Shown here one piece after another: positions 1 through 64,000 of a stretch of 64,000 nucleotides of DNA. Source of the stretch: a virus (taxonomy: Duplodnaviria > Caudoviricetes); IMG/VR virus record IMGVR_UViG_3300037067_002687, positions 6,734-70,733 of that record. The stretch is one strand, 5' to 3'. The position numbers and the translations under genes are program-made. Below the pieces are notes generated by a model that saw nothing but the letters and a program-made list of their open reading frames with translations, searched no databases and was not told the origin of the DNA. How positions within the stretch are numbered: position 1 is the first letter of the stretch; each line of letters starts with the position of its first letter.

Positions 1-143
1 CCCATGCGGCCGTCTGGGTAACGTGCAACGACGTTTGTCGCAAGCGCAACGAGGACATTGAAAGCCTATTGGCATACTTTAGTGTGTGTGCCGACATCAT
101 TCGCAAACGATTCCCCCAATACCCACAACTCGATAGGTAAACC

Positions 144-419
144 ATGAAGACCATCGTTTCACGTTACCTTGCCTCGTCCGTAACTAAGCCGGCCCGAATG
201 GTGGCCACCGACAACGATGGGAATAAGGTCACGTCGAGTTACGACGACTCTAAATCGAACGCCTGGAACCATGACGCCATCGTTCGGAAGCTATGCCGCA
301 AGTTTCATTGGAGCGGTTCCTTGCAATCAGGTCCACTCCTGAAAAATGGAACACTCATCGGAACCGTCTGGGTCTGGATAGACGGGGACCAGATTCAAAC
401 CATCCAGTCATGGGACTAA
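144..419 (+). CDS. hypothetical protein (91 aa)
   Basis: ORF at the head of a tightly packed + strand run; no motif recognised. Confidence 0.55.
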   Translation: MKTIVSRYLASSVTKPARMVATDNDGNKVTSSYDDSKSNAWNHDAIVRKLCRKFHWSGSLQSGPLLKNGTLIGTVWVWIDGDQIQTIQSWD

Positions 420-424
420 GCATC

Positions 425-658
425 ATGCCAGAGAAAAACAAGGCCATTGACCTATCGACGGTTATCCTAAACCAGATGTGCGAATCCTGGAGTAGCTACG
501 GCGGGGTCATGGAACCCTTCACGGAGAAGGCGGCAATCGAGATTGCCATCAATGAGCTACTCGACGCGGCCGATTCACTCGGCTTAATGGTGTCGGTGAC
601 GGGCTACGCGAATGACGTGCAAGGCGTAGTGATTCACAATAGGGAGTGGAAGAAATGA
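425..658 (+). CDS. hypothetical protein (77 aa)
   Basis: ATG at 425 just after the previous stop; its stop overlaps the next ATG (ATGA). Confidence 0.5.
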   Translation: MPEKNKAIDLSTVILNQMCESWSSYGGVMEPFTEKAAIEIAINELLDAADSLGLMVSVTGYANDVQGVVIHNREWKK

Positions 659-1278
659 AGCTAGACTTACTAAACTTCCGTGACCTAGTAGCGTCCATTG
701 CTTCCCACCTTGGCGAAGGCTGGCGTCTCGACCCGAAAACCACCAACGGATGGGGCCGAATCAACCACGACGGAGGGAGAGGTCTTGACCTCTATCTGTC
801 CACCTACAATCACAAGATTGAGATTACAGGCACATGGCCTAAGACGGAGCGGGGAGAGGCTATCCACTTCGGCGACAACAACATCTACGTCTCGTCCACG
901 AGAGCAGGCAAGGCAATCGCCGGGGACATAACACGACGGTTCCTGCCAGAGTACAATGCGAAGTTTGCAATGGCCCAAGACAAGGTACAACGGGTAAACC
1001 AAGCAGTACGAAACCAGGCTAGCGCCCTCGGTGAACTCATCGAAGAGATTCACCTAGGTGGCATGTTCTCAGAGGGACACCAGCAGCCGGGGGAATACAA
1101 CGACCATTGCCTGAGCGTGAGGGTGTCGTTCGACGAGAAACCCGAAGAGATTCGCGTTCGACTCAAGATTGCCGACCTGACCGTGGACGTCGCCAGAAAG
1201 CTACTGGCCGTCTGGTGCGCCTGGCAACGATTTAATCAAGTTACCCAAGAAGAAGACCGAGAGGAAGACAATGCCTAA
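655..1278 (+). CDS. hypothetical protein
   Basis: ATGA-coupled start at 655; ~207 aa ORF overlapping the next start. Confidence 0.7.
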   Translation: MKLDLLNFRDLVASIASHLGEGWRLDPKTTNGWGRINHDGGRGLDLYLSTYNHKIEITGTWPKTERGEAIHFGDNNIYVSSTRAGKAIAGDITRRFLPEYNAKFAMAQDKVQRVNQAVRNQASALGELIEEIHLGGMFSEGHQQPGEYNDHCLSVRVSFDEKPEEIRVRLKIADLTVDVARKLLAVWCAWQRFNQVTQEEDREEDNA

Positions 1279-2170
1279 AATCTGTTACGTTCCCAAGAAG
1301 TTTGGCGACAAGTCCCTAGAGCGCATCAAGCAGGCCAACGTCATCATCCTGGAGTACATGGCGGCAGGCTACAAGCTGACGCTGCGGCAACTCTACTACC
1401 AATTTGTGGCAAGGGACCTCCTGGAAAACACCATGAGGAGCTACAAGGGGCTGGGTGACACCATCAATGACGGGCGCCTTGCCGGCCTTATCGACTGGAA
1501 TGCGATTGAGGACCGAACGCGCAACCTTAAATCCCTCGGTTTTTGGGGTAGCCCCGCCGACATCATTGAAGCCTGCGCGAGCCAATACCGCATCGACCAC
1601 TGGGCGAGTCAGGACAACTACGTCGAAGTCTGGATTGAGAAGGAAGCCTTGGCGGGGGTTATCGAGCCGGTTTGCAATCGCAATTATGTTTCCTTCTTTG
1701 CTTGCCGTGGCTACACGTCCCAGAGTGAAATGTGGGGAGCGGCTATGCGGCTGAAGGAGCGGGAGGACTCCGGGAAAGACGTGTTCGTGATTCACTTAGG
1801 CGACCACGACCCCAGCGGCATCGACATGACTAGGGACATCCAAGACCGGTTTGCGGTGTTTGGATGCAAGGCCCTCGTCCGGCGCGTGGCATTGAACTTC
1901 GACCAAGTGAAGCGCTACGCCCCTCCACCTAATCCCGCTAAGGTGACGGACTCCCGCTACGCCGAATACGAAAAGGAGTACGGGGAGGAGTCATGGGAGC
2001 TTGACGCCTTAACCCCGGAGATTATCACCAACCTAATTGAGAGGGAGATTGATGGGTTGCGGGATGAGGACGAATGGGCCCACTCTCTAGCCAAGCAGGA
2101 TGCAGGGCGAAAGCAGCTACGCGCGATTACGGACCGATGGGGCGAGGTTGTTGACTACTTAGGGGAATAG
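1271..2170 (+). CDS. Topo VI-A/Spo11-like (Mini-A type) winged-helix + TOPRIM protein
   Basis: TLRQLYY resembles the Spo11/Top6A catalytic-Tyr motif; VEVWIEKEAL (TOPRIM Glu) and LGDHDPSG (DxD); GAGG RBS. Confidence 0.75.
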   Translation: MPKICYVPKKFGDKSLERIKQANVIILEYMAAGYKLTLRQLYYQFVARDLLENTMRSYKGLGDTINDGRLAGLIDWNAIEDRTRNLKSLGFWGSPADIIEACASQYRIDHWASQDNYVEVWIEKEALAGVIEPVCNRNYVSFFACRGYTSQSEMWGAAMRLKEREDSGKDVFVIHLGDHDPSGIDMTRDIQDRFAVFGCKALVRRVALNFDQVKRYAPPPNPAKVTDSRYAEYEKEYGEESWELDALTPEIITNLIEREIDGLRDEDEWAHSLAKQDAGRKQLRAITDRWGEVVDYLGE

Positions 2171-2174
2171 CAAA

Positions 2175-2525
2175 ATGGAATATCAGGAACCATGGGTATG
2201 GTTGGGAGAGAACGAGGAGACCGGCAAGGCTGACTCAGGGGATTGCCTCCTGATTGCTTCCCATAACGGGGGCGGACCGGCCGTGTTCCTTGGATGGGAT
2301 GAGCGCAACGCTGCCACGCTCACAAGGATGCTTACGACCATCCGCACCATCTTGGACATACGCCAAGCTGGCCGGGTGGAAATTGCCGTCGATACGTGGG
2401 ATGCCTTGCATCATGCCGTCCATAAGCTATTGGCCTGCAAGGAGAAAGACGCAGATTTACCGGCCTTGCCCGAGGGGATTGCTGGATTCGTGAGTCTTGC
2501 CAATTTTCCTGTTGACAAGATTTAA
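2175..2525 (+). CDS. hypothetical protein
   Basis: 116-aa ORF starting 5 nt after the previous stop. Confidence 0.6.
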   Translation: MEYQEPWVWLGENEETGKADSGDCLLIASHNGGGPAVFLGWDERNAATLTRMLTTIRTILDIRQAGRVEIAVDTWDALHHAVHKLLACKEKDADLPALPEGIAGFVSLANFPVDKI

Positions 2526-2540
2526 GAGAATCGCTATTCT
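2512..2540 (+). promoter_or_regulatory. sigma70-type promoter
   Basis: TTGACA (2512-2517), 17 bp, TATTCT (2535-2540). Confidence 0.7.
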
Positions 2541-2582
2541 ATCCGGACATCGTTTATTTTCCAAGTTTTCAAGGAGGTTGAC

Positions 2583-2663
2583 ATGCCAAAGGACAATGTT
2601 CCCAGCGAAGAACTCGACGACGAACTCGACGACGAAGAAGAAGACGAAGATGAGGAGGAGTAG
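2583..2663 (+). CDS. 26-aa highly acidic micro-protein MPKDNVPSEELDDELDDEEEDEDEEE
   Basis: AAGGAGG RBS at 2571-2577, ATG 2583, TAG 2661; own promoter and terminator; below the ORF-track cutoff. Confidence 0.65.
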   Translation: MPKDNVPSEELDDELDDEEEDEDEEE

Positions 2664-2685
2664 CCTCCGTCCGGCTTAATTGCTC

Positions 2686-2736
2686 CCCGGCCGGCCGTTG
2701 CTACAAGTCACGGAGCGGTCGGCCGGGTTTTCTTCT
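2686..2736 (+). terminator. intrinsic terminator
   Basis: CCCGGCCG (2686-2693) / CGGCCGGG (2720-2727) stem followed by TTTTCTTCT. Confidence 0.7.
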
Positions 2737-2757
2737 AACCCATGAAAGAACACTACA

Positions 2758-3303
2758 ATGTCCGAAGAGATGTGCCCCTGCGGAAAGCCGTTGCATTACA
2801 CCGACGAGGCGGAGAAGGCGTTTGTCGATTCAATGGTCGATTCACTCGGGCTTGAGGTCGAGATTGAGGTAAGGGGCGTCGGGGTCTTCTCCGTCAATCG
2901 ACACTACATTGCCCTGCATGGGTTTAAGGGAGAGGACCTAGAGGAGTTGGCCGCTAAGGGAATCGTCAGGAAGATTCGCGGAGTAGAGCGGGAGCCCACG
3001 AACATATCGGACTCGGAATCCCTTATCGTCCTGGTCAACCGTTTGAAAAACGGAAGCGAAAACATCATCGCCGTACCAGACCGTGAAGGCGGGTGGCTGC
3101 CGCTCTTGGCGCTGGGTGATATGATAGAGAACACCAATAAGCTATCCGTGGTCATTGAGGCCGGGATGCGGGCCTGCGATGATACGGGCGAGTTGGTGGT
3201 GTATAGATTCACGAATCGCGAGAACATCACGGAGGAGTGCTATGAACGGCTTGCAAACATGGGAAGCCATGAGCCCAAGGATACGGTTCGACCGAGAGCG
3301 TAG
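2758..3303 (+). CDS. hypothetical protein
   Basis: 181-aa ORF; N-terminal CPCGKPLHY motif. Confidence 0.65.
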   Translation: MSEEMCPCGKPLHYTDEAEKAFVDSMVDSLGLEVEIEVRGVGVFSVNRHYIALHGFKGEDLEELAAKGIVRKIRGVEREPTNISDSESLIVLVNRLKNGSENIIAVPDREGGWLPLLALGDMIENTNKLSVVIEAGMRACDDTGELVVYRFTNRENITEECYERLANMGSHEPKDTVRPRA

Positions 3304-3496
3304 GGCTATCATCTCGGAGAATTACCCGGTTGCTGTCCTAGAGGATGGCCGCTGGACGGTATCGACGGCGGCCGAGTGCCCCGTCCCTATGGAAACACTA
3401 AACCAAGCTATCGACATTTTCAACAGCCTCTACGACGGGTCCGACCCTGACGAGTTGGCGCGGTTCCTTGAGGCATCTATCTGGGGAGTAGAATAG
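3269..3496 (+). CDS. hypothetical protein
   Basis: 3' part of ORF 3155-3496 from ATG 3269; stop abuts the next start. Confidence 0.45.
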   Translation: MSPRIRFDRERRAIISENYPVAVLEDGRWTVSTAAECPVPMETLNQAIDIFNSLYDGSDPDELARFLEASIWGVE

Positions 3497-3897
3497 TGTC
3501 CGAAAAGAAGAAACGAAAAAAACAGCGGATGCGTGGCGTGGAGCGAATCGCCCTTGAACGCAATCGTCAAGTATCTGAAGAAAACTACTCCACCCTGTCC
3601 GACATCGAACACAACAGCCACGGGGAGTTGGGCAACGCGGCAGCCTGCTATGCCTCGGGTCGGTTCGTCTTCAAGCTGGGCATCCAGCCCGCAACAACCG
3701 TAGGACCGAACGGAAAATCCGACATCGGTCAGGTGATATTCTCGGAGATGTGGCCCTGGGATAGAGTCTACGACAAACGCGAGAAGCATAGCCGAATCCG
3801 TCAACTCGAAATCGCAGGCGCCCTATGCGCCGCCGAGATTGACCGGCTTCTGGCGATAAAGAAAGGAGAAAGGGAACATGAACCTGACGGCGGATGA
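3496..3897 (+). CDS. conserved phage hypothetical protein
   Basis: ER-RQ...GEL..AAACYA...WPW...R.RQL..AGAL..AEIDRL pattern recognised from a widespread small phage family of unknown function. Confidence 0.7.
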   Translation: MSEKKKRKKQRMRGVERIALERNRQVSEENYSTLSDIEHNSHGELGNAAACYASGRFVFKLGIQPATTVGPNGKSDIGQVIFSEMWPWDRVYDKREKHSRIRQLEIAGALCAAEIDRLLAIKKGEREHEPDGG

Positions 3898-4066
3898 GAT
3901 TTTGGTAATCCTGGACGCATTGAGGCATGAGTACGGTTTCGGTTACAGTGAGGCCACGAAATGCGGTGTTAGCGTGGGACAACTGCAATCCAAGTTGTCT
4001 GTCTGGCTGGAAGTGCAATCCATGCGTGAATCTAAGGTTGCACCTAAAAAAGAAGGTGCGGCATGA
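3878..4066 (+). CDS. hypothetical protein (62 aa)
   Basis: AGGAGAAGGG upstream; ATGA overlap with the next gene. Confidence 0.55.
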   Translation: MNLTADEILVILDALRHEYGFGYSEATKCGVSVGQLQSKLSVWLEVQSMRESKVAPKKEGAA

Positions 4067-4323
4067 GCCAAGTGATGAAAGACGGAATGGAGGCGTCGTT
4101 TCTGAAGGCCCGCGTCTCGACATTGGGAAAATCGGCAGCAGGCAGGAATGCCTTGCGGTTTCTCTTGTCCATGACGTCGGCAGATACGGCCTTCCGTCTT
4201 GATTTCCATAACCACCTTGCCGTCATCGACCTAATGCAGGCATGTTTCGGTGGGCACGTTTCGGAAACGAGACACGCAATCTTGGACGAACTATTATGCG
4301 TCGAGGACGGTACGGACGCATAG
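4063..4323 (+). CDS. hypothetical protein (86 aa)
   Basis: ATGA-coupled start. Confidence 0.55.
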   Translation: MSQVMKDGMEASFLKARVSTLGKSAAGRNALRFLLSMTSADTAFRLDFHNHLAVIDLMQACFGGHVSETRHAILDELLCVEDGTDA

Positions 4324-4365
4324 GGCGCAATCCTGGGGCTGCCGTTTTGGCAGATTAGGCTGAAA

Positions 4366-4572
4366 ATGATGGAATTGAAGGTCGAATGTCGATTTTGCAA
4401 GTACGGCCAGACTTACGAGCCAAGAGACGCAGTCCATTGTCACCGCTTCCCACCAACGATACTAAAGGTCAATCCCTATGGTGGTACGCACACGGATTTC
4501 ACGGTTGTTAAGCCCTCTGATTGGTGCGGTGAGTTTGCCTTAGCGTCCGACAGGATTAAACCGAAACAATGA
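4366..4572 (+). CDS. small Cys-rich (Zn-binding?) phage protein
   Basis: CRFC...CHRFPP...DWCGEF pattern typical of small phage proteins. Confidence 0.6.
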   Translation: MMELKVECRFCKYGQTYEPRDAVHCHRFPPTILKVNPYGGTHTDFTVVKPSDWCGEFALASDRIKPKQ

Positions 4573-4574
4573 GC

Positions 4575-4900
4575 GTCATTCATACCCCATCGGCCCTCGT
4601 GGGGAACCGGCGGTAAGGGCGGGTCTAGTTTGTGGTGAACAGGGGACTCGTCCACCGTATCGGTATTGAGCGTATGGAACGGGGGTGGAAGGCGACCCGA
4701 GCCTGCGACCGGGAAGTACAACCGGACGGGTTTTTGAATCAGCGAGGAAGAAAGCCGACTCCATTAGCCCTACGGGCGAATCCTCGGGGGATGCGGCTTC
4801 AGGCAGGCCGATGGGACCGTCAACAAAAAGACGGAGAGCCTGCTGCGAGGAACGTGACCAAAACTAAGGAGCAACCGCAATCCCACATCACGGCAGCGGT
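4575..4900 (+). ncRNA. candidate structured RNA/leader
   Basis: No credible ORF; nested perfect helices TCCTCG/CGAGGA (4781/4846), GCAGGC/GCCTGC (4803/4838), CCGTC/GACGG (4817/4830), AAGCCG/CGGCTT (4752/4794); family not identified, strand assumed. Confidence 0.3.
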
Positions 4901-4953
4901 GACAGCCGGCAGAGATTCCGGCAATTTTGAATCTAGCATCATGCAGAGCATCC

Positions 4954-5175
4954 ATGAGCATCCATGACCAACTTGTCCCGCTGATTCGTAAGGCCGGCGT
5001 CCGGCACGTCGCGGCCAAGGCTGGCGTCTCGCTGGGCGCACTCTCGGAATGGCTAAACGAACTCAACCACCGACGGCTGGGAGATAAGCAGGTGGACGCC
5101 ATCGCCGACGTCCTAGCGGTTGACGTCCATTTCGTCCAGAGACGTGCCGCTAGGCCGGCGCGCACCTTGCCTTAA
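4954..5175 (+). CDS. XRE/Cro-like helix-turn-helix protein
   Basis: VRHVAAKAGVSLGALSEWLN...VDAIADVL is a typical HTH_XRE pattern; ~73 aa. Confidence 0.7.
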   Translation: MSIHDQLVPLIRKAGVRHVAAKAGVSLGALSEWLNELNHRRLGDKQVDAIADVLAVDVHFVQRRAARPARTLP

Positions 5176-5179
5176 GCCG

Positions 5180-5712
5180 CGCCTTATCGTAGCACACTCT
5201 ATCGTAGTGCTGCGCCCGTAGAGTTACGCCGCGCTGCTACCCATAGCGCTGCGCTACTCCCGAACGTGAGACTTGCTTCCCAGTGGAGGGACATAACGTC
5301 GTAATCCCTACTGCTGGGAAGCAACGTACTTTGCGCGCGTCAGAGTAGCGCGCGTCAGAGCGGAGCGCGGCGCGGCGTGGACGCGCGGCTCGTAGTAGCA
5401 TGGTCGCGCGGTGAAGCGTAGCGCCATGAGCGCATAAGAATCCTTGGTCCCGGCACATTGTTTTAACGTCGGAGCCAATGCCGTCCGGGTTCGCATCATA
5501 TTTCAGATGCACTTCCCCGCACGACCCAACGGCATCTATAGCCGTTTCCTTCGCCGACGAATCCCTCTTTGGGATTGACATGCTTTCGCGTCTACGGGAG
5601 CTTTATTCCCTCGGCACGGCACATGCTAGTTTAGCCGTTTTGCCCAGCCTGGGGCTATGTCTCGTTGGGGGTCCGCTGCTTATCCTGGACATGCCCAACG
5701 CAATCCTGACAG
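5180..5712 (-). ncRNA. candidate ~500-nt structured ncRNA
   Basis: Downstream of - strand promoter 5719-5747; ORFs lack an RBS; at least seven helices including 11-bp TTGCTTCCCAG/CTGGGAAGCAA (5273/5314) and 7-bp CGTTGGG/CCCAACG (5663/5694); 3' end unknown. Confidence 0.4.
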
Positions 5713-5720
5713 CTTGTCAG
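5706..5720. promoter_or_regulatory. operator copy 1 (CTGACAGCTTGTCAG)
   Basis: 15-bp near-palindrome overlapping the -10 of promoter 5719-5747. Confidence 0.8.
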
Positions 5721-5747
5721 TATACTACATTTCGAGGCAAAAGTCAA
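5719..5747 (-). promoter_or_regulatory. sigma70-type promoter (leftward)
   Basis: On - strand: TTGACT (5747-5742), 17 bp, TATACT (5724-5719). Confidence 0.75.
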
Positions 5748-5778
5748 GCCCAATAATTCCGGATTTTTGGTTTATCCC

Positions 5779-5807
5779 TTGACAGCCGACCTAATTGGTT
5801 GTAGAAT
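5779..5807 (+). promoter_or_regulatory. sigma70-type promoter (rightward)
   Basis: TTGACA (5779-5784), 17 bp, TAGAAT (5802-5807); back-to-back with the leftward promoter. Confidence 0.8.
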
Positions 5808-5892
5808 CGACAGTTAAGCATGGTTAGAAAAAGCCAAGAACCGCCAAAACTGAAGCCAAAGAAGCAAATTAAATCGAAGGACCAACCCCCCA

Positions 5893-6165
5893 ATGGCACG
5901 GCCTAAACTAGAAGGTGTTGTCGTCACGTATGAGGAAATCGCCTCCCTCTGCAAGTGTTCCATCAATCAGGTGCAGCAGGCCGCTACACGCTACAAGCAC
6001 GACCTGAGCGTCCAGCCGTGCGACATTTCGTCCTTGCGGTCGGTGTGCCTCTACATCGCCGCCAAGGCGGAGCCAGAGCTTCGGGAGAAGATAGCCGCCC
6101 TGTCGGTCCCGGTCATCTTCGACCGTGGCGTCTCGGGCCCTGGGAAGCTCCCAAGGACCTATTGA
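5893..6165 (+). CDS. putative HTH DNA-binding regulator (90 aa)
   Basis: VTYEEIASLCKCSINQVQQA is HTH-like; lone + strand gene with its own strong promoter; AAGGA RBS. Confidence 0.55.
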   Translation: MARPKLEGVVVTYEEIASLCKCSINQVQQAATRYKHDLSVQPCDISSLRSVCLYIAAKAEPELREKIAALSVPVIFDRGVSGPGKLPRTY

Positions 6166-6485
6166 ATCCAGAACTCAATCCCGAGGGGCTTGTCGGACGC
6201 CGGGGGATAATTCCTAGCGTCGTCGAACATCCTTTGAATCTCCCGGACAAGCTCCTCGCGCTTTGCTTCGCTGTAATTGGCGTAGTTTGCCGTGAAGTTT
6301 CTCCAGTTTGCGTATCCTTCCCCGTTATCCCTTGGGGTGCTGACGAAATTGAGACGAGAACGGCTTAGCTCCCTGGAGGGGTCTAGGCCCACCAGGGCGC
6401 CTCCGCTAGTCCTCGTCGTTGCGAGCCAAGCGGCCGGCACGGCCAAGGCCGACAACATCCGGCCGATGAATCCTCTTCGGTTCAT
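6159..6485 (-). CDS. twin-arginine signal peptide protein
   Basis: MNRRGFIGRMLSALAVPAAWLA (RRxFL-type Tat motif plus hydrophobic stretch); AAGGAG RBS. Confidence 0.7.
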   Translation of the reverse strand: MNRRGFIGRMLSALAVPAAWLATTRTSGGALVGLDPSRELSRSRLNFVSTPRDNGEGYANWRNFTANYANYSEAKREELVREIQRMFDDARNYPPASDKPLGIEFWIQ

Positions 6486-6756
6486 AGGGTCTCCTTTCGG
6501 GATATTCAAGTGACAGGGCGTCGGCTTCGCTGGCGATTTTCTCTAGGTGTGACTTGATGCCGGACGGAAGCCCGAGTATCGCATCGACAGCCGTCCCGAG
6601 ACGAGTTAGCGCCCAGACGGGCCAAGCAATCAACAACTCCGCAAAGTCGGATACCGATTCCGCCTCCTGTTCATGGATTCCCACCACAACCGTCTTCAGG
6701 CGATTTTTGACGCCGACTACGGGCGTGGATAGGGACACTTCCATTGCTTCCGACAT
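6406..6756 (-). CDS. hypothetical protein
   Basis: GGAGG RBS, downstream of promoter 6820-6848; 3' end overlaps the next gene. Confidence 0.55.
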   Translation of the reverse strand: MSEAMEVSLSTPVVGVKNRLKTVVVGIHEQEAESVSDFAELLIAWPVWALTRLGTAVDAILGLPSGIKSHLEKIASEADALSLEYPERRPYEPKRIHRPDVVGLGRAGRLARNDED

Positions 6757-6819
6757 GACAGACCTCCGTGCTGTTAGGGATTTTGATGAGTGGGCAATCA
6801 GGGATTTCCTGATGGCGGG

Positions 6820-6848
6820 ATTATAGCACTTCGCTCCTTTTCATGCAA
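6820..6848 (-). promoter_or_regulatory. sigma70-type extended -10 promoter
   Basis: On - strand: TTGCAT, 17 bp, TATAAT, preceded by TGC. Confidence 0.75.
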
Positions 6849-6851
6849 TAT

Positions 6852-7379
6852 CTATTTTCTCGTAATCGACCGGCGCAGACGAGCGTTGTCAAACAAGATG
6901 CACGACGCAATGTCTTTCGTGACGTCCTGGTTGCCTGCTACGTTAATCCATGGGCCGCGGCCGATGTTTTCTCTCCAGGGGACTAGCCTCTCGACGTAAA
7001 CCAGCCGGCGGAAGCCATGGCCAGAGAACCGACCGTCCGGGTACGGGACGTTGGTATTGAACCTCTCGCGGACGTCGTAATCCCCAACAAGGAAGACTGG
7101 CGAGGTTCCGTACAAAGCCGGGTGGATTCTCACAACAAACCGCTCGACGCCATGTTGGTGCATACTGACAAGAAGGGCGCAATCCTGCCGGTTCCAGGGG
7201 GAAAGCTCCAGGAACCTTGATTCGTAGTCTGGGTAGCATCGTTCAATGATGGAGTAGCGTTCAACACGCGCCGTCCAAGAGGGCTTTACGGCGATGGGTT
7301 CCGGCATCTTCTGGACCATCGGGATAAATGGGACCAAGCCGGCGATAGACGACTTTTTCAGGAAGTCCCTTCGGTTCAT
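6852..7379 (-). CDS. twin-arginine signal peptide protein
   Basis: MNRRDFLKKSSIAGLVPFIP (RRDFLK Tat consensus); AGGAGG RBS. Confidence 0.75.
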   Translation of the reverse strand: MNRRDFLKKSSIAGLVPFIPMVQKMPEPIAVKPSWTARVERYSIIERCYPDYESRFLELSPWNRQDCALLVSMHQHGVERFVVRIHPALYGTSPVFLVGDYDVRERFNTNVPYPDGRFSGHGFRRLVYVERLVPWRENIGRGPWINVAGNQDVTKDIASCILFDNARLRRSITRK

Positions 7380-7391
7380 AACTAATCCTCC

Positions 7392-7544
7392 TTAGAAAGT
7401 TTTTGCGACCTTCACCATACGAAACTCCGGACAGCCGCACGTCTCGCAGTGTCCGGGGTGCTTGTTTTGTTCCGGCGCTACCGTGTTGCATAGGTTGCAG
7501 ATAAACACGACCAGTTCTGGTTCTTTTTCGCTATTCTTCGCCAT
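7392..7544 (-). CDS. 50-aa zinc-ribbon protein
   Basis: Hand-translated MAKNSEKEPELVVFICNLCNTVAPEQNKHPGHCETCGCPEFRMVKVAKTF; two CxxC pairs; below ORF cutoff. Confidence 0.6.
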   Translation of the reverse strand: MAKNSEKEPELVVFICNLCNTVAPEQNKHPGHCETCGCPEFRMVKVAKTF

Positions 7545-7719
7545 CTATCGCGTCCTCAAGTTCCTGTATCCGCATATCCCATCCATCAACCTCCGGACTA
7601 AAGGCACCAACAAACGCCTTCATAACTTCAAGCTCTCCGAACGCGGATGTTTGTGCTAATTCTTCACGGACTAATTGAACGCACGCATCGGCCGCCTTTT
7701 GTGGGCTATCGTACTTCAT
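7531..7719 (-). CDS. hypothetical acidic protein (62 aa)
   Basis: AAGGAAG upstream of ATG 7719. Confidence 0.55.
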   Translation of the reverse strand: MKYDSPQKAADACVQLVREELAQTSAFGELEVMKAFVGAFSPEVDGWDMRIQELEDAIDGEE

Positions 7720-7737
7720 TCTTCTTCCTTTACTATA

Positions 7738-7858
7738 TGGCGGGGTGTGCGCACTCCCGGCAGTGGTATACCGCTTTTTCACTCAACTCCAAATAAGCCG
7801 GTTGCAAGCTATCGCGAATTGCTTGGCCGGTTCTTCTTTGTCAATCCGAGAACACCCC
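7738..7858 (-). ncRNA. candidate 121-nt RNA with tRNA-like acceptor stem and 3' CCA
   Basis: 5' GGGGTGT pairs with 3' ACACCCC, followed by G-CCA; inner helices TCTCGG/CCGGGA and CAAGC/GCTTG; no canonical T-arm. Confidence 0.35.
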
Positions 7859-8019
7859 ATATTTTGTAGCCGGGTAACTGACCCGCTCAACCCATAGTCG
7901 CATTACCCGGCGAGCCTCGTTACGAACGAGGTTATAGCAAAGAGGGGCGGGCGACGTCCACGTAGGGTTGGGACGTAAAGTCCACGGAGACGGGTAGGCT
8001 CGCCACGCCCCAGGATGAT

Positions 8020-9444
8020 TCATGCTGACAGAGCCTCCACGATTCCCTCTTCCTCGATTCCGATGCGGGGCATGGTGTAAGTCCGGTCGCAAACCAGGGA
8101 TAAATCCCCCGGTCGCTGGCCGATAATCAAGCCGATGCACCTTGCCTTTTCGGACTTTCTCCAGGAATTGAATTGTTGTACCATGTCGGACGGTAGGCTG
8201 CAAATGGCATCGGTCAGAAAAATGACGTCAGTCTTTCCTTTCGGGCATCCCAGGGATGGCCATATCTCGGGAAGCTCCTTAATCGGCACGTCCCGGCAAC
8301 TTCCACCGCTGTAGAAGTGTTCCAGCCATTCAATGAGTAGTTCCTGGTCCCAGGAGCCGGGTGCCATGACGGCCGTCGTCGGCGGGCATCCCCCGGAGTA
8401 GCCTATCAATGCCACCCAGCGGGATTGGTGTCGGGCAATCCATGACATGGCTAGGGCAAACGCCTTGGCATTGGCAATCGGCTCGCCTCCCATGGAGCCG
8501 GATTCGTCCACGACCACGACGATGGGACCTCTGGCCACCCGTTCGATGCCGTGGTACTCCCGGCACATGCAGGAGTTTTCGGCTATCCGGCGAAGCAGGT
8601 CGTCCTCTAGGTCCGGGTCCCCGAGAAGCGCCAGTTCGCTGGGAAGCAACCGGCCGGGGTCGCCGTCCAGGACCACGCCTACCATGTCGTCCATGCCGTG
8701 TAGGGTTTTCCTTCTCTGGAGAGCCGCACCGCATCGCCTGTAGCGTCCCGCTAGCTCCATGATACGTCGAAGCGTCTCATTGTTCCGGACGCTCTTAAAT
8801 AGCTCCTGGAGCTTCCCAGCGTTAAACGACTTGCCGGCCACGGCGCCATCCCCGCCCATTCCCAAGGCGCTCATGGCGTCTTCGGCGCTTTTGACACTTT
8901 CCTCGGCGTCTGTGATGGCATCCCCAGCGGCCGCCATGACTTCCAGGGGGTCCGGGTTAGACTTGCTCGTCGCCAGCTTCATCCAGCGGGACGAGAGGTC
9001 TACGGTCGCAATCCTTGCCGTCAACTCGTTCATTACCGTGTGCGTCCGTAGCGCCTGGAACTCGGGTGTCTCTAGGAGTTGCCGCACAAACTCGCCCCTT
9101 TCCTTACTGGCGCAGTTTTCGGCTAGCCTCGGGCTTGTCTGAAAGGCTGCGTTAAATAAGTCGGAAACAGTCAAGGACTCCGGGGACTCGGGAGACAGGG
9201 ACGGTTGGCCGGCGGCCACTATGAAAGTCAAGCCTTCCTGGTGAACGGTGGGAACCCCAAATAGCTCTCGCAGCCGTTCGGTCTCGTGCAGGACCTCATT
9301 TCCTTTACGGATTCCCCAGGAATCCAGGCGCAGGGCCGTGGGGCTTTCCGGCATGGAGGGGTCAACGAACTCCTCGGGCTCGACCTCTACGGCCGGTGGA
9401 GCTACGCCAAGCTCGTCAAGTAGTGAAGCAATCTCAGGGCTCAT
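8020..9444 (-). CDS. vWA (ViaA/YehP-like) domain protein
   Basis: C-terminal MIDAS VVVDESGSMGG...GGS...DVIFLTD; helical N-terminus; MoxR AAA in the same operon. Confidence 0.85.
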   Translation of the reverse strand: MSPEIASLLDELGVAPPAVEVEPEEFVDPSMPESPTALRLDSWGIRKGNEVLHETERLRELFGVPTVHQEGLTFIVAAGQPSLSPESPESLTVSDLFNAAFQTSPRLAENCASKERGEFVRQLLETPEFQALRTHTVMNELTARIATVDLSSRWMKLATSKSNPDPLEVMAAAGDAITDAEESVKSAEDAMSALGMGGDGAVAGKSFNAGKLQELFKSVRNNETLRRIMELAGRYRRCGAALQRRKTLHGMDDMVGVVLDGDPGRLLPSELALLGDPDLEDDLLRRIAENSCMCREYHGIERVARGPIVVVVDESGSMGGEPIANAKAFALAMSWIARHQSRWVALIGYSGGCPPTTAVMAPGSWDQELLIEWLEHFYSGGSCRDVPIKELPEIWPSLGCPKGKTDVIFLTDAICSLPSDMVQQFNSWRKSEKARCIGLIIGQRPGDLSLVCDRTYTMPRIGIEEEGIVEALSA

Positions 9445-9613
9445 GGTCGTGATGGTGCAGGTCGTGCTTCAGGTCGGCTATCTGACGCTGAAGGCGATTG
9501 AGTGTCAAGTGGAAACAAACCCACGACACGACGTTCGCCACGGTGACGAAAAGCAGGACGGTGTCCAATAGTAGTAGGTGGTCGTTTTGTGGAATCATTG
9601 TGGGTTTATCCAT
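9434..9613 (-). CDS. 59-aa membrane protein with His-rich tail
   Basis: Hand-translated MDKPTMIPQNDHLLLLDTVLLFVTVANVVSWVCFHLTLNRLQRQIADLKHDLHHHDHEP; overlaps both neighbours. Confidence 0.55.
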   Translation of the reverse strand: MDKPTMIPQNDHLLLLDTVLLFVTVANVVSWVCFHLTLNRLQRQIADLKHDLHHHDHEP

Positions 9614-10692
9614 TCCGCTAGTCTCTGAAGGGCCCCGTCGATTCTGGACTTCAGGCCGTCGCGTTGCTCCCGGCAGACGGCGAGGTCCGCGCGAAACTCC
9701 GCGCGGTCTTGAAGTAGCTCGTTAATTACGATGACCGGATTCACTCCTTCGCGTTGTCCTCCGCAGGAGTAGCAGGGGCACGGATTTTCGCCGTGCGCCA
9801 CGGTTGAGATGATTTCGCATTTACGGCAGAACATGAACCTCTTGCCGTTCTCCATGCTGCCATCACAAGCAAGGACCGTTCCGCGAAGCGAGGCGACTTC
9901 ATCCCGAAGGGCTGAGTTTGATGCCGAGAGCGTTGCGATGGTCTCGTTGAGTTTCCTGGACGTGGACTCTAGGGATTTAATCCTAGCGTCCTTGGAGGCA
10001 TTGTCGTTGAGTAGTTCCTTCTTTTTATTGAACATCTCACGCACCATGCCCCTCACGTTCACTACGGCGCGCGCGGCGCCGCATTTCTGGCACGGCGCGT
10101 ATTGGTTTCCCGGTGATATAGATTCTCTTGAGAGAGTGCCACAGTTTCCGCAATGCAGGTCAACCGCGTAGAACGTCGAGGAAAGAATAGCTTTATTGCG
10201 AAGTGATTCCACTTCAGCCCTGCTTTGACGCAACTGTACGGCCATGCTGTCGCGGTCTTCGGTCAGCGAGGAAACCAGAGTTTGCTCAGTCTTCAATAAC
10301 GCAATTAGATTCTGCTTTTCCTTAGCGAAATCGCGCTTCAGGTAATCGGAATAGTTTTTGGCGTTCCCTAGTTCGTCGCGGCAGACTTGCAGCTTCTCGC
10401 GCATCCGGTCACGCTCGAAAGCCATTCGCGCAACGGACTTGTATTTCTCGTTGACGTCTTCATGGTCAAATAACTTCTCCAGCGATTCCACGCGACACTC
10501 GATAAGACACTTCTCGACGGACTCACCCAGCGACTTTGCTACCTCAACAACAGTGGGCGTCCATGAACTTGGCGCGATGGCGGCAATGGACTCCAAGACC
10601 GACGGGCATATCCTGCCCCAGTCGGGATGACTCATGCTCGCCAGCATATACTGCGCCACTTTTACTGCGTTGTTCTTAGTTGTTTCATCCAT
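9595..10692 (-). CDS. coiled-coil protein with two zinc ribbons
   Basis: Heptad-rich segments alternating with CGNC...CQKC and CRKC...CYSC. Confidence 0.7.
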   Translation of the reverse strand: MDETTKNNAVKVAQYMLASMSHPDWGRICPSVLESIAAIAPSSWTPTVVEVAKSLGESVEKCLIECRVESLEKLFDHEDVNEKYKSVARMAFERDRMREKLQVCRDELGNAKNYSDYLKRDFAKEKQNLIALLKTEQTLVSSLTEDRDSMAVQLRQSRAEVESLRNKAILSSTFYAVDLHCGNCGTLSRESISPGNQYAPCQKCGAARAVVNVRGMVREMFNKKKELLNDNASKDARIKSLESTSRKLNETIATLSASNSALRDEVASLRGTVLACDGSMENGKRFMFCRKCEIISTVAHGENPCPCYSCGGQREGVNPVIVINELLQDRAEFRADLAVCREQRDGLKSRIDGALQRLAEWINPQ

Positions 10693-10696
10693 GATA

Positions 10697-10942
10697 TTAG
10701 CGAATCGCCTCCTCGGGTACGGGTTTGCGCATGAAACGTTGCACAATGGCCGATGATACTCCGCTGCCGTGATTTGTCAAGAGGCTAATCTGACTCCAGA
10801 CCGGGCCTCTTTGTTGATGCAGCCGGTGCATCCCGTCCAAGATTTTCATTAGTATTTCCTCGGGGTCCATGGCTCCCACGTACAACTCGCACCATACCTC
10901 GTTGGCTTGTCGCTGCCTCTCCGGTTTGCTCTGTTCCGCCAT
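10697..10942 (-). CDS. hypothetical protein
   Basis: GAGG RBS; fills the gap between the AAA and coiled-coil genes. Confidence 0.5.
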   Translation of the reverse strand: MAEQSKPERQRQANEVWCELYVGAMDPEEILMKILDGMHRLHQQRGPVWSQISLLTNHGSGVSSAIVQRFMRKPVPEEAIR

Positions 10943-10943
10943 G

Positions 10944-12086
10944 TTACACCTCAGTTCGCTTGACGATGGACTCCGCCACCTTCCCAATCATGTCCTTAAC
11001 GTGGACGGCTCCCCGCGTGGCGCGAACCCCCTTGACCTTGGAGAGCTTCTTGTGGATTTCCTTCAGCTTATTGAGGTCTTCACAGATTTTCGGAATGTCC
11101 GCACGGTGAAGGTCGAGGTTGCGGATAATCTCCTGACTCTCCAGGATGTAGCTGTTCACCTTCATGGAGGAGGGGTTCGCAATCTTCCCGACTATCTCGA
11201 ACAGCTTTTTTGCCTGTTCTTTCGGGTCCATCCACAAGGTGTGCGAGAGAACGGCAAGGTGTTCTGGTTTAACCTCGTCGTCCCCCTCCAGGAAGGCAAA
11301 CGCCTGCGCCGCCTTTTTTGACTTGCAAAGTCGCCGGTCCCCTGGTACAATTCCTTCCTCCCGAGACTCCTTCAGGATTGAGTTAAGGCAATCTTTCGCG
11401 TCCTGGGTCCAAGGGATACCGGCGACGGCTTCCATGCCAACATTGATGTCGGATTCCGTAATGTACGTCGTAAGGACCGGTCGATGGTCTCCGCCCCAGA
11501 GGAGCAAGTCAAGGCCATCGTCCGTGGAAATCGGATTGACGTTCTTGCGGAAGGTGAATCGGTCGAAGAAGGCGCCTAGCTCCCTACTGTCCTCGCGTTC
11601 GTGCGGCCATAGGTTACTGGCCGCAATGCACAGACGCAAGGGGCACTTCACTTCAACACCGTCGTTGAGGAAGGTGCGTTCATTGAGAATCTTTAGGGTC
11701 GTGTTCTGGATAGAGCTAGACCCGTTGAATATCTCGTCAATGAAGGCGATATGGGCCTCGGGCAGCTTCCCCTTGGTGATTCGTCGGTAGACGTCCGCGC
11801 GAAGTCCGCTGACGCTCACGGGGCCGCACACTTCCTCGGGGGTTGTGTACTTTGTGAGAAGGATGGAAAATATCTGGCCACCCTTCAACCAAGAAACGAA
11901 ACTGTCCGCCAAGAGGCTTTTGGCCGTTCCTGGAGGCCCAACCAGGAGGACATGCTCCCCAGACAGAAGACCGAGGAGGCATAAGTCAATCTCCTCGGAC
12001 CTCTGAATAAGGGATTCGTTTAGGTCAGTGCGCATCGAAGCGTACTTGCCTCGAACGATGTCGATTACGCCGTCTTCCGTCGCCAT
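10944..12086 (-). CDS. MoxR-family (RavA-like) AAA+ ATPase
   Basis: Walker A GPPGTAKS, Walker B IAFIDEIF, sensor AASN, Arg finger FFDRF, PEEVCGP motif. Confidence 0.9.
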   Translation of the reverse strand: MATEDGVIDIVRGKYASMRTDLNESLIQRSEEIDLCLLGLLSGEHVLLVGPPGTAKSLLADSFVSWLKGGQIFSILLTKYTTPEEVCGPVSVSGLRADVYRRITKGKLPEAHIAFIDEIFNGSSSIQNTTLKILNERTFLNDGVEVKCPLRLCIAASNLWPHEREDSRELGAFFDRFTFRKNVNPISTDDGLDLLLWGGDHRPVLTTYITESDINVGMEAVAGIPWTQDAKDCLNSILKESREEGIVPGDRRLCKSKKAAQAFAFLEGDDEVKPEHLAVLSHTLWMDPKEQAKKLFEIVGKIANPSSMKVNSYILESQEIIRNLDLHRADIPKICEDLNKLKEIHKKLSKVKGVRATRGAVHVKDMIGKVAESIVKRTEV

Positions 12087-12358
12087 CGCTTAGCCTTTCT
12101 CGATTCGTTGATGGTTTCGATAACGGTCTTGGCGTGATGCTTCGAGAGGATGGAGTTGCAATTCCTCCAGTCGCGCAGCTTCACGTCCGACCGTTTCAGG
12201 AAGGCTCGGATGCTATGCCGCAGGGCAATGGCCTCTTCACTCTCCTCGGTGATGGAAATGCCGTAGACCCGGTCCGCGATGCCGCGAACAGAAAACCCTC
12301 CATTGCGGGCCATGGCAAGGATGCGCATCTTGCGGATGTCGTTAAGCATCGTCTTCAC
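12065..12358 (-). CDS. hypothetical basic protein
   Basis: 97-aa ORF overlapping both neighbours. Confidence 0.55.
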   Translation of the reverse strand: MKTMLNDIRKMRILAMARNGGFSVRGIADRVYGISITEESEEAIALRHSIRAFLKRSDVKLRDWRNCNSILSKHHAKTVIETINESRKAKRWRRKTA

Positions 12359-12726
12359 GGCTTATCTCCTAGGCTAAGGGCGAGTTTCAGCATATAGAAC
12401 GCTTGCTCAGAAAGGTATCCCCTTACGTCGGCGCGTTGCTCTCGCAATCGCTCCACTTCCGTCAACTCCGGCTTGATGGGCTCTTGTGATTCCATGAGGA
12501 GAGGCGCCGTTCGTGGCACCTTCCGTTTTCTGCCGGCCTTGACTGCCTTACTCCGTTTCGGCTTGGCCAATCTTCCTCGGGTCCGATACACAACATTCCC
12601 CACGGAACGCATCGTCGCCTCCGGAAACCGCTTCTGCACAATGGGAAGCAGCTTCGAGGGTACGGCTGTTGGGTCCTTCTCGACCAGCTTGATGGTCATT
12701 TCCGTTTGGGGCGTAAACTTCGACAT
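12355..12726 (-). CDS. hypothetical basic protein
   Basis: AGGAG RBS; Lys/Arg-rich centre. Confidence 0.6.
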   Translation of the reverse strand: MSKFTPQTEMTIKLVEKDPTAVPSKLLPIVQKRFPEATMRSVGNVVYRTRGRLAKPKRSKAVKAGRKRKVPRTAPLLMESQEPIKPELTEVERLREQRADVRGYLSEQAFYMLKLALSLGDKP

Positions 12727-12737
12727 GGCTTTAACTC

Positions 12738-13598
12738 CTAGGCTGCGCTATCTTCTGAAACGCCGTCTTCCGGGCGCAGTTCCGTAATGCGGCGGTACAA
12801 CTCGTCTTTGGCTTTATCGAGTGCATCCTGCAACGAACGCTTCTCCGCTCCTAAATACTCACTGTAGGCGTCCACCTTGTTATAGATGGTCGTCCATCGG
12901 TTCTTAGCGCGTTCCATGGTCGAACCGCGCGTCGTGTCGTCCCATTCGGACACCGCGCCGTTAAGTTCATCCACGAGGGTAGCGATGCCGGCCTTAATAG
13001 CGCCGCGAACGCTCTCTTCGCCCTTCTCGTCACCCCTTGGAACCGGGAAACGGCAAATCTCACCACCCAGGGAGGACATGAACGCCTCAACCTTTGCGGT
13101 GAACTCCCGATGCTCAATAGGTACAAAGTACGCAACACCCTTACGCGGATTGATAGGGAACAGGTCAGCGTTGTCGTTGAATAGCTTCTGGACAAGGCGC
13201 GTGATGTCCTGTCCGGTTCTGGTTTCTTTGGCGAAGTCTACGAGCTTCTGGGTCTGTTCCTCTAGGACTCCATCTTCCTGACAGGAGACGCTTCCCGTCT
13301 CCGCGTCCAATTCCATCTGACACTCGTAATCGAACTCCAGCTTGCCGTCCTCCAGTTCCTTGCGGGTGAATTGGTAGATGACGGGTCCGCCTTTTTTCTT
13401 CCCGCTCTGATTCAGCCGGTCGATGCTCCGGTTTTCCTTAAGTGTCTTACAGGCGCGCTTGAAAGCGCTCTTGGGAGACAACTCGGAAGCCGCATCTGGG
13501 TCAAGGCCGGCCTCACGCAGCGCGTCGATGACGTCATGGTACGGGATGTCCTGGGTCGCGATGTCCCACGTAACGACTTCGCCTAACAATGGACTCAT
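12738..13598 (-). CDS. conserved protein of the MoxR/vWA cluster (recalled as DUF6744-like)
   Basis: GEVVTW...DALREAGLD...FKRAC...YFVP..H..F pattern matches my recollection of planctomycete proteins beside AAA/vWA genes; needs HMM confirmation; GAGGAG RBS before ATG 13598. Confidence 0.6.
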   Translation of the reverse strand: MSPLLGEVVTWDIATQDIPYHDVIDALREAGLDPDAASELSPKSAFKRACKTLKENRSIDRLNQSGKKKGGPVIYQFTRKELEDGKLEFDYECQMELDAETGSVSCQEDGVLEEQTQKLVDFAKETRTGQDITRLVQKLFNDNADLFPINPRKGVAYFVPIEHREFTAKVEAFMSSLGGEICRFPVPRGDEKGEESVRGAIKAGIATLVDELNGAVSEWDDTTRGSTMERAKNRWTTIYNKVDAYSEYLGAEKRSLQDALDKAKDELYRRITELRPEDGVSEDSAA

Positions 13599-14247
13599 GG
13601 CTTTGCTCCTCGGGAAATAGGTCGGGTAATTCGCCATTGGGCGGAAGGGAATGCAGGTACTCGCTGGTTTGTCCGATGTTGCTATGGCCGGCCCAATCGC
13701 GGACTTGCACGAGACTATAGCCTCGCTCGATAGCATACGAACAGAAGTTGTGGCGCAGGCTGTGGGTGTGTAGCTGACTCCCACGCTCCGGACCTAGGAC
13801 GGCGACGAATATCTTCTTCCAGCGATTGCTCAGCGTCCTTGGGATAATCTCACGTCCGTAGTTGTCCCCATGCCCGCAGGTGCAGAGAAACGGGTCCGTA
13901 TCGGCTGCCCCTCGGTTTCTCCGTGACTCCGCCCATGCCTGAAGGTCCAGGAAGGCCGACTTATCCATGAAGGGAACGAATCGGCTAGAACGCTTGCCTT
14001 TCGTGGTGCATCGCTTGGCGGTGATGCCGGGCTTCGCGCCGACTAAGACGACGTCGCACATGCGTAGCTGGCACATTTCGGAACGCCGATACCCGAAACA
14101 GGTGGAGATGCGGAAGCTGACGAGGTCGCGATGGGCGCGAACGCCAACGATGTTCTGGCCTAGATTCCACTGCTTCGCCATCTGCTTCCGCAGGTAGGAC
14201 AAGATGAGGTGGATTTCATGCTTTTCTAGTAGCTCGCAAGACTTCAT
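13534..14247 (-). CDS. tyrosine recombinase, catalytic domain only
   Basis: R (FGYRRSE), K (TTKGK), HSLRH, GHSNIGQTSEY; 237 aa, no N-terminal core-binding domain. Confidence 0.85.
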   Translation of the reverse strand: MKSCELLEKHEIHLILSYLRKQMAKQWNLGQNIVGVRAHRDLVSFRISTCFGYRRSEMCQLRMCDVVLVGAKPGITAKRCTTKGKRSSRFVPFMDKSAFLDLQAWAESRRNRGAADTDPFLCTCGHGDNYGREIIPRTLSNRWKKIFVAVLGPERGSQLHTHSLRHNFCSYAIERGYSLVQVRDWAGHSNIGQTSEYLHSLPPNGELPDLFPEEQSHESIVRRSRYVGHRDPGHPVP

Positions 14248-14289
14248 CGCCGGGTTGAGCGTTTGGTGTTGGGTTGTCTGAATAGCCCA

Positions 14290-14318
14290 ACTCTACCATG
14301 GGCGATGATTTTTCGCAA
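14290..14318 (-). promoter_or_regulatory. sigma70-type promoter of the recombinase-MoxR-vWA operon
   Basis: On - strand: TTGCGA, 17 bp, TAGAGT with upstream TG. Confidence 0.6.
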
Positions 14319-14403
14319 GAGGGTTTAGAAAAGATTTTCGAGAGCCCCCTGCCGAAGGGGGAACGATGTCGAGTAGGCACGATTGCCCCGAACGAATTGA
14401 CAG

Positions 14404-14781
14404 TTACGTCTCGCATGGTTCCCTCCAGGAATCGACTTCCTCTTGTGTAATCCGGTTGGGGGCGTTCGGGTTGACAAGATAATTGAAGGCTGATAAGTCG
14501 TAGTCCTCGGGTGCCTTGCTTCCCAGGACGGCAAGCTGTCGAGACTGGGGCCACGCCGCCTTGTCTTCGACCCTCTGTCCATTGCAGTAGGCGCATAAAA
14601 CGAGAATAGCGAAGGGCTTGTCGAGCGCCTTATCCCGGCAAGGCCCGTTCGCTATCTCGTGACAGCACAACTCAGACAACTCTCTACCGAACCGGGAAGG
14701 CTCTTTGGGGCTTGCCCCGCAAATCATGCACCTTCCCGCTTTCCGTATGAGAGCCGTGCGAATCGGCTTGACCTCGCTCAT
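14404..14781 (-). CDS. HNH/His-Me finger-like nuclease
   Basis: CMICG...CCHEI...VLCAYCN spacing typical of small phage HNH/NinG-like proteins. Confidence 0.55.
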   Translation of the reverse strand: MSEVKPIRTALIRKAGRCMICGASPKEPSRFGRELSELCCHEIANGPCRDKALDKPFAILVLCAYCNGQRVEDKAAWPQSRQLAVLGSKAPEDYDLSAFNYLVNPNAPNRITQEEVDSWREPCET

Positions 14782-14998
14782 GCGCTTTCTCCGCTTGGCG
14801 GAAACGCTTCTGAGGTGGTTCATAGGGGACAATCTCCGCGTTCTTGTATCCGCGGTCTATCGCGTACTGTTTCCAGAACTCAGCTTCGCTCTTTTCGAGC
14901 GGGCTGTTCGTCCAGGGGTCTCGCCAGGGTCGATTACCAAAAGTGACGAGGACGCGAAATAGGGGCCTGTTTTCCGAACTCACGGTTCTTTCTCCCAT
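14684..14998 (-). CDS. hypothetical protein
   Basis: Protein-like 3' part of ORF 14684-15238; ~100-nt overlap with the next gene lowers confidence. Confidence 0.4.
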   Translation of the reverse strand: MGERTVSSENRPLFRVLVTFGNRPWRDPWTNSPLEKSEAEFWKQYAIDRGYKNAEIVPYEPPQKRFRQAEKAHERGQADSHGSHTESGKVHDLRGKPQRAFPVR

Positions 14999-15056
14999 GG
15001 TTCCAGGGACCGTAGCCAATAAAGGCACCACACCGACTACAAGTCGTGCGTACCAT
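14934..15056 (-). CDS. 40-aa CxxC peptide (MVRTTCSRCGAFIGYGPW...)
   Basis: AAGGAG 7 nt upstream of ATG 15056; could instead be the tail of a frameshifted SSB (see findings). Confidence 0.35.
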   Translation of the reverse strand: MVRTTCSRCGAFIGYGPWNHGRKNREFGKQAPISRPRHFW

Positions 15057-15120
15057 GCCGGGTCTCCTTGCATCGGGCCTATCGGTCCAGGTGGAAGGAT
15101 TCCAGTAGCAGTCGCAGCGA

Positions 15121-15363
15121 CTAAAAGTCGATGTCGCTCTTGGCGGCCTCCTTGGCAGGCGCCTTCTGCCCTTGCCCCTGGTCGGCCGTGAGGGAAAGGG
15201 ACAGGAACTTCTTCCCGGTCTGGCTGTCGCGCTTCCATCCGGAAATGCGGTACTCCTGCCCATCAACTTGGCATTTTCCTGAATAGTCCGGCTGGTTGTC
15301 CGTCGTCTTTCGGTCATTGACGAAAAGAACGCCGTGCAGTTCGTCGTCGAATTGCTTAGCCAT
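15121..15363 (-). CDS. small phage ssDNA-binding (OB-fold-like) protein
   Basis: GVLFVNDRK...QPDYSG...VDGQEYRISGWK...GKKFLSLS pattern; SSB-like acidic/Phe C-terminus SDIDF. Confidence 0.65.
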   Translation of the reverse strand: MAKQFDDELHGVLFVNDRKTTDNQPDYSGKCQVDGQEYRISGWKRDSQTGKKFLSLSLTADQGQGQKAPAKEAAKSDIDF

Positions 15364-15369
15364 GCGTAA

Positions 15370-15765
15370 TCACTCCTGATAGGTGAATGTGATAGTAAGC
15401 GATGGGGAGTCTCCCCATAGCTTTTCCAAAGAGCCACGAGCAATCCCCGAATCCGACTTCGGGTAAAGCGTATCTAGGATTGCTTTGTCGATGTTGTCGC
15501 GGTCCGGCTTGCTCCGATGGAGTTGCCCGCGTTCGGCGTCCCGCCGTTTCTTGCTCCAGGATTTCGGCATCGGAAACACAGCCTGCCACGACAAGGAAGA
15601 CACAGAATCAGCCGGCGGAACCTCACCAACGGCGCACCGGACGGCATCAGACCATAGATGATACTTGACAACGCAGGGGCGTTTCGCCCATTTGTCGCGT
15701 TGCGTCATCCTAGGCTTTCCGATAGCGGCAAATGGCATCACTGCCGTCCGTGTGCGTCCCTCCAT
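15370..15765 (-). CDS. rusA: RusA-like Holliday junction resolvase
   Basis: IGKPRMT...KPDRDNIDKAILD...D...KLWG motifs. Confidence 0.85.
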   Translation of the reverse strand: MEGRTRTAVMPFAAIGKPRMTQRDKWAKRPCVVKYHLWSDAVRCAVGEVPPADSVSSLSWQAVFPMPKSWSKKRRDAERGQLHRSKPDRDNIDKAILDTLYPKSDSGIARGSLEKLWGDSPSLTITFTYQE

Positions 15766-15781
15766 GGTGTGTGTCGGCTCC

Positions 15782-16420
15782 TTAGCGTTTGGTCCTGCGC
15801 TTCGTCGTCTTCTTGGCGGTCTTCTTGACCGCCTTCTTCCTGGTGCCGCGAAGAATCGAGCGCGCCGGCTTGCGCTTCTTCTTGGTGGGCTTGCGAACGT
15901 CCGGGATGACTTTCGGCATCCGCTCAACGCCGCAGCACTCAGGGCCGCAGCCGACGCCGCATACCACGGGTTCGTCGTCTTCGTCAACGGTCGTGATGCA
16001 GCAGGGCTTGCAGGTATCGACGTAGTTGTCCTGGAGCCGGTTCAATGGGGTCATAAACGGGCTGGTCTGCATCGCATCGCCGAAGGAGACTTGCGGCGGA
16101 ACCCCAAAGACAGGAGACTCAGGCGTCACGACGACGCGGAACTCTCGCCCCGACGGCAAACCGTTCTCCATCTGCTTGGCGACCGCGCGCGTATCTTCGT
16201 TGAGGAGAATCTCGGAAAGCACGCCCAGGCCGAGAATGGCAAGGTTGGGCAGCAAGGCTCTCATTCGGTCGCCTTGCGCCTCATACCGTGTCGCCATCTC
16301 GTAGAGAGTGTCGCCAACGGTCGCAACCTCGGCGGGGCTCAGCAGCACGTTGCACACCGAGTCTCCCGTCTGGAAGTCCACTAGGACATCCTGGATGGTC
16401 TGGATGGTGTTGAATAACAT
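15782..16420 (-). CDS. hypothetical protein with Cys cluster and histone-H1-like basic tail
   Basis: CKPCC...CGVGCGPECC then KPTKKKRK...KKAVKKTAKKTTKRRTKR; AAGGAG RBS. Confidence 0.7.
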   Translation of the reverse strand: MLFNTIQTIQDVLVDFQTGDSVCNVLLSPAEVATVGDTLYEMATRYEAQGDRMRALLPNLAILGLGVLSEILLNEDTRAVAKQMENGLPSGREFRVVVTPESPVFGVPPQVSFGDAMQTSPFMTPLNRLQDNYVDTCKPCCITTVDEDDEPVVCGVGCGPECCGVERMPKVIPDVRKPTKKKRKPARSILRGTRKKAVKKTAKKTTKRRTKR

Positions 16421-16481
16421 ATCGACTCCTTTCGAGTCAAGTGCTTGGATAGTTGCACATCCGGTACGGCCCGGCGGTGCG

Positions 16482-17057
16482 TCAGCCTTTCGTCGTTTCT
16501 TGACAAGTTGTCAGTATACCATTTTTTTCAAAGGAACGCAATAGCAATTCCAGGCGAGCCAAGGCATTCCAGGCGTGGTGGGCGGCGTGCAGCAACCCAG
16601 ACTCGGGGTCTGTCGCCTCGCTCCCTTCGGCCAGGATATGACGCAGCCCGGCAGCGGTGTACCGCTCGAATCCTTCAGGAACCGACTCCCATCCGTTGCG
16701 GGTGTACTTGGCGGCGCCATAGGTCGAGACTTCGCCGACCTTACTCAAGGCACGTCCGAATCCGATAAGAAGACTGAGGTCCGGCTTCCCATGGTCGAGC
16801 TTTGCGCCGGGTTCATGCTGGGCAATTCCATTGGGGTCCACCGCCGGCCAGACATGCTCCTTGTCGCCTTGGCGTTTCACGAACTCGTCGTAAGCCTTGG
16901 ACAACAGCGAATCGCCTGAGCCCGAGGGGACCCAGCGTCCTTTCTCGACATCGTACTCAGCGAGTGGCAAATACGTACCCGGAGGCTGCATTGTTTCGGT
17001 CGGTGCCTTGTCGCCCGGCAAATACCCGGACACCTTAGTTAGTGACGTATGCTCCAT
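16482..17057 (-). CDS. dATP/dGTP diphosphohydrolase-like (DUF5664-type) protein
   Basis: GAKLDHGKPDLSLL...YGAAKY..NGW...RH...DPESGLLHAAH.AWNAL motifs. Confidence 0.85.
   Translation of the reverse strand: MEHTSLTKVSGYLPGDKAPTETMQPPGTYLPLAEYDVEKGRWVPSGSGDSLLSKAYDEFVKRQGDKEHVWPAVDPNGIAQHEPGAKLDHGKPDLSLLIGFGRALSKVGEVSTYGAAKYTRNGWESVPEGFERYTAAGLRHILAEGSEATDPESGLLHAAHHAWNALARLELLLRSFEKNGILTTCQETTKG
16500..16541 (-). promoter_or_regulatory. operator copy 2 (TTGACAAGTTGTCAG, 16500-16514) + sigma70 promoter
   Basis: - strand TTGCGT (16541-16536), 17 bp, TATACT (16518-16513); lies inside the last codons of 16482-17057. Confidence 0.8.
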
Positions 17058-17059
17058 GA

Positions 17060-17617
17060 TTATTCAGTGGCCTCCATGATGGCGGTACGGACGTCGTCAA
17101 TCCATGAACTCACGGACCGAGCGTGCAATTTATTCCAGGGGCGAGGAACCAGGACGCCGACCCCGCCGGATTCACGCCATCGGTCGATATTGACGTCGCA
17201 GTCATCAACCAAGACGTATCCAGGACGGGCGAGGACATGCTTACAGTTGCATTGAATCATCCGCCCCTGCATCGACGGCAGGAACTCCTGGACCCACTGG
17301 ACCTTGCCTTTCCAGGATTCGGGGGAATGACTCGGGGAAGTCAGCAGGTAGACGTCGTCTCTCCCTACGGCCTTGCAGCAGGTCTTGAGGATTTCGTACC
17401 CGTCTACCGTCCAGGGGAGATTGGCCCAGAACTCCGCGCTGTTGCAGGGTTCCCAGAAGGCTTCGCCCGACATGCCAAAGATTTTGGCAATGTCCCACTC
17501 GCCCCCATTGAGCCCGTTGGCGTAGGGACTCGCCAGACCCTTGGCGGAACACCAGCCAAGCACGAAATCGGCCAGTACCCCGTCCATGTCCAGGAAGATT
17601 TTGAAGTTGTTCTTCAC
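17060..17617 (-). CDS. HAD-family 5'(3')-deoxyribonucleotidase
   Basis: IFLDMDGVLADF, LLTSP, K, LVDD motifs; GTG start with AGGAG RBS. Confidence 0.85.
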   Translation of the reverse strand: MKNNFKIFLDMDGVLADFVLGWCSAKGLASPYANGLNGGEWDIAKIFGMSGEAFWEPCNSAEFWANLPWTVDGYEILKTCCKAVGRDDVYLLTSPSHSPESWKGKVQWVQEFLPSMQGRMIQCNCKHVLARPGYVLVDDCDVNIDRWRESGGVGVLVPRPWNKLHARSVSSWIDDVRTAIMEATE

Positions 17618-17627
17618 GTCGTCGCTC

Positions 17628-18395
17628 CTATTGGTAAACGTCTCGGATTTTGTGTAAGAGGTCTTTTTCGGACCAGGGGGGGTCCGCATTCGTTCGGTTC
17701 CAGGACAATATGGCAAGCAACGCCTCCGCTTCCGACATCCCGGAATCGTAAAGGCAGGCAACCGCCCGGTATGTGTCGTCATGTCCGCCGCTCCCTGCAA
17801 TGGCTCGTATTCGTGAGATGTAGGCAATCCCGTCAGTGATTCGCTTGTCGCTCTCGTAATCGACGGCCGTCCGTTCAGGTCTCCATGCCGGGTCGAACGG
17901 AGGAAGCAGGTGCGTCTCAATGAGCGGCCGGCGCCAAGAGTATTCCCCTAGCGAATGTTCCGATGGGGGGCAAAGCACATAGCCGCCCTCCGCGCGGACG
18001 TCGTACCGAGACACTCCGTCCCACTCGACGTGCGTAGCGTTGCGAATCTCCCCTTCATCAGGACACCGGAAGTAGAAATGAAAGCCGCGTTTCGTTTGCA
18101 CAATCGAGGGCGTCTGTCCTTTGTTGTTCCAGAACCAAGTGGCGTCTTCCGGCGTGTCGCAATCCACAACCACAAGGTTGGAAATCCGACCCGTGATGAT
18201 GCCGAGGTTCTCCTTCTTCCAGGACAGTATCTCTTTAATGGACGGGAGGCGGGTCTGGAACTCTTTCCAGGTGACAAGAGGGCGCTTGTCCTCGCCCATA
18301 GCTAGGACCGCGAGCCTGTAACGCTCACGGTAGAGCATCGCGTATGCTACCCATCGCTCAGACCTAGTAGATTCCATGTGACACCCGCCTCCCAA
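17628..18395 (-). CDS. bifunctional primase-polymerase (Prim-Pol) with PriCT-like C-terminus
   Basis: KRPLV.WK...NLGIITG...LVVVDCD...TKRGFHFYF...DVRAEGGYVLCPPS. Confidence 0.88.
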   Translation of the reverse strand: MGGGCHMESTRSERWVAYAMLYRERYRLAVLAMGEDKRPLVTWKEFQTRLPSIKEILSWKKENLGIITGRISNLVVVDCDTPEDATWFWNNKGQTPSIVQTKRGFHFYFRCPDEGEIRNATHVEWDGVSRYDVRAEGGYVLCPPSEHSLGEYSWRRPLIETHLLPPFDPAWRPERTAVDYESDKRITDGIAYISRIRAIAGSGGHDDTYRAVACLYDSGMSEAEALLAILSWNRTNADPPWSEKDLLHKIRDVYQ

Positions 18396-18581
18396 TCCAA
18401 GAGAGAAAAAACAACTCTAGCAATCTTTCGTTAGGTTCGCAGGGTAGGCGCTAAGCAAACCCTGTTGGATACCGGCCTATCAGGTACAGCGGAATCAGCC
18501 GGTCCTTTCCTTTCGCTTGCCGTCGAGAATCCGTCATGCAATAGACGAAAAACTCGAACGTTGGACGTCCTTTCACCATCG

Positions 18582-18956
18582 TCATTGTGCGCTTTGCTCC
18601 AATACTTCGCGTTCGGCCGGCAAGTTGCGGTTCATCGCTGCCGATTTGGAGAACTTGCCTTTCTTGTAACGCTTGTGGAGCTTGTTGATGTTGGTCTCCA
18701 TAACCATCTCGAACGTGACGTCAAGCTCGTCGCAGAGGATGGCCATGTACCATAAGACATCGCCGATTTCCTCGACAAGATTCACCGCATCGAGCGGGGC
18801 CCCGTAGAACATCCGCTTCTTGGCGGCATCCAGCAACTCACCGGCCTCTGTGGCGATTCCGACGATGCCATGAAGCATCCGAGTGCTGATGGGTAATTGT
18901 TCGTAGGTCGTTCGCTCTAGTGCCGTGGCGGCCTTGATGTAGTCGTCGGTTGTCAT
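18582..18956 (-). CDS. MazG-like nucleotide pyrophosphohydrolase
   Basis: GIATEAGELLD..KK...EEIGDVLWY...NINKL.KRY; ATGA-coupled to the helicase. Confidence 0.88.
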   Translation of the reverse strand: MTTDDYIKAATALERTTYEQLPISTRMLHGIVGIATEAGELLDAAKKRMFYGAPLDAVNLVEEIGDVLWYMAILCDELDVTFEMVMETNINKLHKRYKKGKFSKSAAMNRNLPAEREVLEQSAQ

Positions 18957-20521
18957 GCTGCGTCCTTTTTGATTAAGTGTTCCTTGGGCACCGACGATAA
19001 TGGACGAAACCAGTCCGAAGCTGATTCCGGCATAAACGGGAGTGTCCTTGGAGGGTGGTAGTGATAGATATGGGCAAAGAATCCTTCGAGTGAATTGAAG
19101 CTCTTGTTCTTGGTTCGTGGCGAATGGCTCCAGGCAAAATACATATTCGTCCATAATTCGCTCGTGTCGTCCTTGCACTTCACGTACTTCGGTTTGATAA
19201 GATGCCCGTCCTTTACGACCATGCGACCGTCTTCCATGATGACGTTGCGTCTACTCTTCTCGCACTCGTACCCGCAATGCGGACACTTCGACCCTCGACT
19301 GCGTTCGCCCTCGCACTCCGGGCAGCGAATTGGTTCGACCGCTTTCCGGTCGCGGATGTCGTTGACGTGAATCTCGCTGATAGCATGTTCCGGCAGGGTC
19401 CACCAGGATTCCCAGGGACGGTCGTAGTTCGGTGAACCGTGCCTCAGATAATTCCCGCCATGGTCGGTACAGAGGACGCTATCAGGGGTCTCCGGAGAAT
19501 ATCGAAGAGCGCGTCCGATAGTCTGCAAAAACGACGCCAGAGAGCCGATAGGCGTTGCAAGGATGCAATGGTAGGTGAAGGGAACGTCCAGGCCCTCCCT
19601 ACACTTAAAGCGCGAGCTAATCCCCTTGATGTCATTTTTCCGATACCTTTCTAAAATCTCCGCCCATAGGGAGCGGGTCAGCGAAGCGCGCTTCCCGTCA
19701 ATAAACGCCTCGGTCGCATCGACGTGACACCATGGCACGCCGGCTTTAAGGAATTGCTCCGTCAACCAAACGGACTCCGGCTTCCCAGGGGCGTACATCA
19801 TCGTGGGTCGCGCGTCCGGGTTGTATTGCTTCCACTTGGCAATCACATTGCCCACGATGCTCTGGGTGTAGACCTGACGGGCCTTGCCGTCCACGACGTA
19901 TTCGCCCGTCCTGTTTCGTTGGACCTTACTCATGTCCGGCTGTTCAATGGACCGGAACACACACGGCACTAGCGACTTGCACTCCCGGTACTCCTGCATC
20001 GTGCCAGAAACGACAAGCTCGTCGGCCCAGGAGGAAAGACCGATGGGAGTTGCCGTCAAAAGGACAACCCGCGCGTGTCGTTTCTTTTTGAGGTCCTTGA
20101 CAATCCGGTGCATGATGGCCGTCTTCTGGATGTGGGCCTCGTCAATGACAATGAGGTCCGCATCGTGCAGTGTCCATATCTTCTTGTCGTAGACGCGCGA
20201 CTTCTCGGTATCCGCCGAACAGATTTGAAAGGGGGCGGTGGGGTCGTAGTAATCATCGTACTCCGCGGCCCGGATGGCGACCGGTAGCATCGCGGCACGG
20301 AAGCGCTCTAGCGTTTGCGGTATGAGCAACTTCCGATTGAGATAAAACGAACCCCGCCACCCCTTCGTGAGCGCCCAGTGAAACAATTCGGCCGCTTGCC
20401 GGGTTTTGCCGGAACCGGTTGGTCCGTAGAGGCAGACTGACTTCCCGCTCTCTAATAATTCCATCGTGCGGGATAAACCGCGACGCTGGGGCAGCCAAAG
20501 GTCTTCTGGGAACTCGTACAT
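18953..20521 (-). CDS. superfamily 2 (DEAH) DNA helicase with C-terminal zinc ribbon
   Basis: GPTGSGKT, IDEAH, LTATP, REGLD, QTIGRALR, DHGGN; CPEC...CPHC. Confidence 0.9.
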   Translation of the reverse strand: MYEFPEDLWLPQRRGLSRTMELLESGKSVCLYGPTGSGKTRQAAELFHWALTKGWRGSFYLNRKLLIPQTLERFRAAMLPVAIRAAEYDDYYDPTAPFQICSADTEKSRVYDKKIWTLHDADLIVIDEAHIQKTAIMHRIVKDLKKKRHARVVLLTATPIGLSSWADELVVSGTMQEYRECKSLVPCVFRSIEQPDMSKVQRNRTGEYVVDGKARQVYTQSIVGNVIAKWKQYNPDARPTMMYAPGKPESVWLTEQFLKAGVPWCHVDATEAFIDGKRASLTRSLWAEILERYRKNDIKGISSRFKCREGLDVPFTYHCILATPIGSLASFLQTIGRALRYSPETPDSVLCTDHGGNYLRHGSPNYDRPWESWWTLPEHAISEIHVNDIRDRKAVEPIRCPECEGERSRGSKCPHCGYECEKSRRNVIMEDGRMVVKDGHLIKPKYVKCKDDTSELWTNMYFAWSHSPRTKNKSFNSLEGFFAHIYHYHPPRTLPFMPESASDWFRPLSSVPKEHLIKKDAA

Positions 20522-20524
20522 TGG

Positions 20525-20977
20525 TTATCCAATAAAAAGCACGTCAACGTCATTGTCGCAAAGCAGCCAAGCACGAACAGCGTCATAGACCTGCTCGACG
20601 TCCAGTCCTCCAAGTCCACAACCGAGAGCCGGGATGGCGACCGAATCCACCCCACGGTCATTGATAATCTCCCGAAGCCCCACTAGGCCGCATTGAATCC
20701 AGGCGATGTCGCTTGCATTGCGCCAGTGGTGCTTGGTCGGGAAGTTGACAACGTAGCGCGGCGTTTCGTCGGACCCACGGTCGTAGACGGTAGGCTCCCC
20801 AATGGCGAGGATGCCACGCTTGCAGTCCTGCTTGTACTTAGGGACCATGGCCGGGAAGTGTTCAGAGAATGCCTTCGCAAGTCCGGCGCCCATGACTCCG
20901 ACGCAATTGACGGGATTGACAATCATGTCCACGTCAAGGCGAAAGATGTTGGCGTTCTTGTCTCGGATGACGGTCAT
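20525..20977 (-). CDS. DarG/TARG1-like macrodomain ADP-ribosylglycohydrolase
   Basis: IVNPVNCVGVMGAGLA, VVNFPTKHHWR, SVAIPALGCGLGGL; start at ATG 20977. Confidence 0.85.
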   Translation of the reverse strand: MTVIRDKNANIFRLDVDMIVNPVNCVGVMGAGLAKAFSEHFPAMVPKYKQDCKRGILAIGEPTVYDRGSDETPRYVVNFPTKHHWRNASDIAWIQCGLVGLREIINDRGVDSVAIPALGCGLGGLDVEQVYDAVRAWLLCDNDVDVLFIG

Positions 20978-21198
20978 TGCGGGCCCCCTCTCAGGAACGC
21001 CGACGTATCGCGAATCAAGGAACCGACCTTTTCCTCGAAGATGTCCAGGGCGTTCATGTCTCCTTGCGGATGGCCGGTCTGCTCTAGGTACACCTTGCGT
21101 CCCAGGCATTGAATCTTCGTTTGCACGATAGACACTTCGCCGGGGGTGGCTACGTGTTCGACGATTCGTGCGCGTCCTACGGGTTTGTAGTCTATCAC
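20974..21198 (-). CDS. hypothetical protein (74 aa)
   Basis: GTGA/ATGA overlaps on both sides. Confidence 0.55.
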   Translation of the reverse strand: MIDYKPVGRARIVEHVATPGEVSIVQTKIQCLGRKVYLEQTGHPQGDMNALDIFEEKVGSLIRDTSAFLRGGPQ

Positions 21199-21968
21199 GC
21201 GGCTTCCTCCTCGGCGGCTGCCATGACCTCGCCGGCGGGAACCGCGGCATCGTAGACATGGATGTCAATTGACGGGTCAACCTCACGTAAAAGGCCGAGG
21301 ATAACAGTCTGCAACCAATCGTCAGACGAGCCGGCCTTTTCCCAGTCAATCTTGCTGCAAAGCCGGTCGATGACGCTCGCAAAGGACGGAAGCGTGATGC
21401 GGTACCCCTTGGCGTAATACTTCAGCACGCGAAGGAGAGAACCGCCGGGCTCCTCGTCACGGAAGGGGGCCATGTACTGGAGACGCTTGGACGCCAAATC
21501 GTCGTAGAATTGGTCGTGGCAGCAGGACTTCCAGGACTTCGAGGCGACATCGTACCAAAGCGCCGCGGAACAGATGGTGAAGTCGAACGATTCGCAGACG
21601 TCCTCGGGGCGTGAGTAGTCCCACCGATGGATGAATTGAACCGGCGGTTTCAGGAGAACCGTCACGGCATTATCGGTCTCGATGATTTTCCGCTTATCGG
21701 CGACAAGTCCATTGATTAAGTTTGCGGACGCCAAGGCTGATGTTCTCCTTTGTTCCGAGAACTCCTTGCAAGTCGCAAAAACACAAGAGACTCCAGTTGG
21801 CAACGGGAATACCTCGAAACAGTCGATGTCGTTGATGTCCTCCCGTGCGATGCAGGCGCGGATGTAGCCGCCCGCAACGACGATGGGTTTCTCCTTCATT
21901 ATCGACAGCAACGGCGCCGGAAGTCGGCGAACGCACCATTGCACATCAAGTTCGTTGAGTGGTCTCAT
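21195..21968 (-). CDS. Pol-beta-superfamily nucleotidyltransferase (polyA polymerase/CCA-type head)
   Basis: VVAGGYIR...DINDIDCF...QFI...FDFTIC signature. Confidence 0.75.
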   Translation of the reverse strand: MRPLNELDVQWCVRRLPAPLLSIMKEKPIVVAGGYIRACIAREDINDIDCFEVFPLPTGVSCVFATCKEFSEQRRTSALASANLINGLVADKRKIIETDNAVTVLLKPPVQFIHRWDYSRPEDVCESFDFTICSAALWYDVASKSWKSCCHDQFYDDLASKRLQYMAPFRDEEPGGSLLRVLKYYAKGYRITLPSFASVIDRLCSKIDWEKAGSSDDWLQTVILGLLREVDPSIDIHVYDAAVPAGEVMAAAEEEAA

Positions 21969-22159
21969 AACTTCTCAATCTCCCTCCAGGAATTAAGGTA
22001 TCGGTCCACTTTATTCAGACACGTCATAATCAGCTTGTAGTAGCCTGCGGGGCTCTCTTTAGCCAGCAGGTCGAGGGCCCTTTTCGTCATCCCCAGTTGC
22101 CGGTCCACATCGTTGTGTTTGGCGTCCAGTTTCGATACTGAGGATTTCGGATTCTCCAT
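21965..22159 (-). CDS. hypothetical protein (64 aa)
   Basis: AAGGAG upstream; ATGA overlap with the NTase. Confidence 0.55.
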   Translation of the reverse strand: MENPKSSVSKLDAKHNDVDRQLGMTKRALDLLAKESPAGYYKLIMTCLNKVDRYLNSWREIEKL

Positions 22160-22367
22160 CGTCTGTTCCTTCTGTCTCCTTGGGTGGCAGTTTCATCTTG
22201 ATGAGTACGTCATGCCTTGGGCAGACGAGATTCTGTCCGACCCATCGCCACTCCGCATTGGGCAGCATCGTCTTCTGCACGACGTTGAACATCGGCAACT
22301 CTCCGCTATGCAGTGATTCCTGGGCGCCGCAGATGTCGCAGGTGAATAATTGAATGACGTTTAGCAT
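22059..22367 (-). CDS. hypothetical protein with CxxC
   Basis: FTCDICG...LVCPRH; overlaps neighbours. Confidence 0.45.
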   Translation of the reverse strand: MLNVIQLFTCDICGAQESLHSGELPMFNVVQKTMLPNAEWRWVGQNLVCPRHDVLIKMKLPPKETEGTDDGESEILSIETGRQTQRCGPATGDDEKGPRPAG

Positions 22368-22690
22368 TTACGAATCTCTCCCGTGGGAATCACCTCTACC
22401 TTGAAGTGGCTCTCTAGTAATCTCATGGTAGTGTCAGCGTCCGACAGGCACGTGTAGACTAGGGTTTGCAGTCCGATGCGATAAAGGAGCCGGTAGTCAA
22501 CAACCTCTGCTGAATCCTTAACGGGCGTTGCCTCGGGCTTGAACGTCGCACAGCTAGGCTCACGGGACTTCCACAACTGGACGTAGGTTATTGGGTATCT
22601 CAGCAACATGGACCCTCCGTCCTTGGGCCCACCAATGAAAAAGGCTCGGTAGTCGGTCGGTTCGTGCATGATAAAACATCCTTTACTCAA
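22361..22690 (-). CDS. hypothetical protein
   Basis: FIGGPKDG motif; likely start ATG 22669 after AAGGA. Confidence 0.6.
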   Translation of the reverse strand: MSKGCFIMHEPTDYRAFFIGGPKDGGSMLLRYPITYVQLWKSREPSCATFKPEATPVKDSAEVVDYRLLYRIGLQTLVYTCLSDADTTMRLLESHFKVEVIPTGEIRKC

Positions 22691-22692
22691 GT

Positions 22693-22814
22693 ACCGCCCA
22701 CGGAGTTAAACCGTGCTAAAGCCCACACCGTTTCCTGGTGTTGCTAGGCGGCATAGGGCCCGCAATCTACCGGCCATTTCTGGCCCCTCACCACGCCACT
22801 CCTTGATTGCGGGC
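22693..22814 (-). ncRNA. candidate structured 5' leader/sRNA
   Basis: 10-bp GCCCGCAATC/GATTGCGGGC (22758/22805) plus three-way junction (22693-22752) directly downstream of promoter 22837-22865. Confidence 0.4.
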
Positions 22815-22823
22815 GTGTCATTA

Positions 22824-22865
22824 CTGACGAGTTGTCAGTTTACTCTTTTTCTCCGTTCGTGTCAA
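22824..22865 (-). promoter_or_regulatory. operator copy 3 (CTGACGAGTTGTCAG, 22824-22838) + sigma70 promoter
   Basis: - strand TTGACA (22865-22860), 17 bp, TAAACT (22842-22837), embedded in the 3' end of the SMC-like gene. Confidence 0.8.
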
Positions 22866-24234
22866 TAGCAGATTCGGGATTTTTCTCCTTATTTTTCCCG
22901 TTCTCGATAATGACCGCGCACCGCTTTTCGTCGTCGTCGTTGCGCGTGACCAATTCGAGAATCATCTGGTAATCGCTGTCGCGGAGAAGTTTCTCCAGTG
23001 AATCCAGGGACTCATTGTCGAGGTCGTTCCCGTCTTGGCAGACCATCAAGCGAAGGCGCGGGTTGAGCGCCATACCAATCTTAGCCGACGTGGCAATACG
23101 CGCCGACTTGGAGGCTTGCGAGAACGGAAGCCCGTTGAACAGAACGCCTTCCGAATCAAGAGACAGTCCAGGTAGAGGCCACGTGGCGCTGGTTAAGACG
23201 TCCTCCTGCTTCTTCTTGTTGGCCTCCAGGGTCTCGTTGAGCTTGTCGGCCTCGGTCTCGATGGCGTGAAGGTCTCCGAAGAGTGCGGACTTGGCCAAGT
23301 TGTCGCGGACCTTCGCGTTGATGCTGTCGGCGTCCTTGATTTGCTGGTGGACCTCATCCAGGGACGGGTCAACCAGGGCGTCAACGAATTGCTTCTGATT
23401 CTCGGCGTTCGCCAAAGTCTCGTCGATTTCCCGCTCCAGGAAGTCGCGTTGCTTCCTGGCGTTGGCGAGTTGCTCCTCGAACGCGGCAATCTGCTGGTCC
23501 GTCTCGGTCTTGGTAGTCCGTAACGCGCCGCAGTCGTTGATGTACTTATGCAGGACTTCGCGATGGCTCGCGTTGGTCTTGAGAACCTCCTGCCGTCGGT
23601 TCAACTCCTCCAGGAGGGAGTTGGCGGAAACAGGCTGCTCCGGTACGCCGGGATGCTTCGGCATGGCTTCGTACCGTGCCCGCATGTTCTTGGCGTCCCT
23701 GTTGACCAAGGCTCTTTGCTTGTAGAGCCGTTCGTACTCCTCGCGAAGGCCAGATAAGTCAACGCCCGTGACCTTCTCGATAAGCGCCTTCTGTTCCTTC
23801 GGCGCCATCCGCTCGAAAGCCAAAGGGTCGAAGCCGCGAAGCTCGAAGAGGCGTTGCAGCAACTTCCGTGGGCTGGGAAGTTCCTCTCCATCCTTGTCGG
23901 TGACGCGGATTTGCTCCACGACCGCACCGTCACGCCGACGTTTAAGGTACAACTCGACATTGAACCCGTCGGATAGCTTCCCATCGGTAGCATCATCCGA
24001 CACGGACGGCTCGATGTCCACCTTGACCCAGCCTTCGTCTTCTCCGTCCTTGAGTGCAACCTCGGGCCAGTCGCATCCGGACCGTCCGCAAAGGGCCATA
24101 CCGACGGCCGTCAAGGCAGACGTCTTGCCGTGGCCGTTCTTTCCTCCGAAGAGGCATAGGTAATGTCCGTCAAGTAGGCAGTCGATGTCCTCGATGCGCA
24201 TGACGTTATGAGCGCGTAATCTCGATACCCTCAT
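22840..24234 (-). CDS. SMC/Rad50-like coiled-coil ATPase
   Basis: Walker A GGKNGHGKT, long coiled coil, signature-like FSQAS and degenerate Walker B MVCQDG. Confidence 0.8.
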   Translation of the reverse strand: MRVSRLRAHNVMRIEDIDCLLDGHYLCLFGGKNGHGKTSALTAVGMALCGRSGCDWPEVALKDGEDEGWVKVDIEPSVSDDATDGKLSDGFNVELYLKRRRDGAVVEQIRVTDKDGEELPSPRKLLQRLFELRGFDPLAFERMAPKEQKALIEKVTGVDLSGLREEYERLYKQRALVNRDAKNMRARYEAMPKHPGVPEQPVSANSLLEELNRRQEVLKTNASHREVLHKYINDCGALRTTKTETDQQIAAFEEQLANARKQRDFLEREIDETLANAENQKQFVDALVDPSLDEVHQQIKDADSINAKVRDNLAKSALFGDLHAIETEADKLNETLEANKKKQEDVLTSATWPLPGLSLDSEGVLFNGLPFSQASKSARIATSAKIGMALNPRLRLMVCQDGNDLDNESLDSLEKLLRDSDYQMILELVTRNDDDEKRCAVIIENGKNKEKNPESAIDTNGEKE

Positions 24235-24273
24235 TGGGATTCCTCCATGTGTGTGTGGAAATACCTAAACTAA

Positions 24274-24738
24274 CTATTTCGCCCAAACGCAATCAGGCGA
24301 GTTTTTCAGGATAACGTAATCTCGAAACTCCTCCTCCATCTCATTGGCGGTTGTCGGCTTACTGGGAGTCTGCCGCTCACCGCAATTCCTCCAAAACGCG
24401 ACGACCTCGCACGTGCGCAGTATCACGTCACGGTCCGCTGGGACGTCGTGTGTAACCAGCATAACGAGGGTCTCCTTGCCTGCTGCCCTTGCATCAGCGG
24501 CAATCCTGGAAATGCAAAGCGACTGTCCAACGCCCATCTCCTTCCTGCCGAGCTTAACTTCCGTAATGGCCAAACCTTTGTTTCCAACGTCGCTGACCTT
24601 ATCTAGGTCCGTGCCGCGTAGAGCCATGCCGGAAAAGTCGATAAGCTGCCTAGCGCGCTCCTTGTTCTGGATTGGAAGGAAATCCGGGCCTGTCGCGTTA
24701 GTTCCGTCTGGATTCAAAATGCTCGTCTCGATGCTCAT
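24274..24738 (-). CDS. PD-(D/E)xK-like protein
   Basis: RARQLIDFSG...TDLD...ITEVK...GQ pattern. Confidence 0.55.
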   Translation of the reverse strand: MSIETSILNPDGTNATGPDFLPIQNKERARQLIDFSGMALRGTDLDKVSDVGNKGLAITEVKLGRKEMGVGQSLCISRIAADARAAGKETLVMLVTHDVPADRDVILRTCEVVAFWRNCGERQTPSKPTTANEMEEEFRDYVILKNSPDCVWAK

Positions 24739-25136
24739 GTAATCTCCCTTACTCGGATTCCCCAGGTTTTCTCCCCGGCCACGCCGGGTTTATCGACGTT
24801 GTAATCCACGTAGAGCGTTATCGTCTTGCCCTTCCATTCACTGGCCACGGTGCCATAAGCAATGACGATGGGCCGTCGTTTCTTGGCCCCTAGAATCAAC
24901 TCCTTGGCGAACTCCTTATCGCCGTGTTTGAGTACCAAAGTAAACAGGTCGGTCTTGTTCTTTTTGCCATCCTGAAACGTCACCGTGCCGATAGCGTACC
25001 GCTTGCATTTGACAATCTCGACCGCCAAGTCGCCCAGGCCGGCAATGTCTTCGGCGCCCAACCAGCGGTTGTCTGCCCGCATGGCCGAGGTTCGCCCATT
25101 AAACTCCTCGCCGTCCGTTGCTTTCGCCATCATCAA
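24735..25136 (-). CDS. putative ssDNA-binding/annealing protein
   Basis: WLGAEDI...WKGKTITLY...GIRV pattern; directly downstream of the RecE-like nuclease. Confidence 0.45.
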   Translation of the reverse strand: MMMAKATDGEEFNGRTSAMRADNRWLGAEDIAGLGDLAVEIVKCKRYAIGTVTFQDGKKNKTDLFTLVLKHGDKEFAKELILGAKKRRPIVIAYGTVASEWKGKTITLYVDYNVDKPGVAGEKTWGIRVREIT

Positions 25137-25150
25137 TCCTCCGTGTTGTT

Positions 25151-26050
25151 TTAGTCCGCGTCGTCCGCTCCTTCGATGTCGTCCTCGTCGTCCATTTCCC
25201 AGTTAGGAGTCTCCAAGACCCCAAGGTCGTCGCCGACGGTTCCGGGCCATGACTTCGCGTCGAGGCAATGGCGGAGTTGGGCAAAGACCGGCATGATTTT
25301 ATTGACGCCACGCTCTAGGACGGGGTCCGGGACGGGCATAATGACAATGTCGTGCGGCTCCGTCTTTTCGAGCCAGATAATCTCGACGGGGCACGGAGCG
25401 CTAATGCCGCGCTTCTTCATGGCGGCGCGCAACCAGCGCTGGTAGAGGCCCAGCTTGATGTCGTAGTGGTACTTGTAGAAGTCCCTGGAGTAGGCCCGCT
25501 TGTCGATGTCCTTGCAGGTCTTCAGGTCGATGATGCGCATACCGCCCGGCGCATCAAAGGGCGTGACCCAATCCATGCGTCCGCGGCATTGGATGTCCCC
25601 CTCGTGCCCAAAGACGGTGACTTCGGGCTGCCCAGCAGAAATAATCGACTGAACGCCCGGATGCGTCACAAAGCGTTGTGCGGCCTTCAGGGCGGAAGCG
25701 TACTTCTTCTCTTCCAGGATTTCAAACCCGGACTCGATGCACTCGGCATGGAAGTCGTCATAGGCTCGACCGGCGCGCCGGCCATTCCAGGTGGTGTACC
25801 GGCAGGCAAAGTCCTTGTGTTCAAAGAGAAGGCAATGGACGGCTCTACCCCAGAGGAAATCGTCGGTGTCGGGCCTGCTGTAGTTCCAGGAGTGGAGCAA
25901 GTGCAGCATGGACTTGCACCCGGAGACGATGGTGCTGGGGTTCATGGCCACCTGTTTCAGGTAGTCTTTCCAGGATACCGTCTCGAAGACGTCCACGATG
26001 GGCGCCTTGCCCTCGGGGATGATTATCTCGGATATGTCGGGCCTGTCCAC
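25151..26050 (-). CDS. RecE/exonuclease VIII-like PD-(D/E)xK nuclease
   Basis: WGRAVHCLLFE...CRGRMDWV...IIDLKT...Y.Y...LY; GTG start after GGAGG. Confidence 0.85.
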   Translation of the reverse strand: MDRPDISEIIIPEGKAPIVDVFETVSWKDYLKQVAMNPSTIVSGCKSMLHLLHSWNYSRPDTDDFLWGRAVHCLLFEHKDFACRYTTWNGRRAGRAYDDFHAECIESGFEILEEKKYASALKAAQRFVTHPGVQSIISAGQPEVTVFGHEGDIQCRGRMDWVTPFDAPGGMRIIDLKTCKDIDKRAYSRDFYKYHYDIKLGLYQRWLRAAMKKRGISAPCPVEIIWLEKTEPHDIVIMPVPDPVLERGVNKIMPVFAQLRHCLDAKSWPGTVGDDLGVLETPNWEMDDEDDIEGADDAD

Positions 26051-26081
26051 GCGAAATCCTCCATTTTGTCGCTGGGTCAAA

Positions 26082-26096
26082 CTGACAAGTTGTCAG
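26082..26096. promoter_or_regulatory. operator copy 4 (CTGACAAGTTGTCAG)
   Basis: Perfect 7-1-7 palindrome upstream of the recombination operon; no clear -35/-10 found. Confidence 0.75.
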
Positions 26097-26103
26097 CTAA
26101 TGG

Positions 26104-26280
26104 TTAGTGCTTAAAGCCGCGCGCGTTCTTGGCGAAGTTCGCTTCCTTTCGTAAAGCGGGCGGGTACTTCCCCTTGGGTGCCGCCATGATGCGGTCGGCG
26201 TATCCGGACACCGTCGAGCCGGCTCTCTTGGCCGCGGCGGTGAACTTCCCCTTATTCTCGGCTTTGATGTGAATCGCCAT
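26104..26280 (-). CDS. 58-aa basic phage protein MAIHIKAENKGKFTAAAKRAG...RKEANFAKNARGFKH
   Basis: Hand-translated, below ORF cutoff; IHIK.EN.GKFT...ANFA.NA pattern recalled from other phage proteins. Confidence 0.7.
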   Translation of the reverse strand: MAIHIKAENKGKFTAAAKRAGSTVSGYADRIMAAPKGKYPPALRKEANFAKNARGFKH

Positions 26281-26283
26281 GAA

Positions 26284-26523
26284 TTACCCCTTATTGTCGT
26301 CAGGCGCAGCCAGCTTAGCGGCGCAGTGCATACGCAATCCCGTGATGGCGTCCGTCAACTTGTCGATGGCGGAGCCGAACCTCCAGACCATGAGGGCGGC
26401 GAGGCCGATGCCCGTGATGTTCGAGACCCAATTCATCGGCCCCTCGGGGACCGCTTGTCCGAACAGGACGCACGATACCGCCGACACTCCCAGTAAACCA
26501 TCCATGGTCATAATTAGCTCCAA
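26284..26523 (-). CDS. holin-like small membrane protein
   Basis: 79 aa, hydrophobic segment(s) followed by an amphipathic helix. Confidence 0.5.
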   Translation of the reverse strand: MELIMTMDGLLGVSAVSCVLFGQAVPEGPMNWVSNITGIGLAALMVWRFGSAIDKLTDAITGLRMHCAAKLAAPDDNKG

Positions 26524-26530
26524 AGGTTGA

Positions 26531-26545
26531 GTGACAAGTTGTCAG
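26531..26545. promoter_or_regulatory. operator copy 5 (GTGACAAGTTGTCAG)
   Basis: Intergenic, between terminator and holin-like gene. Confidence 0.75.
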
Positions 26546-26557
26546 TAAATGTGTTTT

Positions 26558-26599
26558 AAGAAAACCCGCCCGTGGCAGTGTGTCTGCACCACGGGCGGG
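26558..26599 (-). terminator. intrinsic terminator
   Basis: 11-bp CCCGCCCGTGG/CCACGGGCGGG stem followed on - strand by TTTTCTT. Confidence 0.85.
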
Positions 26600-26631
26600 C
26601 ACCGTTGCAAAGGGAGAAGTCCGTTACGCCC

Positions 26632-27018
26632 TTAACGACGTAGGCTTACAACACGAGCGGCCTTAATGGCAACCCGCCCCGTTAGCCGTAGCGCGCGCTG
26701 TCCAACCTTCAAAGGGAGTTTCATCACCGCCTTGGCACACTTCAACAGGGGTCGCTTGGCGGCCTTCTCTTTCTCGGGACTATTGCAAGTAGCATCCACG
26801 GGCGCACAAGCTGAGGGAATCGTAACCTCGCTGCAAGCCGGAGGAATGGTCGTATCGACCGACGGCGCCGGAGGCGGTGTCTTGTCTTTGGCGACCAGGA
26901 TGCACGGGCACACGTCCGCCTTGGCGTCTGTGCCGTAACAAGAGCCAATCAGGAAGATGCCTCCCAGGGCGACGGTAGCCACGAGAAACACAAGCAGAAC
27001 TCGATTCAAGCCACGCAT
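26632..27018 (-). CDS. exported/membrane-anchored Cys- and Pro-rich protein with basic tail
   Basis: N-terminal signal/TM helix; AGGAGG RBS. Confidence 0.65.
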   Translation of the reverse strand: MRGLNRVLLVFLVATVALGGIFLIGSCYGTDAKADVCPCILVAKDKTPPPAPSVDTTIPPACSEVTIPSACAPVDATCNSPEKEKAAKRPLLKCAKAVMKLPLKVGQRALRLTGRVAIKAARVVSLRR

Positions 27019-27059
27019 TGGAAACCTCCTACTGTGAAAGGCCGGCTCAGCCGGCGGAC

Positions 27060-27374
27060 CTATTTCTCCCCGGCTCTCTTGCTGGGGACCATAATGCGAA
27101 TCTCAATGTACCCCTGAAACCGTGCGTCCTCTAGCATTTCCTTGATGGCTTCCACGACCTTTCCGATGTCCATGATGCCGCCAAGTTCTGTGTCAGGCGA
27201 ACGCTTGTACTCCAATCTCAAGGGAACGCTCTTAGCGAACGTTGGCTTCCTTTTCGATTCCGGGAAAAGTTTCCACCCGGCAACACGAAAGAAAACCGGA
27301 CCAAACAGGACAATGGCCATGGTCACAATGATGATTGTGATGCCGCCGGCCAGCTTCATCGACGCATAGTCCAT
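27060..27374 (-). CDS. membrane protein
   Basis: N-terminal TM helix ITIIIVTMAIVLFGPVFF. Confidence 0.6.
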   Translation of the reverse strand: MDYASMKLAGGITIIIVTMAIVLFGPVFFRVAGWKLFPESKRKPTFAKSVPLRLEYKRSPDTELGGIMDIGKVVEAIKEMLEDARFQGYIEIRIMVPSKRAGEK

Positions 27375-27376
27375 GA

Positions 27377-28210
27377 TTACAACTCCTTCGGTGGTGCCGG
27401 GTCATCGCCACCAGCCACCACAAATCGGCACGCCCAACCGTCCGTGAAGTCGGCTGGAGCAAAATAAGCCTCGGGAATGACGTAGTAACCGAAGTACCCG
27501 AACGAGGAGGACCAGGAACCGTGGGTCAGCAGGCCCCACTCGCCATTGACGTAGCAAACGCCGCAAGGGACGGAACACTGCGCGTGTCCACCGGACGAGC
27601 CACGCGGTCGGCCAATCCATAGACCCGTATCGTCCACGTCGTAGTTCCTTCCGCAATTCAATCCGTGCTGGACGGCCCAACCTCGGTCGAGTGCCGTCAG
27701 CATGGAATCGAAATCGGGGCAGTCGCAGGCTGCCAGGATTTTCCCGGTCTTGGCGGTGAGCTTCTCGTGCTCCGTCCAGGGGGACTGGTAGTCCATTTCC
27801 TGCTCACGGCTTTCCTTGACGGGTATGCCGTACTGCACGGCGTACTTGAGGTTGTCGGATAGCGTCGAGCCGTTGTCCTCTCCGTGACCTGAGTAGAGAT
27901 AGAGGCGGCCAGCAGCGCGGGGCTCAACTAATCCGCCGGCGTAGTGGTCGCATTGATGAACCGTTTCGGCCGCCGAGAAGGCACCACAAGCGCCAGCGCC
28001 GTTCTGGTCAAGGTCAAAAGACCAGGCGCGTTGGCGGTCCACGTAATCGCGAATCTGCGCGTTGGTCGTCATCGGTCGCAGTTGGTCGCGCTTCAGCACG
28101 GGAAACTGGTCCGCGAACACCTTAAACAACTGCCCTACGCCCACCGTCCGTGGGAGGCAAGCCAGTATCCGCTCCTCGCCGCCGCGGTGAATCGTATCAA
28201 AACTCGCCAT
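27377..28210 (-). CDS. papain-like (C1) cysteine peptidase
   Basis: QNGAGACGAFS (Gln/Cys), GGHAQ (His), HGSW..SFGYFGY (normally NSWG..WG..GY). Confidence 0.8.
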   Translation of the reverse strand: MASFDTIHRGGEERILACLPRTVGVGQLFKVFADQFPVLKRDQLRPMTTNAQIRDYVDRQRAWSFDLDQNGAGACGAFSAAETVHQCDHYAGGLVEPRAAGRLYLYSGHGEDNGSTLSDNLKYAVQYGIPVKESREQEMDYQSPWTEHEKLTAKTGKILAACDCPDFDSMLTALDRGWAVQHGLNCGRNYDVDDTGLWIGRPRGSSGGHAQCSVPCGVCYVNGEWGLLTHGSWSSSFGYFGYYVIPEAYFAPADFTDGWACRFVVAGGDDPAPPKEL

Positions 28211-28211
28211 G

Positions 28212-28997
28212 CTAGCCTCCATACTTCTTGACAAGGGTGATGATGGATTCGACGGTGTCGGAATCCGAAATCGCGTGGGTCTCCAGGGTCTTGCCGTCTT
28301 CGCCGACAATGGACAAGACGGGCCTATTGTCGCCTCCCTTGTTCCAGGAGTCAATGAACCGCTCGAAACCCTTCGGCTTTGCGCCGCTCTGGTCGGTCTG
28401 CGACCTGTCGAGACGCTTGTACCTGCCATCCTGGAAAGCGTTGGCGTACTCCTGCACGGCGGACTCCAGCGATGTGATGGAGGAGGTTCGCGTTAAGCTG
28501 TTCTCCACAATGACCAACCAGACCTTTTGGACAGTAGGCGTGGGTCCTGGGTCTGGCGGTGGAGGATTAGGGCCCGGAGGAACGTCCCCCACGGTGATTT
28601 CTGTTTCGGTCTTAACGACGGAATCCTTACCGGGAGAGTAGATGCCTATCATGTACCGTCCGGGATTCTTCGCCATGAAGAAAACGACAAGCTCGTTTTT
28701 CCAGGTGGTTGCCGGAAGGAACATGGCGCCATCGCGAGGGTAGTACGTCGTGGCCGACTTCTGGACTTGGTCAAGCGTTAGTCCGCTAATCGACAGGGTC
28801 AGTAGCTCCCCAGCGTTGATTTTGGCGGAATCGTTCGTAACCCTCGAATGGACCTGCACGCTACGGTGTGCGGTCAAGCTGGGCGTTGCCGCGTCCTTGG
28901 CGAACAAGGGAAGGGCGATATTGGTGATGCCGGCCGCAATCACACTCAACGCAACGACCGTGCCACATAGAACCGAGAATGTTGTCTTGCGAGCCAT
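28212..28997 (-). CDS. exported protein: signal/TM, beta-domain, Pro linker, thioredoxin-like C-domain
   Basis: Hydrophobic N-terminus, PPGPNPPPPDPGPTP linker; AAGGAGG RBS; fold assignment is a guess. Confidence 0.65.
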   Translation of the reverse strand: MARKTTFSVLCGTVVALSVIAAGITNIALPLFAKDAATPSLTAHRSVQVHSRVTNDSAKINAGELLTLSISGLTLDQVQKSATTYYPRDGAMFLPATTWKNELVVFFMAKNPGRYMIGIYSPGKDSVVKTETEITVGDVPPGPNPPPPDPGPTPTVQKVWLVIVENSLTRTSSITSLESAVQEYANAFQDGRYKRLDRSQTDQSGAKPKGFERFIDSWNKGGDNRPVLSIVGEDGKTLETHAISDSDTVESIITLVKKYGG

Positions 28998-29088
28998 GAG
29001 ATAACGCCTCCTTACGTTTGTGAGAAATGACTCCGGACGGCCCGCCTAAAGCCAAAAAGGGAGCCGGTCCGGAGTGACCCAATGCCAA

Positions 29089-29328
29089 CTAGCTAATCGT
29101 CGGCTCCGGCGCCGGGTCCACCTTCGGGGTGAGAAGGGAAAGGAAGAACGGCGCATACTTAATGAACAACTCAATCGCGGCCGGCGCCTTGGACATCAGC
29201 CATGCAAAGAACTGATTGTCGCCGATAGCTTCGACGGGAATGCCGGTTTCCTCCGACATCTTAGCCAACAGCATCGCGTGATTCTCGGGCTCTCGTTCCT
29301 TGGCAGCAGCCAATAGGGCTAAACTCAT
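29089..29328 (-). CDS. hypothetical protein (79 aa)
   Basis: AAGGAGG RBS; first gene after promoter 29398-29426. Confidence 0.65.
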   Translation of the reverse strand: MSLALLAAAKEREPENHAMLLAKMSEETGIPVEAIGDNQFFAWLMSKAPAAIELFIKYAPFFLSLLTPKVDPAPEPTIS

Positions 29329-29397
29329 GTTCGTAACCTCCTTGAAGTATTGTTACTTTCCGGACGGAATCAAGTGCCATCCGGCGTCATGGGCGGC

Positions 29398-29450
29398 ATT
29401 ATAGCACTAAGGCGATTCGATGTCAATACCGTTTTTTGACAATTTGTCAG
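29398..29450 (-). promoter_or_regulatory. consensus sigma70 promoter + operator copy 6 (TTGACAATTTGTCAG, 29436-29450)
   Basis: - strand TTGACA (29426-29421), 17 bp, TATAAT (29403-29398) with TG; operator ~10 bp upstream of -35, inside the last codons of the giant gene. Confidence 0.85.
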
Positions 29451-32400
29451 ATTTCGGATTATTTCCTGTTTTGAGGCTATTCGCCATGTCAATCAGGGCC
29501 TTTCGGTCTTCCGGCTTCTGCTTGCGGACTATGCGCGACCTCACCAGAGGACGTAGCGATAAACGCTCCTCCTGGGTGGCTTCTTTCCAGACGAGCTTCA
29601 ATTCCTGCGTCGATAGGTTCCGCGCCCTCCATTGCAGGTCCGTCATTTGCCCCTTCTTACGGAGATTCACGGCTTCACGATGCGAAATGTCGCCGGACTT
29701 CAAAAGCCCGCTCACCGCCTCAGTGCCAGCCTTGACGTCGCCCTTGCGGAAGGCCGCGAGGGCCGGCTGCTTAGCCTCAATCTTATGGCGTTCGTCCTCG
29801 GTGATACCGGACCCTAGTTTATTCGTCAGCAGCGTCTTGGCAAGCTCCCCAGCGGCCGTGGTGGGCTGTGCCATGGTCGTAACACCATAGCTGCGAACGG
29901 CTTGCTCTAAAATGGCCTTATCGGCGTCCTCCTTGGGTGTTCCTGATACCTCGACCCCAAACAGGCGCGCGAGGGACTTGCCGACACCGTACATGAGCGG
30001 GTTTTGTGCCTCCATGGCGGCGCGGGTGTTTTCGACCTTCTGGGCCATCCCGCCCTCGGGGATTCGTTCCGCTTCCATCTGGCCCCGCATGTCCATGAAT
30101 TGACTTCCAGTCAGGGCTTTCGATAGGAACCCAATCCCAGGACCCGTGAAGGGGTGCATGACGGTCTGTATCGTCTCCGTCAGCATGTCTCCCATGACTT
30201 GATTGGCGTTCCTGCCCTGTTGGACGTCCCGCATCAAGGAACGCAACCCAAGCGACCGTAGGCCGCGTGACAGGCCCTCCACCTGGAAGATGTCCAGGAT
30301 TTTCCGGCGGCCCTTTTCGTCGTCGCCGAGGTCGATAGAGCCTAGCGGTGTTCCGGGTCGTCCAAAGGGGCTTCCGCTGTTCATGTAGTTGGCGATAGCG
30401 GCCATGGTGGGTATTAGCGCCAGCTTGGAAAGCTGCACTAGGCGTGCCTCGGTGGCGGCGGCCTTTGATGCTGCCTCGAATCCCGGATTTCCTAAGACGG
30501 CGCGCCGCGCAACGCGATTCATGGTCTTGCCGGCCACAATGAAAGGCGAGAGGCCGTAATCGCGCAAGTTCTGTTCAACCTTCCCCATGACGCGCCGGTT
30601 GTAGACGCCAAGCTGATTGATGAAGTCGCGGCGATTGCCTGGAGTGTCCTTGGCGGAACCGCGCTTCACGAGGTTCGTGAAGAAGTCGTCAAGCACAAGA
30701 CGGCTGGCGGTGTCGATGGCATGGATGGCCTTGGCACCCGGCCACTTCGTTTGATAGGCGGGGCGGATGGCGCCAATCTTCGCAAGCTCGGCGGTGCGGG
30801 CCACAACGTCCGGAGTCTGATTGACAACGTCCGACATCTTCCGGACGATGCGTACCGCGGAGTCGGCTCCGGAAAGGAACGGAATCTTCCGGAGAACGTC
30901 ACTCAAGGTGGACTCTGCGCCTTGCGAGTTGGTGATGGTTCGCCAGAGGTTGAGACTATGGCTGACGGCGTCGGCCTGACTGAGGAGTTGCACCTTCGTC
31001 AGGATGTCGGCCCACCATAATGGATTTCCCTTCATGTCCGTGTTGAGGATGCGTTTCGTTTCCCCGACCAAGTCGTTCCGCACCCAGATAGCCCCGCGCT
31101 CATTGATGTGCGTCTGAAGCGTCTCGGGGTCCGTCACTGGCAGGTCAACCGGGATTCGCTCGTATCCCTCGGGTCCCTTGAACTCGAATCTCCTACCCGC
31201 TTGGCGCGGAGGCTCCAGGACCGCGACACGTGAATCCACCAAGGATTGGTAGAACCGTACTTTCGTTGCTTGATTGTACCGTGGGCCGACCACCGCCATG
31301 AGGTTGGTCTCCAGGTCGTTCGAGTATTCCCCGGTTCCCTTGGCTCTCCGCATGTAGGAGTCTCGACGAACGTCTGGATTTCGGTGGGCCCCTGCGCCAG
31401 CGCCGGACCCTTGCGGCATGGGATTGGTGTTATTCTCTCTGAACTCGCCCCACTTGGCCGCGCGGTCTAAGGTCAGCAGGTTGATTCTAGCGTCCGTATG
31501 CCTCCCACGACCGTCCTGCGGCGTGTCCTTATCGAGCATCTTCACTTCATTGTAAAGCTCGTTTAGGTATGGGTTTACGTGCGTTTTCCATAGCTCAACC
31601 TGCTCGGTAATTTTCGGGTCATTCAGCTTCTCCTGGACGAACGCATCTAAGGCGTCCAGGTCGTGAGTTTCCTTAATGTCCTCGGCCCACTTCATGTGGC
31701 CGGACGAGAGGGAGGCGTCGTAAATCCCGAGAATGTTGTCGGCATTTAAGACGTCAGCCACGTCGGCCATTTCCTTTTTGGAAGGCTTGTTGCCGAACAC
31801 CTTTTGCAACAGGTCAGCCACGATGGGTCTTGCCGCCTGGGAAGCATAGGCATGACTGAACGCCGCATCACGAACTGACGAGGTAGTCCGGGATAGTTTC
31901 GGAAGGTGCGAGTTGCCGAACAGGTCCCGAATCTGGTCGGCGTGGTTCTTGAAGGCACCGCCAAGCTCAACACTGGGAAGCATAGCCGGCATGACGGACC
32001 CGTAGACGCGCGTGGAATCTTCGCCGTTGTCGTCCGGTGGAGGCGACGTGTACTTCGGCGGTTTGGGTGGACCCTTCCCGCTGCCTCCAGCATCAGACCA
32101 GTCGCGCACTTGCGGACCCTCGGGTTTCGGCGCCTCGGCGGTTGGTATCGTCTCGCCGACAATCTTCCGGGCGGTCTCGCGGTTGGACTCTGCCTGTAGG
32201 GAGGTAATCCGCATCAGAGCATCAATCGCCGCCTGTTGCCGGTCGGGCTCTGTGACGTAAAGTTCCATCTTGATGCCGCCACGACTGACAAACTCATTGT
32301 TGGCTGCTTCCTGAAGCGGCTTGTTGAGGAAGTAGGCTCCACCAGTCCTCTTGGAGATAGGAACCCGCACGACAAGGATACCGTTGGACTTCATCACGGA

Positions 32401-35400
32401 AACAACATGGTCTGGGCTGGTGAGCGTAATCCCTGCCTCGACAGCTTCCATGGAGTGCGAAGACTTCGACATGACAATCGGCTTGTTCTTGGCCCACTGC
32501 TGGACGTCGAAGTTCTTGGGTAGAAGCAATCCCCTCTGGATGTTCCCCTTATTGTCGGTGAAGAAGGTGGGCTGAGCGCGGACGCCCTCCAGCTTCCCAG
32601 CGGCGGCAATGACGTTCCCGGTGGCGATGTAACGCTTCTCGCGGGACGTTGTTCGGGCATCGTCGAATTGCTTCAGGACTCCGTCGAAGTCGGAGTAGCT
32701 AGGACGTAGGGCTGGGTCCGCCACGGCAATCTGTGATACGGGTATCTTGACAACGCGGGTCGAATCGGCGAGGGCCACCTCGACCGTCCAGGCGGAAGGC
32801 GCCGATGGGTTCTTGGCCTTCCCTGTTCGAGAGAACCCCAGGACGATGCCGTCAATCCCTCCGTCCATGGTGTCGTAGGTGATAGTCGTGCCCGGCGCAA
32901 GCTGACGCATCGCACCCGTTACCTTGTCGAAGTAGGTGGACATCGACTGTCGGCGGGCATTCCTTGTGTCCGGGTCCACAACACCCTCTAACTGTGAATC
33001 CAGGTACTCGATTGTCGATTTCCTGAGCGTCTCGTAGGATTCCTTCGTCCAGGACTTACGATTATCGGGGTCCGACATATCCCCCTGCTTCCCACCAGAA
33101 GCCTTTAGCCTCTTCTTGATTTCCTTGGACGACATCGACTGTCCAACCTTCTTGGCGTCCACCTCATCGACATAGGCGGAATGCTCGAAGGGATTATCCG
33201 ATTCGTCGTTCCCGTCCGCAATCTTGAAACGTGACGTCGTCTTCGCTTCGAGCGGTAGCGTTTTCGCTTCCAAGGGGTTCTGCCCGGACTGCTCAAGCTC
33301 CTCGATTTTGGAGTTAAACATGGCCGTGACGTCGTCCCAGAAGGCTTGCTGCATCTCGACCGGAAGAAGCGCCACGCGACCACTGAGCTTACGGGCTACG
33401 GCGCCAGGGTCGCCAGCCGATACCTGCTTGCGTAGGACATCGTCCGAAAGGGGGCTGCCTATCATGTGATGCGCGTCGGAGTTTTCAGAGAACCAGCGAA
33501 TGATGGCCTCGTCACCAATCTTATTGATGATGTCCGGCACGTTGAAGTTGATGGCGCTTTCCGCATTGGCGGTTACGTTGGCGTTGAGGTTCCTGAGCTT
33601 CTTGGTTAGCGTTGCGGCCGGGCGAAGTTCCGCGGGCACGTCCGTCATGGGAAGCACGTACATCGGCATGTTGGTCTGGCCGTTGACTTCGCGAATCTGT
33701 CCTGTCCGGTTGATGCGCCCGAGAATCTGCATGAACTCGTCAATGTTCTTAGCGGCCTGCGCCACCAGCATGACGCGGCGTTTCTGTCCGGCTACCGGGT
33801 TCTTTTCGCTGGCGTGGGCGCTAATGCCTTCGGCCGACGAACGGTTTCCTATGATGACGTCCACGGTTCCATCGTTGAATCCGGCAACACTGGCAAGTTT
33901 TCCTTGACTCCCGACTTCAGTATCGGGCCTGTTCGTCAGGATGGCGCTCCCGTCCGCTCTGTAGTCTATGACCATCTGACGGCCGGTGATTTCTTTGACG
34001 TTCATGCCGGCTTGGCGCATCTTGTAAATCATGCGGTCAATCGGAGAGGCCGTAACGCCCTTCTCGAACTTGTTGATAAGCCCTTGCGTCTTCTCAAATA
34101 GCTGCAAGGCGACTGGACCTAACTCCTCATCGGTCAATTGCCGACGCTCCCAAGTGGACTTGTCGTCCTTGTCGCCCTTGAGCGTGATTCGGCGGCTACG
34201 GTCTAGGTACTTCTGCAACAGGTCGCGGAAGTCGATGTCAATCTTGTCTCCGGCGTTCAACTCGTTCTGGTCGGCGTACCCTTGAAGGACCGATTCTAAA
34301 GTGTTGTCCACCGCTACAAAAACCGCCTTGCCTTCCTTCCAGTGCTGAATCGCTTCGTCGGCGACGACATCCGCCTTGGAGGCAAAAATCATCTGGTCCA
34401 CCAGATTCCATAGGATAGAGGAGAATTGCGTACTCTCCACCCCGGCGTTTCCCACCGCATTGTCGGCGGATAGCATTCCGCCTTGGCTGACAATCGTGGA
34501 TTCCACCGCTTCCATGGACTCCTCTTTCGCACGGTCGAAGTCGTTGATGGAGCGGAAAATCTCCGTCATGCTGTCGATTTTGGAGAGGTCGGTCGGAATT
34601 ACCTTTTGGTGGAAGTCAATTCCATCCCAGGACTGCTCCAGGCGTGTTAGGTATCCGCCCTCGGTCATCATTTCCGAGGCCATTTGCTGTCCAGGGATTC
34701 CGAGCTTATGGAAGATTTCCGGCAGCTTCTTCGGGTCATCGACGGCGGCGCCCAGTCCGGACCGGAAGTAGAGGTCAAGCACTCCAGGATGCTTCGCCCA
34801 GGTCGCCGTGGAGTAGGCTACGCCGGCCGCATCGCCCACGAGGGTACGCGCGAACTCAGCGCGATTCTCCAGGTGGTTTTTGGCGGCGCGGTCGTTTGTG
34901 CCACCACCGCCAGCGTTATGGGCTTCGTCCGAAATCACGAACGAGTTTGACGCTAGGGAGCGCAGGAAGTTCCTTCGCCAGGGTTCGGACTTTGCGACGG
35001 TCTGAATCTGAGGGTAGGTCGTGAAAATCGCGTCGAACGTAACGGACTTCCCGTTCACCTTGGCGGTCAGACCCTTGCCTTTCAGGTAGTTCTTGGCGGC
35101 CTCTTGACAGATACGCTTCGCCTCTTCGCCGGTCTGACTGATAACGCGGCCATCACTTAGCTTGACTTTAGACCGGCCAGAGAAATCGCCAGTGGCAAGG
35201 AACGTGAACGGCTTCTCGGGAGTGTTCAGCCCGACCTCCGTCATGGCGTCAATTTGTGACGAAAGCAAGTCCGGGGACTTCGTCAGGAACAGAGGAATCA
35301 GAGACTTACGCTTGGCGTATTCCATGATTCCGGCAATGATGCGTCCCTTGCCAAAGCCTGTCTGGTGTCCAATGACGGTGGCTAACCCTTTTTCATGGTT

Positions 35401-38400
35401 GTCAAAGACAAGCCCGAGAGTGTCCACTTGCTGGGCAGAAAATGCCGCCTTCGCTTGCTCTGGAGTGAATCCAAGCCGCTCCTGGACAAACTGGTCCATC
35501 GGTCCCTGTCGTTCCTGGACCCGTTCAAGAGCTTTCGCGTAGGCTTGAGACTGACCACGCGGAATGCACGCATCCATGGCAGGATTCGTCGATGCAACCG
35601 GCGAGGCGACTTGGAAAGCATTCTCTCCGGCACTAGATACACCCAAATCCGGCGGTGCAGCAGCAATATCCTTAGCCGCCGGCATCTTGCCTTCCGCACT
35701 AGGACCTGGGGGGCCATCATCTTCTACCGCTCCTCGTCCGGCAGGAACGTCACCAGCCAATCCCACAGGCTGTTCAGTTCCAGAATCTCGTTCACGCAAT
35801 CCTTCTGGCTCTCCACCGGTTGCGGGAAGCTCCCCTGACTCAGGCCGTACCGGCTCATTAGGATGCTCTGGAACGCTGGGTGCTGGGGAAACCTCGACAG
35901 GTCCTTCGGTAGGTCCAGGAAGTCGCCCAGCTTCTCCTCCCATAGTTCCGCCACGGTCAGCGACGGGTTGTCCTGCTGTTCCGCCATCCAGGCGATTCTC
36001 TGCCCCAGACGATTCAGGAACTTCTCCCACGTCATGTCCTGGTCGGTCGGCTTCAGCGGGACCGCCAGCGGGCCCGGTACGTTCGGGGCCCACGCTAGGA
36101 GCTTCGACTGCCCCGCGATTGGCCAATTTGTCATTGTAAAGGTCCTCCCAACTGCTGTACCATTTCGGGATTCCGTTCTCATTGATGTTGTAGGGCTTCG
36201 GCCGACTGCTTGGGTAATGCCCCTTGATAACGATAACGTCAACAGGGAACGACGCCCCCTGCTTGGAGTATAAGTCTCCATCCACCGTAAAATGGTCAAC
36301 TACATTATACTCGTTGTAGAGCTTGTCGTAAAACGGTTTTCTGTTGCGGTATGCCTTTCCCCTTACGAGCGGGGTGCTTCCCTCTTTCCCCTTGGCGCCG
36401 AGAATCAAGACGGCCGACCCGTCAGACTTCATGTGCGAAAGAGCTTCTAATGCAATAGCGTGGTCCACTTGGTCGGTCTTGACGCCGTCGATGTCCCAGG
36501 CAACCTTCTTGCCGTCCGGGGTGTGAACGGTCCCGAAAGGCGGATTCGCGATAACCACGTCCTTCTGGAAAGCACCCGCCGGCTTGGAGGCATCGTTCTC
36601 GGTGGTGCTGAATCCAAGCGCCCTGAGCATGGCGGCACGGCCGGGGTCAAGCTCATTGGCGTAGGTGTGGTCCGGGTCCGCATCCATTAAGAGCATCCCG
36701 TTACCGGCAGTAGGTTCGTAGACTGACTTAGTTTTGTCGATTCCTGCTAAGCTGGACGCGACCTTCGCCAGTGGTGCCGGGGTGCAGTAGGCTTGCTTCT
36801 CGACGGAGCCGGACGTTCGGCTCGCGAGATTCGGTTGACGCTCGTAGAGGTCAAGGAGGGACTCCCAGGGGGTCTTTCCGGCGGCGGCGTTCCTCGCAGC
36901 CCTGACGACACCCTGTTCGACCGCTTCGTCAATCTCTTTGTTTAGCTTGGGATTGGTCCGGACGTCCGTACCGAGAAGCTCGCCGGCCTCTTTTCGGGCC
37001 TCAAGGATGGTTCCGTAGGACTTTCCTTTGTCGAATTGTTCCCCAAAGTGTTCGCCGAGTGCAATGCGGTTTGGTGCTTCAGGGCTTCCAAAATCTCTTG
37101 GAGTGGCTGCCGGTTCTGGTGCATTTTCGGCCTCACCTTTGACGGAAGGCTCCCCAGCGGGGGGTTCTCCGAATCGCTTATCGGCCCACATAACCGCGGA
37201 TTTCGGGACGTCCACCACCCGGCCGTCTTCTGCGCGAACGCTTAGGCTGGGGTCGTCCGGCGTGGCGTCGTACCGGACTGTCCCGACGATGTCCTCTCCC
37301 TTTGCCTTAACGCGGACCTTCTCGCCTTCAGAGTAGCCGCGCTTCCCGGTGATTCCCTCCTCTAGGTCCGAACGCAACTTCGACCGGCGCTCATCGTAGG
37401 TCGGCTGTTCGGCCGAATACTTCTCGAATCCCTCCCTGGTCCCGAGAACGGCAAAGCGCGGTTTCTCCTCCCCAACCTCGCGCAAGTCAGCCTCTCCCGG
37501 CTTCGGCAGGCCGCCCATGGTATCGACCACCACATCGCCGCCGTACTGGGCAGCAATGCGACGGGCGGTATCCTTGGACGGGATGCCTTTATCGAGAATC
37601 GTTCGACCATCCTGGACAACATCACCCGAGCGTGCGGAATCCCATTGGGGAGTCTCGCTGTTTATCGCATCTGGGGCCCGCCTGTTGGAAGCTGCATCGG
37701 CTGTCGCTGCGGCATCCCCTGGGGTGGCATTTGTGGCCTCTGGCCTTGGGGCGGCATTCCCTGTTGGGCCATTCTCTGGGGCGGGGGCACTCTCGATGCT
37801 CCTGCTCCCGGTATCGGGACTGGGCTCCCGCAATTCGGGCACTTCACCACCGACGGGCGCGGGGCTGGGCCCGACCCTGGGCGGGGTCCGAACCGACCCG
37901 GCATCCCCTGGTTCGCCGGGACTGGGACCACCACGATTGTCTTCCCGGACTTGGACTTCTTTTTGCGTATTGCCATTCTGCTCTCCTTCTTGGTTGACGG
38001 GTTGCGTGACTTGATTTTCAGCCCGCTCGACAGGCTGCCGCTCTTGTAGAGTAACAAGCCCGGCCGGCGGCGTTGGCAGGGAATTGATTCGTGCGGTCAG
38101 GTCTCCAGCCTTCAGAGCGCCAGGGGCCGACATTATCATCATGGGTCCTACGGCATGGGCAGCGGACTTCAATCCGGCCGCTCCGATGGCCATAGCGTCC
38201 GGATAGTCGGTCTGACCGGCTAACCAGCGGCCAAACTCATGGGAGGCGGCGTCGATAGCGCCGGCGCTGGCCATGATGGCGGAACCTTTCGCAGTGTGCT
38301 TTATCAGGTGGCTCGCCATGACCTCAACGGCCTTCTTTCCGACAAGGGCGTTGATTTCCTGTTGTGAGGCACCCGCACCCCAGGCGGCCTTTGACCAGAC

Positions 38401-39291
38401 GGCCCCCGGCAAGCCACCGAATAGGATAGATTGGCCTACCATGCTTCCCAGGGCGACGTAGTGGGCCGTTTCGGGGTCTAGCCCCTCCTGGATTCCTTGC
38501 GAGTAGCTGGCGTCGTAGGTGGGCTTCCCGAACACGGCTGCGGCGGCACCCGTTTGGCCCGTGAGGCTTGCGGCCAGCTTGGGCACTCCAGCCCCAATCG
38601 CTCCGGCTGTCATCTTGGTTCCGAGAGCCTCCACCGCGCGAACGGACGGGTACATAGCGGCAGCGCCGACAGCCCATTCCCTCGGGTCCAGTAGCGAAGC
38701 CTCGGGCGAAACCTCGGGGCTTATGGTGTCCCGCGTGTTGCGAATCTGGTTGAGGAATTGCTCCTGGTCGGGCTCGAAGTTTCCTACGTAACGCTCGATG
38801 GGCTTGTATACCATTTCGCCAAGAGAGCCGATGCCGGAAGCCACGGCACCGATTGACCGGTCCACGAAATTGCGTTCGTAGTATTTCGGTTCCTGGGACG
38901 CGATATGTGAAACCGCCGACAAGACATCCTTCCGCAATTCCGGAGGAGTTTGCTGCGCTACGTCAATGTCGCCCTTCAACTCACGGCCGATGTCGCTAAC
39001 CGCATTGGCGGCAAGGCCGAACACCTTGTTGGTCTTGGCGATTTCCTCCGGGGTAGCAATCGGGTCATTCATCCAGGAATCTTCGTTTCCTGGGTCCTTG
39101 GTGTAGTCGTGCGATTCGTACACTAAATTGCCATTGACCAATTTCGGAAAGAAGGTGTCCGGAAGCGGCTCCTTGGACGCCCATGGGGGCTGGACCTTCG
39201 GCGCACCCGGAAGTGGCCCCTTGTAGTCCCGCGAGTACCCAACAATCGGGTCGTCTTCCCAATTCTCAGGAACGGATTCCATTGACTCCAT
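29407..39291 (-). CDS. giant DarB-like ejection polyprotein: N6-adenine MTase + strawberry-notch SF2 helicase (3294 aa)
   Basis: MTase motif I VYEPTAGNG (~36700) and IV NPPF (36535-36546); helicase GHQTGFGKGR (~35350), SDEAH (~34925), QILGRINRTGQ (~33715); last gene of the internal-virion block. Confidence 0.85.
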   Translation of the reverse strand: MESMESVPENWEDDPIVGYSRDYKGPLPGAPKVQPPWASKEPLPDTFFPKLVNGNLVYESHDYTKDPGNEDSWMNDPIATPEEIAKTNKVFGLAANAVSDIGRELKGDIDVAQQTPPELRKDVLSAVSHIASQEPKYYERNFVDRSIGAVASGIGSLGEMVYKPIERYVGNFEPDQEQFLNQIRNTRDTISPEVSPEASLLDPREWAVGAAAMYPSVRAVEALGTKMTAGAIGAGVPKLAASLTGQTGAAAAVFGKPTYDASYSQGIQEGLDPETAHYVALGSMVGQSILFGGLPGAVWSKAAWGAGASQQEINALVGKKAVEVMASHLIKHTAKGSAIMASAGAIDAASHEFGRWLAGQTDYPDAMAIGAAGLKSAAHAVGPMMIMSAPGALKAGDLTARINSLPTPPAGLVTLQERQPVERAENQVTQPVNQEGEQNGNTQKEVQVREDNRGGPSPGEPGDAGSVRTPPRVGPSPAPVGGEVPELREPSPDTGSRSIESAPAPENGPTGNAAPRPEATNATPGDAAATADAASNRRAPDAINSETPQWDSARSGDVVQDGRTILDKGIPSKDTARRIAAQYGGDVVVDTMGGLPKPGEADLREVGEEKPRFAVLGTREGFEKYSAEQPTYDERRSKLRSDLEEGITGKRGYSEGEKVRVKAKGEDIVGTVRYDATPDDPSLSVRAEDGRVVDVPKSAVMWADKRFGEPPAGEPSVKGEAENAPEPAATPRDFGSPEAPNRIALGEHFGEQFDKGKSYGTILEARKEAGELLGTDVRTNPKLNKEIDEAVEQGVVRAARNAAAGKTPWESLLDLYERQPNLASRTSGSVEKQAYCTPAPLAKVASSLAGIDKTKSVYEPTAGNGMLLMDADPDHTYANELDPGRAAMLRALGFSTTENDASKPAGAFQKDVVIANPPFGTVHTPDGKKVAWDIDGVKTDQVDHAIALEALSHMKSDGSAVLILGAKGKEGSTPLVRGKAYRNRKPFYDKLYNEYNVVDHFTVDGDLYSKQGASFPVDVIVIKGHYPSSRPKPYNINENGIPKWYSSWEDLYNDKLANRGAVEAPSVGPERTGPAGGPAEADRPGHDVGEVPESSGAENRLDGGTAGQPVADRGGTMGGEAGRLPGPTEGPVEVSPAPSVPEHPNEPVRPESGELPATGGEPEGLRERDSGTEQPVGLAGDVPAGRGAVEDDGPPGPSAEGKMPAAKDIAAAPPDLGVSSAGENAFQVASPVASTNPAMDACIPRGQSQAYAKALERVQERQGPMDQFVQERLGFTPEQAKAAFSAQQVDTLGLVFDNHEKGLATVIGHQTGFGKGRIIAGIMEYAKRKSLIPLFLTKSPDLLSSQIDAMTEVGLNTPEKPFTFLATGDFSGRSKVKLSDGRVISQTGEEAKRICQEAAKNYLKGKGLTAKVNGKSVTFDAIFTTYPQIQTVAKSEPWRRNFLRSLASNSFVISDEAHNAGGGGTNDRAAKNHLENRAEFARTLVGDAAGVAYSTATWAKHPGVLDLYFRSGLGAAVDDPKKLPEIFHKLGIPGQQMASEMMTEGGYLTRLEQSWDGIDFHQKVIPTDLSKIDSMTEIFRSINDFDRAKEESMEAVESTIVSQGGMLSADNAVGNAGVESTQFSSILWNLVDQMIFASKADVVADEAIQHWKEGKAVFVAVDNTLESVLQGYADQNELNAGDKIDIDFRDLLQKYLDRSRRITLKGDKDDKSTWERRQLTDEELGPVALQLFEKTQGLINKFEKGVTASPIDRMIYKMRQAGMNVKEITGRQMVIDYRADGSAILTNRPDTEVGSQGKLASVAGFNDGTVDVIIGNRSSAEGISAHASEKNPVAGQKRRVMLVAQAAKNIDEFMQILGRINRTGQIREVNGQTNMPMYVLPMTDVPAELRPAATLTKKLRNLNANVTANAESAINFNVPDIINKIGDEAIIRWFSENSDAHHMIGSPLSDDVLRKQVSAGDPGAVARKLSGRVALLPVEMQQAFWDDVTAMFNSKIEELEQSGQNPLEAKTLPLEAKTTSRFKIADGNDESDNPFEHSAYVDEVDAKKVGQSMSSKEIKKRLKASGGKQGDMSDPDNRKSWTKESYETLRKSTIEYLDSQLEGVVDPDTRNARRQSMSTYFDKVTGAMRQLAPGTTITYDTMDGGIDGIVLGFSRTGKAKNPSAPSAWTVEVALADSTRVVKIPVSQIAVADPALRPSYSDFDGVLKQFDDARTTSREKRYIATGNVIAAAGKLEGVRAQPTFFTDNKGNIQRGLLLPKNFDVQQWAKNKPIVMSKSSHSMEAVEAGITLTSPDHVVSVMKSNGILVVRVPISKRTGGAYFLNKPLQEAANNEFVSRGGIKMELYVTEPDRQQAAIDALMRITSLQAESNRETARKIVGETIPTAEAPKPEGPQVRDWSDAGGSGKGPPKPPKYTSPPPDDNGEDSTRVYGSVMPAMLPSVELGGAFKNHADQIRDLFGNSHLPKLSRTTSSVRDAAFSHAYASQAARPIVADLLQKVFGNKPSKKEMADVADVLNADNILGIYDASLSSGHMKWAEDIKETHDLDALDAFVQEKLNDPKITEQVELWKTHVNPYLNELYNEVKMLDKDTPQDGRGRHTDARINLLTLDRAAKWGEFRENNTNPMPQGSGAGAGAHRNPDVRRDSYMRRAKGTGEYSNDLETNLMAVVGPRYNQATKVRFYQSLVDSRVAVLEPPRQAGRRFEFKGPEGYERIPVDLPVTDPETLQTHINERGAIWVRNDLVGETKRILNTDMKGNPLWWADILTKVQLLSQADAVSHSLNLWRTITNSQGAESTLSDVLRKIPFLSGADSAVRIVRKMSDVVNQTPDVVARTAELAKIGAIRPAYQTKWPGAKAIHAIDTASRLVLDDFFTNLVKRGSAKDTPGNRRDFINQLGVYNRRVMGKVEQNLRDYGLSPFIVAGKTMNRVARRAVLGNPGFEAASKAAATEARLVQLSKLALIPTMAAIANYMNSGSPFGRPGTPLGSIDLGDDEKGRRKILDIFQVEGLSRGLRSLGLRSLMRDVQQGRNANQVMGDMLTETIQTVMHPFTGPGIGFLSKALTGSQFMDMRGQMEAERIPEGGMAQKVENTRAAMEAQNPLMYGVGKSLARLFGVEVSGTPKEDADKAILEQAVRSYGVTTMAQPTTAAGELAKTLLTNKLGSGITEDERHKIEAKQPALAAFRKGDVKAGTEAVSGLLKSGDISHREAVNLRKKGQMTDLQWRARNLSTQELKLVWKEATQEERLSLRPLVRSRIVRKQKPEDRKALIDMANSLKTGNNPKSDKLSKNGIDIESP

Positions 39292-39294
39292 GTT

Positions 39295-41007
39295 TTACTT
39301 CCCCCTCTTGGTTCGGTAGGTTCCGTCCGGAGCTAGGTAGGTCGTTCCTTGCGTTGTCTTTGGTTTCCAGTCCGGGATATTTTCGGTCCCCGCGGAACCG
39401 GGTGATGGCTGCGGCGCGGCCGGACGCTTGGGTGCAACACTCACCGGAGGCGCTGGCGGGGGATTGCTTACCGCTTTTTGCGACGACTGCGGGATTTCGC
39501 CGCCCGACGAGCCGGCCCAGCGGTAGAACTGCATGTACTGCTCATAATTCTCTCCTGGATGCGTTTGACGAAACTCCTGGCGGGTGAACGGACGGCCCGC
39601 CTTGATATGCTCAAGGTACTCCTGAAGTTTTTCCGGAGGAGCGCCTTTAATCTTATCAATCCAGCCGACGGGAACCGGTTCCGATTCGGGCTTCTCCCAA
39701 TCGACTGGAGCTAAAATGCGACCTGTTTTCCGTCGCTGAAGTTCCGCGTTCGCCTCTTCGCTCTCTTGCCCACCGTAAGCGCTGGAGTAATCGCCAATCT
39801 GCTTGGCCGTAGTTCCGACGAACTTCCTCTTCAGGTAATCGGAATAGTCGGACGAACGCTGGCGCGCGGACGAGCCGAAATTGCGCTCCTGAAAATCCAT
39901 CTGGTCCATGGCGAACTGTCGGGCTTGTTCGTAGTCCTTGGGCTCAAGTGGAATAACCAGACCGGAGTCAGGGTCCTTGACGGTACGCCGGCGAAGCTCG
40001 GCATCCACAAGGCCATTGAAGGTCTTTAGCCGCTCCGCATCTTGACTCGCCTGCGCTGCCTCCACCTTTGCCTGAAGGGCGGCCTGCTTCTCTTGCTGCT
40101 GCTGCTGCTGCTTCAGCATCTCGAATTGGTTTTCAAGAGGCTTTGGGCGGCCGTGCTGGTCGTAGGTCATCCACATTCCCGTTGAGGGCGACTTCCACAT
40201 GCGGGATTCGCCCTGGGCCTCAATGGGAGAAACTACGTTACCGCCAGACGCTGACGGCGACAGGCTAGAACGCGGGGCATATCCGCTATTCGTTGCCGTA
40301 ATCGTCCCGGCAGGCCCCTTACTCCAGCCAGTACCAGGACCAGAAGGAAGGTTCTCGTCATCGCCCACTTGGTTAGCAAGGTAAGTGGGCCCATTGAATT
40401 GAGCGTGTTCTGGGACATTCTGACCTCCATTTTCGATGCCTTGGTATTGCCCGCCCGGCAGTTCGGCTTGATTCCTGCCGTAATCGGGCTGGTTGTTCGG
40501 CGCGTTCTGGGAAACATCCCACGATTTCGTCTTGGGGTCGAATATCCACGTTGCCCCAGGGCTTCCGAACGCGCCATCACGGTCCACATAGACCATCTTG
40601 GAAATCTGCTGCTCCGGCGGAGGCGGTAGTTTCCATGAAGGAGTCGGTATCGGGACAAGACTACTTTCCGCGACGTCGCACTCGTCGAGTGCCGTCTTGC
40701 GTGATTCCTCGGGAAGGTCTGCCCCGTTAATCCAGGCACGGGCTGAATTGATTCGGCTGAGTTGCTGTTCCTGCTGCGGCGTAAATCGCAAGGTCCCGGC
40801 CTTGAGGCCCTGCTCCATTTCGGCACGCTTCTGCTGCTTCTCCTGCTCGCGCATCTGGTCCATGACTTGCATGGTCTGGATGGCCTCTTGCTGTCGGTAC
40901 AGGTCGGCCGCGGCAGCGTGCAGTCCCAGTGACTCGTTAGGGTCGGTTTCGGTGTCTGCCGAATCCTGGGGCTCCTCTTCGGAGTCAAGGTAATCGTACT
41001 CTCCCAT
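39295..41007 (-). CDS. putative internal virion (ejection) protein
   Basis: 570 aa, Q/E/P-rich helical; position between tail and giant protein. Confidence 0.65.
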   Translation of the reverse strand: MGEYDYLDSEEEPQDSADTETDPNESLGLHAAAADLYRQQEAIQTMQVMDQMREQEKQQKRAEMEQGLKAGTLRFTPQQEQQLSRINSARAWINGADLPEESRKTALDECDVAESSLVPIPTPSWKLPPPPEQQISKMVYVDRDGAFGSPGATWIFDPKTKSWDVSQNAPNNQPDYGRNQAELPGGQYQGIENGGQNVPEHAQFNGPTYLANQVGDDENLPSGPGTGWSKGPAGTITATNSGYAPRSSLSPSASGGNVVSPIEAQGESRMWKSPSTGMWMTYDQHGRPKPLENQFEMLKQQQQQQEKQAALQAKVEAAQASQDAERLKTFNGLVDAELRRRTVKDPDSGLVIPLEPKDYEQARQFAMDQMDFQERNFGSSARQRSSDYSDYLKRKFVGTTAKQIGDYSSAYGGQESEEANAELQRRKTGRILAPVDWEKPESEPVPVGWIDKIKGAPPEKLQEYLEHIKAGRPFTRQEFRQTHPGENYEQYMQFYRWAGSSGGEIPQSSQKAVSNPPPAPPVSVAPKRPAAPQPSPGSAGTENIPDWKPKTTQGTTYLAPDGTYRTKRGK

Positions 41008-41021
41008 TGCCGTTGCTCCCC

Positions 41022-41789
41022 TTATGCGTAGTAGTCGTCGTAGGAATAGTCGCTCGTGTCGTCGTAGTACGGGTCGTAGTACGAGTCGGAGTAATCGTCA
41101 TAGCTCGTTCCGTCGTAGTAATCGCCATAGCTCGTGTCGCCATAGTCGTAATAGCTGCCCCAGTCGTCCGCGTAGTTGGAGTCGGTCCCAGTTAGGGCAT
41201 CCACCGCCCAATCGCCATAATTGGCGCGGATGGTGTCAAGGTCGGACTGTGAGTAATCGGAGTATTGGTCCGGGAAGAAGTCGTTCAAGCTCACGCCGCC
41301 CGAGTTACGTAAAAACTGGTCGTACTGACTCTGGACGCCCGACGTCGTAAGCTCCGATGCGTCCCAGGGGAGGCCCGACGTGTTGGAAGCAACACTCCCC
41401 GAGGAGGCTTGACCGGGTGTGGTTTGCTGAGTAGGATACACCGACTGATTTCGAGAATCGGCGATTTGCGTTCTGGCGGCCAATTGCTTGTCGAGCAACG
41501 CCTGCTGCTGCGCATAGGCCGCGTCCCGCTGCTGTTGTTGCGATAGCTGATTGGCCGACTGCAACCACTGGTCGCGTTGCGTCTGGTACTCCTGCTGGGA
41601 AGCAAGTTGGTCCTTGGCGGCTTGCAGGGACGTCAGACGGTCCCAATACTGATACGTCAACTTGTCAGCATTGGATTGCTTTTGATAGGCGAGGTTGGCG
41701 TCGTATTCGGCCGACTTACGCTGACCTCCGGCAAAGCCCGCACCGGCAATGACACCCATAGCCGGCTGATTCTGTACTGTGATGCCCAT
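41022..41789 (-). CDS. putative internal virion protein with Tyr/Asp-rich C-terminus
   Basis: GVIAGAGFAGG N-terminus, Q-rich helix, low-complexity YD tail. Confidence 0.7.
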   Translation of the reverse strand: MGITVQNQPAMGVIAGAGFAGGQRKSAEYDANLAYQKQSNADKLTYQYWDRLTSLQAAKDQLASQQEYQTQRDQWLQSANQLSQQQQRDAAYAQQQALLDKQLAARTQIADSRNQSVYPTQQTTPGQASSGSVASNTSGLPWDASELTTSGVQSQYDQFLRNSGGVSLNDFFPDQYSDYSQSDLDTIRANYGDWAVDALTGTDSNYADDWGSYYDYGDTSYGDYYDGTSYDDYSDSYYDPYYDDTSDYSYDDYYA

Positions 41790-41804
41790 AATAGCTCTCC
41801 AGAG

Positions 41805-43328
41805 TTAGACGTATCCCCAAGGAAGAAGGTCAGAGGGAATCGTACTATTCCCCATTGCGCTGTTCGAGCCGATGTTGGCCGTCGGCGTGCTGCTATCGAC
41901 AAGCCCCATGTCGGTGACACCGTCCGGAAGTGTCGGATAGATGAAGATTCCGCTACCGCCAGTGGCAGACCCTTGGCCTGTTCCGTCGTCCTTTGACGCC
42001 ATGGATGTACCGCGATTAACACCCGAGGAACCGCTCCCACCACCACCTCCTCCGCCTCCGCTGCTTGGGTATCCGCCGCCACCGCCCCCTCCCACAATGC
42101 CGCCAGTGCCAGTCATCGTCCCGGCCTTTTTGGCGGTGGTCGCCACGGTCGAAGTGTACGAATTACCAGTATTGGTCGATGATGGAGTGTTGGTTATCGT
42201 GGAAGCTGGAGTCGTGTCGGGTATCGTGGAGTCGGTTCCGATGTTTTGGGCCATAGCCGCCAGCAAGCTCATGTCGGGGTACTCGTCCGTTCGCCGCTCC
42301 ATGGCACCAAGCTGATTCGTGAGCGTTTGGCTCTGGTAGCCTAGCTTCTGTTGAGCGAGGTAGTTCTCCAGGTTGTTGAGTGAGTATTGCTTTTGCTTCT
42401 CATAAGCACTCCCAACCCCGGCGCCGATAGTGGTATTCGAGAGGCCGGACGACACGAGCTTTTGCTGCCCAGCGGAGGCGGCATTGCGAAACTCGTCCTG
42501 GATGTCCGTTCTTTGCTGCCCACCCATCTGGTCCACCGTGGCCATCTGTTGGGCGTAGAGGTCGTTGTAGCCGGTCATCATCTGATTGTACCGGCTCTCA
42601 TTCGACGCCTTCGCGGTATCGTAGCTGCTCTGGTACTGATTCGCCAAGTCCGTCAACATCGCCTGCTGATTCAGCTTCCCGTCGGTAAACCAGGAGGTCG
42701 GATTCAGGCCGGTTGACGCGGACGTGGTGGTGGCGGTCTGCTGACTCCCCGGAACCTGGATTCCCCCGGTTCCGGTCGTTACCGTCGAGTTTCCGTTCGC
42801 GTCGTCCGGCATACCAAGGCCGGAGGCAGTGGAGGAAGTCGTTCCGGTTGCAATTCCTTGCTGCTGTTTGAGCTTCTCGACCAAGGAGGAGCCGTCGTAT
42901 CCGGTCGGCTGTGGCAGGCCTGTAAAGGGATTGGTCGCCACGCTTCCAGTTGCGGACGCCTGCTGGCTGTGGGCTTGCTCATACGCAACACGAGCCGGGC
43001 TTCCCGGCGGAAGACTCCTCGGGTCAACACCTAGCTGCGCCGCGGACGCCGACGCCTGATTGGTGGATTGTGTGCCAGCGGGTGCCAGATAACCAGCCTG
43101 CGATAGGGCATCCCTTAGCTGGGACGCATCGGGCGTCAGGGTACGTCCGGCATTCTCGGCATCCCCGATGGATTTCCCGACCTTATTGAGGTTGCCCTCG
43201 ACGACGTTGTAGGCCACGTCCGGGTGTTGTTGACTGGCCTGCCAGACCCTAGCATCCGCCAAGGTTCCGTAGTTCCCAGCGCCAATGTACTGTTGATATA
43301 AGGCCCGGTCTTCGGCGACACCCATCAT
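41805..43328 (-). CDS. putative internal virion/pilot protein
   Basis: 507 aa, T/S/G/Q-rich with poly-Gly tract; first gene after promoter 43356-43384. Confidence 0.65.
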   Translation of the reverse strand: MMGVAEDRALYQQYIGAGNYGTLADARVWQASQQHPDVAYNVVEGNLNKVGKSIGDAENAGRTLTPDASQLRDALSQAGYLAPAGTQSTNQASASAAQLGVDPRSLPPGSPARVAYEQAHSQQASATGSVATNPFTGLPQPTGYDGSSLVEKLKQQQGIATGTTSSTASGLGMPDDANGNSTVTTGTGGIQVPGSQQTATTTSASTGLNPTSWFTDGKLNQQAMLTDLANQYQSSYDTAKASNESRYNQMMTGYNDLYAQQMATVDQMGGQQRTDIQDEFRNAASAGQQKLVSSGLSNTTIGAGVGSAYEKQKQYSLNNLENYLAQQKLGYQSQTLTNQLGAMERRTDEYPDMSLLAAMAQNIGTDSTIPDTTPASTITNTPSSTNTGNSYTSTVATTAKKAGTMTGTGGIVGGGGGGGYPSSGGGGGGGGSGSSGVNRGTSMASKDDGTGQGSATGGSGIFIYPTLPDGVTDMGLVDSSTPTANIGSNSAMGNSTIPSDLLPWGYV

Positions 43329-43342
43329 TCACCCCCAATCGA

Positions 43343-43384
43343 CTGACAGCTTGTCAGTATACCACGTAACGAAATGGAATGCAA
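43343..43384 (-). promoter_or_regulatory. operator copy 7 (CTGACAGCTTGTCAG, 43343-43357) + sigma70 promoter
   Basis: - strand TTGCAT (43384-43379), 17 bp, TATACT (43361-43356). Confidence 0.8.
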
Positions 43385-43394
43385 TACCAGTTTT

Positions 43395-44150
43395 TTATTC
43401 CGTGACAAAAACAGCAATCACGGTCAGGTTTTGCGCGTCACCGGTCGAGCCGGCTGTGACCTTTACTTCAAGGGATGTCCCCCTTGCAAGTATCTGCTGA
43501 GCCGCCACAATGGTTGCCCCCGCGTTGGCACCTGGAGTGCCGGCGGCTGGCACGATAGGCCCGTTGTTGGTGTTCTCGCTGCACGCCTCGGTCCCGGCGT
43601 TCATTAGATTCACATTCGGCTGGTTCGCACCGCCATCCGAAATGGACTGGTAAACGTAAAACTGGCACAAGGCGACCGAACGCCAGAGGTTTTTCCAGAA
43701 GGTCTTACCAATCGACGCCAGCTTCGTGCTGGTGGACGAGGCCGCGTAGAGGCCCGGCAGCGACAGCGTCACCGTATGAACATGGTCAGCCTGCCCAACG
43801 TAAAGGGACGTCAGGTCAGCCGAAAGCGACACACCGGCGACGTCAATGTAGGAGTTGGCGGACAAGGCCGATATGACGCCATACCGCACCGTTGCCGAGC
43901 CGGTGATGGTGTAGCGAAGCGGAAGACCGACGGCCACCACGGACGTATCCGACATCGCCAGCCTTGTGGTTGATGTTGGTGTCGCCGTGTACTTCGCCGC
44001 CGAAACGAGCCTCCAGGAGGATTGCGTGGACACGTAATCGTAGAGCGAACCCACCGTCACCTTGTTGGTGGTGGTAGACTGCACGATGGGCAAGACATCG
44101 GCATCCGAGATTGCGCCGGACGACGGAAGGGCGGATATTTTGGTACTCAT
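43395..44150 (-). CDS. tail fibre/appendage-like protein
   Basis: KISALP...DADVLPIVQ..TT.KVTV N-terminus typical of fibre anchors; T/S/A-rich beta composition. Confidence 0.6.
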   Translation of the reverse strand: MSTKISALPSSGAISDADVLPIVQSTTTNKVTVGSLYDYVSTQSSWRLVSAAKYTATPTSTTRLAMSDTSVVAVGLPLRYTITGSATVRYGVISALSANSYIDVAGVSLSADLTSLYVGQADHVHTVTLSLPGLYAASSTSTKLASIGKTFWKNLWRSVALCQFYVYQSISDGGANQPNVNLMNAGTEACSENTNNGPIVPAAGTPGANAGATIVAAQQILARGTSLEVKVTAGSTGDAQNLTVIAVFVTE

Positions 44151-44161
44151 GGCGTTCCCTC

Positions 44162-44452
44162 TTACGTGTCAAAAAGAGTCAGGTCAATAAGCCCCTGCCT
44201 GAGCGAAGTCAGGAGCGTAAACACGCTGCCGATGTCGTCTCTGGCAAGATTGAGGTTTTCGATAATCGTGGCCGTGCTGGCATCGCCGGCGGTGATTGGC
44301 TGGGTCTGGGCGGAAAGGGCCCCGCTTGACGTGGACTTCTCAAGGGCAGCTAGTTGCTTGCTGATGGAGTTGAGGTTCAGTATCGCACGACGCACCGCTT
44401 CCGGACTGGCGGCATTAGGAATCGACATCGGTATGGCAAACACTCCAGCCAT
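44162..44452 (-). CDS. small structural protein (helical)
   Basis: 96-aa ORF in the tail operon. Confidence 0.55.
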   Translation of the reverse strand: MAGVFAIPMSIPNAASPEAVRRAILNLNSISKQLAALEKSTSSGALSAQTQPITAGDASTATIIENLNLARDDIGSVFTLLTSLRQGLIDLTLFDT

Positions 44453-44455
44453 GTG

Positions 44456-46258
44456 TTACTGCCTCTGCTTCCCACGGGGGAGAACGTTCAATGTTATCTG
44501 TTCAAGGGCCCATCGGTGCGCGGACGACAATCGCAAGGACGCCGCGCCAGAGTCAACCCTGGGATGGAAGCTACGGGACCGGCCGCCCGGAATCACGCCG
44601 GTCGCCCTCGGCTTGACCGTGGATTCAATTTCGGAACAACTACGCGACGTGTAAAGCGCCCAATTCACCGGACCGGAACCCGCGGCGGTGGTGCCGATGA
44701 TTTCGGAAATGATTCCATGATTGTAGTCGTCGCCACCCGGTCGGAAGGGACCGAGGAAGACAAAGGAATCGAACGCAATACCATCGTCCTCTTCGGTGGC
44801 ATCGTCGTATTCGCGGATGTAACCGTCCGTGCATCCCAGGAAGACGCGGTTCTCTGAGGATGGGTCTGCCGCATAGGACAACATGGACGTTGGCTGGTGG
44901 GCATCCGCTAGGACGACCGGCCAGTACCCCTTCGTTTCTCCGGTAACTTGCACCCACCAATGGGTTCCAGTAGTACCATCCGAAGGTGTTATGTTGATGT
45001 GGACTCCGCCATGGTGCCCATCGTAGCACATGACCACTGTGTTTTCGGCGGTGTCGATGTCAATCAAGTCTTCTGGGATGGCATTCCTGGATATTGGCGT
45101 CGGGTAGGTTCCTGAGCCGGGGGAAATCGAATAAAGGCCGTCCCTGGCCAAGAAGAACAGCGAGGAATCCGGCAGGCGACACCAGGAAGAAGCACCGGCC
45201 ACGCCGACACCGCGCGACAGGCAATCAAGCTGGCCGCCGGACGCCGGGTCGCCACGGAAAATCCAAAGGCTGTTTTCGCATCCCAGTAGGAGATAGTCGT
45301 CCGAGTAGGGTATCAGGGCACGAATCGGCTCTCCGGGGGTTCCAGCGGATGAGGCGGTTCCAGCGACGGCCGTTGCTGGGTCGGTAACGTCAGCGCCGTA
45401 GTCCCAGTTGGTCGGGTCCCCTTGGCGACTCATGTACCAGATATGGTCCGGCCCGGCGAGGACAAGCCTATCACGGTAAAGCGCCATCAACGGGCATCCC
45501 AAGGGGGTATTGCCAGCCGTGGGAAGCAGCATGTCCATAATTCCGGTCTTTGGGTCGAGTACCACGGGGCATCGACGAATCTCATAAGCTACCGTGCTTG
45601 TTCCGTTCGGGCAATCGAGAGTGATAGACCCGACGCCGATGGCAATGATGGCGTAGGTCCCGGTCGTGGCAGAACCGTCCTTAATGACAATCTGACAGGC
45701 CGACGAATCCATGGAAATCCCGCGTGCCGAAAAGTCCGGTATCGACGCATCCGTCAAGACGCCGTCCGTGAGAGTACCCGACAGTCCGGACGCTTCAATC
45801 GGCCCGTGGTCCGCAATGTAGAGGTTCTGCGCCCGTTCGGCAACCTGAAGACTATCCACGCTCCCATTGAGCGTTGACGTACCTAGGGCTAACTCGGAAA
45901 TCGACTCGGTCGTTATCGCTTCACCTGCCTCCGTCAATAGAAACCCAACCCCGTAGGAGATTAGGTTTCCGTCCGAAACATGATGCACCAGACCGCCGGC
46001 CGACGCCACAAACACACGACTCAGGGCACCGGCCGCATCAACCACCGACACGCCGGCCATGAATTGAACGGGCTGGGCGTTTTCGGCGGCTTGGTCGTAA
46101 ACCTTGCGTAATCCGGGGCGGCTGCCACCACGCAGCCGACGGTCGAACGTGCAGGTAGCCCGCATGTTCTGGCACGAATACGTCGTGGTCTTGTCCTGCT
46201 TTGACAAGGCACTACGGCGATTCAGTCCTGCAACCGGAAAGTCTAGGCTTGAGGCCAT
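44456..46258 (-). CDS. tail nozzle/tubular protein B (P22 gp10/T7 gp12-like)
   Basis: 600 aa; YRDRLVL...IWYMSRQGDP.NW, YSDDYLLL, LFFLARDG beta-propeller pattern. Confidence 0.75.
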   Translation of the reverse strand: MASSLDFPVAGLNRRSALSKQDKTTTYSCQNMRATCTFDRRLRGGSRPGLRKVYDQAAENAQPVQFMAGVSVVDAAGALSRVFVASAGGLVHHVSDGNLISYGVGFLLTEAGEAITTESISELALGTSTLNGSVDSLQVAERAQNLYIADHGPIEASGLSGTLTDGVLTDASIPDFSARGISMDSSACQIVIKDGSATTGTYAIIAIGVGSITLDCPNGTSTVAYEIRRCPVVLDPKTGIMDMLLPTAGNTPLGCPLMALYRDRLVLAGPDHIWYMSRQGDPTNWDYGADVTDPATAVAGTASSAGTPGEPIRALIPYSDDYLLLGCENSLWIFRGDPASGGQLDCLSRGVGVAGASSWCRLPDSSLFFLARDGLYSISPGSGTYPTPISRNAIPEDLIDIDTAENTVVMCYDGHHGGVHINITPSDGTTGTHWWVQVTGETKGYWPVVLADAHQPTSMLSYAADPSSENRVFLGCTDGYIREYDDATEEDDGIAFDSFVFLGPFRPGGDDYNHGIISEIIGTTAAGSGPVNWALYTSRSCSEIESTVKPRATGVIPGGRSRSFHPRVDSGAASLRLSSAHRWALEQITLNVLPRGKQRQ

Positions 46259-46278
46259 TGGTTCACTTCAGGGGTGAT

Positions 46279-46326
46279 AAAAAGCGACACACCCCGGCGG
46301 ACGCAGTGCATAGGTCCGCCAGGGTG
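46279..46326 (-). terminator. probable intrinsic terminator
   Basis: - strand CACCCTGGCGGAC/GTCCGCCGGGGTG stem, then TGTCGCTTTTT. Confidence 0.6.
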
Positions 46327-46341
46327 CGCCAGGGATACGAA

Positions 46342-47538
46342 TTACGCCGCGTCGTCAAGACTGTTCGCGGCAAGGTACACCACGCGAACACGGACAAGTT
46401 GGGTGGCACCACCCGTGAACTTCTCCGTGGCAGCCGTGGAGCCGTCAGCCTTGACGGCATACAGGGCGAGAGTCTCGCCCGCATTCACCGCCCAGTCGGG
46501 AACGGTGTCAATCTTGGCGTTCTTGGTCAGAGCGCTCGTGACGCCATACTTGACCACCGAGCCGGTGATTCCAAGGCCAATCTTCGCGAGCAGGTCGTCT
46601 CCGGAGGCGTCACCAGTGATGGTTGCCTGGAGGTTTGCCTGAGCCGACAAGACAACAGCACCCGCGGGAACCGCAAGGGTCGTGTTGGTGGTGACGGCGT
46701 TCGTCAATTCGACAATCTCGTCGTAGACCTTGACCTCCAGGCCCTCAGTGGCTGTCTTGCCGAAGCGTGCGACAACGGCGGGGGTTGCGGCACCAGCTAT
46801 GGCCGTCAACGCCCCCTCGTATCCGACGTTCCGGAAATTGGAGACGTCCTTGCCTGCACTGGCGACAACCGCCTTGCTGGCAACGACCGTTCCGATAATG
46901 GCAGCATCGAGAACATTCGCCTCGGCCACCGAGATGGCCGCCGTGGACTGCAACAGATACGACGCAGCAATGCCAGGGTCGGCAAGATGGACTGCGGTGG
47001 CTTGGCCCATGGCGTCCGCATTCACCGTTACTGCCGTATTGCCGGTCTGGTCGGTGCAGGACAGTACCAGCTTTCCGCTGGCGGTCGTAGTGGGAAACAC
47101 CTGCACGGTGCCAGCGGTGGCATCCGCGCCGGCATTCACGGTCGTACCGGTCAACTCGGTCGCTGAGTACGAGGTTGCTGACACACCCGCAACGTTCGTC
47201 CCTTCGCCGGCCGCGACGCGCCAGCGATTGCCCGAGGCCGTCGGAATCGAGTGCAGCAGCACCCAGTCTCCCGCCGTGTTGAAGGTAATCGTCGTATTGC
47301 CGCCCTGGTCGTACCCGGAGGTGACAGTAAGGACGGTGTCGCCTCCATCGGTGTACATGGCGATGAGGCAGTTGAGGCCGGGACGCACCGGAACGGGCAG
47401 GACGCGAGTCTCAATGCCTGCGCTTACGAGAGGCACGACAATGAAGTCTCGGTCCACCGAAATCGACCCTGCATTGCCGGGGTCGTTTCCGACGTACTCG
47501 GACATGGACAAATCTTGCAAAAGCCTGTGGGCGCTCAT
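46342..47538 (-). CDS. virion structural protein (fibre/decoration-like)
   Basis: A/T/G/V-rich, ~398 aa from ATG 47538. Confidence 0.65.
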   Translation of the reverse strand: MSAHRLLQDLSMSEYVGNDPGNAGSISVDRDFIVVPLVSAGIETRVLPVPVRPGLNCLIAMYTDGGDTVLTVTSGYDQGGNTTITFNTAGDWVLLHSIPTASGNRWRVAAGEGTNVAGVSATSYSATELTGTTVNAGADATAGTVQVFPTTTASGKLVLSCTDQTGNTAVTVNADAMGQATAVHLADPGIAASYLLQSTAAISVAEANVLDAAIIGTVVASKAVVASAGKDVSNFRNVGYEGALTAIAGAATPAVVARFGKTATEGLEVKVYDEIVELTNAVTTNTTLAVPAGAVVLSAQANLQATITGDASGDDLLAKIGLGITGSVVKYGVTSALTKNAKIDTVPDWAVNAGETLALYAVKADGSTAATEKFTGGATQLVRVRVVYLAANSLDDAA

Positions 47539-47584
47539 ATTGTAAACCCTTTCGTTTTGGTTGCTGCGGAAGCATCCGCATTCA

Positions 47585-47902
47585 TTATTTGATTTCCGAA
47601 ATCGACGTGTAAACGGTCCCGGCGGCGTTGCCCACCATCTTGATGAAGCGAGCCCCAAGGATTGTGGACGGAAGCGCGTAACACTTACCGGCAGCCACTG
47701 TCAACGCTACTGCCGCTTCTCCGCTGTAGACCGGCAGGAATGTTCCGTCGGAGCAAGGCGCGGCATGGAACGTCAGCGTATTGATTGAACTCCCGCTAGG
47801 TACGTAGACCATCCCGTAGTTGGCGGCACCGTAAGCAAGCTCTGCGGTGGTCGTCGCGCTGTTGGTTATGGCTAGTGTTTCGTAACGGCTGTACATGAAC
47901 AA
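47585..47902 (-). CDS. small structural protein
   Basis: AGGAG RBS; beta-rich 105 aa. Confidence 0.6.
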   Translation of the reverse strand: MFMYSRYETLAITNSATTTAELAYGAANYGMVYVPSGSSINTLTFHAAPCSDGTFLPVYSGEAAVALTVAAGKCYALPSTILGARFIKMVGNAAGTVYTSISEIK

Positions 47903-47906
47903 GCTC

Positions 47907-50480
47907 CTAGTAATAAACGCCGTTGTAGGACGTTAGGTTGTCGCATTCGCGATGGTAATTGAACGTGCCGAATCCAGGACGGTCGCTGGAGTCTCGGTTG
48001 TACCCAAGGTAGGCTGGCGCCGAAGCCTTGCGGTCCTGCCCGACGGAAGCAAACAGAAGCTCCTTGAACTTCCCCGCATGACCGCCGGAAGTGGAACCCA
48101 TCAACTCCTCAGCGGCCGACAGACACGCCTCGATAATCGTCTGCGCGTGCATTTGCGCACCGAGGGGGTACTGACGGTTCGAGTCAATCGCCATCGCATT
48201 GACGCGATAGCAGAAGTCCAGGACGTAATCCCCGTCGGGAACCGGAAAGAGCCACAACTCCCAACGCAACGGCCCCTGGCCGTCCGGCTTCTTACTTTTG
48301 GTGCAAGCGTACATCGGACGCGAAGCCGAGTGGTCGTTCGCTAATCTAGCCCGGATTTGATGCTCGCCAATGATTTCGATGGGAGAATAGACGACCGACT
48401 CATTCTGAGCAAACGTGATGGGTCCAATGATAGCCGAGTAGTCTTGGGGCAAGTCGTAAATGTACGTACCCGAAACGCACTCAATCGACCCCATTGGACG
48501 GAGGAACGACCAGTCGTGACCCGCTTGCTCGCCGGGAAGAGGCAGCGGATTGTAAAATTGTCTGAGCCCGTCCTGGATAGCCATATCGACACGACGTCGC
48601 TCCTCGGTACTCCAGGCTGCAACATCCCATCCGAACCCCATGAGATTCCCCACACGCTTCAGGAGCGTCCCGTAGGTGATGTCGAGGGTTGTTTCGCCCT
48701 TGTCGGCCAGAGGCCACGTCACGTCGCTTGGTGTCTTCCGCGAGTCTGTCGTAATGCTGGCGCCCAGCAGGGCGGTGTACCGCTCTTTGAATTGGGTCCC
48801 GCCCTTGATTCGCTCCTCCGCGGCCGACATGCAGGAGGCTAGGATGGTCTCGGCGTGGTCCACTCCGCCCATCGGGTAAGGGGCATCCACCGTCAATCGG
48901 TAAGGCACCGCGCGATAACGGAAGTTGATGCTATGAACAGCGGACGGCGCCGGGTAGAAGATTGCTTCCCAGCGTTGACGCGACTGACCGTCACTCTTCT
49001 TGGCACGAATGCAGACGTACTCCGGCGGACCCGATTCGTGATGGTCCGTTAGCATATCGCGGAGTCTGTCCTCGCTGATTTCCTGGACGTGGGTTTGCTC
49101 CTCTCCGGTGGAGAAGTGCATGTCGCCGATGATGTTTCCCGTGAAGCACTCCGGCATATCGTAAGCCGACGTGCCGGCGGACGTAACGAGGGCATCCGTG
49201 GTCAGCAGGAACGACCAAACATGAGGCGGTTGACCCTCCAGGGGCTTCGGTTGATAGAATTGGCGTAGGCCCGATTGAATCAACTCGTCCACCAGGAGAA
49301 CTTGGTCCCGCGACCACTTTGACCTGTCCCAGCCGTAATCCAGGACTTGGCCGACGTGCTTCTGGATGTCAAAATACGTCAAGTCGAGCGTGAGGGTCGC
49401 ATCATGCGTGATGGGCCATGTGTCTTTCGGGACGTCCGGGGCCATGCTGCCGTCAATCTTGGCGCTGTTGGCCATGTAGGCGGCAAACCGTTCACGATGC
49501 AGGCCCGACTTGTCCGAAGACCATTCCTCGGCAAGAGCTAGGCACGACTCGATAATCGTCTTGGCGTGCATCGCCCCGCCGAGAGGATACGGCGCCAATT
49601 CCGAAAGCATCGGCGGGACAATGTCGTACCTGTAAGTCAGGGTGTGCGCGGTACGGGGCGTCGGATAAAACACAATCTCCCAGGTCTGCACGGCCATCCC
49701 CGTAGAGGACTTCGGCCGGATGGCGAAATAGGACGGGCTGCCCCACTCGCCTTTCGAGGACCGCAACAGGCGGATTTGCTGTTCGGAGATTTCAGTGGGG
49801 GGCGGAATGGCGCTGTCCGCTTCGTAGGAAAACGAACGGGCATTCCCGCCGAAGTCGGCCGGCAACTGGTAGACGCTGTTGGCGTCGGCGAGAGTGATGG
49901 TCGCTTGCGGACTCAGGAACGACCAGCGGATGGTGTTTCCGTCCTGGAGCGGTCCGGGCCAATAAAACTGGCGAAGACCATTACGAATCAAGTCCTCAAT
50001 CGTCGCCGATTCCTCGGTGGTCCATTCCGTGAAGTCTCGGGTCCAGCCAAGGTATCTGGCAATCTCTGACCGAAGCTGACCGTAGGTGACGCCCAGGTCG
50101 GCCTCTTGCTCATACAAGGCGCGGACCGGCAAGACTTGAAGCTCGAACGCTGCCGTAGCGGTGGTGGTGTCGGTCAGGGTGAAGGTGAAAACGACCTGAT
50201 AAAACCTACCGGCAACCGGCATGTAGGACGGCGGAAGCTCGTAGCGGAAGTTGTAACCTTCGGCGTCCGGTTGGTCGCCCGGCCAGGGCTGCAAGGTGTC
50301 GAATATCGAAGAAGCGGCCGACACGGTGAACGTTGAAGACAGGTCGGTGTCCAGGTCCTTGACCTTGCAGGAAATCAAGGAAATATCCACCAGCTTGAGG
50401 TCGGCGCCAAGAGACGACGACACCCTCGCCATGAGGGAAGCCGTGGAGCCGAGATAAATCTGACCTGTAACTACGGACAT
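47907..50480 (-). CDS. head-tail adaptor/ring-like protein with three tandem ~235-aa repeats
   Basis: Repeats begin at ~50087, ~49379 and ~48677 (TY...GLRQFY.P...WSFL...YP.GG..HA.TI..SC...AEE); ~130-aa beta N-domain. Confidence 0.75.
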   Translation of the reverse strand: MSVVTGQIYLGSTASLMARVSSSLGADLKLVDISLISCKVKDLDTDLSSTFTVSAASSIFDTLQPWPGDQPDAEGYNFRYELPPSYMPVAGRFYQVVFTFTLTDTTTATAAFELQVLPVRALYEQEADLGVTYGQLRSEIARYLGWTRDFTEWTTEESATIEDLIRNGLRQFYWPGPLQDGNTIRWSFLSPQATITLADANSVYQLPADFGGNARSFSYEADSAIPPPTEISEQQIRLLRSSKGEWGSPSYFAIRPKSSTGMAVQTWEIVFYPTPRTAHTLTYRYDIVPPMLSELAPYPLGGAMHAKTIIESCLALAEEWSSDKSGLHRERFAAYMANSAKIDGSMAPDVPKDTWPITHDATLTLDLTYFDIQKHVGQVLDYGWDRSKWSRDQVLLVDELIQSGLRQFYQPKPLEGQPPHVWSFLLTTDALVTSAGTSAYDMPECFTGNIIGDMHFSTGEEQTHVQEISEDRLRDMLTDHHESGPPEYVCIRAKKSDGQSRQRWEAIFYPAPSAVHSINFRYRAVPYRLTVDAPYPMGGVDHAETILASCMSAAEERIKGGTQFKERYTALLGASITTDSRKTPSDVTWPLADKGETTLDITYGTLLKRVGNLMGFGWDVAAWSTEERRRVDMAIQDGLRQFYNPLPLPGEQAGHDWSFLRPMGSIECVSGTYIYDLPQDYSAIIGPITFAQNESVVYSPIEIIGEHQIRARLANDHSASRPMYACTKSKKPDGQGPLRWELWLFPVPDGDYVLDFCYRVNAMAIDSNRQYPLGAQMHAQTIIEACLSAAEELMGSTSGGHAGKFKELLFASVGQDRKASAPAYLGYNRDSSDRPGFGTFNYHRECDNLTSYNGVYY

Positions 50481-50481
50481 C

Positions 50482-50784
50482 CTAGATACCTCTAATTGAA
50501 CCGATTGTCGTCCTGCCGCTCGATGCTATCGCCGAAACCATTCCCGGTGAGGAAATAACCGTTACTGCACCGAGCCCTCCATTGATAACTCCCGTAATCG
50601 AAAGCCTAGAGTAGGAAATCCTCTGGACTGAACCAAGGCTTCCGCTAATAACCCCCGCTATGACCTCATATTCCGGTATTAAGGTGGTGACGCTTGTCTC
50701 AGCTAACCCGTGAAGGTCCGCTGAGCGGAAGGCCCAGGCTGCCAGTGCGTTACTGCGTAATGCGTAGCTTCCTGGACGGGCCAT
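50482..50784 (-). CDS. hypothetical structural protein
   Basis: ATG 50784 overlaps the stop of the upstream gene; I/G/S-rich. Confidence 0.5.
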   Translation of the reverse strand: MARPGSYALRSNALAAWAFRSADLHGLAETSVTTLIPEYEVIAGVISGSLGSVQRISYSRLSITGVINGGLGAVTVISSPGMVSAIASSGRTTIGSIRGI

Positions 50785-51356
50785 TATGTCACCGTGTAGG
50801 TTGTCGCGGTCCTGTTCCCTGACCCGTCGTCGGTGAACCTGACTCTGTCTGTTTCTCCTGTAATTGAGACGAAAGTCTCGGTTCCTGTCTGGCCGCCGTA
50901 CACCTTGCCAAGCAAGATGGCCGCCATCAGTCGAAGCACTTGACGCAACGTAAACCCCGTCTCCACGCCGTTTGGTTTGTCCAAGTGAGCATCCGCCCCT
51001 GCGGTGGCCGTCAGCCATGTGTCCGCATCCGCGGTCTTGATGACTTTCACGTCCGACGGGAAGTAGCCGGTTGCATCCGGAATCCCCGAAACCGTTTTGA
51101 TGACAAAGGACCTTGGCTGGCAATCCGTCAGCGAGAACTTCAAACCGATGGTGTTTCCGTTTAGGTCTGCCGCCGTCAGGTCAATCTTCCAGGCGCCGAA
51201 CGTCGAATCGTAGGAGGCGGCGTTGTCGCAAGCGGCTGGGGTGTCGTCGATGATTCTTTTGCAGGTTGGGGTGCCCGTGGTGATTTCGCTACCGTCGGAC
51301 GTCTTAATGAACGGTCCAATCACGAATCCCGGAACAGCGGTGTTCTTTTTGAACAT
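50784..51356 (-). CDS. virion structural protein
   Basis: 190 aa, T/D/G-rich, TAATG-coupled. Confidence 0.6.
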   Translation of the reverse strand: MFKKNTAVPGFVIGPFIKTSDGSEITTGTPTCKRIIDDTPAACDNAASYDSTFGAWKIDLTAADLNGNTIGLKFSLTDCQPRSFVIKTVSGIPDATGYFPSDVKVIKTADADTWLTATAGADAHLDKPNGVETGFTLRQVLRLMAAILLGKVYGGQTGTETFVSITGETDRVRFTDDGSGNRTATTYTVT

Positions 51357-52258
51357 TAGGCGGCTCCGTAGATGATGGTGGGTGAACTAAACCATGGGCG
51401 ATAGGCAACTATGGACGGAACGGACATGCAGCCGAAATTGGACGCCTTCTCGAAAATTGACATCGGACCGCGATGTCCACCGAATCGGTACAGGTCAAAG
51501 GCTAGCCGCGTATTCAGGTATTTCCGCCAAACAACGCAACCTTCAAACTGGGTTGGCGCGCCTCCCTCATGGATTCCACAAGAAAACGCAGTACCATTCG
51601 ACCCATAATAAACCTTTGCGGTAGGTAGCCCGGTCAGGTTGGACGAACTGATGACAGAGCCTACTCCGGTCTCGATTAGCGGAGAGCGAAACGTGCGAAA
51701 CCTAATGCTGTTTCCATCGTATGACGCTAGTATTAACGAGCTAGTTCCTATCACTGAGTTGGATGCAGTCAGTGTCCTGGTTGTCCCGGCCGCTGTGTAA
51801 ACAGTTATTCTTGGGCGCCCATCCGGAAGAATATCAATCACCCATCCGTAATTACCGCTTGCGTCGCATACTTGCGCATAGAAGAACTCGTCAAGAGGTC
51901 TGACCCAGCAGGCACACGAGAAAATATCCAACGGAAACGTCGATACACCAATTTCGGATAGCCTAGTCAAACACTGACTCCCGATTCCACCGAACGTAGC
52001 CGCCTTTGTCCCGAATCGTCCGTCAAATGAAGGAACATTCGAGAATCCGTCATCTGGATAACCGTACTGCTTAACAACGGGGGACCACCCATTGTTGAAG
52101 TTTGATGCCTTTTTCGCCCAAGCCAGTGGGTATCCGTTCAGGAACGGGAGACAAGCAAGACACATCCCGTCCCATAACTGCGGACGCGCAGCTTCACCTG
52201 CATTTTGTGCAATGCAGCCCGGACTAATAACGTCGGAGTATGTCTTTGTTCCAATCAT
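51356..52258 (-). CDS. LamG/ConA-like domain virion protein (candidate receptor binding)
   Basis: FSCACWVRP...GWVI...LILASYDG pattern; visibly more AT-rich than flanks. Confidence 0.6.
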   Translation of the reverse strand: MIGTKTYSDVISPGCIAQNAGEAARPQLWDGMCLACLPFLNGYPLAWAKKASNFNNGWSPVVKQYGYPDDGFSNVPSFDGRFGTKAATFGGIGSQCLTRLSEIGVSTFPLDIFSCACWVRPLDEFFYAQVCDASGNYGWVIDILPDGRPRITVYTAAGTTRTLTASNSVIGTSSLILASYDGNSIRFRTFRSPLIETGVGSVISSSNLTGLPTAKVYYGSNGTAFSCGIHEGGAPTQFEGCVVWRKYLNTRLAFDLYRFGGHRGPMSIFEKASNFGCMSVPSIVAYRPWFSSPTIIYGAA

Positions 52259-52767
52259 TAAGCGGCAGCCTGGACGTCGTCGGGGATTGGGGTAAGGATT
52301 AACTGGTGGTCGGCGTCGGTGTTGGTTAGGGCCTTGGCGGCCGCGTGCATATAAGCAGCGATGGCTACGTACCTTTCGTAGAGGTACAGTGTTCCGCTCG
52401 CGCCATACGCCTTGTCAACCGCCTCGGCGTAAACGCCGCCAAACTGCGACGTGTTATACAAAAGCGCCGTACTCGTCACTGCGCCGTCGCCGAACGTAAT
52501 GCCTCCATCCGTTAGTGCTGGAGTAGCAGAAGCGCTCGAACTCACCGCGAACAGGAAGACGTAGTCAAGACCGGTAGGCGTGGCAACCCACTTCGTCTTG
52601 AATCTCCAGAGATACCTACCTGGGAGAGAGCCTGCGCCACGGTCCCAAACATTGGAGATTCGCGCATTGCCGGATGCGAGGGCCTTGGGCGTCCAGAGAA
52701 TCGTATCGGAATTGCTTCCGAACGTCACCGGAGTACCTGGAGTGTAGTAGACTTTGTTCGACGACAT
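52258..52767 (-). CDS. virion structural protein
   Basis: 169-aa beta-rich ORF, AGGGG RBS. Confidence 0.6.
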   Translation of the reverse strand: MSSNKVYYTPGTPVTFGSNSDTILWTPKALASGNARISNVWDRGAGSLPGRYLWRFKTKWVATPTGLDYVFLFAVSSSASATPALTDGGITFGDGAVTSTALLYNTSQFGGVYAEAVDKAYGASGTLYLYERYVAIAAYMHAAAKALTNTDADHQLILTPIPDDVQAAA

Positions 52768-52769
52768 CG

Positions 52770-53447
52770 CTACACCCCTTTCACGAGAGAACAGAACCGA
52801 ACCTCGACCGAATGGACCTTTGCGGCCTTGCCTCTGCCGACGACGCTAAGCATGGTTGGCTTCCCAGACTTTTGGCCTATCGTGGAAACTCCCTTGAACG
52901 TCATCGGAACGACGTCGCCACCCTTCGGCTGGAACCAGACTTCCGTCTCCGGTGCCACTTGCGTCCAGTCAACTTCGGGTTTCTCGGGCTCCGGTTTCGC
53001 CTGCGGACCTCTCATGCCTGGAACAGAATCAACCGGAACGGGAGTAGTTTCTCCCGCAAGGATTCCATCATCGCCAATCAAGGCAACGCAGCATCGCGGA
53101 ACCTCAACGGTCTCCGTGGAGCAATCCGGCCGGATGGCGAGCGTGCCCGCCTCCACGAAACCACGAAAGACTCCATAGAAGACCCCGGAATCCGTGCGAA
53201 CTCCAACCCTCACGCTGCCGTCCTGGGACTGATGTCTCCAGTCGATGCGTTCAACCTTCTTCGGTCCCAAAGCGAGACAGAAACCGCACGCGCGAAGCAC
53301 CGAGATAATACCGATGGTTCCCAGCGGGCCGCTATGACCGTCGATGTGGTACATCTTCAGCCACGTCTCGTACTCCTTGGCGATTTCGCCCGAGACTTCC
53401 GTGATTCCGAAACGGGCAAAACTCTCCTCGTCTTGCGGGTGTATCAT
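52770..53447 (-). CDS. hypothetical protein
   Basis: 225-aa ORF in the head-tail operon. Confidence 0.6.
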   Translation of the reverse strand: MIHPQDEESFARFGITEVSGEIAKEYETWLKMYHIDGHSGPLGTIGIISVLRACGFCLALGPKKVERIDWRHQSQDGSVRVGVRTDSGVFYGVFRGFVEAGTLAIRPDCSTETVEVPRCCVALIGDDGILAGETTPVPVDSVPGMRGPQAKPEPEKPEVDWTQVAPETEVWFQPKGGDVVPMTFKGVSTIGQKSGKPTMLSVVGRGKAAKVHSVEVRFCSLVKGV

Positions 53448-53465
53448 GTCATTGCGCCTTTCTTG

Positions 53466-53825
53466 TTACGCCGAAATAATGATTCCTTCCACTTGGCACG
53501 GTGCCGTGTTCGCAATCGCGTAGGGTGCAGCCGCCGCGAAGCGGAACAGCGCGGGCTCTCCGGGAAGTAGTTTCACGACGTCGTCTCCAGTAGCCCCCTC
53601 CCGGATTTCGACGTAGTTGGTTGGGTCACGATTCACCAGGAGGCAGAAGCCGGGCGTGGCGACATCTCCTAGCTCCAGAACCCCAGCAGTGATGCCGACG
53701 GTCTGGGCGAATCGAACGTAGTTGGTCCCCGTCACGGAAAACGTGAGCGGTCCGAACGAAAACGAGGAGGCATAGGACGCCTTCGCGTAAGCGAGCGATG
53801 CGGAAAGTGTCAATTCATTTGCCAT
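53466..53825 (-). CDS. small structural protein
   Basis: AGGAG RBS before ATG 53825; beta-rich. Confidence 0.65.
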   Translation of the reverse strand: MANELTLSASLAYAKASYASSFSFGPLTFSVTGTNYVRFAQTVGITAGVLELGDVATPGFCLLVNRDPTNYVEIREGATGDDVVKLLPGEPALFRFAAAAPYAIANTAPCQVEGIIISA

Positions 53826-53841
53826 AAAACCGCTCCTGCTG

Positions 53842-53880
53842 AAAAAGGCCGGTCGGGACATGGAGGGAACCCGACCGGCC
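53842..53880 (-). terminator. intrinsic terminator
   Basis: 11-bp GGCCGGTCGGG/CCCGACCGGCC stem + TTTTT on - strand. Confidence 0.85.
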
Positions 53881-53906
53881 AGGCGCAACGACAACTGCGA
53901 TTGCGA

Positions 53907-54767
53907 TTAGCCGGCTTGGAAGAAGCCGTACCAATCAACGGAAACGGTCTTGATGGCGCCGGTCGCACTCTGCAACCCGGCAGTGAACACGAGACGCTTG
54001 TCGGGGAACGTCGCCAGCGCCATATCGGCCGCCGTGAGGTTCGTCGCGTTCTCGATGTTGTCCACGAACACCTTGATGCGATGGGAACTCGGGGCCGTCG
54101 GGTCGTAGACGAAACCTGCCTTGTAGTAGGTATCCGCCACGAGCGTCCCAGCGGAGGCAATCTTCGTGGCAATCGCCACGCCGTCGCCGGCGTTCTGCTG
54201 CACAAAGGTCAGCGTATTGCCGGCCGCCTCGTTGATGTAGAACCCCAAGAGGTCCTTGTCGGCGAGGTCGCCGGTGTCTCCGATGAAGGCAGACGCCGCA
54301 CAACCAGCCTCGGTCAGGCCAATGAAGGCGTTGTAGGTGTTGCCAATCTGGCCCACCTTGAACCGGGTCTCGAAGATGGTCAGCTTATCGCTGCCGGCCG
54401 TCGGACTGATGAGACCCCAGGCGCCCGCACCGGACGCACCCGTGAAGCTCATTTCGTCGTTGTCCGTGTCGTCGGTCGCGATGACCAGGACGCCGCCGGA
54501 CTCGGTAGCACTCTGAGCGATGCTTCCGCCCGTGTCCTCGTAGCTCTTGTAGTGGCCACCCTCGGATGCGTAGTAGCCGACATTCGCGGCCACGGCCATG
54601 GAGGGTCCGACGTTCAGGAAATCGTCCGAGATGGAAATCGCATTGGAGAATCCATCGGGCGACATGGCCTGCCCGTTGACGTAGCTCCAAAGTCGGGGCG
54701 AAATCCCTCGGCCACCCTTCTGGCCGACATGGGATGTAAACAGTGCATTGGGATGCAATCCAAGCAT
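53907..54767 (-). CDS. capsid decoration/minor capsid protein
   Basis: Immediately after the MCP, own terminator, beta-sandwich composition. Confidence 0.6.
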   Translation of the reverse strand: MLGLHPNALFTSHVGQKGGRGISPRLWSYVNGQAMSPDGFSNAISISDDFLNVGPSMAVAANVGYYASEGGHYKSYEDTGGSIAQSATESGGVLVIATDDTDNDEMSFTGASGAGAWGLISPTAGSDKLTIFETRFKVGQIGNTYNAFIGLTEAGCAASAFIGDTGDLADKDLLGFYINEAAGNTLTFVQQNAGDGVAIATKIASAGTLVADTYYKAGFVYDPTAPSSHRIKVFVDNIENATNLTAADMALATFPDKRLVFTAGLQSATGAIKTVSVDWYGFFQAG

Positions 54768-54799
54768 ATTCCTTATCTCCTCAATTCAAAGTGTTTCGT

Positions 54800-54836
54800 A
54801 AAAGGCCCGGCGGCCCGGTGAGCGCGGGCCGTCGGG
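54800..54836 (-). terminator. intrinsic terminator after MCP
   Basis: CCCGACGGCCC/GGGCCGCCGGG stem, then CCTTTT on - strand. Confidence 0.7.
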
Positions 54837-54859
54837 GTTCCTAGCGTGGCCGAACCACA

Positions 54860-55900
54860 TTAGGCGGAGGTGCTGCCAACCCAGCAATTACGCCGGTTGT
54901 AGCAGATGTAGTTCATCCAGTTGTCGATGTGGACTTCCCGGACGGTGTGCTGGCGGGCCCCAATCTTCGGCGGGTTACGCCGCATGGTGGCACCCTTCTT
55001 CACGAACGGACGGAATACCTTCCAGTTGATGCCGTACAGCGGGTTGGTCGAATCGTTCGCCGTGAGGTACGGCACCCAACGAATCGGCACGCCGCCGACG
55101 GTCACGCGGCCGATGAACCGGGCGACGTCGCTGCCAAGGTTGTCGTTGCGTGTCTCCGCAAGACGCTCCAGGGCTTCCTGCACCGCGTAGGTCGTGAAGA
55201 TGTTGTACTCCGCCTTGCCGAACCCAAGCTCCGGATGGGGCACGGGCGGCTTGAAGCTGGTGTAGGCCAGCGACTTTTTGATTTTCTTGACCAAGTCCTC
55301 GGCCGTGATGGATGTGTACTGGAACGCCCAGTTTTTCCATCGCGGGTACTCGGTCGCGTCGATGCCGGCGGCTCCGGCGGTAAACCCCGAAGGATTCCCA
55401 CCATTGAATCCGCCATCTGGGGTGGCGATACTCTTCTGCACCCAGAAGGGGATGCCCATGGGCCGCGTGTCGCTCGTGCCGGTGGGGGCCGTCCAGAGGT
55501 TCTCTTCGTTCAACTCAGCCAAGTCGCTCATGGCGGCGTGGTCGCGGAGAGTCAACTCCTTGATGATGGTCTCCCGGTCCGACTGGAACAGGTCCTCGTA
55601 GATGTCATACGAGAAGTTGGCGGTCTGCATCGCCCAAGGGACCTTCGCGGAAATCGTCAGGTCCTCGACCTTCGTGATGTCCTGCGCGTACATGCCAGTG
55701 TTGCGGGCCGTGCCGGTGTTCTTCGTCTTTACCTGGAACTTGATGGTCTCGCCGCCCTCTTCGACGACCTTCTTGTCGTCAATGAGGTCCGAAGAGATGT
55801 AGTCCTGGTATTCGAGCGCCAAATCCGTCCACTTCACCCGTTTCAGCAACGGAAGGGTCAGATTGACAAAATCATCAACAAGATTGGGTGTCAAAGCCAT
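54860..55900 (-). CDS. major capsid protein (HK97 fold)
   Basis: 346 aa after the scaffold; AAGGAGG RBS; GGETIKF, GIPFWV, Y.C.NRR pattern; followed by a terminator. Confidence 0.85.
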   Translation of the reverse strand: MALTPNLVDDFVNLTLPLLKRVKWTDLALEYQDYISSDLIDDKKVVEEGGETIKFQVKTKNTGTARNTGMYAQDITKVEDLTISAKVPWAMQTANFSYDIYEDLFQSDRETIIKELTLRDHAAMSDLAELNEENLWTAPTGTSDTRPMGIPFWVQKSIATPDGGFNGGNPSGFTAGAAGIDATEYPRWKNWAFQYTSITAEDLVKKIKKSLAYTSFKPPVPHPELGFGKAEYNIFTTYAVQEALERLAETRNDNLGSDVARFIGRVTVGGVPIRWVPYLTANDSTNPLYGINWKVFRPFVKKGATMRRNPPKIGARQHTVREVHIDNWMNYICYNRRNCWVGSTSA

Positions 55901-55969
55901 CCTATGGCCTCCTTATACGTCCTTGATTGTTACTATCGAATCCGGATTGCAGTCCGAATAGGCCACACT

Positions 55970-57097
55970 CTAGGCCCCGATTTCGTCTTGCGTCTTGTTC
56001 CACCAGTCTACGATGGCTGGATGGTTGGCAATGGCCGAAACCTCATCGACCTTATCGTGGGTCGCTAGTTTCGGGTCGAGTCTCCGGGCAGAGCCGGGCG
56101 CCGGGCGCCTACGTTTTGACTGCTCAGCGACTCGCCGCTGATACTCAGTCTTCTCTCGCTCACGAATCTCTTTTGCGAACACGACTTGTTCAGCGCGGCG
56201 CAGCAGTACACCAAGCGGAGGAACGCGAGGCTGAACATTAGCTTGGCGAGCGCGGCCAACAATTTCACGCAGCATGGAATCGGCAGCATTGTAAAGCCTC
56301 TCCCGTGCCGTGTTGTGTTGCTCATCCAGGGGCACCACTTCGCCGTTGTCGTTGACTGTTCGGCCGAACCGCTCTACGTCAAGCTCATCGACCGCATCGT
56401 GGAATCGTTCGAGCCGTTGCGTATGCTCCCGGACGGCCGACGCGCGCCGCTGTTCGGCCATGTAAGTCTTTACGCTCAGCAACTCATTCTGGAGCGAACG
56501 GTGGGACTCGACGATTTTGATGTACTCTTCGTCGTACCCAGCCTCTCGCAATTCCGCCTCGCTGGGAAGCTGCAAGGTCGAGGCCGGTTGTCCGTCCGGC
56601 GTCTCGGTGGCTTGCTTCCCAGGTTGGGGTTGTCCTTGTCGCGGCCGGGAAGCGGCCGACCCCAAAAGTCCTCGGTCGTACAGGCGTCCTACCCGACGGA
56701 AATCCGCTTCCGTCTTGAAGTCGGCCAAGTCATCTTCGTTCAGGCCGTAGCTCGCGGCCATTTCGAGGTGTTCGGGCGTGACCCAGGAGGCATCCGTGCC
56801 TCCCTCGGCCACCAAGCCCTCTGACGGGGAACTCTCTCCGGCGTCGGTGCCACCCGCGCCATCATCGGCAACATCGTCCCCTTCGTCCGTGCCGTCCTTG
56901 CCGATGTCCCCGTCCTTCGCGTCCGGTTCCTTTCCCGAAGGAACTACCGCGTCGGGATTGTCGCCGCGGGCGATGGCGATTTCTCGCTCCGTCAACGGCT
57001 CTAGGGTTTCTTTGGTTGAGACAACCGGTTCTACGGTCGGCTCAGTTTCGTTCTCCAGTGTCGTCGTGGCGTCTTTGCTCATATACTTTTTCTCCAT
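55970..57097 (-). CDS. capsid scaffolding protein
   Basis: Acidic disordered N-half, helical C-half; between portal and MCP. Confidence 0.7.
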   Translation of the reverse strand: MEKKYMSKDATTTLENETEPTVEPVVSTKETLEPLTEREIAIARGDNPDAVVPSGKEPDAKDGDIGKDGTDEGDDVADDGAGGTDAGESSPSEGLVAEGGTDASWVTPEHLEMAASYGLNEDDLADFKTEADFRRVGRLYDRGLLGSAASRPRQGQPQPGKQATETPDGQPASTLQLPSEAELREAGYDEEYIKIVESHRSLQNELLSVKTYMAEQRRASAVREHTQRLERFHDAVDELDVERFGRTVNDNGEVVPLDEQHNTARERLYNAADSMLREIVGRARQANVQPRVPPLGVLLRRAEQVVFAKEIREREKTEYQRRVAEQSKRRRPAPGSARRLDPKLATHDKVDEVSAIANHPAIVDWWNKTQDEIGA

Positions 57098-57100
57098 TTC

Positions 57101-57156
57101 CTGACAAGTTGTCAGTTTATACTATTACTTATACCCGATTTGAGACAAAAAATCAA
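57101..57156 (-). promoter_or_regulatory. operator copy 8 (CTGACAAGTTGTCAG, 57101-57115) + probable promoter
   Basis: Perfect palindrome just upstream of the scaffold start; - strand TTGATT (57156-57151), 17 bp, TATAAG (57133-57128). Confidence 0.7.
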
Positions 57157-57190
57157 TCCCATAAATCGAAGACCCTACACCCCGTTGGTA

Positions 57191-57373
57191 CTAATTCTCA
57201 AGTGAGCGTCGGTCAATGACGTCGAATGTCTCACTGGGTTCGTCGATGGGACCGTCGAAATCTTCATCGACCGGCTCGTCGGGGTGAGACTCATGCAACA
57301 TTCCGAATCCGGCGACGAGCCGCGCCGAAAAAGACTCGTCCATGGATTCCTTCTGGGAGCGTTTCCTTCTCAT
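57191..57373 (-). CDS. small acidic protein
   Basis: 60 aa, ATGA-coupled. Confidence 0.5.
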   Translation of the reverse strand: MRRKRSQKESMDESFSARLVAGFGMLHESHPDEPVDEDFDGPIDEPSETFDVIDRRSLEN

Positions 57374-57825
57374 CCGTGAACCCTCCGTACTAGCTCCTGC
57401 GCTGCCTCAAAGGCGCCGGGGCCAAAACTGAACCCGGTTCCCTTACTCAGATTAGTGAGCCCTCGGTGTTGTGTGTAACGGTCAAAGGCGGCCACGGAGC
57501 CGCAATGGACCTGATAAAACTCGGGAACCGACGGGTCTTGGCGGAACTCGATGTCCGTGAATCCGTGTTTGACGCGGTCCTCTTCCATGCCGGAAAGGTT
57601 CGTGCAGCCAAACCCCAGGGAATCGCTCACGATGGGGCGAGTCTCACGCGGGGCGGCTGTCATAGGCTTAGCGTCGTGCTTCTCCAGGTGAAGGCAGCGA
57701 CGCGCAGTCACTCCATCGGCCAACGTGAGGAAGCCTGCATTCTGCTCCATCATGGTGGCCCAATCGACATAAACCAGGGACCCGTCGTCCTCCCGTCGGA
57801 AAACGTAGCGTTTTTCGTCCTCCAT
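57370..57825 (-). CDS. hypothetical protein downstream of portal
   Basis: AGGAGAG RBS before ATG 57825. Confidence 0.65.
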   Translation of the reverse strand: MEDEKRYVFRREDDGSLVYVDWATMMEQNAGFLTLADGVTARRCLHLEKHDAKPMTAAPRETRPIVSDSLGFGCTNLSGMEEDRVKHGFTDIEFRQDPSVPEFYQVHCGSVAAFDRYTQHRGLTNLSKGTGFSFGPGAFEAAQELVRRVHG

Positions 57826-57839
57826 GCTATTCTCTCCTC

Positions 57840-59639
57840 CTAACTTCCTTGGATAGGTTGCATTCCGCCGGACTGTTGCGGCTGTCGAGCCATATCGAGC
57901 CACGCCTGCTGCTTCTCAATGGCGCGGTTCTCCGGCGTTCCCCCGGTGGCTACGGATTTACGGACGTACTCACGCGACGTCTGCGCGGGGGCGGACGGCG
58001 GGGTGGCCGGGCCTAGGTCGGGAGGCGAGCCAGCGTCCGGCGAGGAAAACTGAATCACGTCCCTGAGACGCGGAACACGGAGAAGCTCGGCAAGCATTTC
58101 CGTGAGCGACTGCATGTTAATCTGCCCGGACTGGGCCGCAAGCGTCTGGGCCATGGGCATGTAGAGCTTCTGGATAAGCGCCAGCACGGTCTGCACCTTC
58201 TGCTCTGGCGGCTGATAGGGCATCGAATGGACATCGACGGTCAGGTCGTAGTCAAAGAAGGTGCCCATGCGTCGTTCTGGCGTCCAGGTGGCATCAATGC
58301 TCATCCCTTCGGCGCCTGGTATTGGCATCCGGGCCGGGATAACCTTGACCGCGTCGTTCCAGAGGAGCCAGCCGAGATTGCGGACCACTTTCGTCGTGGA
58401 TTCGTGGGCCTGCATCCGCATGGACGCCTCCTTTTTCGAGGCACCGCTGGCGATAATCTGTTCCTGGCCCAGGGTGTCGCCCTGCTGCCCAAGACCAAGC
58501 AGGGAGGGGAGATTGCCGGCCATGCGGTCCAACAACTCGACCGATTGAATCAAGAAGGCGTGACCCGAGGCATCGGCCCCTCCCATCTTCAGGACTCCTA
58601 TGTCTTTCGTGTCGGCTACGCACACCCAGTTGCCATCGTCGGTTCTCTGGACCTTGGCAGCGTCGTCCGCGGCGGCCGGGGTGTAGGTGTAGACGTCCTT
58701 CTGCCGGCGAGCCTGACGCGATTGCTTGCGAATCAGGTTGTTGCACAACTGGCAAAGACTGCGCAGGTGGGAAGCGGGAGAGGCCGGCATAATGTTGTCC
58801 GGCACGTCATTGAACGAGAGCTTGTGATAGGGCCCAAGCTCCGGGCCGTCCCAACCGAAATCCGTCAGTACGCCGCCCTTCCCTTGGAATCGCATCTGCC
58901 CATCCATGGCAAACGTGTAGATTCGCTTCTCTCGGGGAATCCAGACGTCCATCAGGTCAATCATGGGCTCGACGTCGTCTTGGTCGGTCTGGTAGCCCTT
59001 GGAGAGCATTTCCGTGCGCATCGTCAACTCAGACATCGTCGCCTTATTGGTCGGCGCCAACTCCTCAACGACGCGCGGGTCGTAGATGGGGTCCTCCAGG
59101 GTGGAGAATGGCACACGATAGGCGTCGGCCGCATACATCATCTGGTCCCAGCGGGTCGCCGTCATGTCGTGGACCCAATCGTCGATGGACACGCACGACA
59201 CCGTCGGTGTTCCGGGGTCGATGCTCTTGCCCCACAACTCGACCTCTCCGATGTCGGACAAATGGACCTTGAGGATTCCGATGCAGAAGAAGGCGTTCTT
59301 CACCCACTGCCGCAAGACCTCTTCGATGCGAATCTCTTCGAGCATCTTATTGATGGCCACTGCGTACTGCTGCGAAAAGAACTTCAGATTCGAGTGGGGA
59401 GTCTCCACTGTGACCCAGGGACGATTCGCCACTAGGGACATGGTGTAAGCATCCACGGCTTGCCCCATGAGATTCAGGTACGTCTCGTAGCGCGGACGCT
59501 CCGATTCATGCCCGTACCCAGAACCGGCGTACTCTTCCACCAATGCTTGATTGATTCGCCGGAATGGTTCCAGCTTACGCCACGATGCGTTCATGGCCTT
59601 AAACAGTCTCCAGCGATGCTCCTCTTTATTCAGGTTCAT
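57840..59639 (-). CDS. portal protein
   Basis: 599 aa directly after TerL; helical, podovirus/P22-like size; Q/P-rich barrel-type C-terminus. Confidence 0.85.
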   Translation of the reverse strand: MNLNKEEHRWRLFKAMNASWRKLEPFRRINQALVEEYAGSGYGHESERPRYETYLNLMGQAVDAYTMSLVANRPWVTVETPHSNLKFFSQQYAVAINKMLEEIRIEEVLRQWVKNAFFCIGILKVHLSDIGEVELWGKSIDPGTPTVSCVSIDDWVHDMTATRWDQMMYAADAYRVPFSTLEDPIYDPRVVEELAPTNKATMSELTMRTEMLSKGYQTDQDDVEPMIDLMDVWIPREKRIYTFAMDGQMRFQGKGGVLTDFGWDGPELGPYHKLSFNDVPDNIMPASPASHLRSLCQLCNNLIRKQSRQARRQKDVYTYTPAAADDAAKVQRTDDGNWVCVADTKDIGVLKMGGADASGHAFLIQSVELLDRMAGNLPSLLGLGQQGDTLGQEQIIASGASKKEASMRMQAHESTTKVVRNLGWLLWNDAVKVIPARMPIPGAEGMSIDATWTPERRMGTFFDYDLTVDVHSMPYQPPEQKVQTVLALIQKLYMPMAQTLAAQSGQINMQSLTEMLAELLRVPRLRDVIQFSSPDAGSPPDLGPATPPSAPAQTSREYVRKSVATGGTPENRAIEKQQAWLDMARQPQQSGGMQPIQGS

Positions 59640-59646
59640 AATAGCC

Positions 59647-61584
59647 TCAATCTGTCCAGTCGGACTCTATGCCTTCCGCGCCTAACGTCTGAGCGATGTC
59701 CCATAGGGTTCTCTCATCCCATCCGTCTCCAGCCTTCTTGGCGTCGTCGTATTGTTTTTGCCTCCAGGCTAACGTGCCTTCCGGAGGGTCGGTTACATCA
59801 TTTCGCTTTTTGTCGTCGGCGTCTTTCCCCATTAAGGGTCTGTCTTTCATCGCTTGCAGACAGACGCACGCTGCAATGACCCTATCGCCGTGCGCCTTGC
59901 CTTTCGAGGAATCGTCTTTCGTGGTCGCCGCCGAAGAGTGAGCAATGAGACCATTCTGTCGGACGTACTGTGAGCATTCTTTCACGAGTGAGTCTGAGCG
60001 CACGGTAATCTCGTGAGACTTCACGGCAGACTGGAACTCAGAAAACATTTTCTCTTTCGTGGTTTCCGAAGTATGCCAACCAATTTCCTGTGTGCGCTTA
60101 CGACCTCGACGTGAGTACACTCCACGGAAGAAGATATTCACGTATCCGCGAGACTTGACTCTCGCCGTAAAGGCGGAACCGGGACCATTGATTTCCCAAG
60201 CCAAGTAAGCGTTATGGAACCACTTCGCCATCACAATTGCCATGTCAGCAAAGTCGTCGGGTAACATCGTGTTGGTTGCGAACGATGCCACCTCTTCCCC
60301 ACTACGCAGGTCGAATACTTCAATCGTCGAGTTGGACGACCAGGAACCACCCGAACCGGTCGCTACGTCACAGCCGATAACGTAGTGCCCCTTCTCTGGT
60401 TTGTTTCCTGGTCCTAGCGGTCGCCATATCTCGACGGGCCCACCGTTTTTGGTGCTGAAGTCGGGCTCTAGTGTCTCTTCGTTGTAGTCCATTTCGCCCA
60501 CAACGATGGGAGACATAACGTCCTTGCCAGCTTTCTCGAAAAACTCGTTGCCGAACACGCGGTAAGCAGAACCTCCATAGTCTCGGTCAAGCTCTTGGGC
60601 GATGGATTGCGTCGTAGCCCTGGGCCGGTCGCATTCATGGTCGTACCAGGGGGAGCGAGTAACGCCCTCAATCTTGAACCCCTTCTTCCGAAGCCGAGAA
60701 ATAAGGTCCTTGGATTTCTCCTCGTACTTCGCCGGCAGCGGGTTCTTGGGGTCAATGGACTTCATGTGACCATCGACAATGGTGTACAGCCCGCGGTTCT
60801 TGGTGGGGTTGTCTTTCCAGTCAATGGTGATGCGAATCATTGAACTCGGTTCGTGCATCAACTCGTAGTAAGCGCCCTCGGCACCCTTCGGAGTGGATAC
60901 CACAAGACGTGAGTTGGTGACGTGTTGCGTCGAGGCCATGGCTTCTTCATCGGGACCGCGCTTGAACTTGGCAAGCTCGTCCATGAGGAACCACTTCTTA
61001 CGGCCGCCGGACGCGACATCTCCCACTGCCGAGTATCCCGTAATCGTAGAGCCATTCGAGAGATTACGTAGCGTATGGTCGCCAAGGTTTCTACGGAAGT
61101 CGGGAACCATCCAGGCGGGCAGCTTAGTAAGCTCCCAGTCAATCTTCCAGAAGAGAGAATCCGGGTCCTCGGGGTTATCGACCGCTAACTCATTACGTGA
61201 GACAAGGCCAATGGCCGAAAGGGGATTGAACGTCCAGTCGTGAACGGCGAACAGGCAGGCAATCCAGGAGATGCCCTCACCGCGAGACTTCTCGGCGCCG
61301 ATGTCCTCGAACCCTAGATTCTTCGCAATCGTCTGGATGACGGGAATCTGATGCTCCCACGGAATAAAGGGCACGATGGGTGGAAGAGAGATGCCTCCCA
61401 CCTTGCGGGGCCTTGGTTCGTAGACCCAGCAGAAGGCAGTCATCCAGAAGAGAATATCCTCGCGACACGCCACTGTGAGCGCATTGCGAAACTCGACGTC
61501 CGTCAAGGCGCGTTCCCGCACCTCCAGACGATAGAGGAGATTCTTCTCAAGGTCCCGAGGGACCTGTTTGTAAAACTCGACCAT
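59647..61584 (-). CDS. terL: terminase large subunit
   Basis: Walker A KSRGEG.SW, Walker B FLMDE, VVSTP, nuclease IGCDVA...WEIN...HGDRV. Confidence 0.92.
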   Translation of the reverse strand: MVEFYKQVPRDLEKNLLYRLEVRERALTDVEFRNALTVACREDILFWMTAFCWVYEPRPRKVGGISLPPIVPFIPWEHQIPVIQTIAKNLGFEDIGAEKSRGEGISWIACLFAVHDWTFNPLSAIGLVSRNELAVDNPEDPDSLFWKIDWELTKLPAWMVPDFRRNLGDHTLRNLSNGSTITGYSAVGDVASGGRKKWFLMDELAKFKRGPDEEAMASTQHVTNSRLVVSTPKGAEGAYYELMHEPSSMIRITIDWKDNPTKNRGLYTIVDGHMKSIDPKNPLPAKYEEKSKDLISRLRKKGFKIEGVTRSPWYDHECDRPRATTQSIAQELDRDYGGSAYRVFGNEFFEKAGKDVMSPIVVGEMDYNEETLEPDFSTKNGGPVEIWRPLGPGNKPEKGHYVIGCDVATGSGGSWSSNSTIEVFDLRSGEEVASFATNTMLPDDFADMAIVMAKWFHNAYLAWEINGPGSAFTARVKSRGYVNIFFRGVYSRRGRKRTQEIGWHTSETTKEKMFSEFQSAVKSHEITVRSDSLVKECSQYVRQNGLIAHSSAATTKDDSSKGKAHGDRVIAACVCLQAMKDRPLMGKDADDKKRNDVTDPPEGTLAWRQKQYDDAKKAGDGWDERTLWDIAQTLGAEGIESDWTD

Positions 61585-61601
61585 CCGTGGTCCGGTTGCT
61601 A

Positions 61602-61994
61602 CTAATCGTTCCAGGACGAGTAATCGACTATCGTGTCGGGCTCGTTCTGTCGGAAATACTTATCCAGGGAATCTTCATCCTGGGTAAGCCGTTGGAACTT
61701 GGACGGAGCGAAGGTGCCTGCCTCTTCGTCCCAGTGGCCGCCCTCAATGGGCGTACCGTTGGCCATCTTCGACCCGTGATAAATCGACTCATCACTGAAG
61801 GTGGGATGGTTGGGCTTCTTGTACTTGTCGGTGAGGTGGCCCTCTTCAGGGTCGGCGCCGGCATTCGCCTTCCACCAACCACGCATGTCATAATCCGCTA
61901 AGTCTTTGCCGCGCTTGTGCGTCTTGGCCCAGTCACGAAAGGCAGACTCTTCGGACGCGGAAAGCGGTGTGTTGTAAAGGTCAAGCATATCCAT
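61602..61994 (-). CDS. conserved phage hypothetical protein
   Basis: DYDMRGWW...GHLTDKYKKPNHPTFSDESIY pattern; sits between TerS candidate and TerL. Confidence 0.7.
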   Translation of the reverse strand: MDMLDLYNTPLSASEESAFRDWAKTHKRGKDLADYDMRGWWKANAGADPEEGHLTDKYKKPNHPTFSDESIYHGSKMANGTPIEGGHWDEEAGTFAPSKFQRLTQDEDSLDKYFRQNEPDTIVDYSSWND

Positions 61995-62008
61995 TAGTGA
62001 GACTACTC

Positions 62009-62617
62009 CTATTCGACGTGTTCGCGGTGCTGGATTCCAGCAAGCAACTTTTTGACTTCTTTGATGGACAACTCCTCCTTGGTGTCCTGATTGGCGACCG
62101 AATCACTCTTTTTGTCCTGAGACAAGACCTGCTTGAAGAACTCATGTGGGTAGTTCGCCCAGTGTTGCAGGGAGAACACCGCCGACCGTGAGGGCGCCTT
62201 GCCGCACGGCGAGATAAGCACGTCTTCGGCCGTGATGACAACACCCTTCATCTTGTTCGGTTGTCGGGCGAGCCGCGTCATGGCGGGGTGAGAGCGTATC
62301 CAGTCCATTTCCACGGACGGTTGGGCCTTGTCGGGCAGGTCCGCTATGGCCGCGCGGAACTCATCCTCGGAAATGCCGGCCTTCTCCTCGTCGGTGAGTG
62401 GCGGAGGTGGGGCGGCCGAGGGCAAGAGGCCCGTCTTGACTGCGTTGCGCTCTAGGTCGGGTACGGGCTCCAGTCTCTCGACGGGTTTCACCACCATGGG
62501 AGGCAACGGAGGCATCCCGGCGCTAAAGCCGATAAGCCGCTGCGCTTCCTCAATGGAGACCTTCTCAGTCGCCGCGGCCGGAGGAGGAGGGTCCGCACAA
62601 AAAACCATCCCAGCCAT
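62009..62617 (-). CDS. putative terminase small subunit
   Basis: First gene of the packaging operon; helical; assigned by position only. Confidence 0.45.
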   Translation of the reverse strand: MAGMVFCADPPPPAAATEKVSIEEAQRLIGFSAGMPPLPPMVVKPVERLEPVPDLERNAVKTGLLPSAAPPPPLTDEEKAGISEDEFRAAIADLPDKAQPSVEMDWIRSHPAMTRLARQPNKMKGVVITAEDVLISPCGKAPSRSAVFSLQHWANYPHEFFKQVLSQDKKSDSVANQDTKEELSIKEVKKLLAGIQHREHVE

Positions 62618-62630
62618 AAAAAAATACCTC

Positions 62631-62723
62631 TTGACAGACTCAGCCCGACTTGCTATATTGACAAATTGTCAGTCAATTCCGTGCCATAAGAAAGAGTATA
62701 CCACAAAAAATCCGAAAAGTCAA
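62631..62723. promoter_or_regulatory. face-to-face sigma70 promoters with operator copy 9 (TTGACAAATTGTCAG, 62658-62672)
   Basis: + strand TTGACA (62631), 17 bp, TATATT (62654-62659); - strand TTGACT (62723-62718), 17 bp, TATACT (62700-62695). Confidence 0.8.
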
Positions 62724-62738
62724 TAGCGAAATCCAATT

Positions 62739-63278
62739 ATGCGTACTATGGCCTGCATCACCGACCGGATGAAGTGCAAACTTCTGACGGGTAGTTACCC
62801 ACCCTGCTTGAGGGGACGTCCTAGGCTGCCGGATGAGCTAAAAGTGCCTCATTTTAAGCCTTTTTCCGTTCGTCAGGAATCGAAGTGGACCCACCCAAGA
62901 TGCCCCGGATGTGGCTCTATCTGGTACGGCGGAGGAAATTGTTGGACTTGCGAAATCCGCAAAATCCATGTGCCTACCGCCGGTCCTTTTGAGCCGGAGA
63001 TTGAGTTTGGCAAAATCGGGTTTTCGCTCAAACCCAAGCAGGCAGAACGACTTACGACGATTTTGGAGCTTCGGCGGCAATTAGGCGAGCGCCGGCCGGA
63101 TTGGCCAGACAATGAGGTACGTCCCATGAAAATCAAACCTCTTCCGATGTCCTGTTTCAGTATCCCGGCACTACAGCGCCCCGACAAGGCGTCACGGTCC
63201 ATCCTGAAGGCACGACAACAACGAAAGGAGAAAGAAAATGCAGCCCGAGAAACCTTGCAGGCCACTAACGCCGCTTGA
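62739..63278 (+). CDS. hypothetical protein with CxxC..CxxC finger
   Basis: CPGCG...CWTC; start uncertain. Confidence 0.5.
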   Translation: MRTMACITDRMKCKLLTGSYPPCLRGRPRLPDELKVPHFKPFSVRQESKWTHPRCPGCGSIWYGGGNCWTCEIRKIHVPTAGPFEPEIEFGKIGFSLKPKQAERLTTILELRRQLGERRPDWPDNEVRPMKIKPLPMSCFSIPALQRPDKASRSILKARQQRKEKENAARETLQATNAA

Positions 63279-63344
63279 TGGACAGACCTCCCTCTTCGGG
63301 GACGTTTTTAAGGACGGTCTTTGGACACGACGAAAGGACGCGCC

Positions 63345-63818
63345 ATGCTCGAACTTTACTTTGACGGACTCTGCGAACCCAGAAACCCCGGAGGTGTTGC
63401 CTGTTGGGGATACGTCCTGCGAGAAAACGACAGCGACCCCCAGTGCGTCCTAGAGTCTCACTGGCGAACCGTTGCAGGCGCCCATGGTGTAGCGCGTGAG
63501 GGGCCCGAGGCCACTAACAATGTCGCGGAGTGGGTTGCTTTGGGGAAAGGGCTTCGGTATATTCTCGATAATTACCATGGGTGCCCGCACCTCACGATTT
63601 ACGGAGACAGTCAACTCGTCATTCGTCAACTGAATCAGGAGTGGAGATGCAACAAACCGCATTTGCAACAGTATTTGACACGCTGCCACGAAATCCTTTC
63701 CGGTTTGACACTGAACTGGCGCGCGTTACCCATTCCGAAGGAGGACAACCAGGAGGCCAGAGCGGAGTCAAGCGCAGCCTACTTGGAACTCACGGGGAGA
63801 GAGGCGCCTGCACGGTAA
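63345..63818 (+). CDS. rnhA: ribonuclease HI-like protein
   Basis: YFDG..EPRNPG, TNNVAEW.AL..GL, IYGDSQLVIRQL; AAGGA RBS. Confidence 0.88.
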   Translation: MLELYFDGLCEPRNPGGVACWGYVLRENDSDPQCVLESHWRTVAGAHGVAREGPEATNNVAEWVALGKGLRYILDNYHGCPHLTIYGDSQLVIRQLNQEWRCNKPHLQQYLTRCHEILSGLTLNWRALPIPKEDNQEARAESSAAYLELTGREAPAR

Positions 63819-63979
63819 TGGACCTGCGGCCGACGTTCACGTTCGCCCTAGAGCCCATCGTCCCCTGGGGCGAAATGCCTATCGCGCGCTATTATCCGCT
63901 CTCCGTGATTGTCGAGGAAGCATCGGCGCGCATCCTGCGTCAGATAGAACGCAACATCCTAAAAGACCCATCACCATAA
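63818..63979 (+). CDS. hypothetical protein (53 aa)
   Basis: TAATG-coupled to RNase H; another RBS+ATG (GGAGG..ATG 63998) follows at the window edge. Confidence 0.45.
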   Translation: MDLRPTFTFALEPIVPWGEMPIARYYPLSVIVEEASARILRQIERNILKDPSP

Positions 63980-64000
63980 TCTACCCGGAGGTCACACATG

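Follow-up and report, generated by a model that had tools for sequence, protein, structure and literature searches.

How a single chain of 3,294 aa, in which an adenine methylase is joined to a helicase, is to be understood when its gene closes the late structural operon of an uncultured short-tailed phage is the question raised by this locus. In the window, i.e., the whole stretch of 64,000 nucleotides that was analysed, the ORF list and the translation give one intact ATG-to-stop ORF of 9.9 kb (29407..39291) on the minus strand, as are all features for which coordinates are given below, and the size of 3,294 aa claimed in the first-pass annotation is thereby borne out. An assembly chimera was excluded, because a second giant at L039 shows the identical order of methylase, Strawberry-notch (Sno) ATPase and C-terminal module (C-module) at 37% identity. 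The earlier term "polyprotein", in the sense of a chain that is cleaved, finds no support; Pfam and PHROG scans detected no protease domain in the 3,294 aa. Searches of 50,697 phage records gave no match to the whole gene by megablast, nor by tblastn to the capsid protein, the C-terminal 899 aa of the giant or the 570-aa protein encoded upstream. We regard the giant as a phage polyvalent protein, namely the largest ejection-protein carrier with an inserted methylase-Sno cargo, which is probably packaged, injected and engaged in shielding the incoming DNA, and put the probability of this reading at about 0.7.

The gene lies downstream of the TerL, portal, capsid and adaptor genes, which are on the same strand of the IMG/VR virus record, and an SU10-type adaptor (111.8 bits) together with a weak match to an SU10-type portal confirms the podovirus context that had been proposed. 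Its ATG is located 3 nt past the stop codon of the upstream gene and is preceded by a GGGGGAAG ribosome-binding site, and the giant gene is translationally coupled to the preceding one. At the other end, a promoter scan identified a perfect TTGACA-17-TATAAT promoter (29398..29426; 12/12 matches) within the last codons of the giant gene, from which the next cassette starts, and the giant is the final gene of the late structural operon, ahead of this new promoter. The products of three upstream late genes (507, 255 and 570 aa; 39295..43328) contain 0, 0 and 1 Cys, respectively, and are candidate partner ejection proteins, on the basis of these counts and of a position parallel to SU10 gp20-23; in L003 and L009, relatives of the 507-aa protein are likewise encoded upstream of the gene for the giant or the carrier. 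A PHROG scan of the genes flanking 19 carrier genes yielded no more than isolated matches to "tail protein" and "internal virion protein" families, and the ten genes directly upstream gave no match. The five genes that close the same module in SU10 (gp20-24, including the 1,473-aa gp24) encode virion proteins that disappear from the particle when the genome is released. Gene order relative to SU10, combined with a helical model, marks the giant as the largest member, and a helical one, of the internal-virion-protein set of a podovirus, encoded where that gene block ends. The claim that it fills the slot of the largest podovirus core protein thus holds for its position, which is that of SU10 gp24 at the end of the late operon, but the equivalence is one of position only; comparisons with SU10 gp24 and with solved ejection proteins revealed no similarity in sequence or fold.

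New here, and not seen in the first-pass annotation, is that the giant consists of a conserved carrier, comprising an N-domain, a Pro-rich linker and a C-module of ~840 aa, with a cargo inserted mid-chain. P0036, a 1,439-aa protein that is syntenic and belongs to a phage with tail genes in common with this one, matches aa 109-403 and 2443-3280 of the giant only, and therefore represents both carrier ends without the cargo, and in P0038 both carrier ends are arranged around a ddrB-ParB domain. The N-domain (aa ~100-403; 38083..38994) shares 29% identity (E 1e-24) with aa 95-372 of P0036 and was found by local iteration in P0036, P0037 and P0038 only; a word-based search with the N-terminal 420 aa gave no match and missed P0036 too. 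It contains no Cys and 35% Gly+Ala, and its secondary structure is predicted to be helical by AF2 at low confidence (pLDDT 35 for a model of aa 1-735 built on six sequences). Of the "hydrophobic helical N-terminus" described previously, the helical character is retained but the hydrophobic one is not, the best 19-aa Kyte-Doolittle window being 1.26, and a transmembrane helix was rejected because no such window reaches 1.3. Three linkers rich in Pro, Gly and acidic residues by composition were found where Pro-rich linkers had been noted, namely linker 1 (aa ~404-570; 37582..38082), which is predicted to be disordered and has no secondary structure in AF2, linker 2 (aa ~1061-1215; 35647..36111), with 17% Pro and 19% Gly, and linker 3 (aa ~2395-2440; 31972..32109), with 20% Pro and a pLDDT of <50 over the initial 52 residues in the model of the C-terminal region. 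The small beta segment (aa ~650-700; 37192..37344), formerly termed SH3-like, comes down to four low-confidence strands (aa 655-696, pLDDT ~50).

Judged from its sequence, the cargo is a unit of ~1,650 aa that combines an N6-adenine methylase with a Sno translocase, a type common on plasmids. In the methylase domain (aa ~735-1060; 36112..37089), motif I precedes motif IV, and the motifs X (QAYCTP), I (EPTAGNG) and IV (NPPF at aa 916) are near-invariant among 33 homologues (EPTAGNG, NPPFG), with motifs I and IV intact as would be expected of a putative DarB-type dyad; PHROG methylase families match aa 823-967, and the Pfam N6_Mtase match is sub-threshold (17.2 < 20.4 bits). The Sno-type SF2 ATPase with its conserved C-terminal extension (aa ~1220-2385; 32137..35634) matches Helicase_C_4 for the C-lobe (63.7 bits, cut-off 30.5), ResIII (26.8 bits) and, marginally, AAA_34 for the N-lobe (25.4 bits, just below the cut-off of 27). 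The Sno motifs GFGKGR (aa 1312), DEAH (aa 1455) and GRINRTGQ (aa 1858) are conserved in relatives, helicase motifs I (Walker A), II (DExH-type) and VI being near-invariant, and the Sno block including its extension aligns with 33 giant relatives. Both enzymatic assignments of the first-pass annotation, a methylase with intact motifs I and IV and a Sno-type SF2 helicase, are therefore upheld, the former with its Pfam match below the cut-off. The methylase-Sno dyad was identified in 489 plasmid records, of which 190 are conjugative, at 27-35% identity over ~90% of the length; the dyad is common to phage and plasmid proteins, whereas the carrier ends are absent from the latter. Among the 50,697 phage records, tblastn with the dyad matched only BS-TP4, a cultured Bacteroides phage in which gp3 is the relative, and two Acinetobacter phage records, and did not match P1.

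The C-module (aa ~2443-3280; 29452..31965) is mostly helical, lacks Cys and is 44% identical to aa 597-1439 of P0036; AF2 predicts the C-terminal ~850 aa to be mostly helical (pLDDT 85.3, pTM 0.84), in agreement with the helical C-terminus of ~900 aa suggested before. It defines a family of 822 clusters at E<=1e-3 and is placed C-terminally in 148 of the 150 members checked. In IMG/VR, no match was obtained with the C-terminal region as a single sequence, and 30 loci were obtained by an alignment-based scan. Family searches of Pfam, PHROGs and NCBIfam (the last tried for a "PLxRFG"-type model) returned no match to the C-module, the C-terminal 904 aa having no Pfam match at E<=1, LPD38 (PF18857) and LPD39 (PF18858) included, and hhalign against the C-terminal regions of LPD38-bearing giants gave a probability of <1%. 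A C-module profile retrieved nothing significant from PDB sequences, the P0003 C-terminus, SU10 gp20-24 or Bcep22 gp74/gp75. A fold search of BFVD gave 82 matches at E<=1e-3 (best 8e-11) at TM-scores of only 0.3-0.4; the best 50 of these 82 all come from phages or uncultured viruses, for the most part as later segments of long chains, and roughly one in four of the 50 is annotated as LPD-containing. In the ESM Atlas, the clusters nearest to the C-module (score 0.96-0.97) contain LPD38 or LPD39. These fold and language-model searches suggest that the C-module may be close to the ends of phage polyvalent proteins that bear LPD38/LPD39; as it has neither a sequence match to SU10 gp24, Bcep22 gp75 or the LPD38-bearing giants nor a solved-fold match, its link to ejection proteins therefore rests on position, on the weak fold matches and on language-model similarity. 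Family members carry other domains as well, a Pfam scan of 20 of them yielding ART-PolyVal in four, ddrB-ParB in two, and PBECR5, LPD1, LPD5, LPD23, RadC and a 2'-5' RNA-ligase-family domain in one each.

The class as such is already known, as the concepts of the polyvalent protein and of IVP-D with cargo have been published, and Bcep22 gp75 and JC1 gp69 are precedents. Methylase-helicase dyads have been described in polyvalent proteins, of the Sno type "in a few instances" (Iyer, Burroughs, Anand, de Souza & Aravind 2017; PMC5512222). Like these proteins, the phage-encoded giant unites at least two disparate activities in one chain (a methylase and a Sno ATPase, alongside two end modules that are not enzymes), adjoins late virion genes and is predicted to be injected, but its N-domain and C-module match none of the LPD families of that paper in Pfam. 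Homologues of IVP-D carry domains destined for the cytoplasm, e.g., the N4 virion RNA polymerase and the H66 gp60 methylase (Hardies 2016; PMC4819975), and, similar to T7 gp16/IVP-D and SU10 gp24, the giant would be the largest, helical and last-placed internal virion protein, able to host enzymes. Bcep22 gp75 (4,602 aa) and JC1 gp69 (4,515 aa) likewise come last in the virion module, with the lysis genes following directly, and contain an adenine methylase followed by an SF2 helicase and a large conserved C-terminal region; they differ in having a COG4646/SNF2-type helicase together with LT, LPD3 and LPD38 domains, whereas the helicase of the giant is of the Sno type and a lytic transglycosylase is absent from it. 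By hmmsearch, the C-module of the giant did not match Bcep22 gp75, and neither the dyad nor the C-terminal region matched Bcep22-group records by tblastn of the 50,697 phage records. JC1 gp69 and phi24B gp47, giant methylase-helicase or LPD38 proteins, were detected by mass spectrometry in purified virions (CsCl-purified for JC1 gp69). P1 DarB is reported to be a virion-packaged methylase and helicase that guards incoming DNA against type I restriction; it differs from the giant as a 2,255-aa head protein of a myovirus that needs DarA, Hdf and other partners. The proposal of a virion-delivered, DarB-like methylase-helicase in a podovirus ejection slot is indirectly supported by the late-operon end, the SU10 gp24 position, the depletion of Cys and the JC1 and phi24B precedents.

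This depletion is pronounced, with 3 Cys in the 3,294 aa of the giant as compared to 1.57% in 29 other phage proteins (binomial p 7e-19); Cys is also absent from 132 of 150 carrier-family proteins and amounts to 0 to 0.5% in four cyanobacterial dyad relatives (P0009, P0010, P0030, P0031). It bears on the possibility, which we consider unlikely, that the giant is a late cytoplasmic enzyme that stays unpackaged and modifies replicated phage DNA before packaging in the manner of an orphan methylase, with the end modules assisting assembly in the cell. Expression with the late genes would equally suit the modification of progeny DNA, the methylase motifs are intact, and the virion presence of the C-module family is something we infer, the C-terminal 899 aa having no cultured-phage match in the 50,697 records. 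However, such an enzyme would have no obvious reason to shun Cys over its whole length, nor would its carrier relatives; on the same carrier there are also domains of the ART, RNase and ParB types, such as injected effectors typically contain, and the proteins in the same position of SU10, JC1 and phi24B are found in virions.

Quite improbable is a reading built on an idea of the first-pass annotation, in which the chain forms part of a trans-envelope conduit and acts mainly as an ejection motor; the Sno ATPase would pull the genome in and methylation would be secondary. The gene does occupy an ejection-protein slot, and ATPases of the Sno and SWI2/SNF2 groups translocate on dsDNA (Iyer 2017, PMC5512222), yet the carrier relatives P0036 and P0038 work without an ATPase, and the Sno unit is present in only two of the 150 listed carrier-family clusters, namely the giant's own and P0065. 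Moreover, phage ejection does not occur on the plasmids that carry the dyad in 489 records, the methylase is always fused to the Sno ATPase and is conserved, and the conduit role finds no backing in the C-module, which matched no solved structure, those of the T7, N4 and DEV ejection proteins included. Highly improbable, finally, is that the injected dyad serves host takeover by remodelling or marking the host chromosome or competing mobile DNA instead of protecting phage DNA, as P1 DarB, the closest studied dyad analogue, protects phage DNA in cis according to Iyer 2017 (PMC5512222), and Pfam and PHROG scans found no nuclease or toxin domain in the giant, even though other cargoes on the carrier (ART, RNase-like PBECR, RadC) look host-directed and target specificity is not readable from sequence.

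Returning to the giant as a polyvalent protein, we infer its packaging, ejection and anti-restriction activity as follows. The carrier would be the largest internal virion protein of the lineage, made late with the tail and ejection genes, and would most likely reside in the head of the particle until infection, when it would leave by way of the tail. Entering the cell together with the first DNA, the cargo may then, like P1 DarB, travel along the genome as it comes in and methylate it, or protect it in some other way, ahead of attack by the restriction enzymes of the host. A more far-reaching version, which we hold only as a doubtful possibility, is that N-domain and C-module form a previously undescribed chassis for ejection proteins, without homology to LPD38/IVP-D proteins, whose central slot takes up whole enzyme units captured from plasmids, the family-wide lack of Cys, cargo included, implying that the whole ~360-kDa chain threads unfolded through the tail and the oxidising periplasm and refolds in the cytoplasm.

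This case leaves the accepted picture as it is and adds a new phage lineage to it. Among phage counter-defences, giant injected proteins with several enzymes are widespread but barely studied, and the present one shows cleanly a conserved delivery carrier with an exchangeable middle, here loaded with a plasmid-type methylase-Strawberry-notch unit, and gives a name to a large carrier module of 822 clusters that had been unannotated. The near-absence of Cys is a simple sequence signature, which could help to flag ejected proteins in uncultured phages.

The reading frame at 29407..39291 on the minus strand runs uninterrupted from ATG to stop and encodes a protein of 3,294 aa (hereafter the giant), so that the large single ORF first proposed is intact. 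Its ATG, preceded by the ribosome-binding site GGGGGAAG, is 3 nt beyond the stop codon of the 570-aa gene ahead of it, and a perfect, TG-preceded promoter (TTGACA-17-TATAAT; 29398-29426, minus strand) sits within its last codons and opens the next cassette downstream, which makes it the last cistron of a long late operon. Upstream on the same strand are genes for the large terminase, a weakly matching SU10-type portal, a capsid protein and an SU10-type adaptor (three matched stretches), while exonuclease and helicase genes lie downstream; a tRNA search found no tRNA genes. The phage, a linear IMG/VR virus record of 70.7 kb (estimated completeness 80%) of which the window covers bases 6734-70733, is short-tailed and of the SU10 structural type, and nucleotide and protein searches of 50,697 phage records found no close cultured relative.

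A database search with the giant returned 34 proteins, its own cluster included, 32 of which are giants of 2,100-5,300 aa that have only aa ~735-2385 in common, namely the methylase-Strawberry-notch (Sno) dyad; many of them bear known domains of phage polyvalent proteins, for instance LPD38, LPD39, LPD1, LPD5, ART-PolyVal, InPase and SLT. The C-terminal 904 aa behave independently of the rest of the chain, and an exhaustive phmmer search with them gave 822 clusters at E<=1e-3 (458 at E<=1e-30). This C-module (aa ~2443-3280) is placed C-terminally in 148 of the 150 listed family members, with a preceding region whose median length is 745 aa (maximum 3,079 aa). Its best match, P0036 (1,439 aa), aligns to the two ends of the giant and nowhere else, with aa 95-372 corresponding to aa 109-403 of the giant (29% identity, E 1e-24) and aa 597-1439 to aa 2443-3280 (44% identity); the P0036 contig has tail genes in common with the window and carries the gene in the same slot. 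In a second relative, P0038, the N-domain and C-module flank a ddrB-ParB domain. Since the cargo-free P0036 matches both ends only and P0038 carries ddrB-ParB between them, the giant is, judged from these alignments, a P0036-type carrier whose linker holds an insert of ~1,900 aa. Of 20 family members scanned against Pfam, four contain ART-PolyVal and two ddrB-ParB; the scan also found PBECR5, LPD1, LPD5, LPD23, RadC and a 2'-5' RNA-ligase-family domain once each.

Among the 150 listed clusters, the Sno unit and the C-module occur together only in the giant's own cluster and in P0065, whose contig (L039) has an open frame with methylase, Sno and C-module in the giant's order at 37% identity, which rules out an assembly chimera. 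That frame spans L039:8771-16330 with its methylase motifs intact; sequence upstream of the methylase (L039:8232-10034; gene caller's start, 10001) falls in other frames, through one or two real frameshifts or else assembly errors. Directly after the P0036 gene, L004:14310-18188 matches DDAH-like (weakly), phosphatidylserine decarboxylase, PAD_porph (agmatine/peptidylarginine deiminase type) and thioredoxin families, a metabolic set unusual for that position. Only two of ~185,000 species genomes, a Phycisphaerales and a Syntrophobacteraceae MAG (L008 and L007), hold C-module relatives, one host thus being a planctomycete; the family therefore consists almost entirely of free phage contigs and rarely of prophages.

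The C-module has no model in Pfam, PHROGs or NCBIfam. AF2 gave a confident model from a 42-sequence alignment (pLDDT 85.3, pTM 0.84) that is largely helical and contains three short beta-strand elements, in keeping with the helical C-terminus described in the first-pass annotation. Compared with predicted viral structures it has 82 matches at E<=1e-3 (best 8e-11, TM-scores 0.3-0.4), the best 50 of which all come from phages or uncultured viruses, for the most part as later chunks of long chains, with about a quarter annotated as LPD-containing; among those listed are Cellulophaga phi19:3, Ralstonia Alix and E. coli PTXU04. In the ESM Atlas, the closest clusters (score 0.96-0.97) consist of viral proteins of ~860-960 aa with LPD38 or LPD39, and a profile of the module found nothing significant in the C-terminal regions of LPD38-bearing giants, Bcep22 gp75 and SU10 gp24. 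We read the C-module as the counterpart of the LPD38-type end of polyvalent proteins, either an analogue or a putative, highly divergent relative.

At the other end, the AF2 model of aa 1-735 is poor (pLDDT 35); it has helices between aa 80 and 400, a disordered stretch from 403 to 570 and four weak strands within 655-696, which leaves the "SH3-like" segment once assigned here unproven. The N-terminus had also been called hydrophobic and helical; it is helical and Gly/Ala-rich, but every 19-aa Kyte-Doolittle window averages below 1.3. Linkers rich in Pro had been seen, and composition shows three, Pro/Gly/acid-rich, between the parts. The term "polyprotein" finds no backing, as neither Pfam nor PHROGs detected a protease domain.

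For the inserted enzymes, the earlier assignments hold. Pfam gives Helicase_C_4 at 63.7 bits, ResIII at 26.8 and AAA_34 at 25.4 (cut-off 27), which with GFGKGR (aa 1312), DEAH (1455) and GRINRTGQ (1858) identifies a Sno-type SF2 helicase. N6_Mtase scores a sub-threshold 17.2 bits, PHROGs methylase families match aa 823-967, and NPPF lies at aa 916. Across 33 homologues (28-43% identity) methylase motifs X (QAYSTP), I (EPTAGNG) and IV (NPPFG) are almost invariant, as are the three helicase motifs, which argues for both being active enzymes.

The dyad occurs in 489 of 72,556 plasmid records (190 conjugative), at 27-35% identity over ~90% of its length, and matches only three of the 50,697 deposited phage records. 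P1 DarB and Bcep22 gp75 are unmatched among the latter, so the helicase belongs to a different clade from the classical DarB type; Sno-type dyads have been noted in polyvalent proteins "in a few instances" (Iyer et al., 2017; PMC5512222). One of the three matching phage records is Bacteroides phage BS-TP4 (PQ571277.1), whose unannotated gp3 (L006:1405-17580; 5,391 aa, "hypothetical protein") adjoins the portal gene and contains the dyad at 29% identity; among cultured phages in the searched collection, it is the nearest one that would allow virion packaging of the dyad to be tested.

Gene order around the giant is the same as in SU10, where the module closes with gp20-24, five genes whose products (the 1,473-aa gp24 among them) occur in virions and are gone after genome release. 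JC1 gp69 (4,515 aa; LT, methylase, SNF2 helicase, LPD3, LPD38), also the last gene of a virion module, ranked second by mass-spectrometry score in purified virions, and phi24B gp47 (LPD5, LPD1, LPD38, MuF-C) is a proposed ejection protein that virions contain in abundance. Hardies et al. (PMC4819975) showed for homologues of IVP-D, the T7 gp16-type internal virion proteins, that they host cytoplasm-destined domains; N4 gp50 and H66 gp60, the latter with a methylase, are named as cases, and BcepMigl gp69 and VT2-Sakai orf71 appear in that paper's table of IVP-D homologues. Cys accounts for three of the giant's 3,294 residues (0.09%), compared with 1.57% across 29 further proteins of this phage (binomial p 7e-19), and is absent from its two carrier ends. 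The three late genes directly upstream (507, 255 and 570 aa; 39295-43328, minus strand) encode 0, 0 and 1 Cys, and 132 of 150 listed carrier-family proteins and 21 of 32 related dyad proteins are Cys-free, with 0 to 0.5% in four cyanobacterial relatives (P0009, P0010, P0030, P0031). Cys avoidance is, we infer, a sign of transit through a narrow channel and the oxidising periplasm. The giant and the three genes upstream of it look like a four-gene ejection-protein block, comparable to SU10 gp20-24; that the giant is instead a late methylase left out of the virion is unlikely.

The giant is thus most probably (about 70%), by analogy, a carrier-delivered methylase-translocase acting as an anti-restriction factor: the carrier would bring the chain into the head and then out via the tail, and the methylase-translocase would work on the entering genome in a DarB-like manner. 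A motor for ejection is still less probable, as carriers exist without any ATPase and the dyad is found on plasmids, and an effector directed at the host is the least probable reading. The overall design is already published; particular to the giant are a phage carrier loaded with a Sno-type dyad, the clean comparison of empty and loaded carriers, the unannotated C-module of 822 clusters and the cysteine signature.

Follow-up and report, generated by a model that had tools for sequence, protein, structure and literature searches.

The stretch of viral DNA analysed here (the window, 64,000 nucleotides), which comes from an uncultured phage with a short tail, carries a virion gene module on the minus strand in the order TerL, portal, capsid, adaptor, fibre-like protein and tail hub, and this synteny is kept in relatives. 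The adaptor gene is placed as in the preliminary description, with capsid genes on one side and the nozzle/tail-hub gene on the other, a position that suggests its product is a component of the virion. Coordinates of the genes and of the segments of the adaptor protein are collected in Table 1.

Table 1. Features of the adaptor protein and of the virion genes around it in the window
Feature	Coordinates	Strand	Basis
Portal protein, 599 aa	57840..59639	-	Weak Pfam SU10_portal match, E 1.9e-4
Major capsid protein, 346 aa	54860..55900	-	PHROG 9953 major head protein, E 7.7e-6
Adaptor ORF	47907-50480	-	Stop-free translation, 857 aa, ~93 kDa
N-terminal accessory beta-sandwich, Ig/FN3-like (residues 1-125)	50106..50480	-	AF2, VIA-align
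Adaptor repeat R1, first/distal-type (residues 126-361)	49398..50105	-	Pfam, fold, tree grouping
Adaptor repeat R2, middle-type (residues 362-595)	48696..49397	-	Pfam, fold, tree grouping
Adaptor repeat R3, last/portal-proximal type (residues 596-820)	48021..48695	-	Pfam, fold, clade
C-terminal tail (residues 821-857), LGYNRD...YNG motif	47910..48020	-	Motif comparison; portal-embracing role inferred
Tail-fibre-like protein, 438-aa ORF	46342..47658	-	Weak cluster match, neighbour conservation
Tail hub/nozzle, 600 aa	44456..46258	-	AF2 pTM 0.80; Foldseek

The portal and the tail hub are expected to be the proximal and distal partners, respectively, of an adaptor stack. The top Foldseek match of the tail hub is the Pa223 tail hub (9nwi_Y, gp59; E 8.6e-19, TMt 0.72), with further matches to the nozzles of HRP29, SU10, PhiM1, P22 (gp10) and T7 (gp12). 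The 438-aa ORF, whose start is probably at residue 52, matches phage tail-fibre C-terminal domain clusters (Atlas features) with a score of 0.87, which we treat as a mere lead; its first ~120 aa are conserved beside the adaptors of four related loci (L004, L012, L013 and L022). Also next to the tail genes lies the gene of a protein of 3294 aa that combines methyltransferase and helicase domains; ejection of this protein into the host is possible.

The adaptor protein consists of a beta domain followed by three tandem repeats of ~235 aa, all in one uninterrupted 857-codon frame, and a profile search of the whole 70.7-kb record found no adaptor unit beyond these three. The GLRQFY motif recurs at residues 168, 404 and 638, giving spacings of 236 and 234 aa that agree with the 708 and 702 nt reported previously, and the consensus pattern given there fits a three-way alignment of the repeats. 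In pairwise BLASTP comparisons, R1 and R2 share 35% identity over 232 aa (E 5e-47), R1 and R3 33% (E 1e-38), and R2 and R3 38% (E 1e-50); judged from the amino-acid sequences, this similarity far exceeds chance. At the DNA level only short stretches of 60-73% similarity survive, spaced 708 and 711 nt, and the duplication is therefore taken to be old. Tandem Repeats Finder detected no repeat in the DNA, as expected for units so diverged. The beta domain of ~130 aa noted earlier ahead of the repeats is likewise recovered, and is predicted to be a beta sandwich: the AF2 model contains strands only, at moderate pLDDT (50-75), and VIA-align matches it to FN3 and Ig domains with Z of 6-7. No similarity to the repeats was found by BLASTP, and a comparable N-terminal extension of ~100 aa occurs in a subset of relatives, whatever their copy number.

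The whole protein matches the Pfam family PF24175 (SU10_adaptor) in three stretches with 111.8 bits (E 7.5e-32), and each repeat scores above the cut-off of 27 bits (R1 52.4, R2 37.8, R3 32.8). In the AF2 models, every repeat is a four-helix bundle plus beta-sandwich, with the order a1-a2, beta-sandwich, a3-a4 and a pLDDT of 80-90. The repeats superpose on the adaptors of A4, Pa223, VP1, SU10, GP4, KHP30 and T7 over ~170-205 residues with Z of 8-14. R1 matches Pa223 gp63 (9nwi_A, Z 13.4), SU10 gp11 (7z47_A, Z 12.6) and T7 gp11 (6r21_M, Z 10.2); for R2 the matches are the adaptor of P-SCSP1u (Z 9.3) and one of the crAss001 ring proteins (7qoj_F, Z 8.2), and for R3 the adaptors of cyanophage A4 (9k09_d, Z 14.2) and of VP1 (Z 12.9). 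A Foldseek comparison of the adaptor model with solved structures, which gave E values down to 8.8e-7, returned both podovirus adaptors and crAss001 rings. The adaptor fold proposed in the preliminary description is thus borne out for each repeat as one of the T7/SU10 type. Searches of PDB sequences with phmmer and with a profile retrieved no adaptor, so the link to solved structures rests on Pfam and fold; legume-lectin matches in that search (E 0.15-0.5) were set aside as noise.

The model of the whole chain (pTM 0.46) shows no confident packing between domains, and the linkers, which span ~21-22 residues from a4 to the next a1, have low pLDDT. The AF2 monomer is neutral on stacking and cannot choose between axial and lateral packing. 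Linker length was also considered as a packing argument and discarded, being compatible with both.

The three repeats belong to different positional classes. In a tree of the domains, 97 of 106 last repeats, R3 among them, form a separate clade, and first and middle repeats together with the domains of the sampled single-copy proteins make up the other. R1 clusters with first repeats from relatives, and R2 with their middle repeats. Single-copy proteins from the related loci score about equally with class HMMs of the first and last types. Additionally, a 37-aa tail follows R3 only, and its LGYN.D...YNG motif recurs in single-copy relatives: a regular expression found it in 4/10 single-copy proteins and 41/82 last repeats, and in 0/122 inter-repeat linkers. 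As far as the sequences indicate, there is one portal-type tail per chain, always behind the last repeat and homologous to the tails of single-copy adaptors. Its pLDDT is low, as expected of an arm that orders only in assembly, and by analogy with T7, SU10 and Pa223 it may embrace the portal.

The confinement of the portal-type tail and of a distinct clade to the last repeat would also suit a tail in which only the C-terminal repeat forms a ring, while the remaining adaptor domains, together with the Ig-like one, decorate the exterior of the tube or serve there as a collar or fibre dock. The flexible linkers and the lack of fixed inter-domain packing in AF2 are in keeping with such an arrangement, as is the beta-sandwich of the adaptor fold, which is the fibre dock in SU10 and T7. 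We nevertheless consider it unlikely. The best conserved segment in all three repeats is a3-a4 (PLGG..HAETI..SCL.AAE ... F...L.AS...D), whose helices line the channel and belong to the bundle; such conservation would be expected if ring-wall formation had been retained in every repeat. In every solved multi-adaptor phage, moreover, the paralogous units are coaxial rings; free-standing first-type domains with the full fold also exist; and seven full domains hung from each of 12 chains, as relatives would require, would be very bulky.

A search for related loci with a single protein as query found none, and a query built from the three-repeat alignment found loci in viral contigs, with one MAG match only among genomes. 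The triplication proved to be one case within a series: fused copies number 1, 2, 3, 4, 5, 6 or 7 among 162 relatives. Counts drop steadily with copy number, and neither divisors of 12 nor even numbers stand out. The top-150 relative list was ordered by summed score, a ranking that puts multi-copy proteins ahead, and its proportions therefore do not reflect population frequencies. The ORFs with 5 and with 7 copies are uninterrupted and sit in the interior of long contigs; the contig of the 5-copy locus L004 also carries an integrase gene, pointing to possible prophages. One 4-copy protein (P0003) counts among the nearest relatives of 3-copy proteins, and its duplicated repeat is the middle one (r2/r3); another relative (P0022) has an internal duplication r2-r4. 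By sequence comparison, extra copies come from the duplication of internal repeats.

Fused and split forms also interchange, to judge from gene structure. Locus L014 encodes a first-type and a last-type domain as two adjacent ORFs (1+1). Locus L029, whose capsid protein is 58% identical to that of the window, encodes a separate first-type adaptor and a fused pair (1+2), three domains altogether. The split point falls exactly in the linker in both. Homology of portal, capsid and nozzle persists in phages with 1, 3, 5 or 7 copies: the portal of the window is 30-56% identical to portals of loci with 1-copy, 3-copy and 1+2 adaptors, the capsid protein is 51-66% identical to those of relatives with 1, 3 and 5 copies, and homologues of the tail hub adjoin adaptors of 1, 3, 5 and 7 copies.

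Two architectures had been put forward for the triplicated protein, twelve chains forming stacked rings or four chains forming one pseudo-12-fold ring; the first is favoured by the present data and the second is not. The arithmetic fits four chains with three lateral domains each (3 x 4 = 12), and copy numbers of 2, 4 and 6 divide 12 too, which would allow 12/n chains in relatives. Neighbouring subunits could be bridged by the ~20-residue linker, and adjacent SU10 adaptors, which serve six fibres, already differ in conformation. The four-chain ring is disfavoured, however, because relatives have 5 and 7 copies, in complete ORFs, and these numbers do not divide 12; because each chain bears just one portal-type tail, so that 8 of the 12 portal sites would go unfilled; and because close relatives differ in having 3 or 4 copies, the fourth by duplication of the middle repeat, or in being fused or split, as in the 1+2 set. 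Furthermore, a hexameric nozzle would meet non-equivalent domain pairs, yet both nozzle and portal are conserved in phages of different copy number. Of the arrangements considered, this is the least probable, and we give it almost no weight.

The split loci bear on another reading, that the product is a polyprotein cut in the linkers into ring proteins that stack as in crAss001, GP4 and phi24B, the fusion ensuring equal amounts. L014 and L029 encode the same domains separately, divided where such cuts would fall, and a WP motif common to half of the linkers could be a processing or docking site. In L014, however, the WP motif is the N-terminus of the downstream protein, which suits an N-terminal arm and not a cleavage site; no protease was noted among the neighbouring genes, and we know of no comparable processing of tail proteins. 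Cleavage is thus very unlikely, and its outcome would be stacked rings all the same.

The arrangement that we regard as probable is a fused multi-ring adaptor of 12 chains, in which each domain contributes to one dodecameric ring and the three rings are coaxial. Indirect support for coaxial dodecameric stacking comes from the copy numbers of 5 and 7, the single tail per chain, the conserved partners and the internal duplications. Twelve 857-aa chains would assemble beneath the portal, each adaptor domain forming a ring with the same domain of neighbouring chains, to give a tail barrel of ~14-18 nm that connects the portal to the hexameric tail hub. The chains would run from the distal end towards the portal, with the Ig-like domain and R1 by the nozzle and fibres, R2 as the middle ring and R3 as the ring under the portal, which its free C-terminal tail would embrace as in single-copy adaptors; the case for this polarity depends on the tail motif, which the regular expression detected in about half of last repeats. 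The ~20-residue linkers would replace the C-terminal arm that occupies the ring-ring interface in Pa223. Repeat number would set ring number, and hence barrel length.

A further reading, to which we assign an even chance, is that repeat number is a heritable, hard-wired ruler of tail length, with 12 continuous chains threading all rings. If so, gain or loss of one ~235-aa repeat would change the barrel by one ring, or ~5-6 nm, and seven-repeat relatives would have tube-like tails of 30-40 nm without a tail-tube protein or tape measure, and long-tailed morphology would have been reached from the short-tailed form by a route of its own.

The podovirus tail is usually described as a single adaptor ring and a nozzle. 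The structures of crAss001, GP4, phi24B and Pa223 show the adaptor ring multiplied to lengthen the tail, and since stacked adaptor-fold rings are solved in these four phages, the suggestion of a new tail architecture was overstated. What is new is the covalent fusion of rings and a repeat number that varies from 1 to 7. The family of the window would add a third genetic solution, with every ring fused into one chain, and it offers a natural series of 1 to 7 repeats in which fused and split forms occur together. Stacking as proposed would mean that the repeat count directly encodes tail length, and that covalent linkage fixes stoichiometry and ring order. The series is also a ready test set for comparing tail length with host envelope thickness or cargo storage. 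Literature searches on fused or tandem adaptors and on PF24175, which covered few subscription journals, found no description of a fused multi-adaptor protein. The whole protein and a 2-copy relative gave zero tblastn matches in 50,697 phage records, and the family seems absent from cultured phages. It is a large family, with 2436 clusters at 50% identity, and a common architecture of environmental phages may have gone unstudied.

Single-ring adaptors such as SU10 gp11 (the founder of PF24175), T7 gp11 and the KP32 tail tubular protein A have a helix bundle, a beta 'fibre dock' and a C-terminal embracing arm; the window protein is organised alike, with the tail behind R3 as the putative arm, and its repeats match their fold with Z of 9-12.6. 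In contrast to the window protein, these adaptors have one domain per chain and form one ring per virion.

In crAss001, five dodecameric rings from four paralogous genes span 23 nm, and the ring fold comprises three conserved helices and a beta-sandwich (PMC10172136). The repeats match rings R1-R5 (gp43, gp40, gp35, gp34) structurally (7qoj_E/F, 7qog_B), and in crAss001, too, paralogous adaptor-fold units stack as dodecameric rings that lengthen a podovirus tail. The number of ring genes varies among crassviruses, as repeat number does among relatives of the window protein. Unlike the window repeats, the crAss001 rings are separate, unfused polypeptides from separate genes, 15-31% identical. 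Their three-helix description differs from the AF2 model of the window repeats, in which two helix pairs, a1-a2 and a3-a4, flank the beta-sandwich, and crAss001 also has different capsid, muzzle and hub proteins.

GP4, a Ralstonia phage, has two adaptor rings from two genes (bioRxiv 10.1101/2025.06.11.659172), and the Stx phage phi24B has two adaptor genes, gp64 and gp62 (bioRxiv 10.64898/2026.04.10.717836). In both (gp81/gp82 in GP4), two diverged paralogues form two dodecameric rings, and the distal ring makes the 12-to-6 transition to the nozzle, a specialisation that parallels the first-type/last-type split in the window family. Both GP4 chains (8jov_2 and 8jov_G) match the adaptor model. 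In contrast, the GP4 and phi24B rings come from separate genes and number two at most (the phi24B preprint puts the maximum at three), whereas up to seven units are fused here.

Pa223 (Bruynoghevirus) resembles the window phage at both ends of the comparison, with gp63 the best or near-best match of R1 and gp59 the best match of the tail hub, although neither tblastn nor a PDB profile search found sequence similarity to Pa223. In Pa223, portal and hub are separated by two coaxial dodecameric rings of gp63, both from one gene, and the C-terminal 14 residues of the lower ring lie at the ring-ring interface (bioRxiv 10.1101/2025.06.11.659172). The single-domain gene of Pa223 is used twice, as 24 copies in two conformations, whereas the window protein fuses three diverged domains (33-38% identical).

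The window is part of an IMG/VR virus record (70,733 bp, 57% GC) that is estimated to be ~80% complete. In the adaptor, copies of the GLRQFY motif lie at residues 168, 404 and 638, which reproduces the spacing of 236 and 234 residues reported in the preliminary description. With the chain divided at residues 126, 362 and 596, the resulting segments R1, R2 and R3 can be aligned end to end, with identities of 35% between R1 and R2 (E 5e-47), 33% between R1 and R3 (E 1e-38) and 38% between R2 and R3 (E 1e-50). At the DNA level, 60-73% identity is left, in short stretches only, and Tandem Repeats Finder detected no repeat of the adaptor's period. These comparisons confirm the triplication and show it to be old. 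No similarity to the repeats was seen in residues 1-125.

Features of the window and of three related contigs (window positions unless a contig is named; the first column gives the order of the module genes)
Order	Feature	Position	Strand	Remark
1	Large terminase		minus	PHROG 2
2	Portal	57840-59639	minus	SU10_portal match, weak
3	Major capsid protein	54860-55900	minus	PHROG 9953
4	Several small genes		minus	
5	Adaptor	47907-50480	minus	857 residues, stop-free translation
6	105-aa gene		minus	
7	Fibre-like protein		minus	a lead only
8	600-aa protein	44456-46258	minus	tail hub by predicted fold
	190-aa ORF	50784-51356	minus	directly upstream of the adaptor
	~100-aa gene	50482-50784	minus	likely reading frame
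	3294-aa ORF	29407-39291	minus	
	L014 (IMG/VR contig)	2276-3867		split adaptor set
	L029 (Logan SRR35795014 contig)	7282-9572		split adaptor set
	L004 (5-copy contig)	21406-22512		tyrosine integrase

The 857-residue protein matches Pfam family PF24175 (SU10_adaptor; E 7.5e-32) in three stretches, and when this family was searched on the DNA, R1 (52.4 bits), R2 (37.8 bits) and R3 (32.8 bits) each scored above the cut-off of 27 bits alone. An AlphaFold2 model, computed from an alignment of 23 three-copy relatives, has a mean pLDDT of 77 (10-residue block means mostly ~75-90 in the repeats) and a monomer pTM of 0.46, with disordered linkers. Every repeat is predicted to contain, in order, two helices, a beta-sandwich that includes one short helix, and two long helices. 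In T7-type adaptors, the two ends of the chain together form a lower four-helix domain, a beta-sandwich lies above it, and a C-terminal arm extends up the portal (ΦXacm4-11 preprint; SU10, PMC9509320); in the model, the element order of each repeat is that of the T7-type topology. The adaptor fold proposed for the repeats is borne out by Foldseek, which ranks adaptor chains of SU10, VP1, Pa223, A4 and GP4 and ring proteins of crAss001 highest in the PDB. VIA-align matches, each covering most of the target chain, include R1 with Pa223 gp63 (Z 13.4), SU10 gp11 (Z 12.6) and T7 gp11 (Z 10.2), R2 with the P-SCSP1u adaptor (Z 9.3) and a crAss001 ring protein (Z 8.2), and R3 with the cyanophage A4 adaptor (Z 14.2). 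Similarity to FN3/Ig domains (Z about 7) is seen in the first 125 residues.

The structure of the 600-residue protein was predicted with the help of 12 homologues encoded in related loci (pTM 0.80). In the PDB, the model is matched best by gp59, the tail hub of Pa223 (E 8.6e-19, TMt 0.72), followed by nozzle or hub proteins of SU10, PhiM1, T7 and P22. Based on the repeat fold, the module context and this hub match, the 857-residue protein is assigned as the adaptor of a podovirus-type tail, in agreement with the initial proposal; Pa223 is the closest known counterpart of both adaptor and hub.

Over its first ~91 residues, the 190-residue ORF shares 32-34% identity with the N-terminal extension fused to single-copy adaptors in two related loci, L012 (E 2e-7) and L023 (E 4e-6); this stretch is not similar to the N-terminal domain of the window's adaptor. 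It seems that the accessory beta domain exists in two forms, as a stand-alone gene and as a fusion. A 213-residue ORF with a TTG start overlaps the 190-residue ORF in a different frame, and a gene of ~100 residues is more plausible here; its ATG at 50784 and the stop of the preceding gene overlap, and only 1 nt separates its end from the adaptor ATG, so that the genes upstream of the adaptor look like a translationally coupled chain. At the position of the window's 3294-residue ORF, relatives have genes of similar magnitude: L029 encodes a 5025-residue protein with ART-PolyVal and ParB domains, and the related locus L027 a 2961-residue protein with a Sigma70_r2 match. The window's product is possibly a polyvalent protein that is ejected.

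With R2 as the query, phmmer matched 2436 proteins among 1.84 billion cluster representatives (E <= 1e-3). Repeats were counted with a custom HMM in 162 retrieved proteins, a set in which multi-copy proteins are over-represented because the list was ranked by summed score; one to seven fused copies, all complete, are found in 12, 83, 24, 6, 4, 1 and 1 proteins, respectively, and proteins with partial copies are additional. The survey of relatives suggested at the outset yielded this series. The 5-copy (1138 residues) and 7-copy (1683 residues, on six contigs) proteins are encoded by unbroken ORFs located centrally in contigs of 48-62 kb, adjoining capsid and nozzle homologues. Single-copy loci have only one adaptor gene each, and portal, capsid and nozzle are homologous among phages with 1, 3, 5 and 7 copies. 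Two metagenomic proteins differ in layout: P0020 (1625 residues) has five ~300-residue repeats, each with an insertion, after a ~100-residue N-terminal domain, and P0076 (764 residues) has several partial repeats, containing only part of the domain, before one full domain. Since L004 carries a tyrosine integrase, some members of the family may be temperate. No match to the adaptor was found in 50,697 deposited phage genomes, and the only counterparts in BFVD are a few multi-domain entries, which come from uncultured viruses.

Among 272 domains placed in a tree (106 first, 49 middle and 106 last repeats, and 11 from the single-copy proteins sampled), 97 of the 106 last repeats fall in one clade; 105 of the 106 first repeats, 41 of the 49 middle ones and every single-copy domain belong to the other. 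An LGYNGD...YNG motif follows the last repeat in 41 of 82 proteins and occurs in 4 of 10 single-copy tails and in none of 122 inter-repeat linkers, half of which carry a WP motif. The three repeats are orthologous position by position among the closest relatives. The extra copy of the 4-copy protein P0003 is a duplicated middle repeat, and internal repeats have expanded independently in the P0022, P0019 and P0007 lineages. That the last repeat alone forms a ring, with the other domains peripheral, is considered unlikely.

The adaptor set is divided between ORFs in two loci, with an upstream protein of the first type lacking the tail and a downstream protein of the last type bearing it. In L014, two neighbouring ORFs in different frames encode one domain apiece, the upstream one first-type and the downstream one last-type. 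They are separated precisely at the linker, and the WP motif opens the downstream protein. This locus represents either two genes or one frameshifted two-copy gene. In L029, whose capsid and portal are 58% and 45% identical to those of the window, a free-standing 239-residue first-type adaptor without the portal tail precedes a fused pair, and its stop overlaps the start of the two-domain adaptor; the same three domains are here divided 1+2. Cleavage of the fused chain, as a polyprotein, into individual ring proteins appears improbable.

The data are most simply explained by 12 chains building three coaxial rings. In this arrangement, which is probably correct, R3 and the C-terminal tail would occupy the portal end, R1 and the Ig-like domain the end with the hub and fibres, and the linkers would stand in for the inter-ring C-terminal arm. 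Of the two architectures originally offered, stacked rings are thus favored, while four chains closing one pseudo-12-fold ring fit poorly and are very improbable: copy numbers of 5 and 7 are not divisors of 12, two thirds of the portal sites would be left without a tail, and close relatives have changed the copy number or split the chain and have retained the portal and nozzle.

Stacking of the adaptor fold is seen in published structures (PMC10172136; 10.1101/2025.06.11.659172; 10.64898/2026.04.10.717836). Four paralogous genes of crAss001 give five stacked dodecameric rings spanning 23 nm (PMC10172136). One Pa223 protein forms two coaxial dodecamers (12 nm), in which the C-termini of the upper ring bind the portal and those of the lower ring lie at the ring-ring interface; GP4 has two adaptor genes (10.1101/2025.06.11.659172). 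phi24B also has two, and its distal ring handles the 12-to-6 transition (10.64898/2026.04.10.717836). Since such multi-ring stacks are known, the fused adaptor is, contrary to the initial expectation, not a categorically new architecture. The literature searched, whose coverage was incomplete, described neither rings fused into a single polypeptide nor a repeat series from 1 to 7 copies. The rings of crAss001, GP4 and phi24B come from separate genes, whereas in the window three adaptor domains are carried by one polypeptide.
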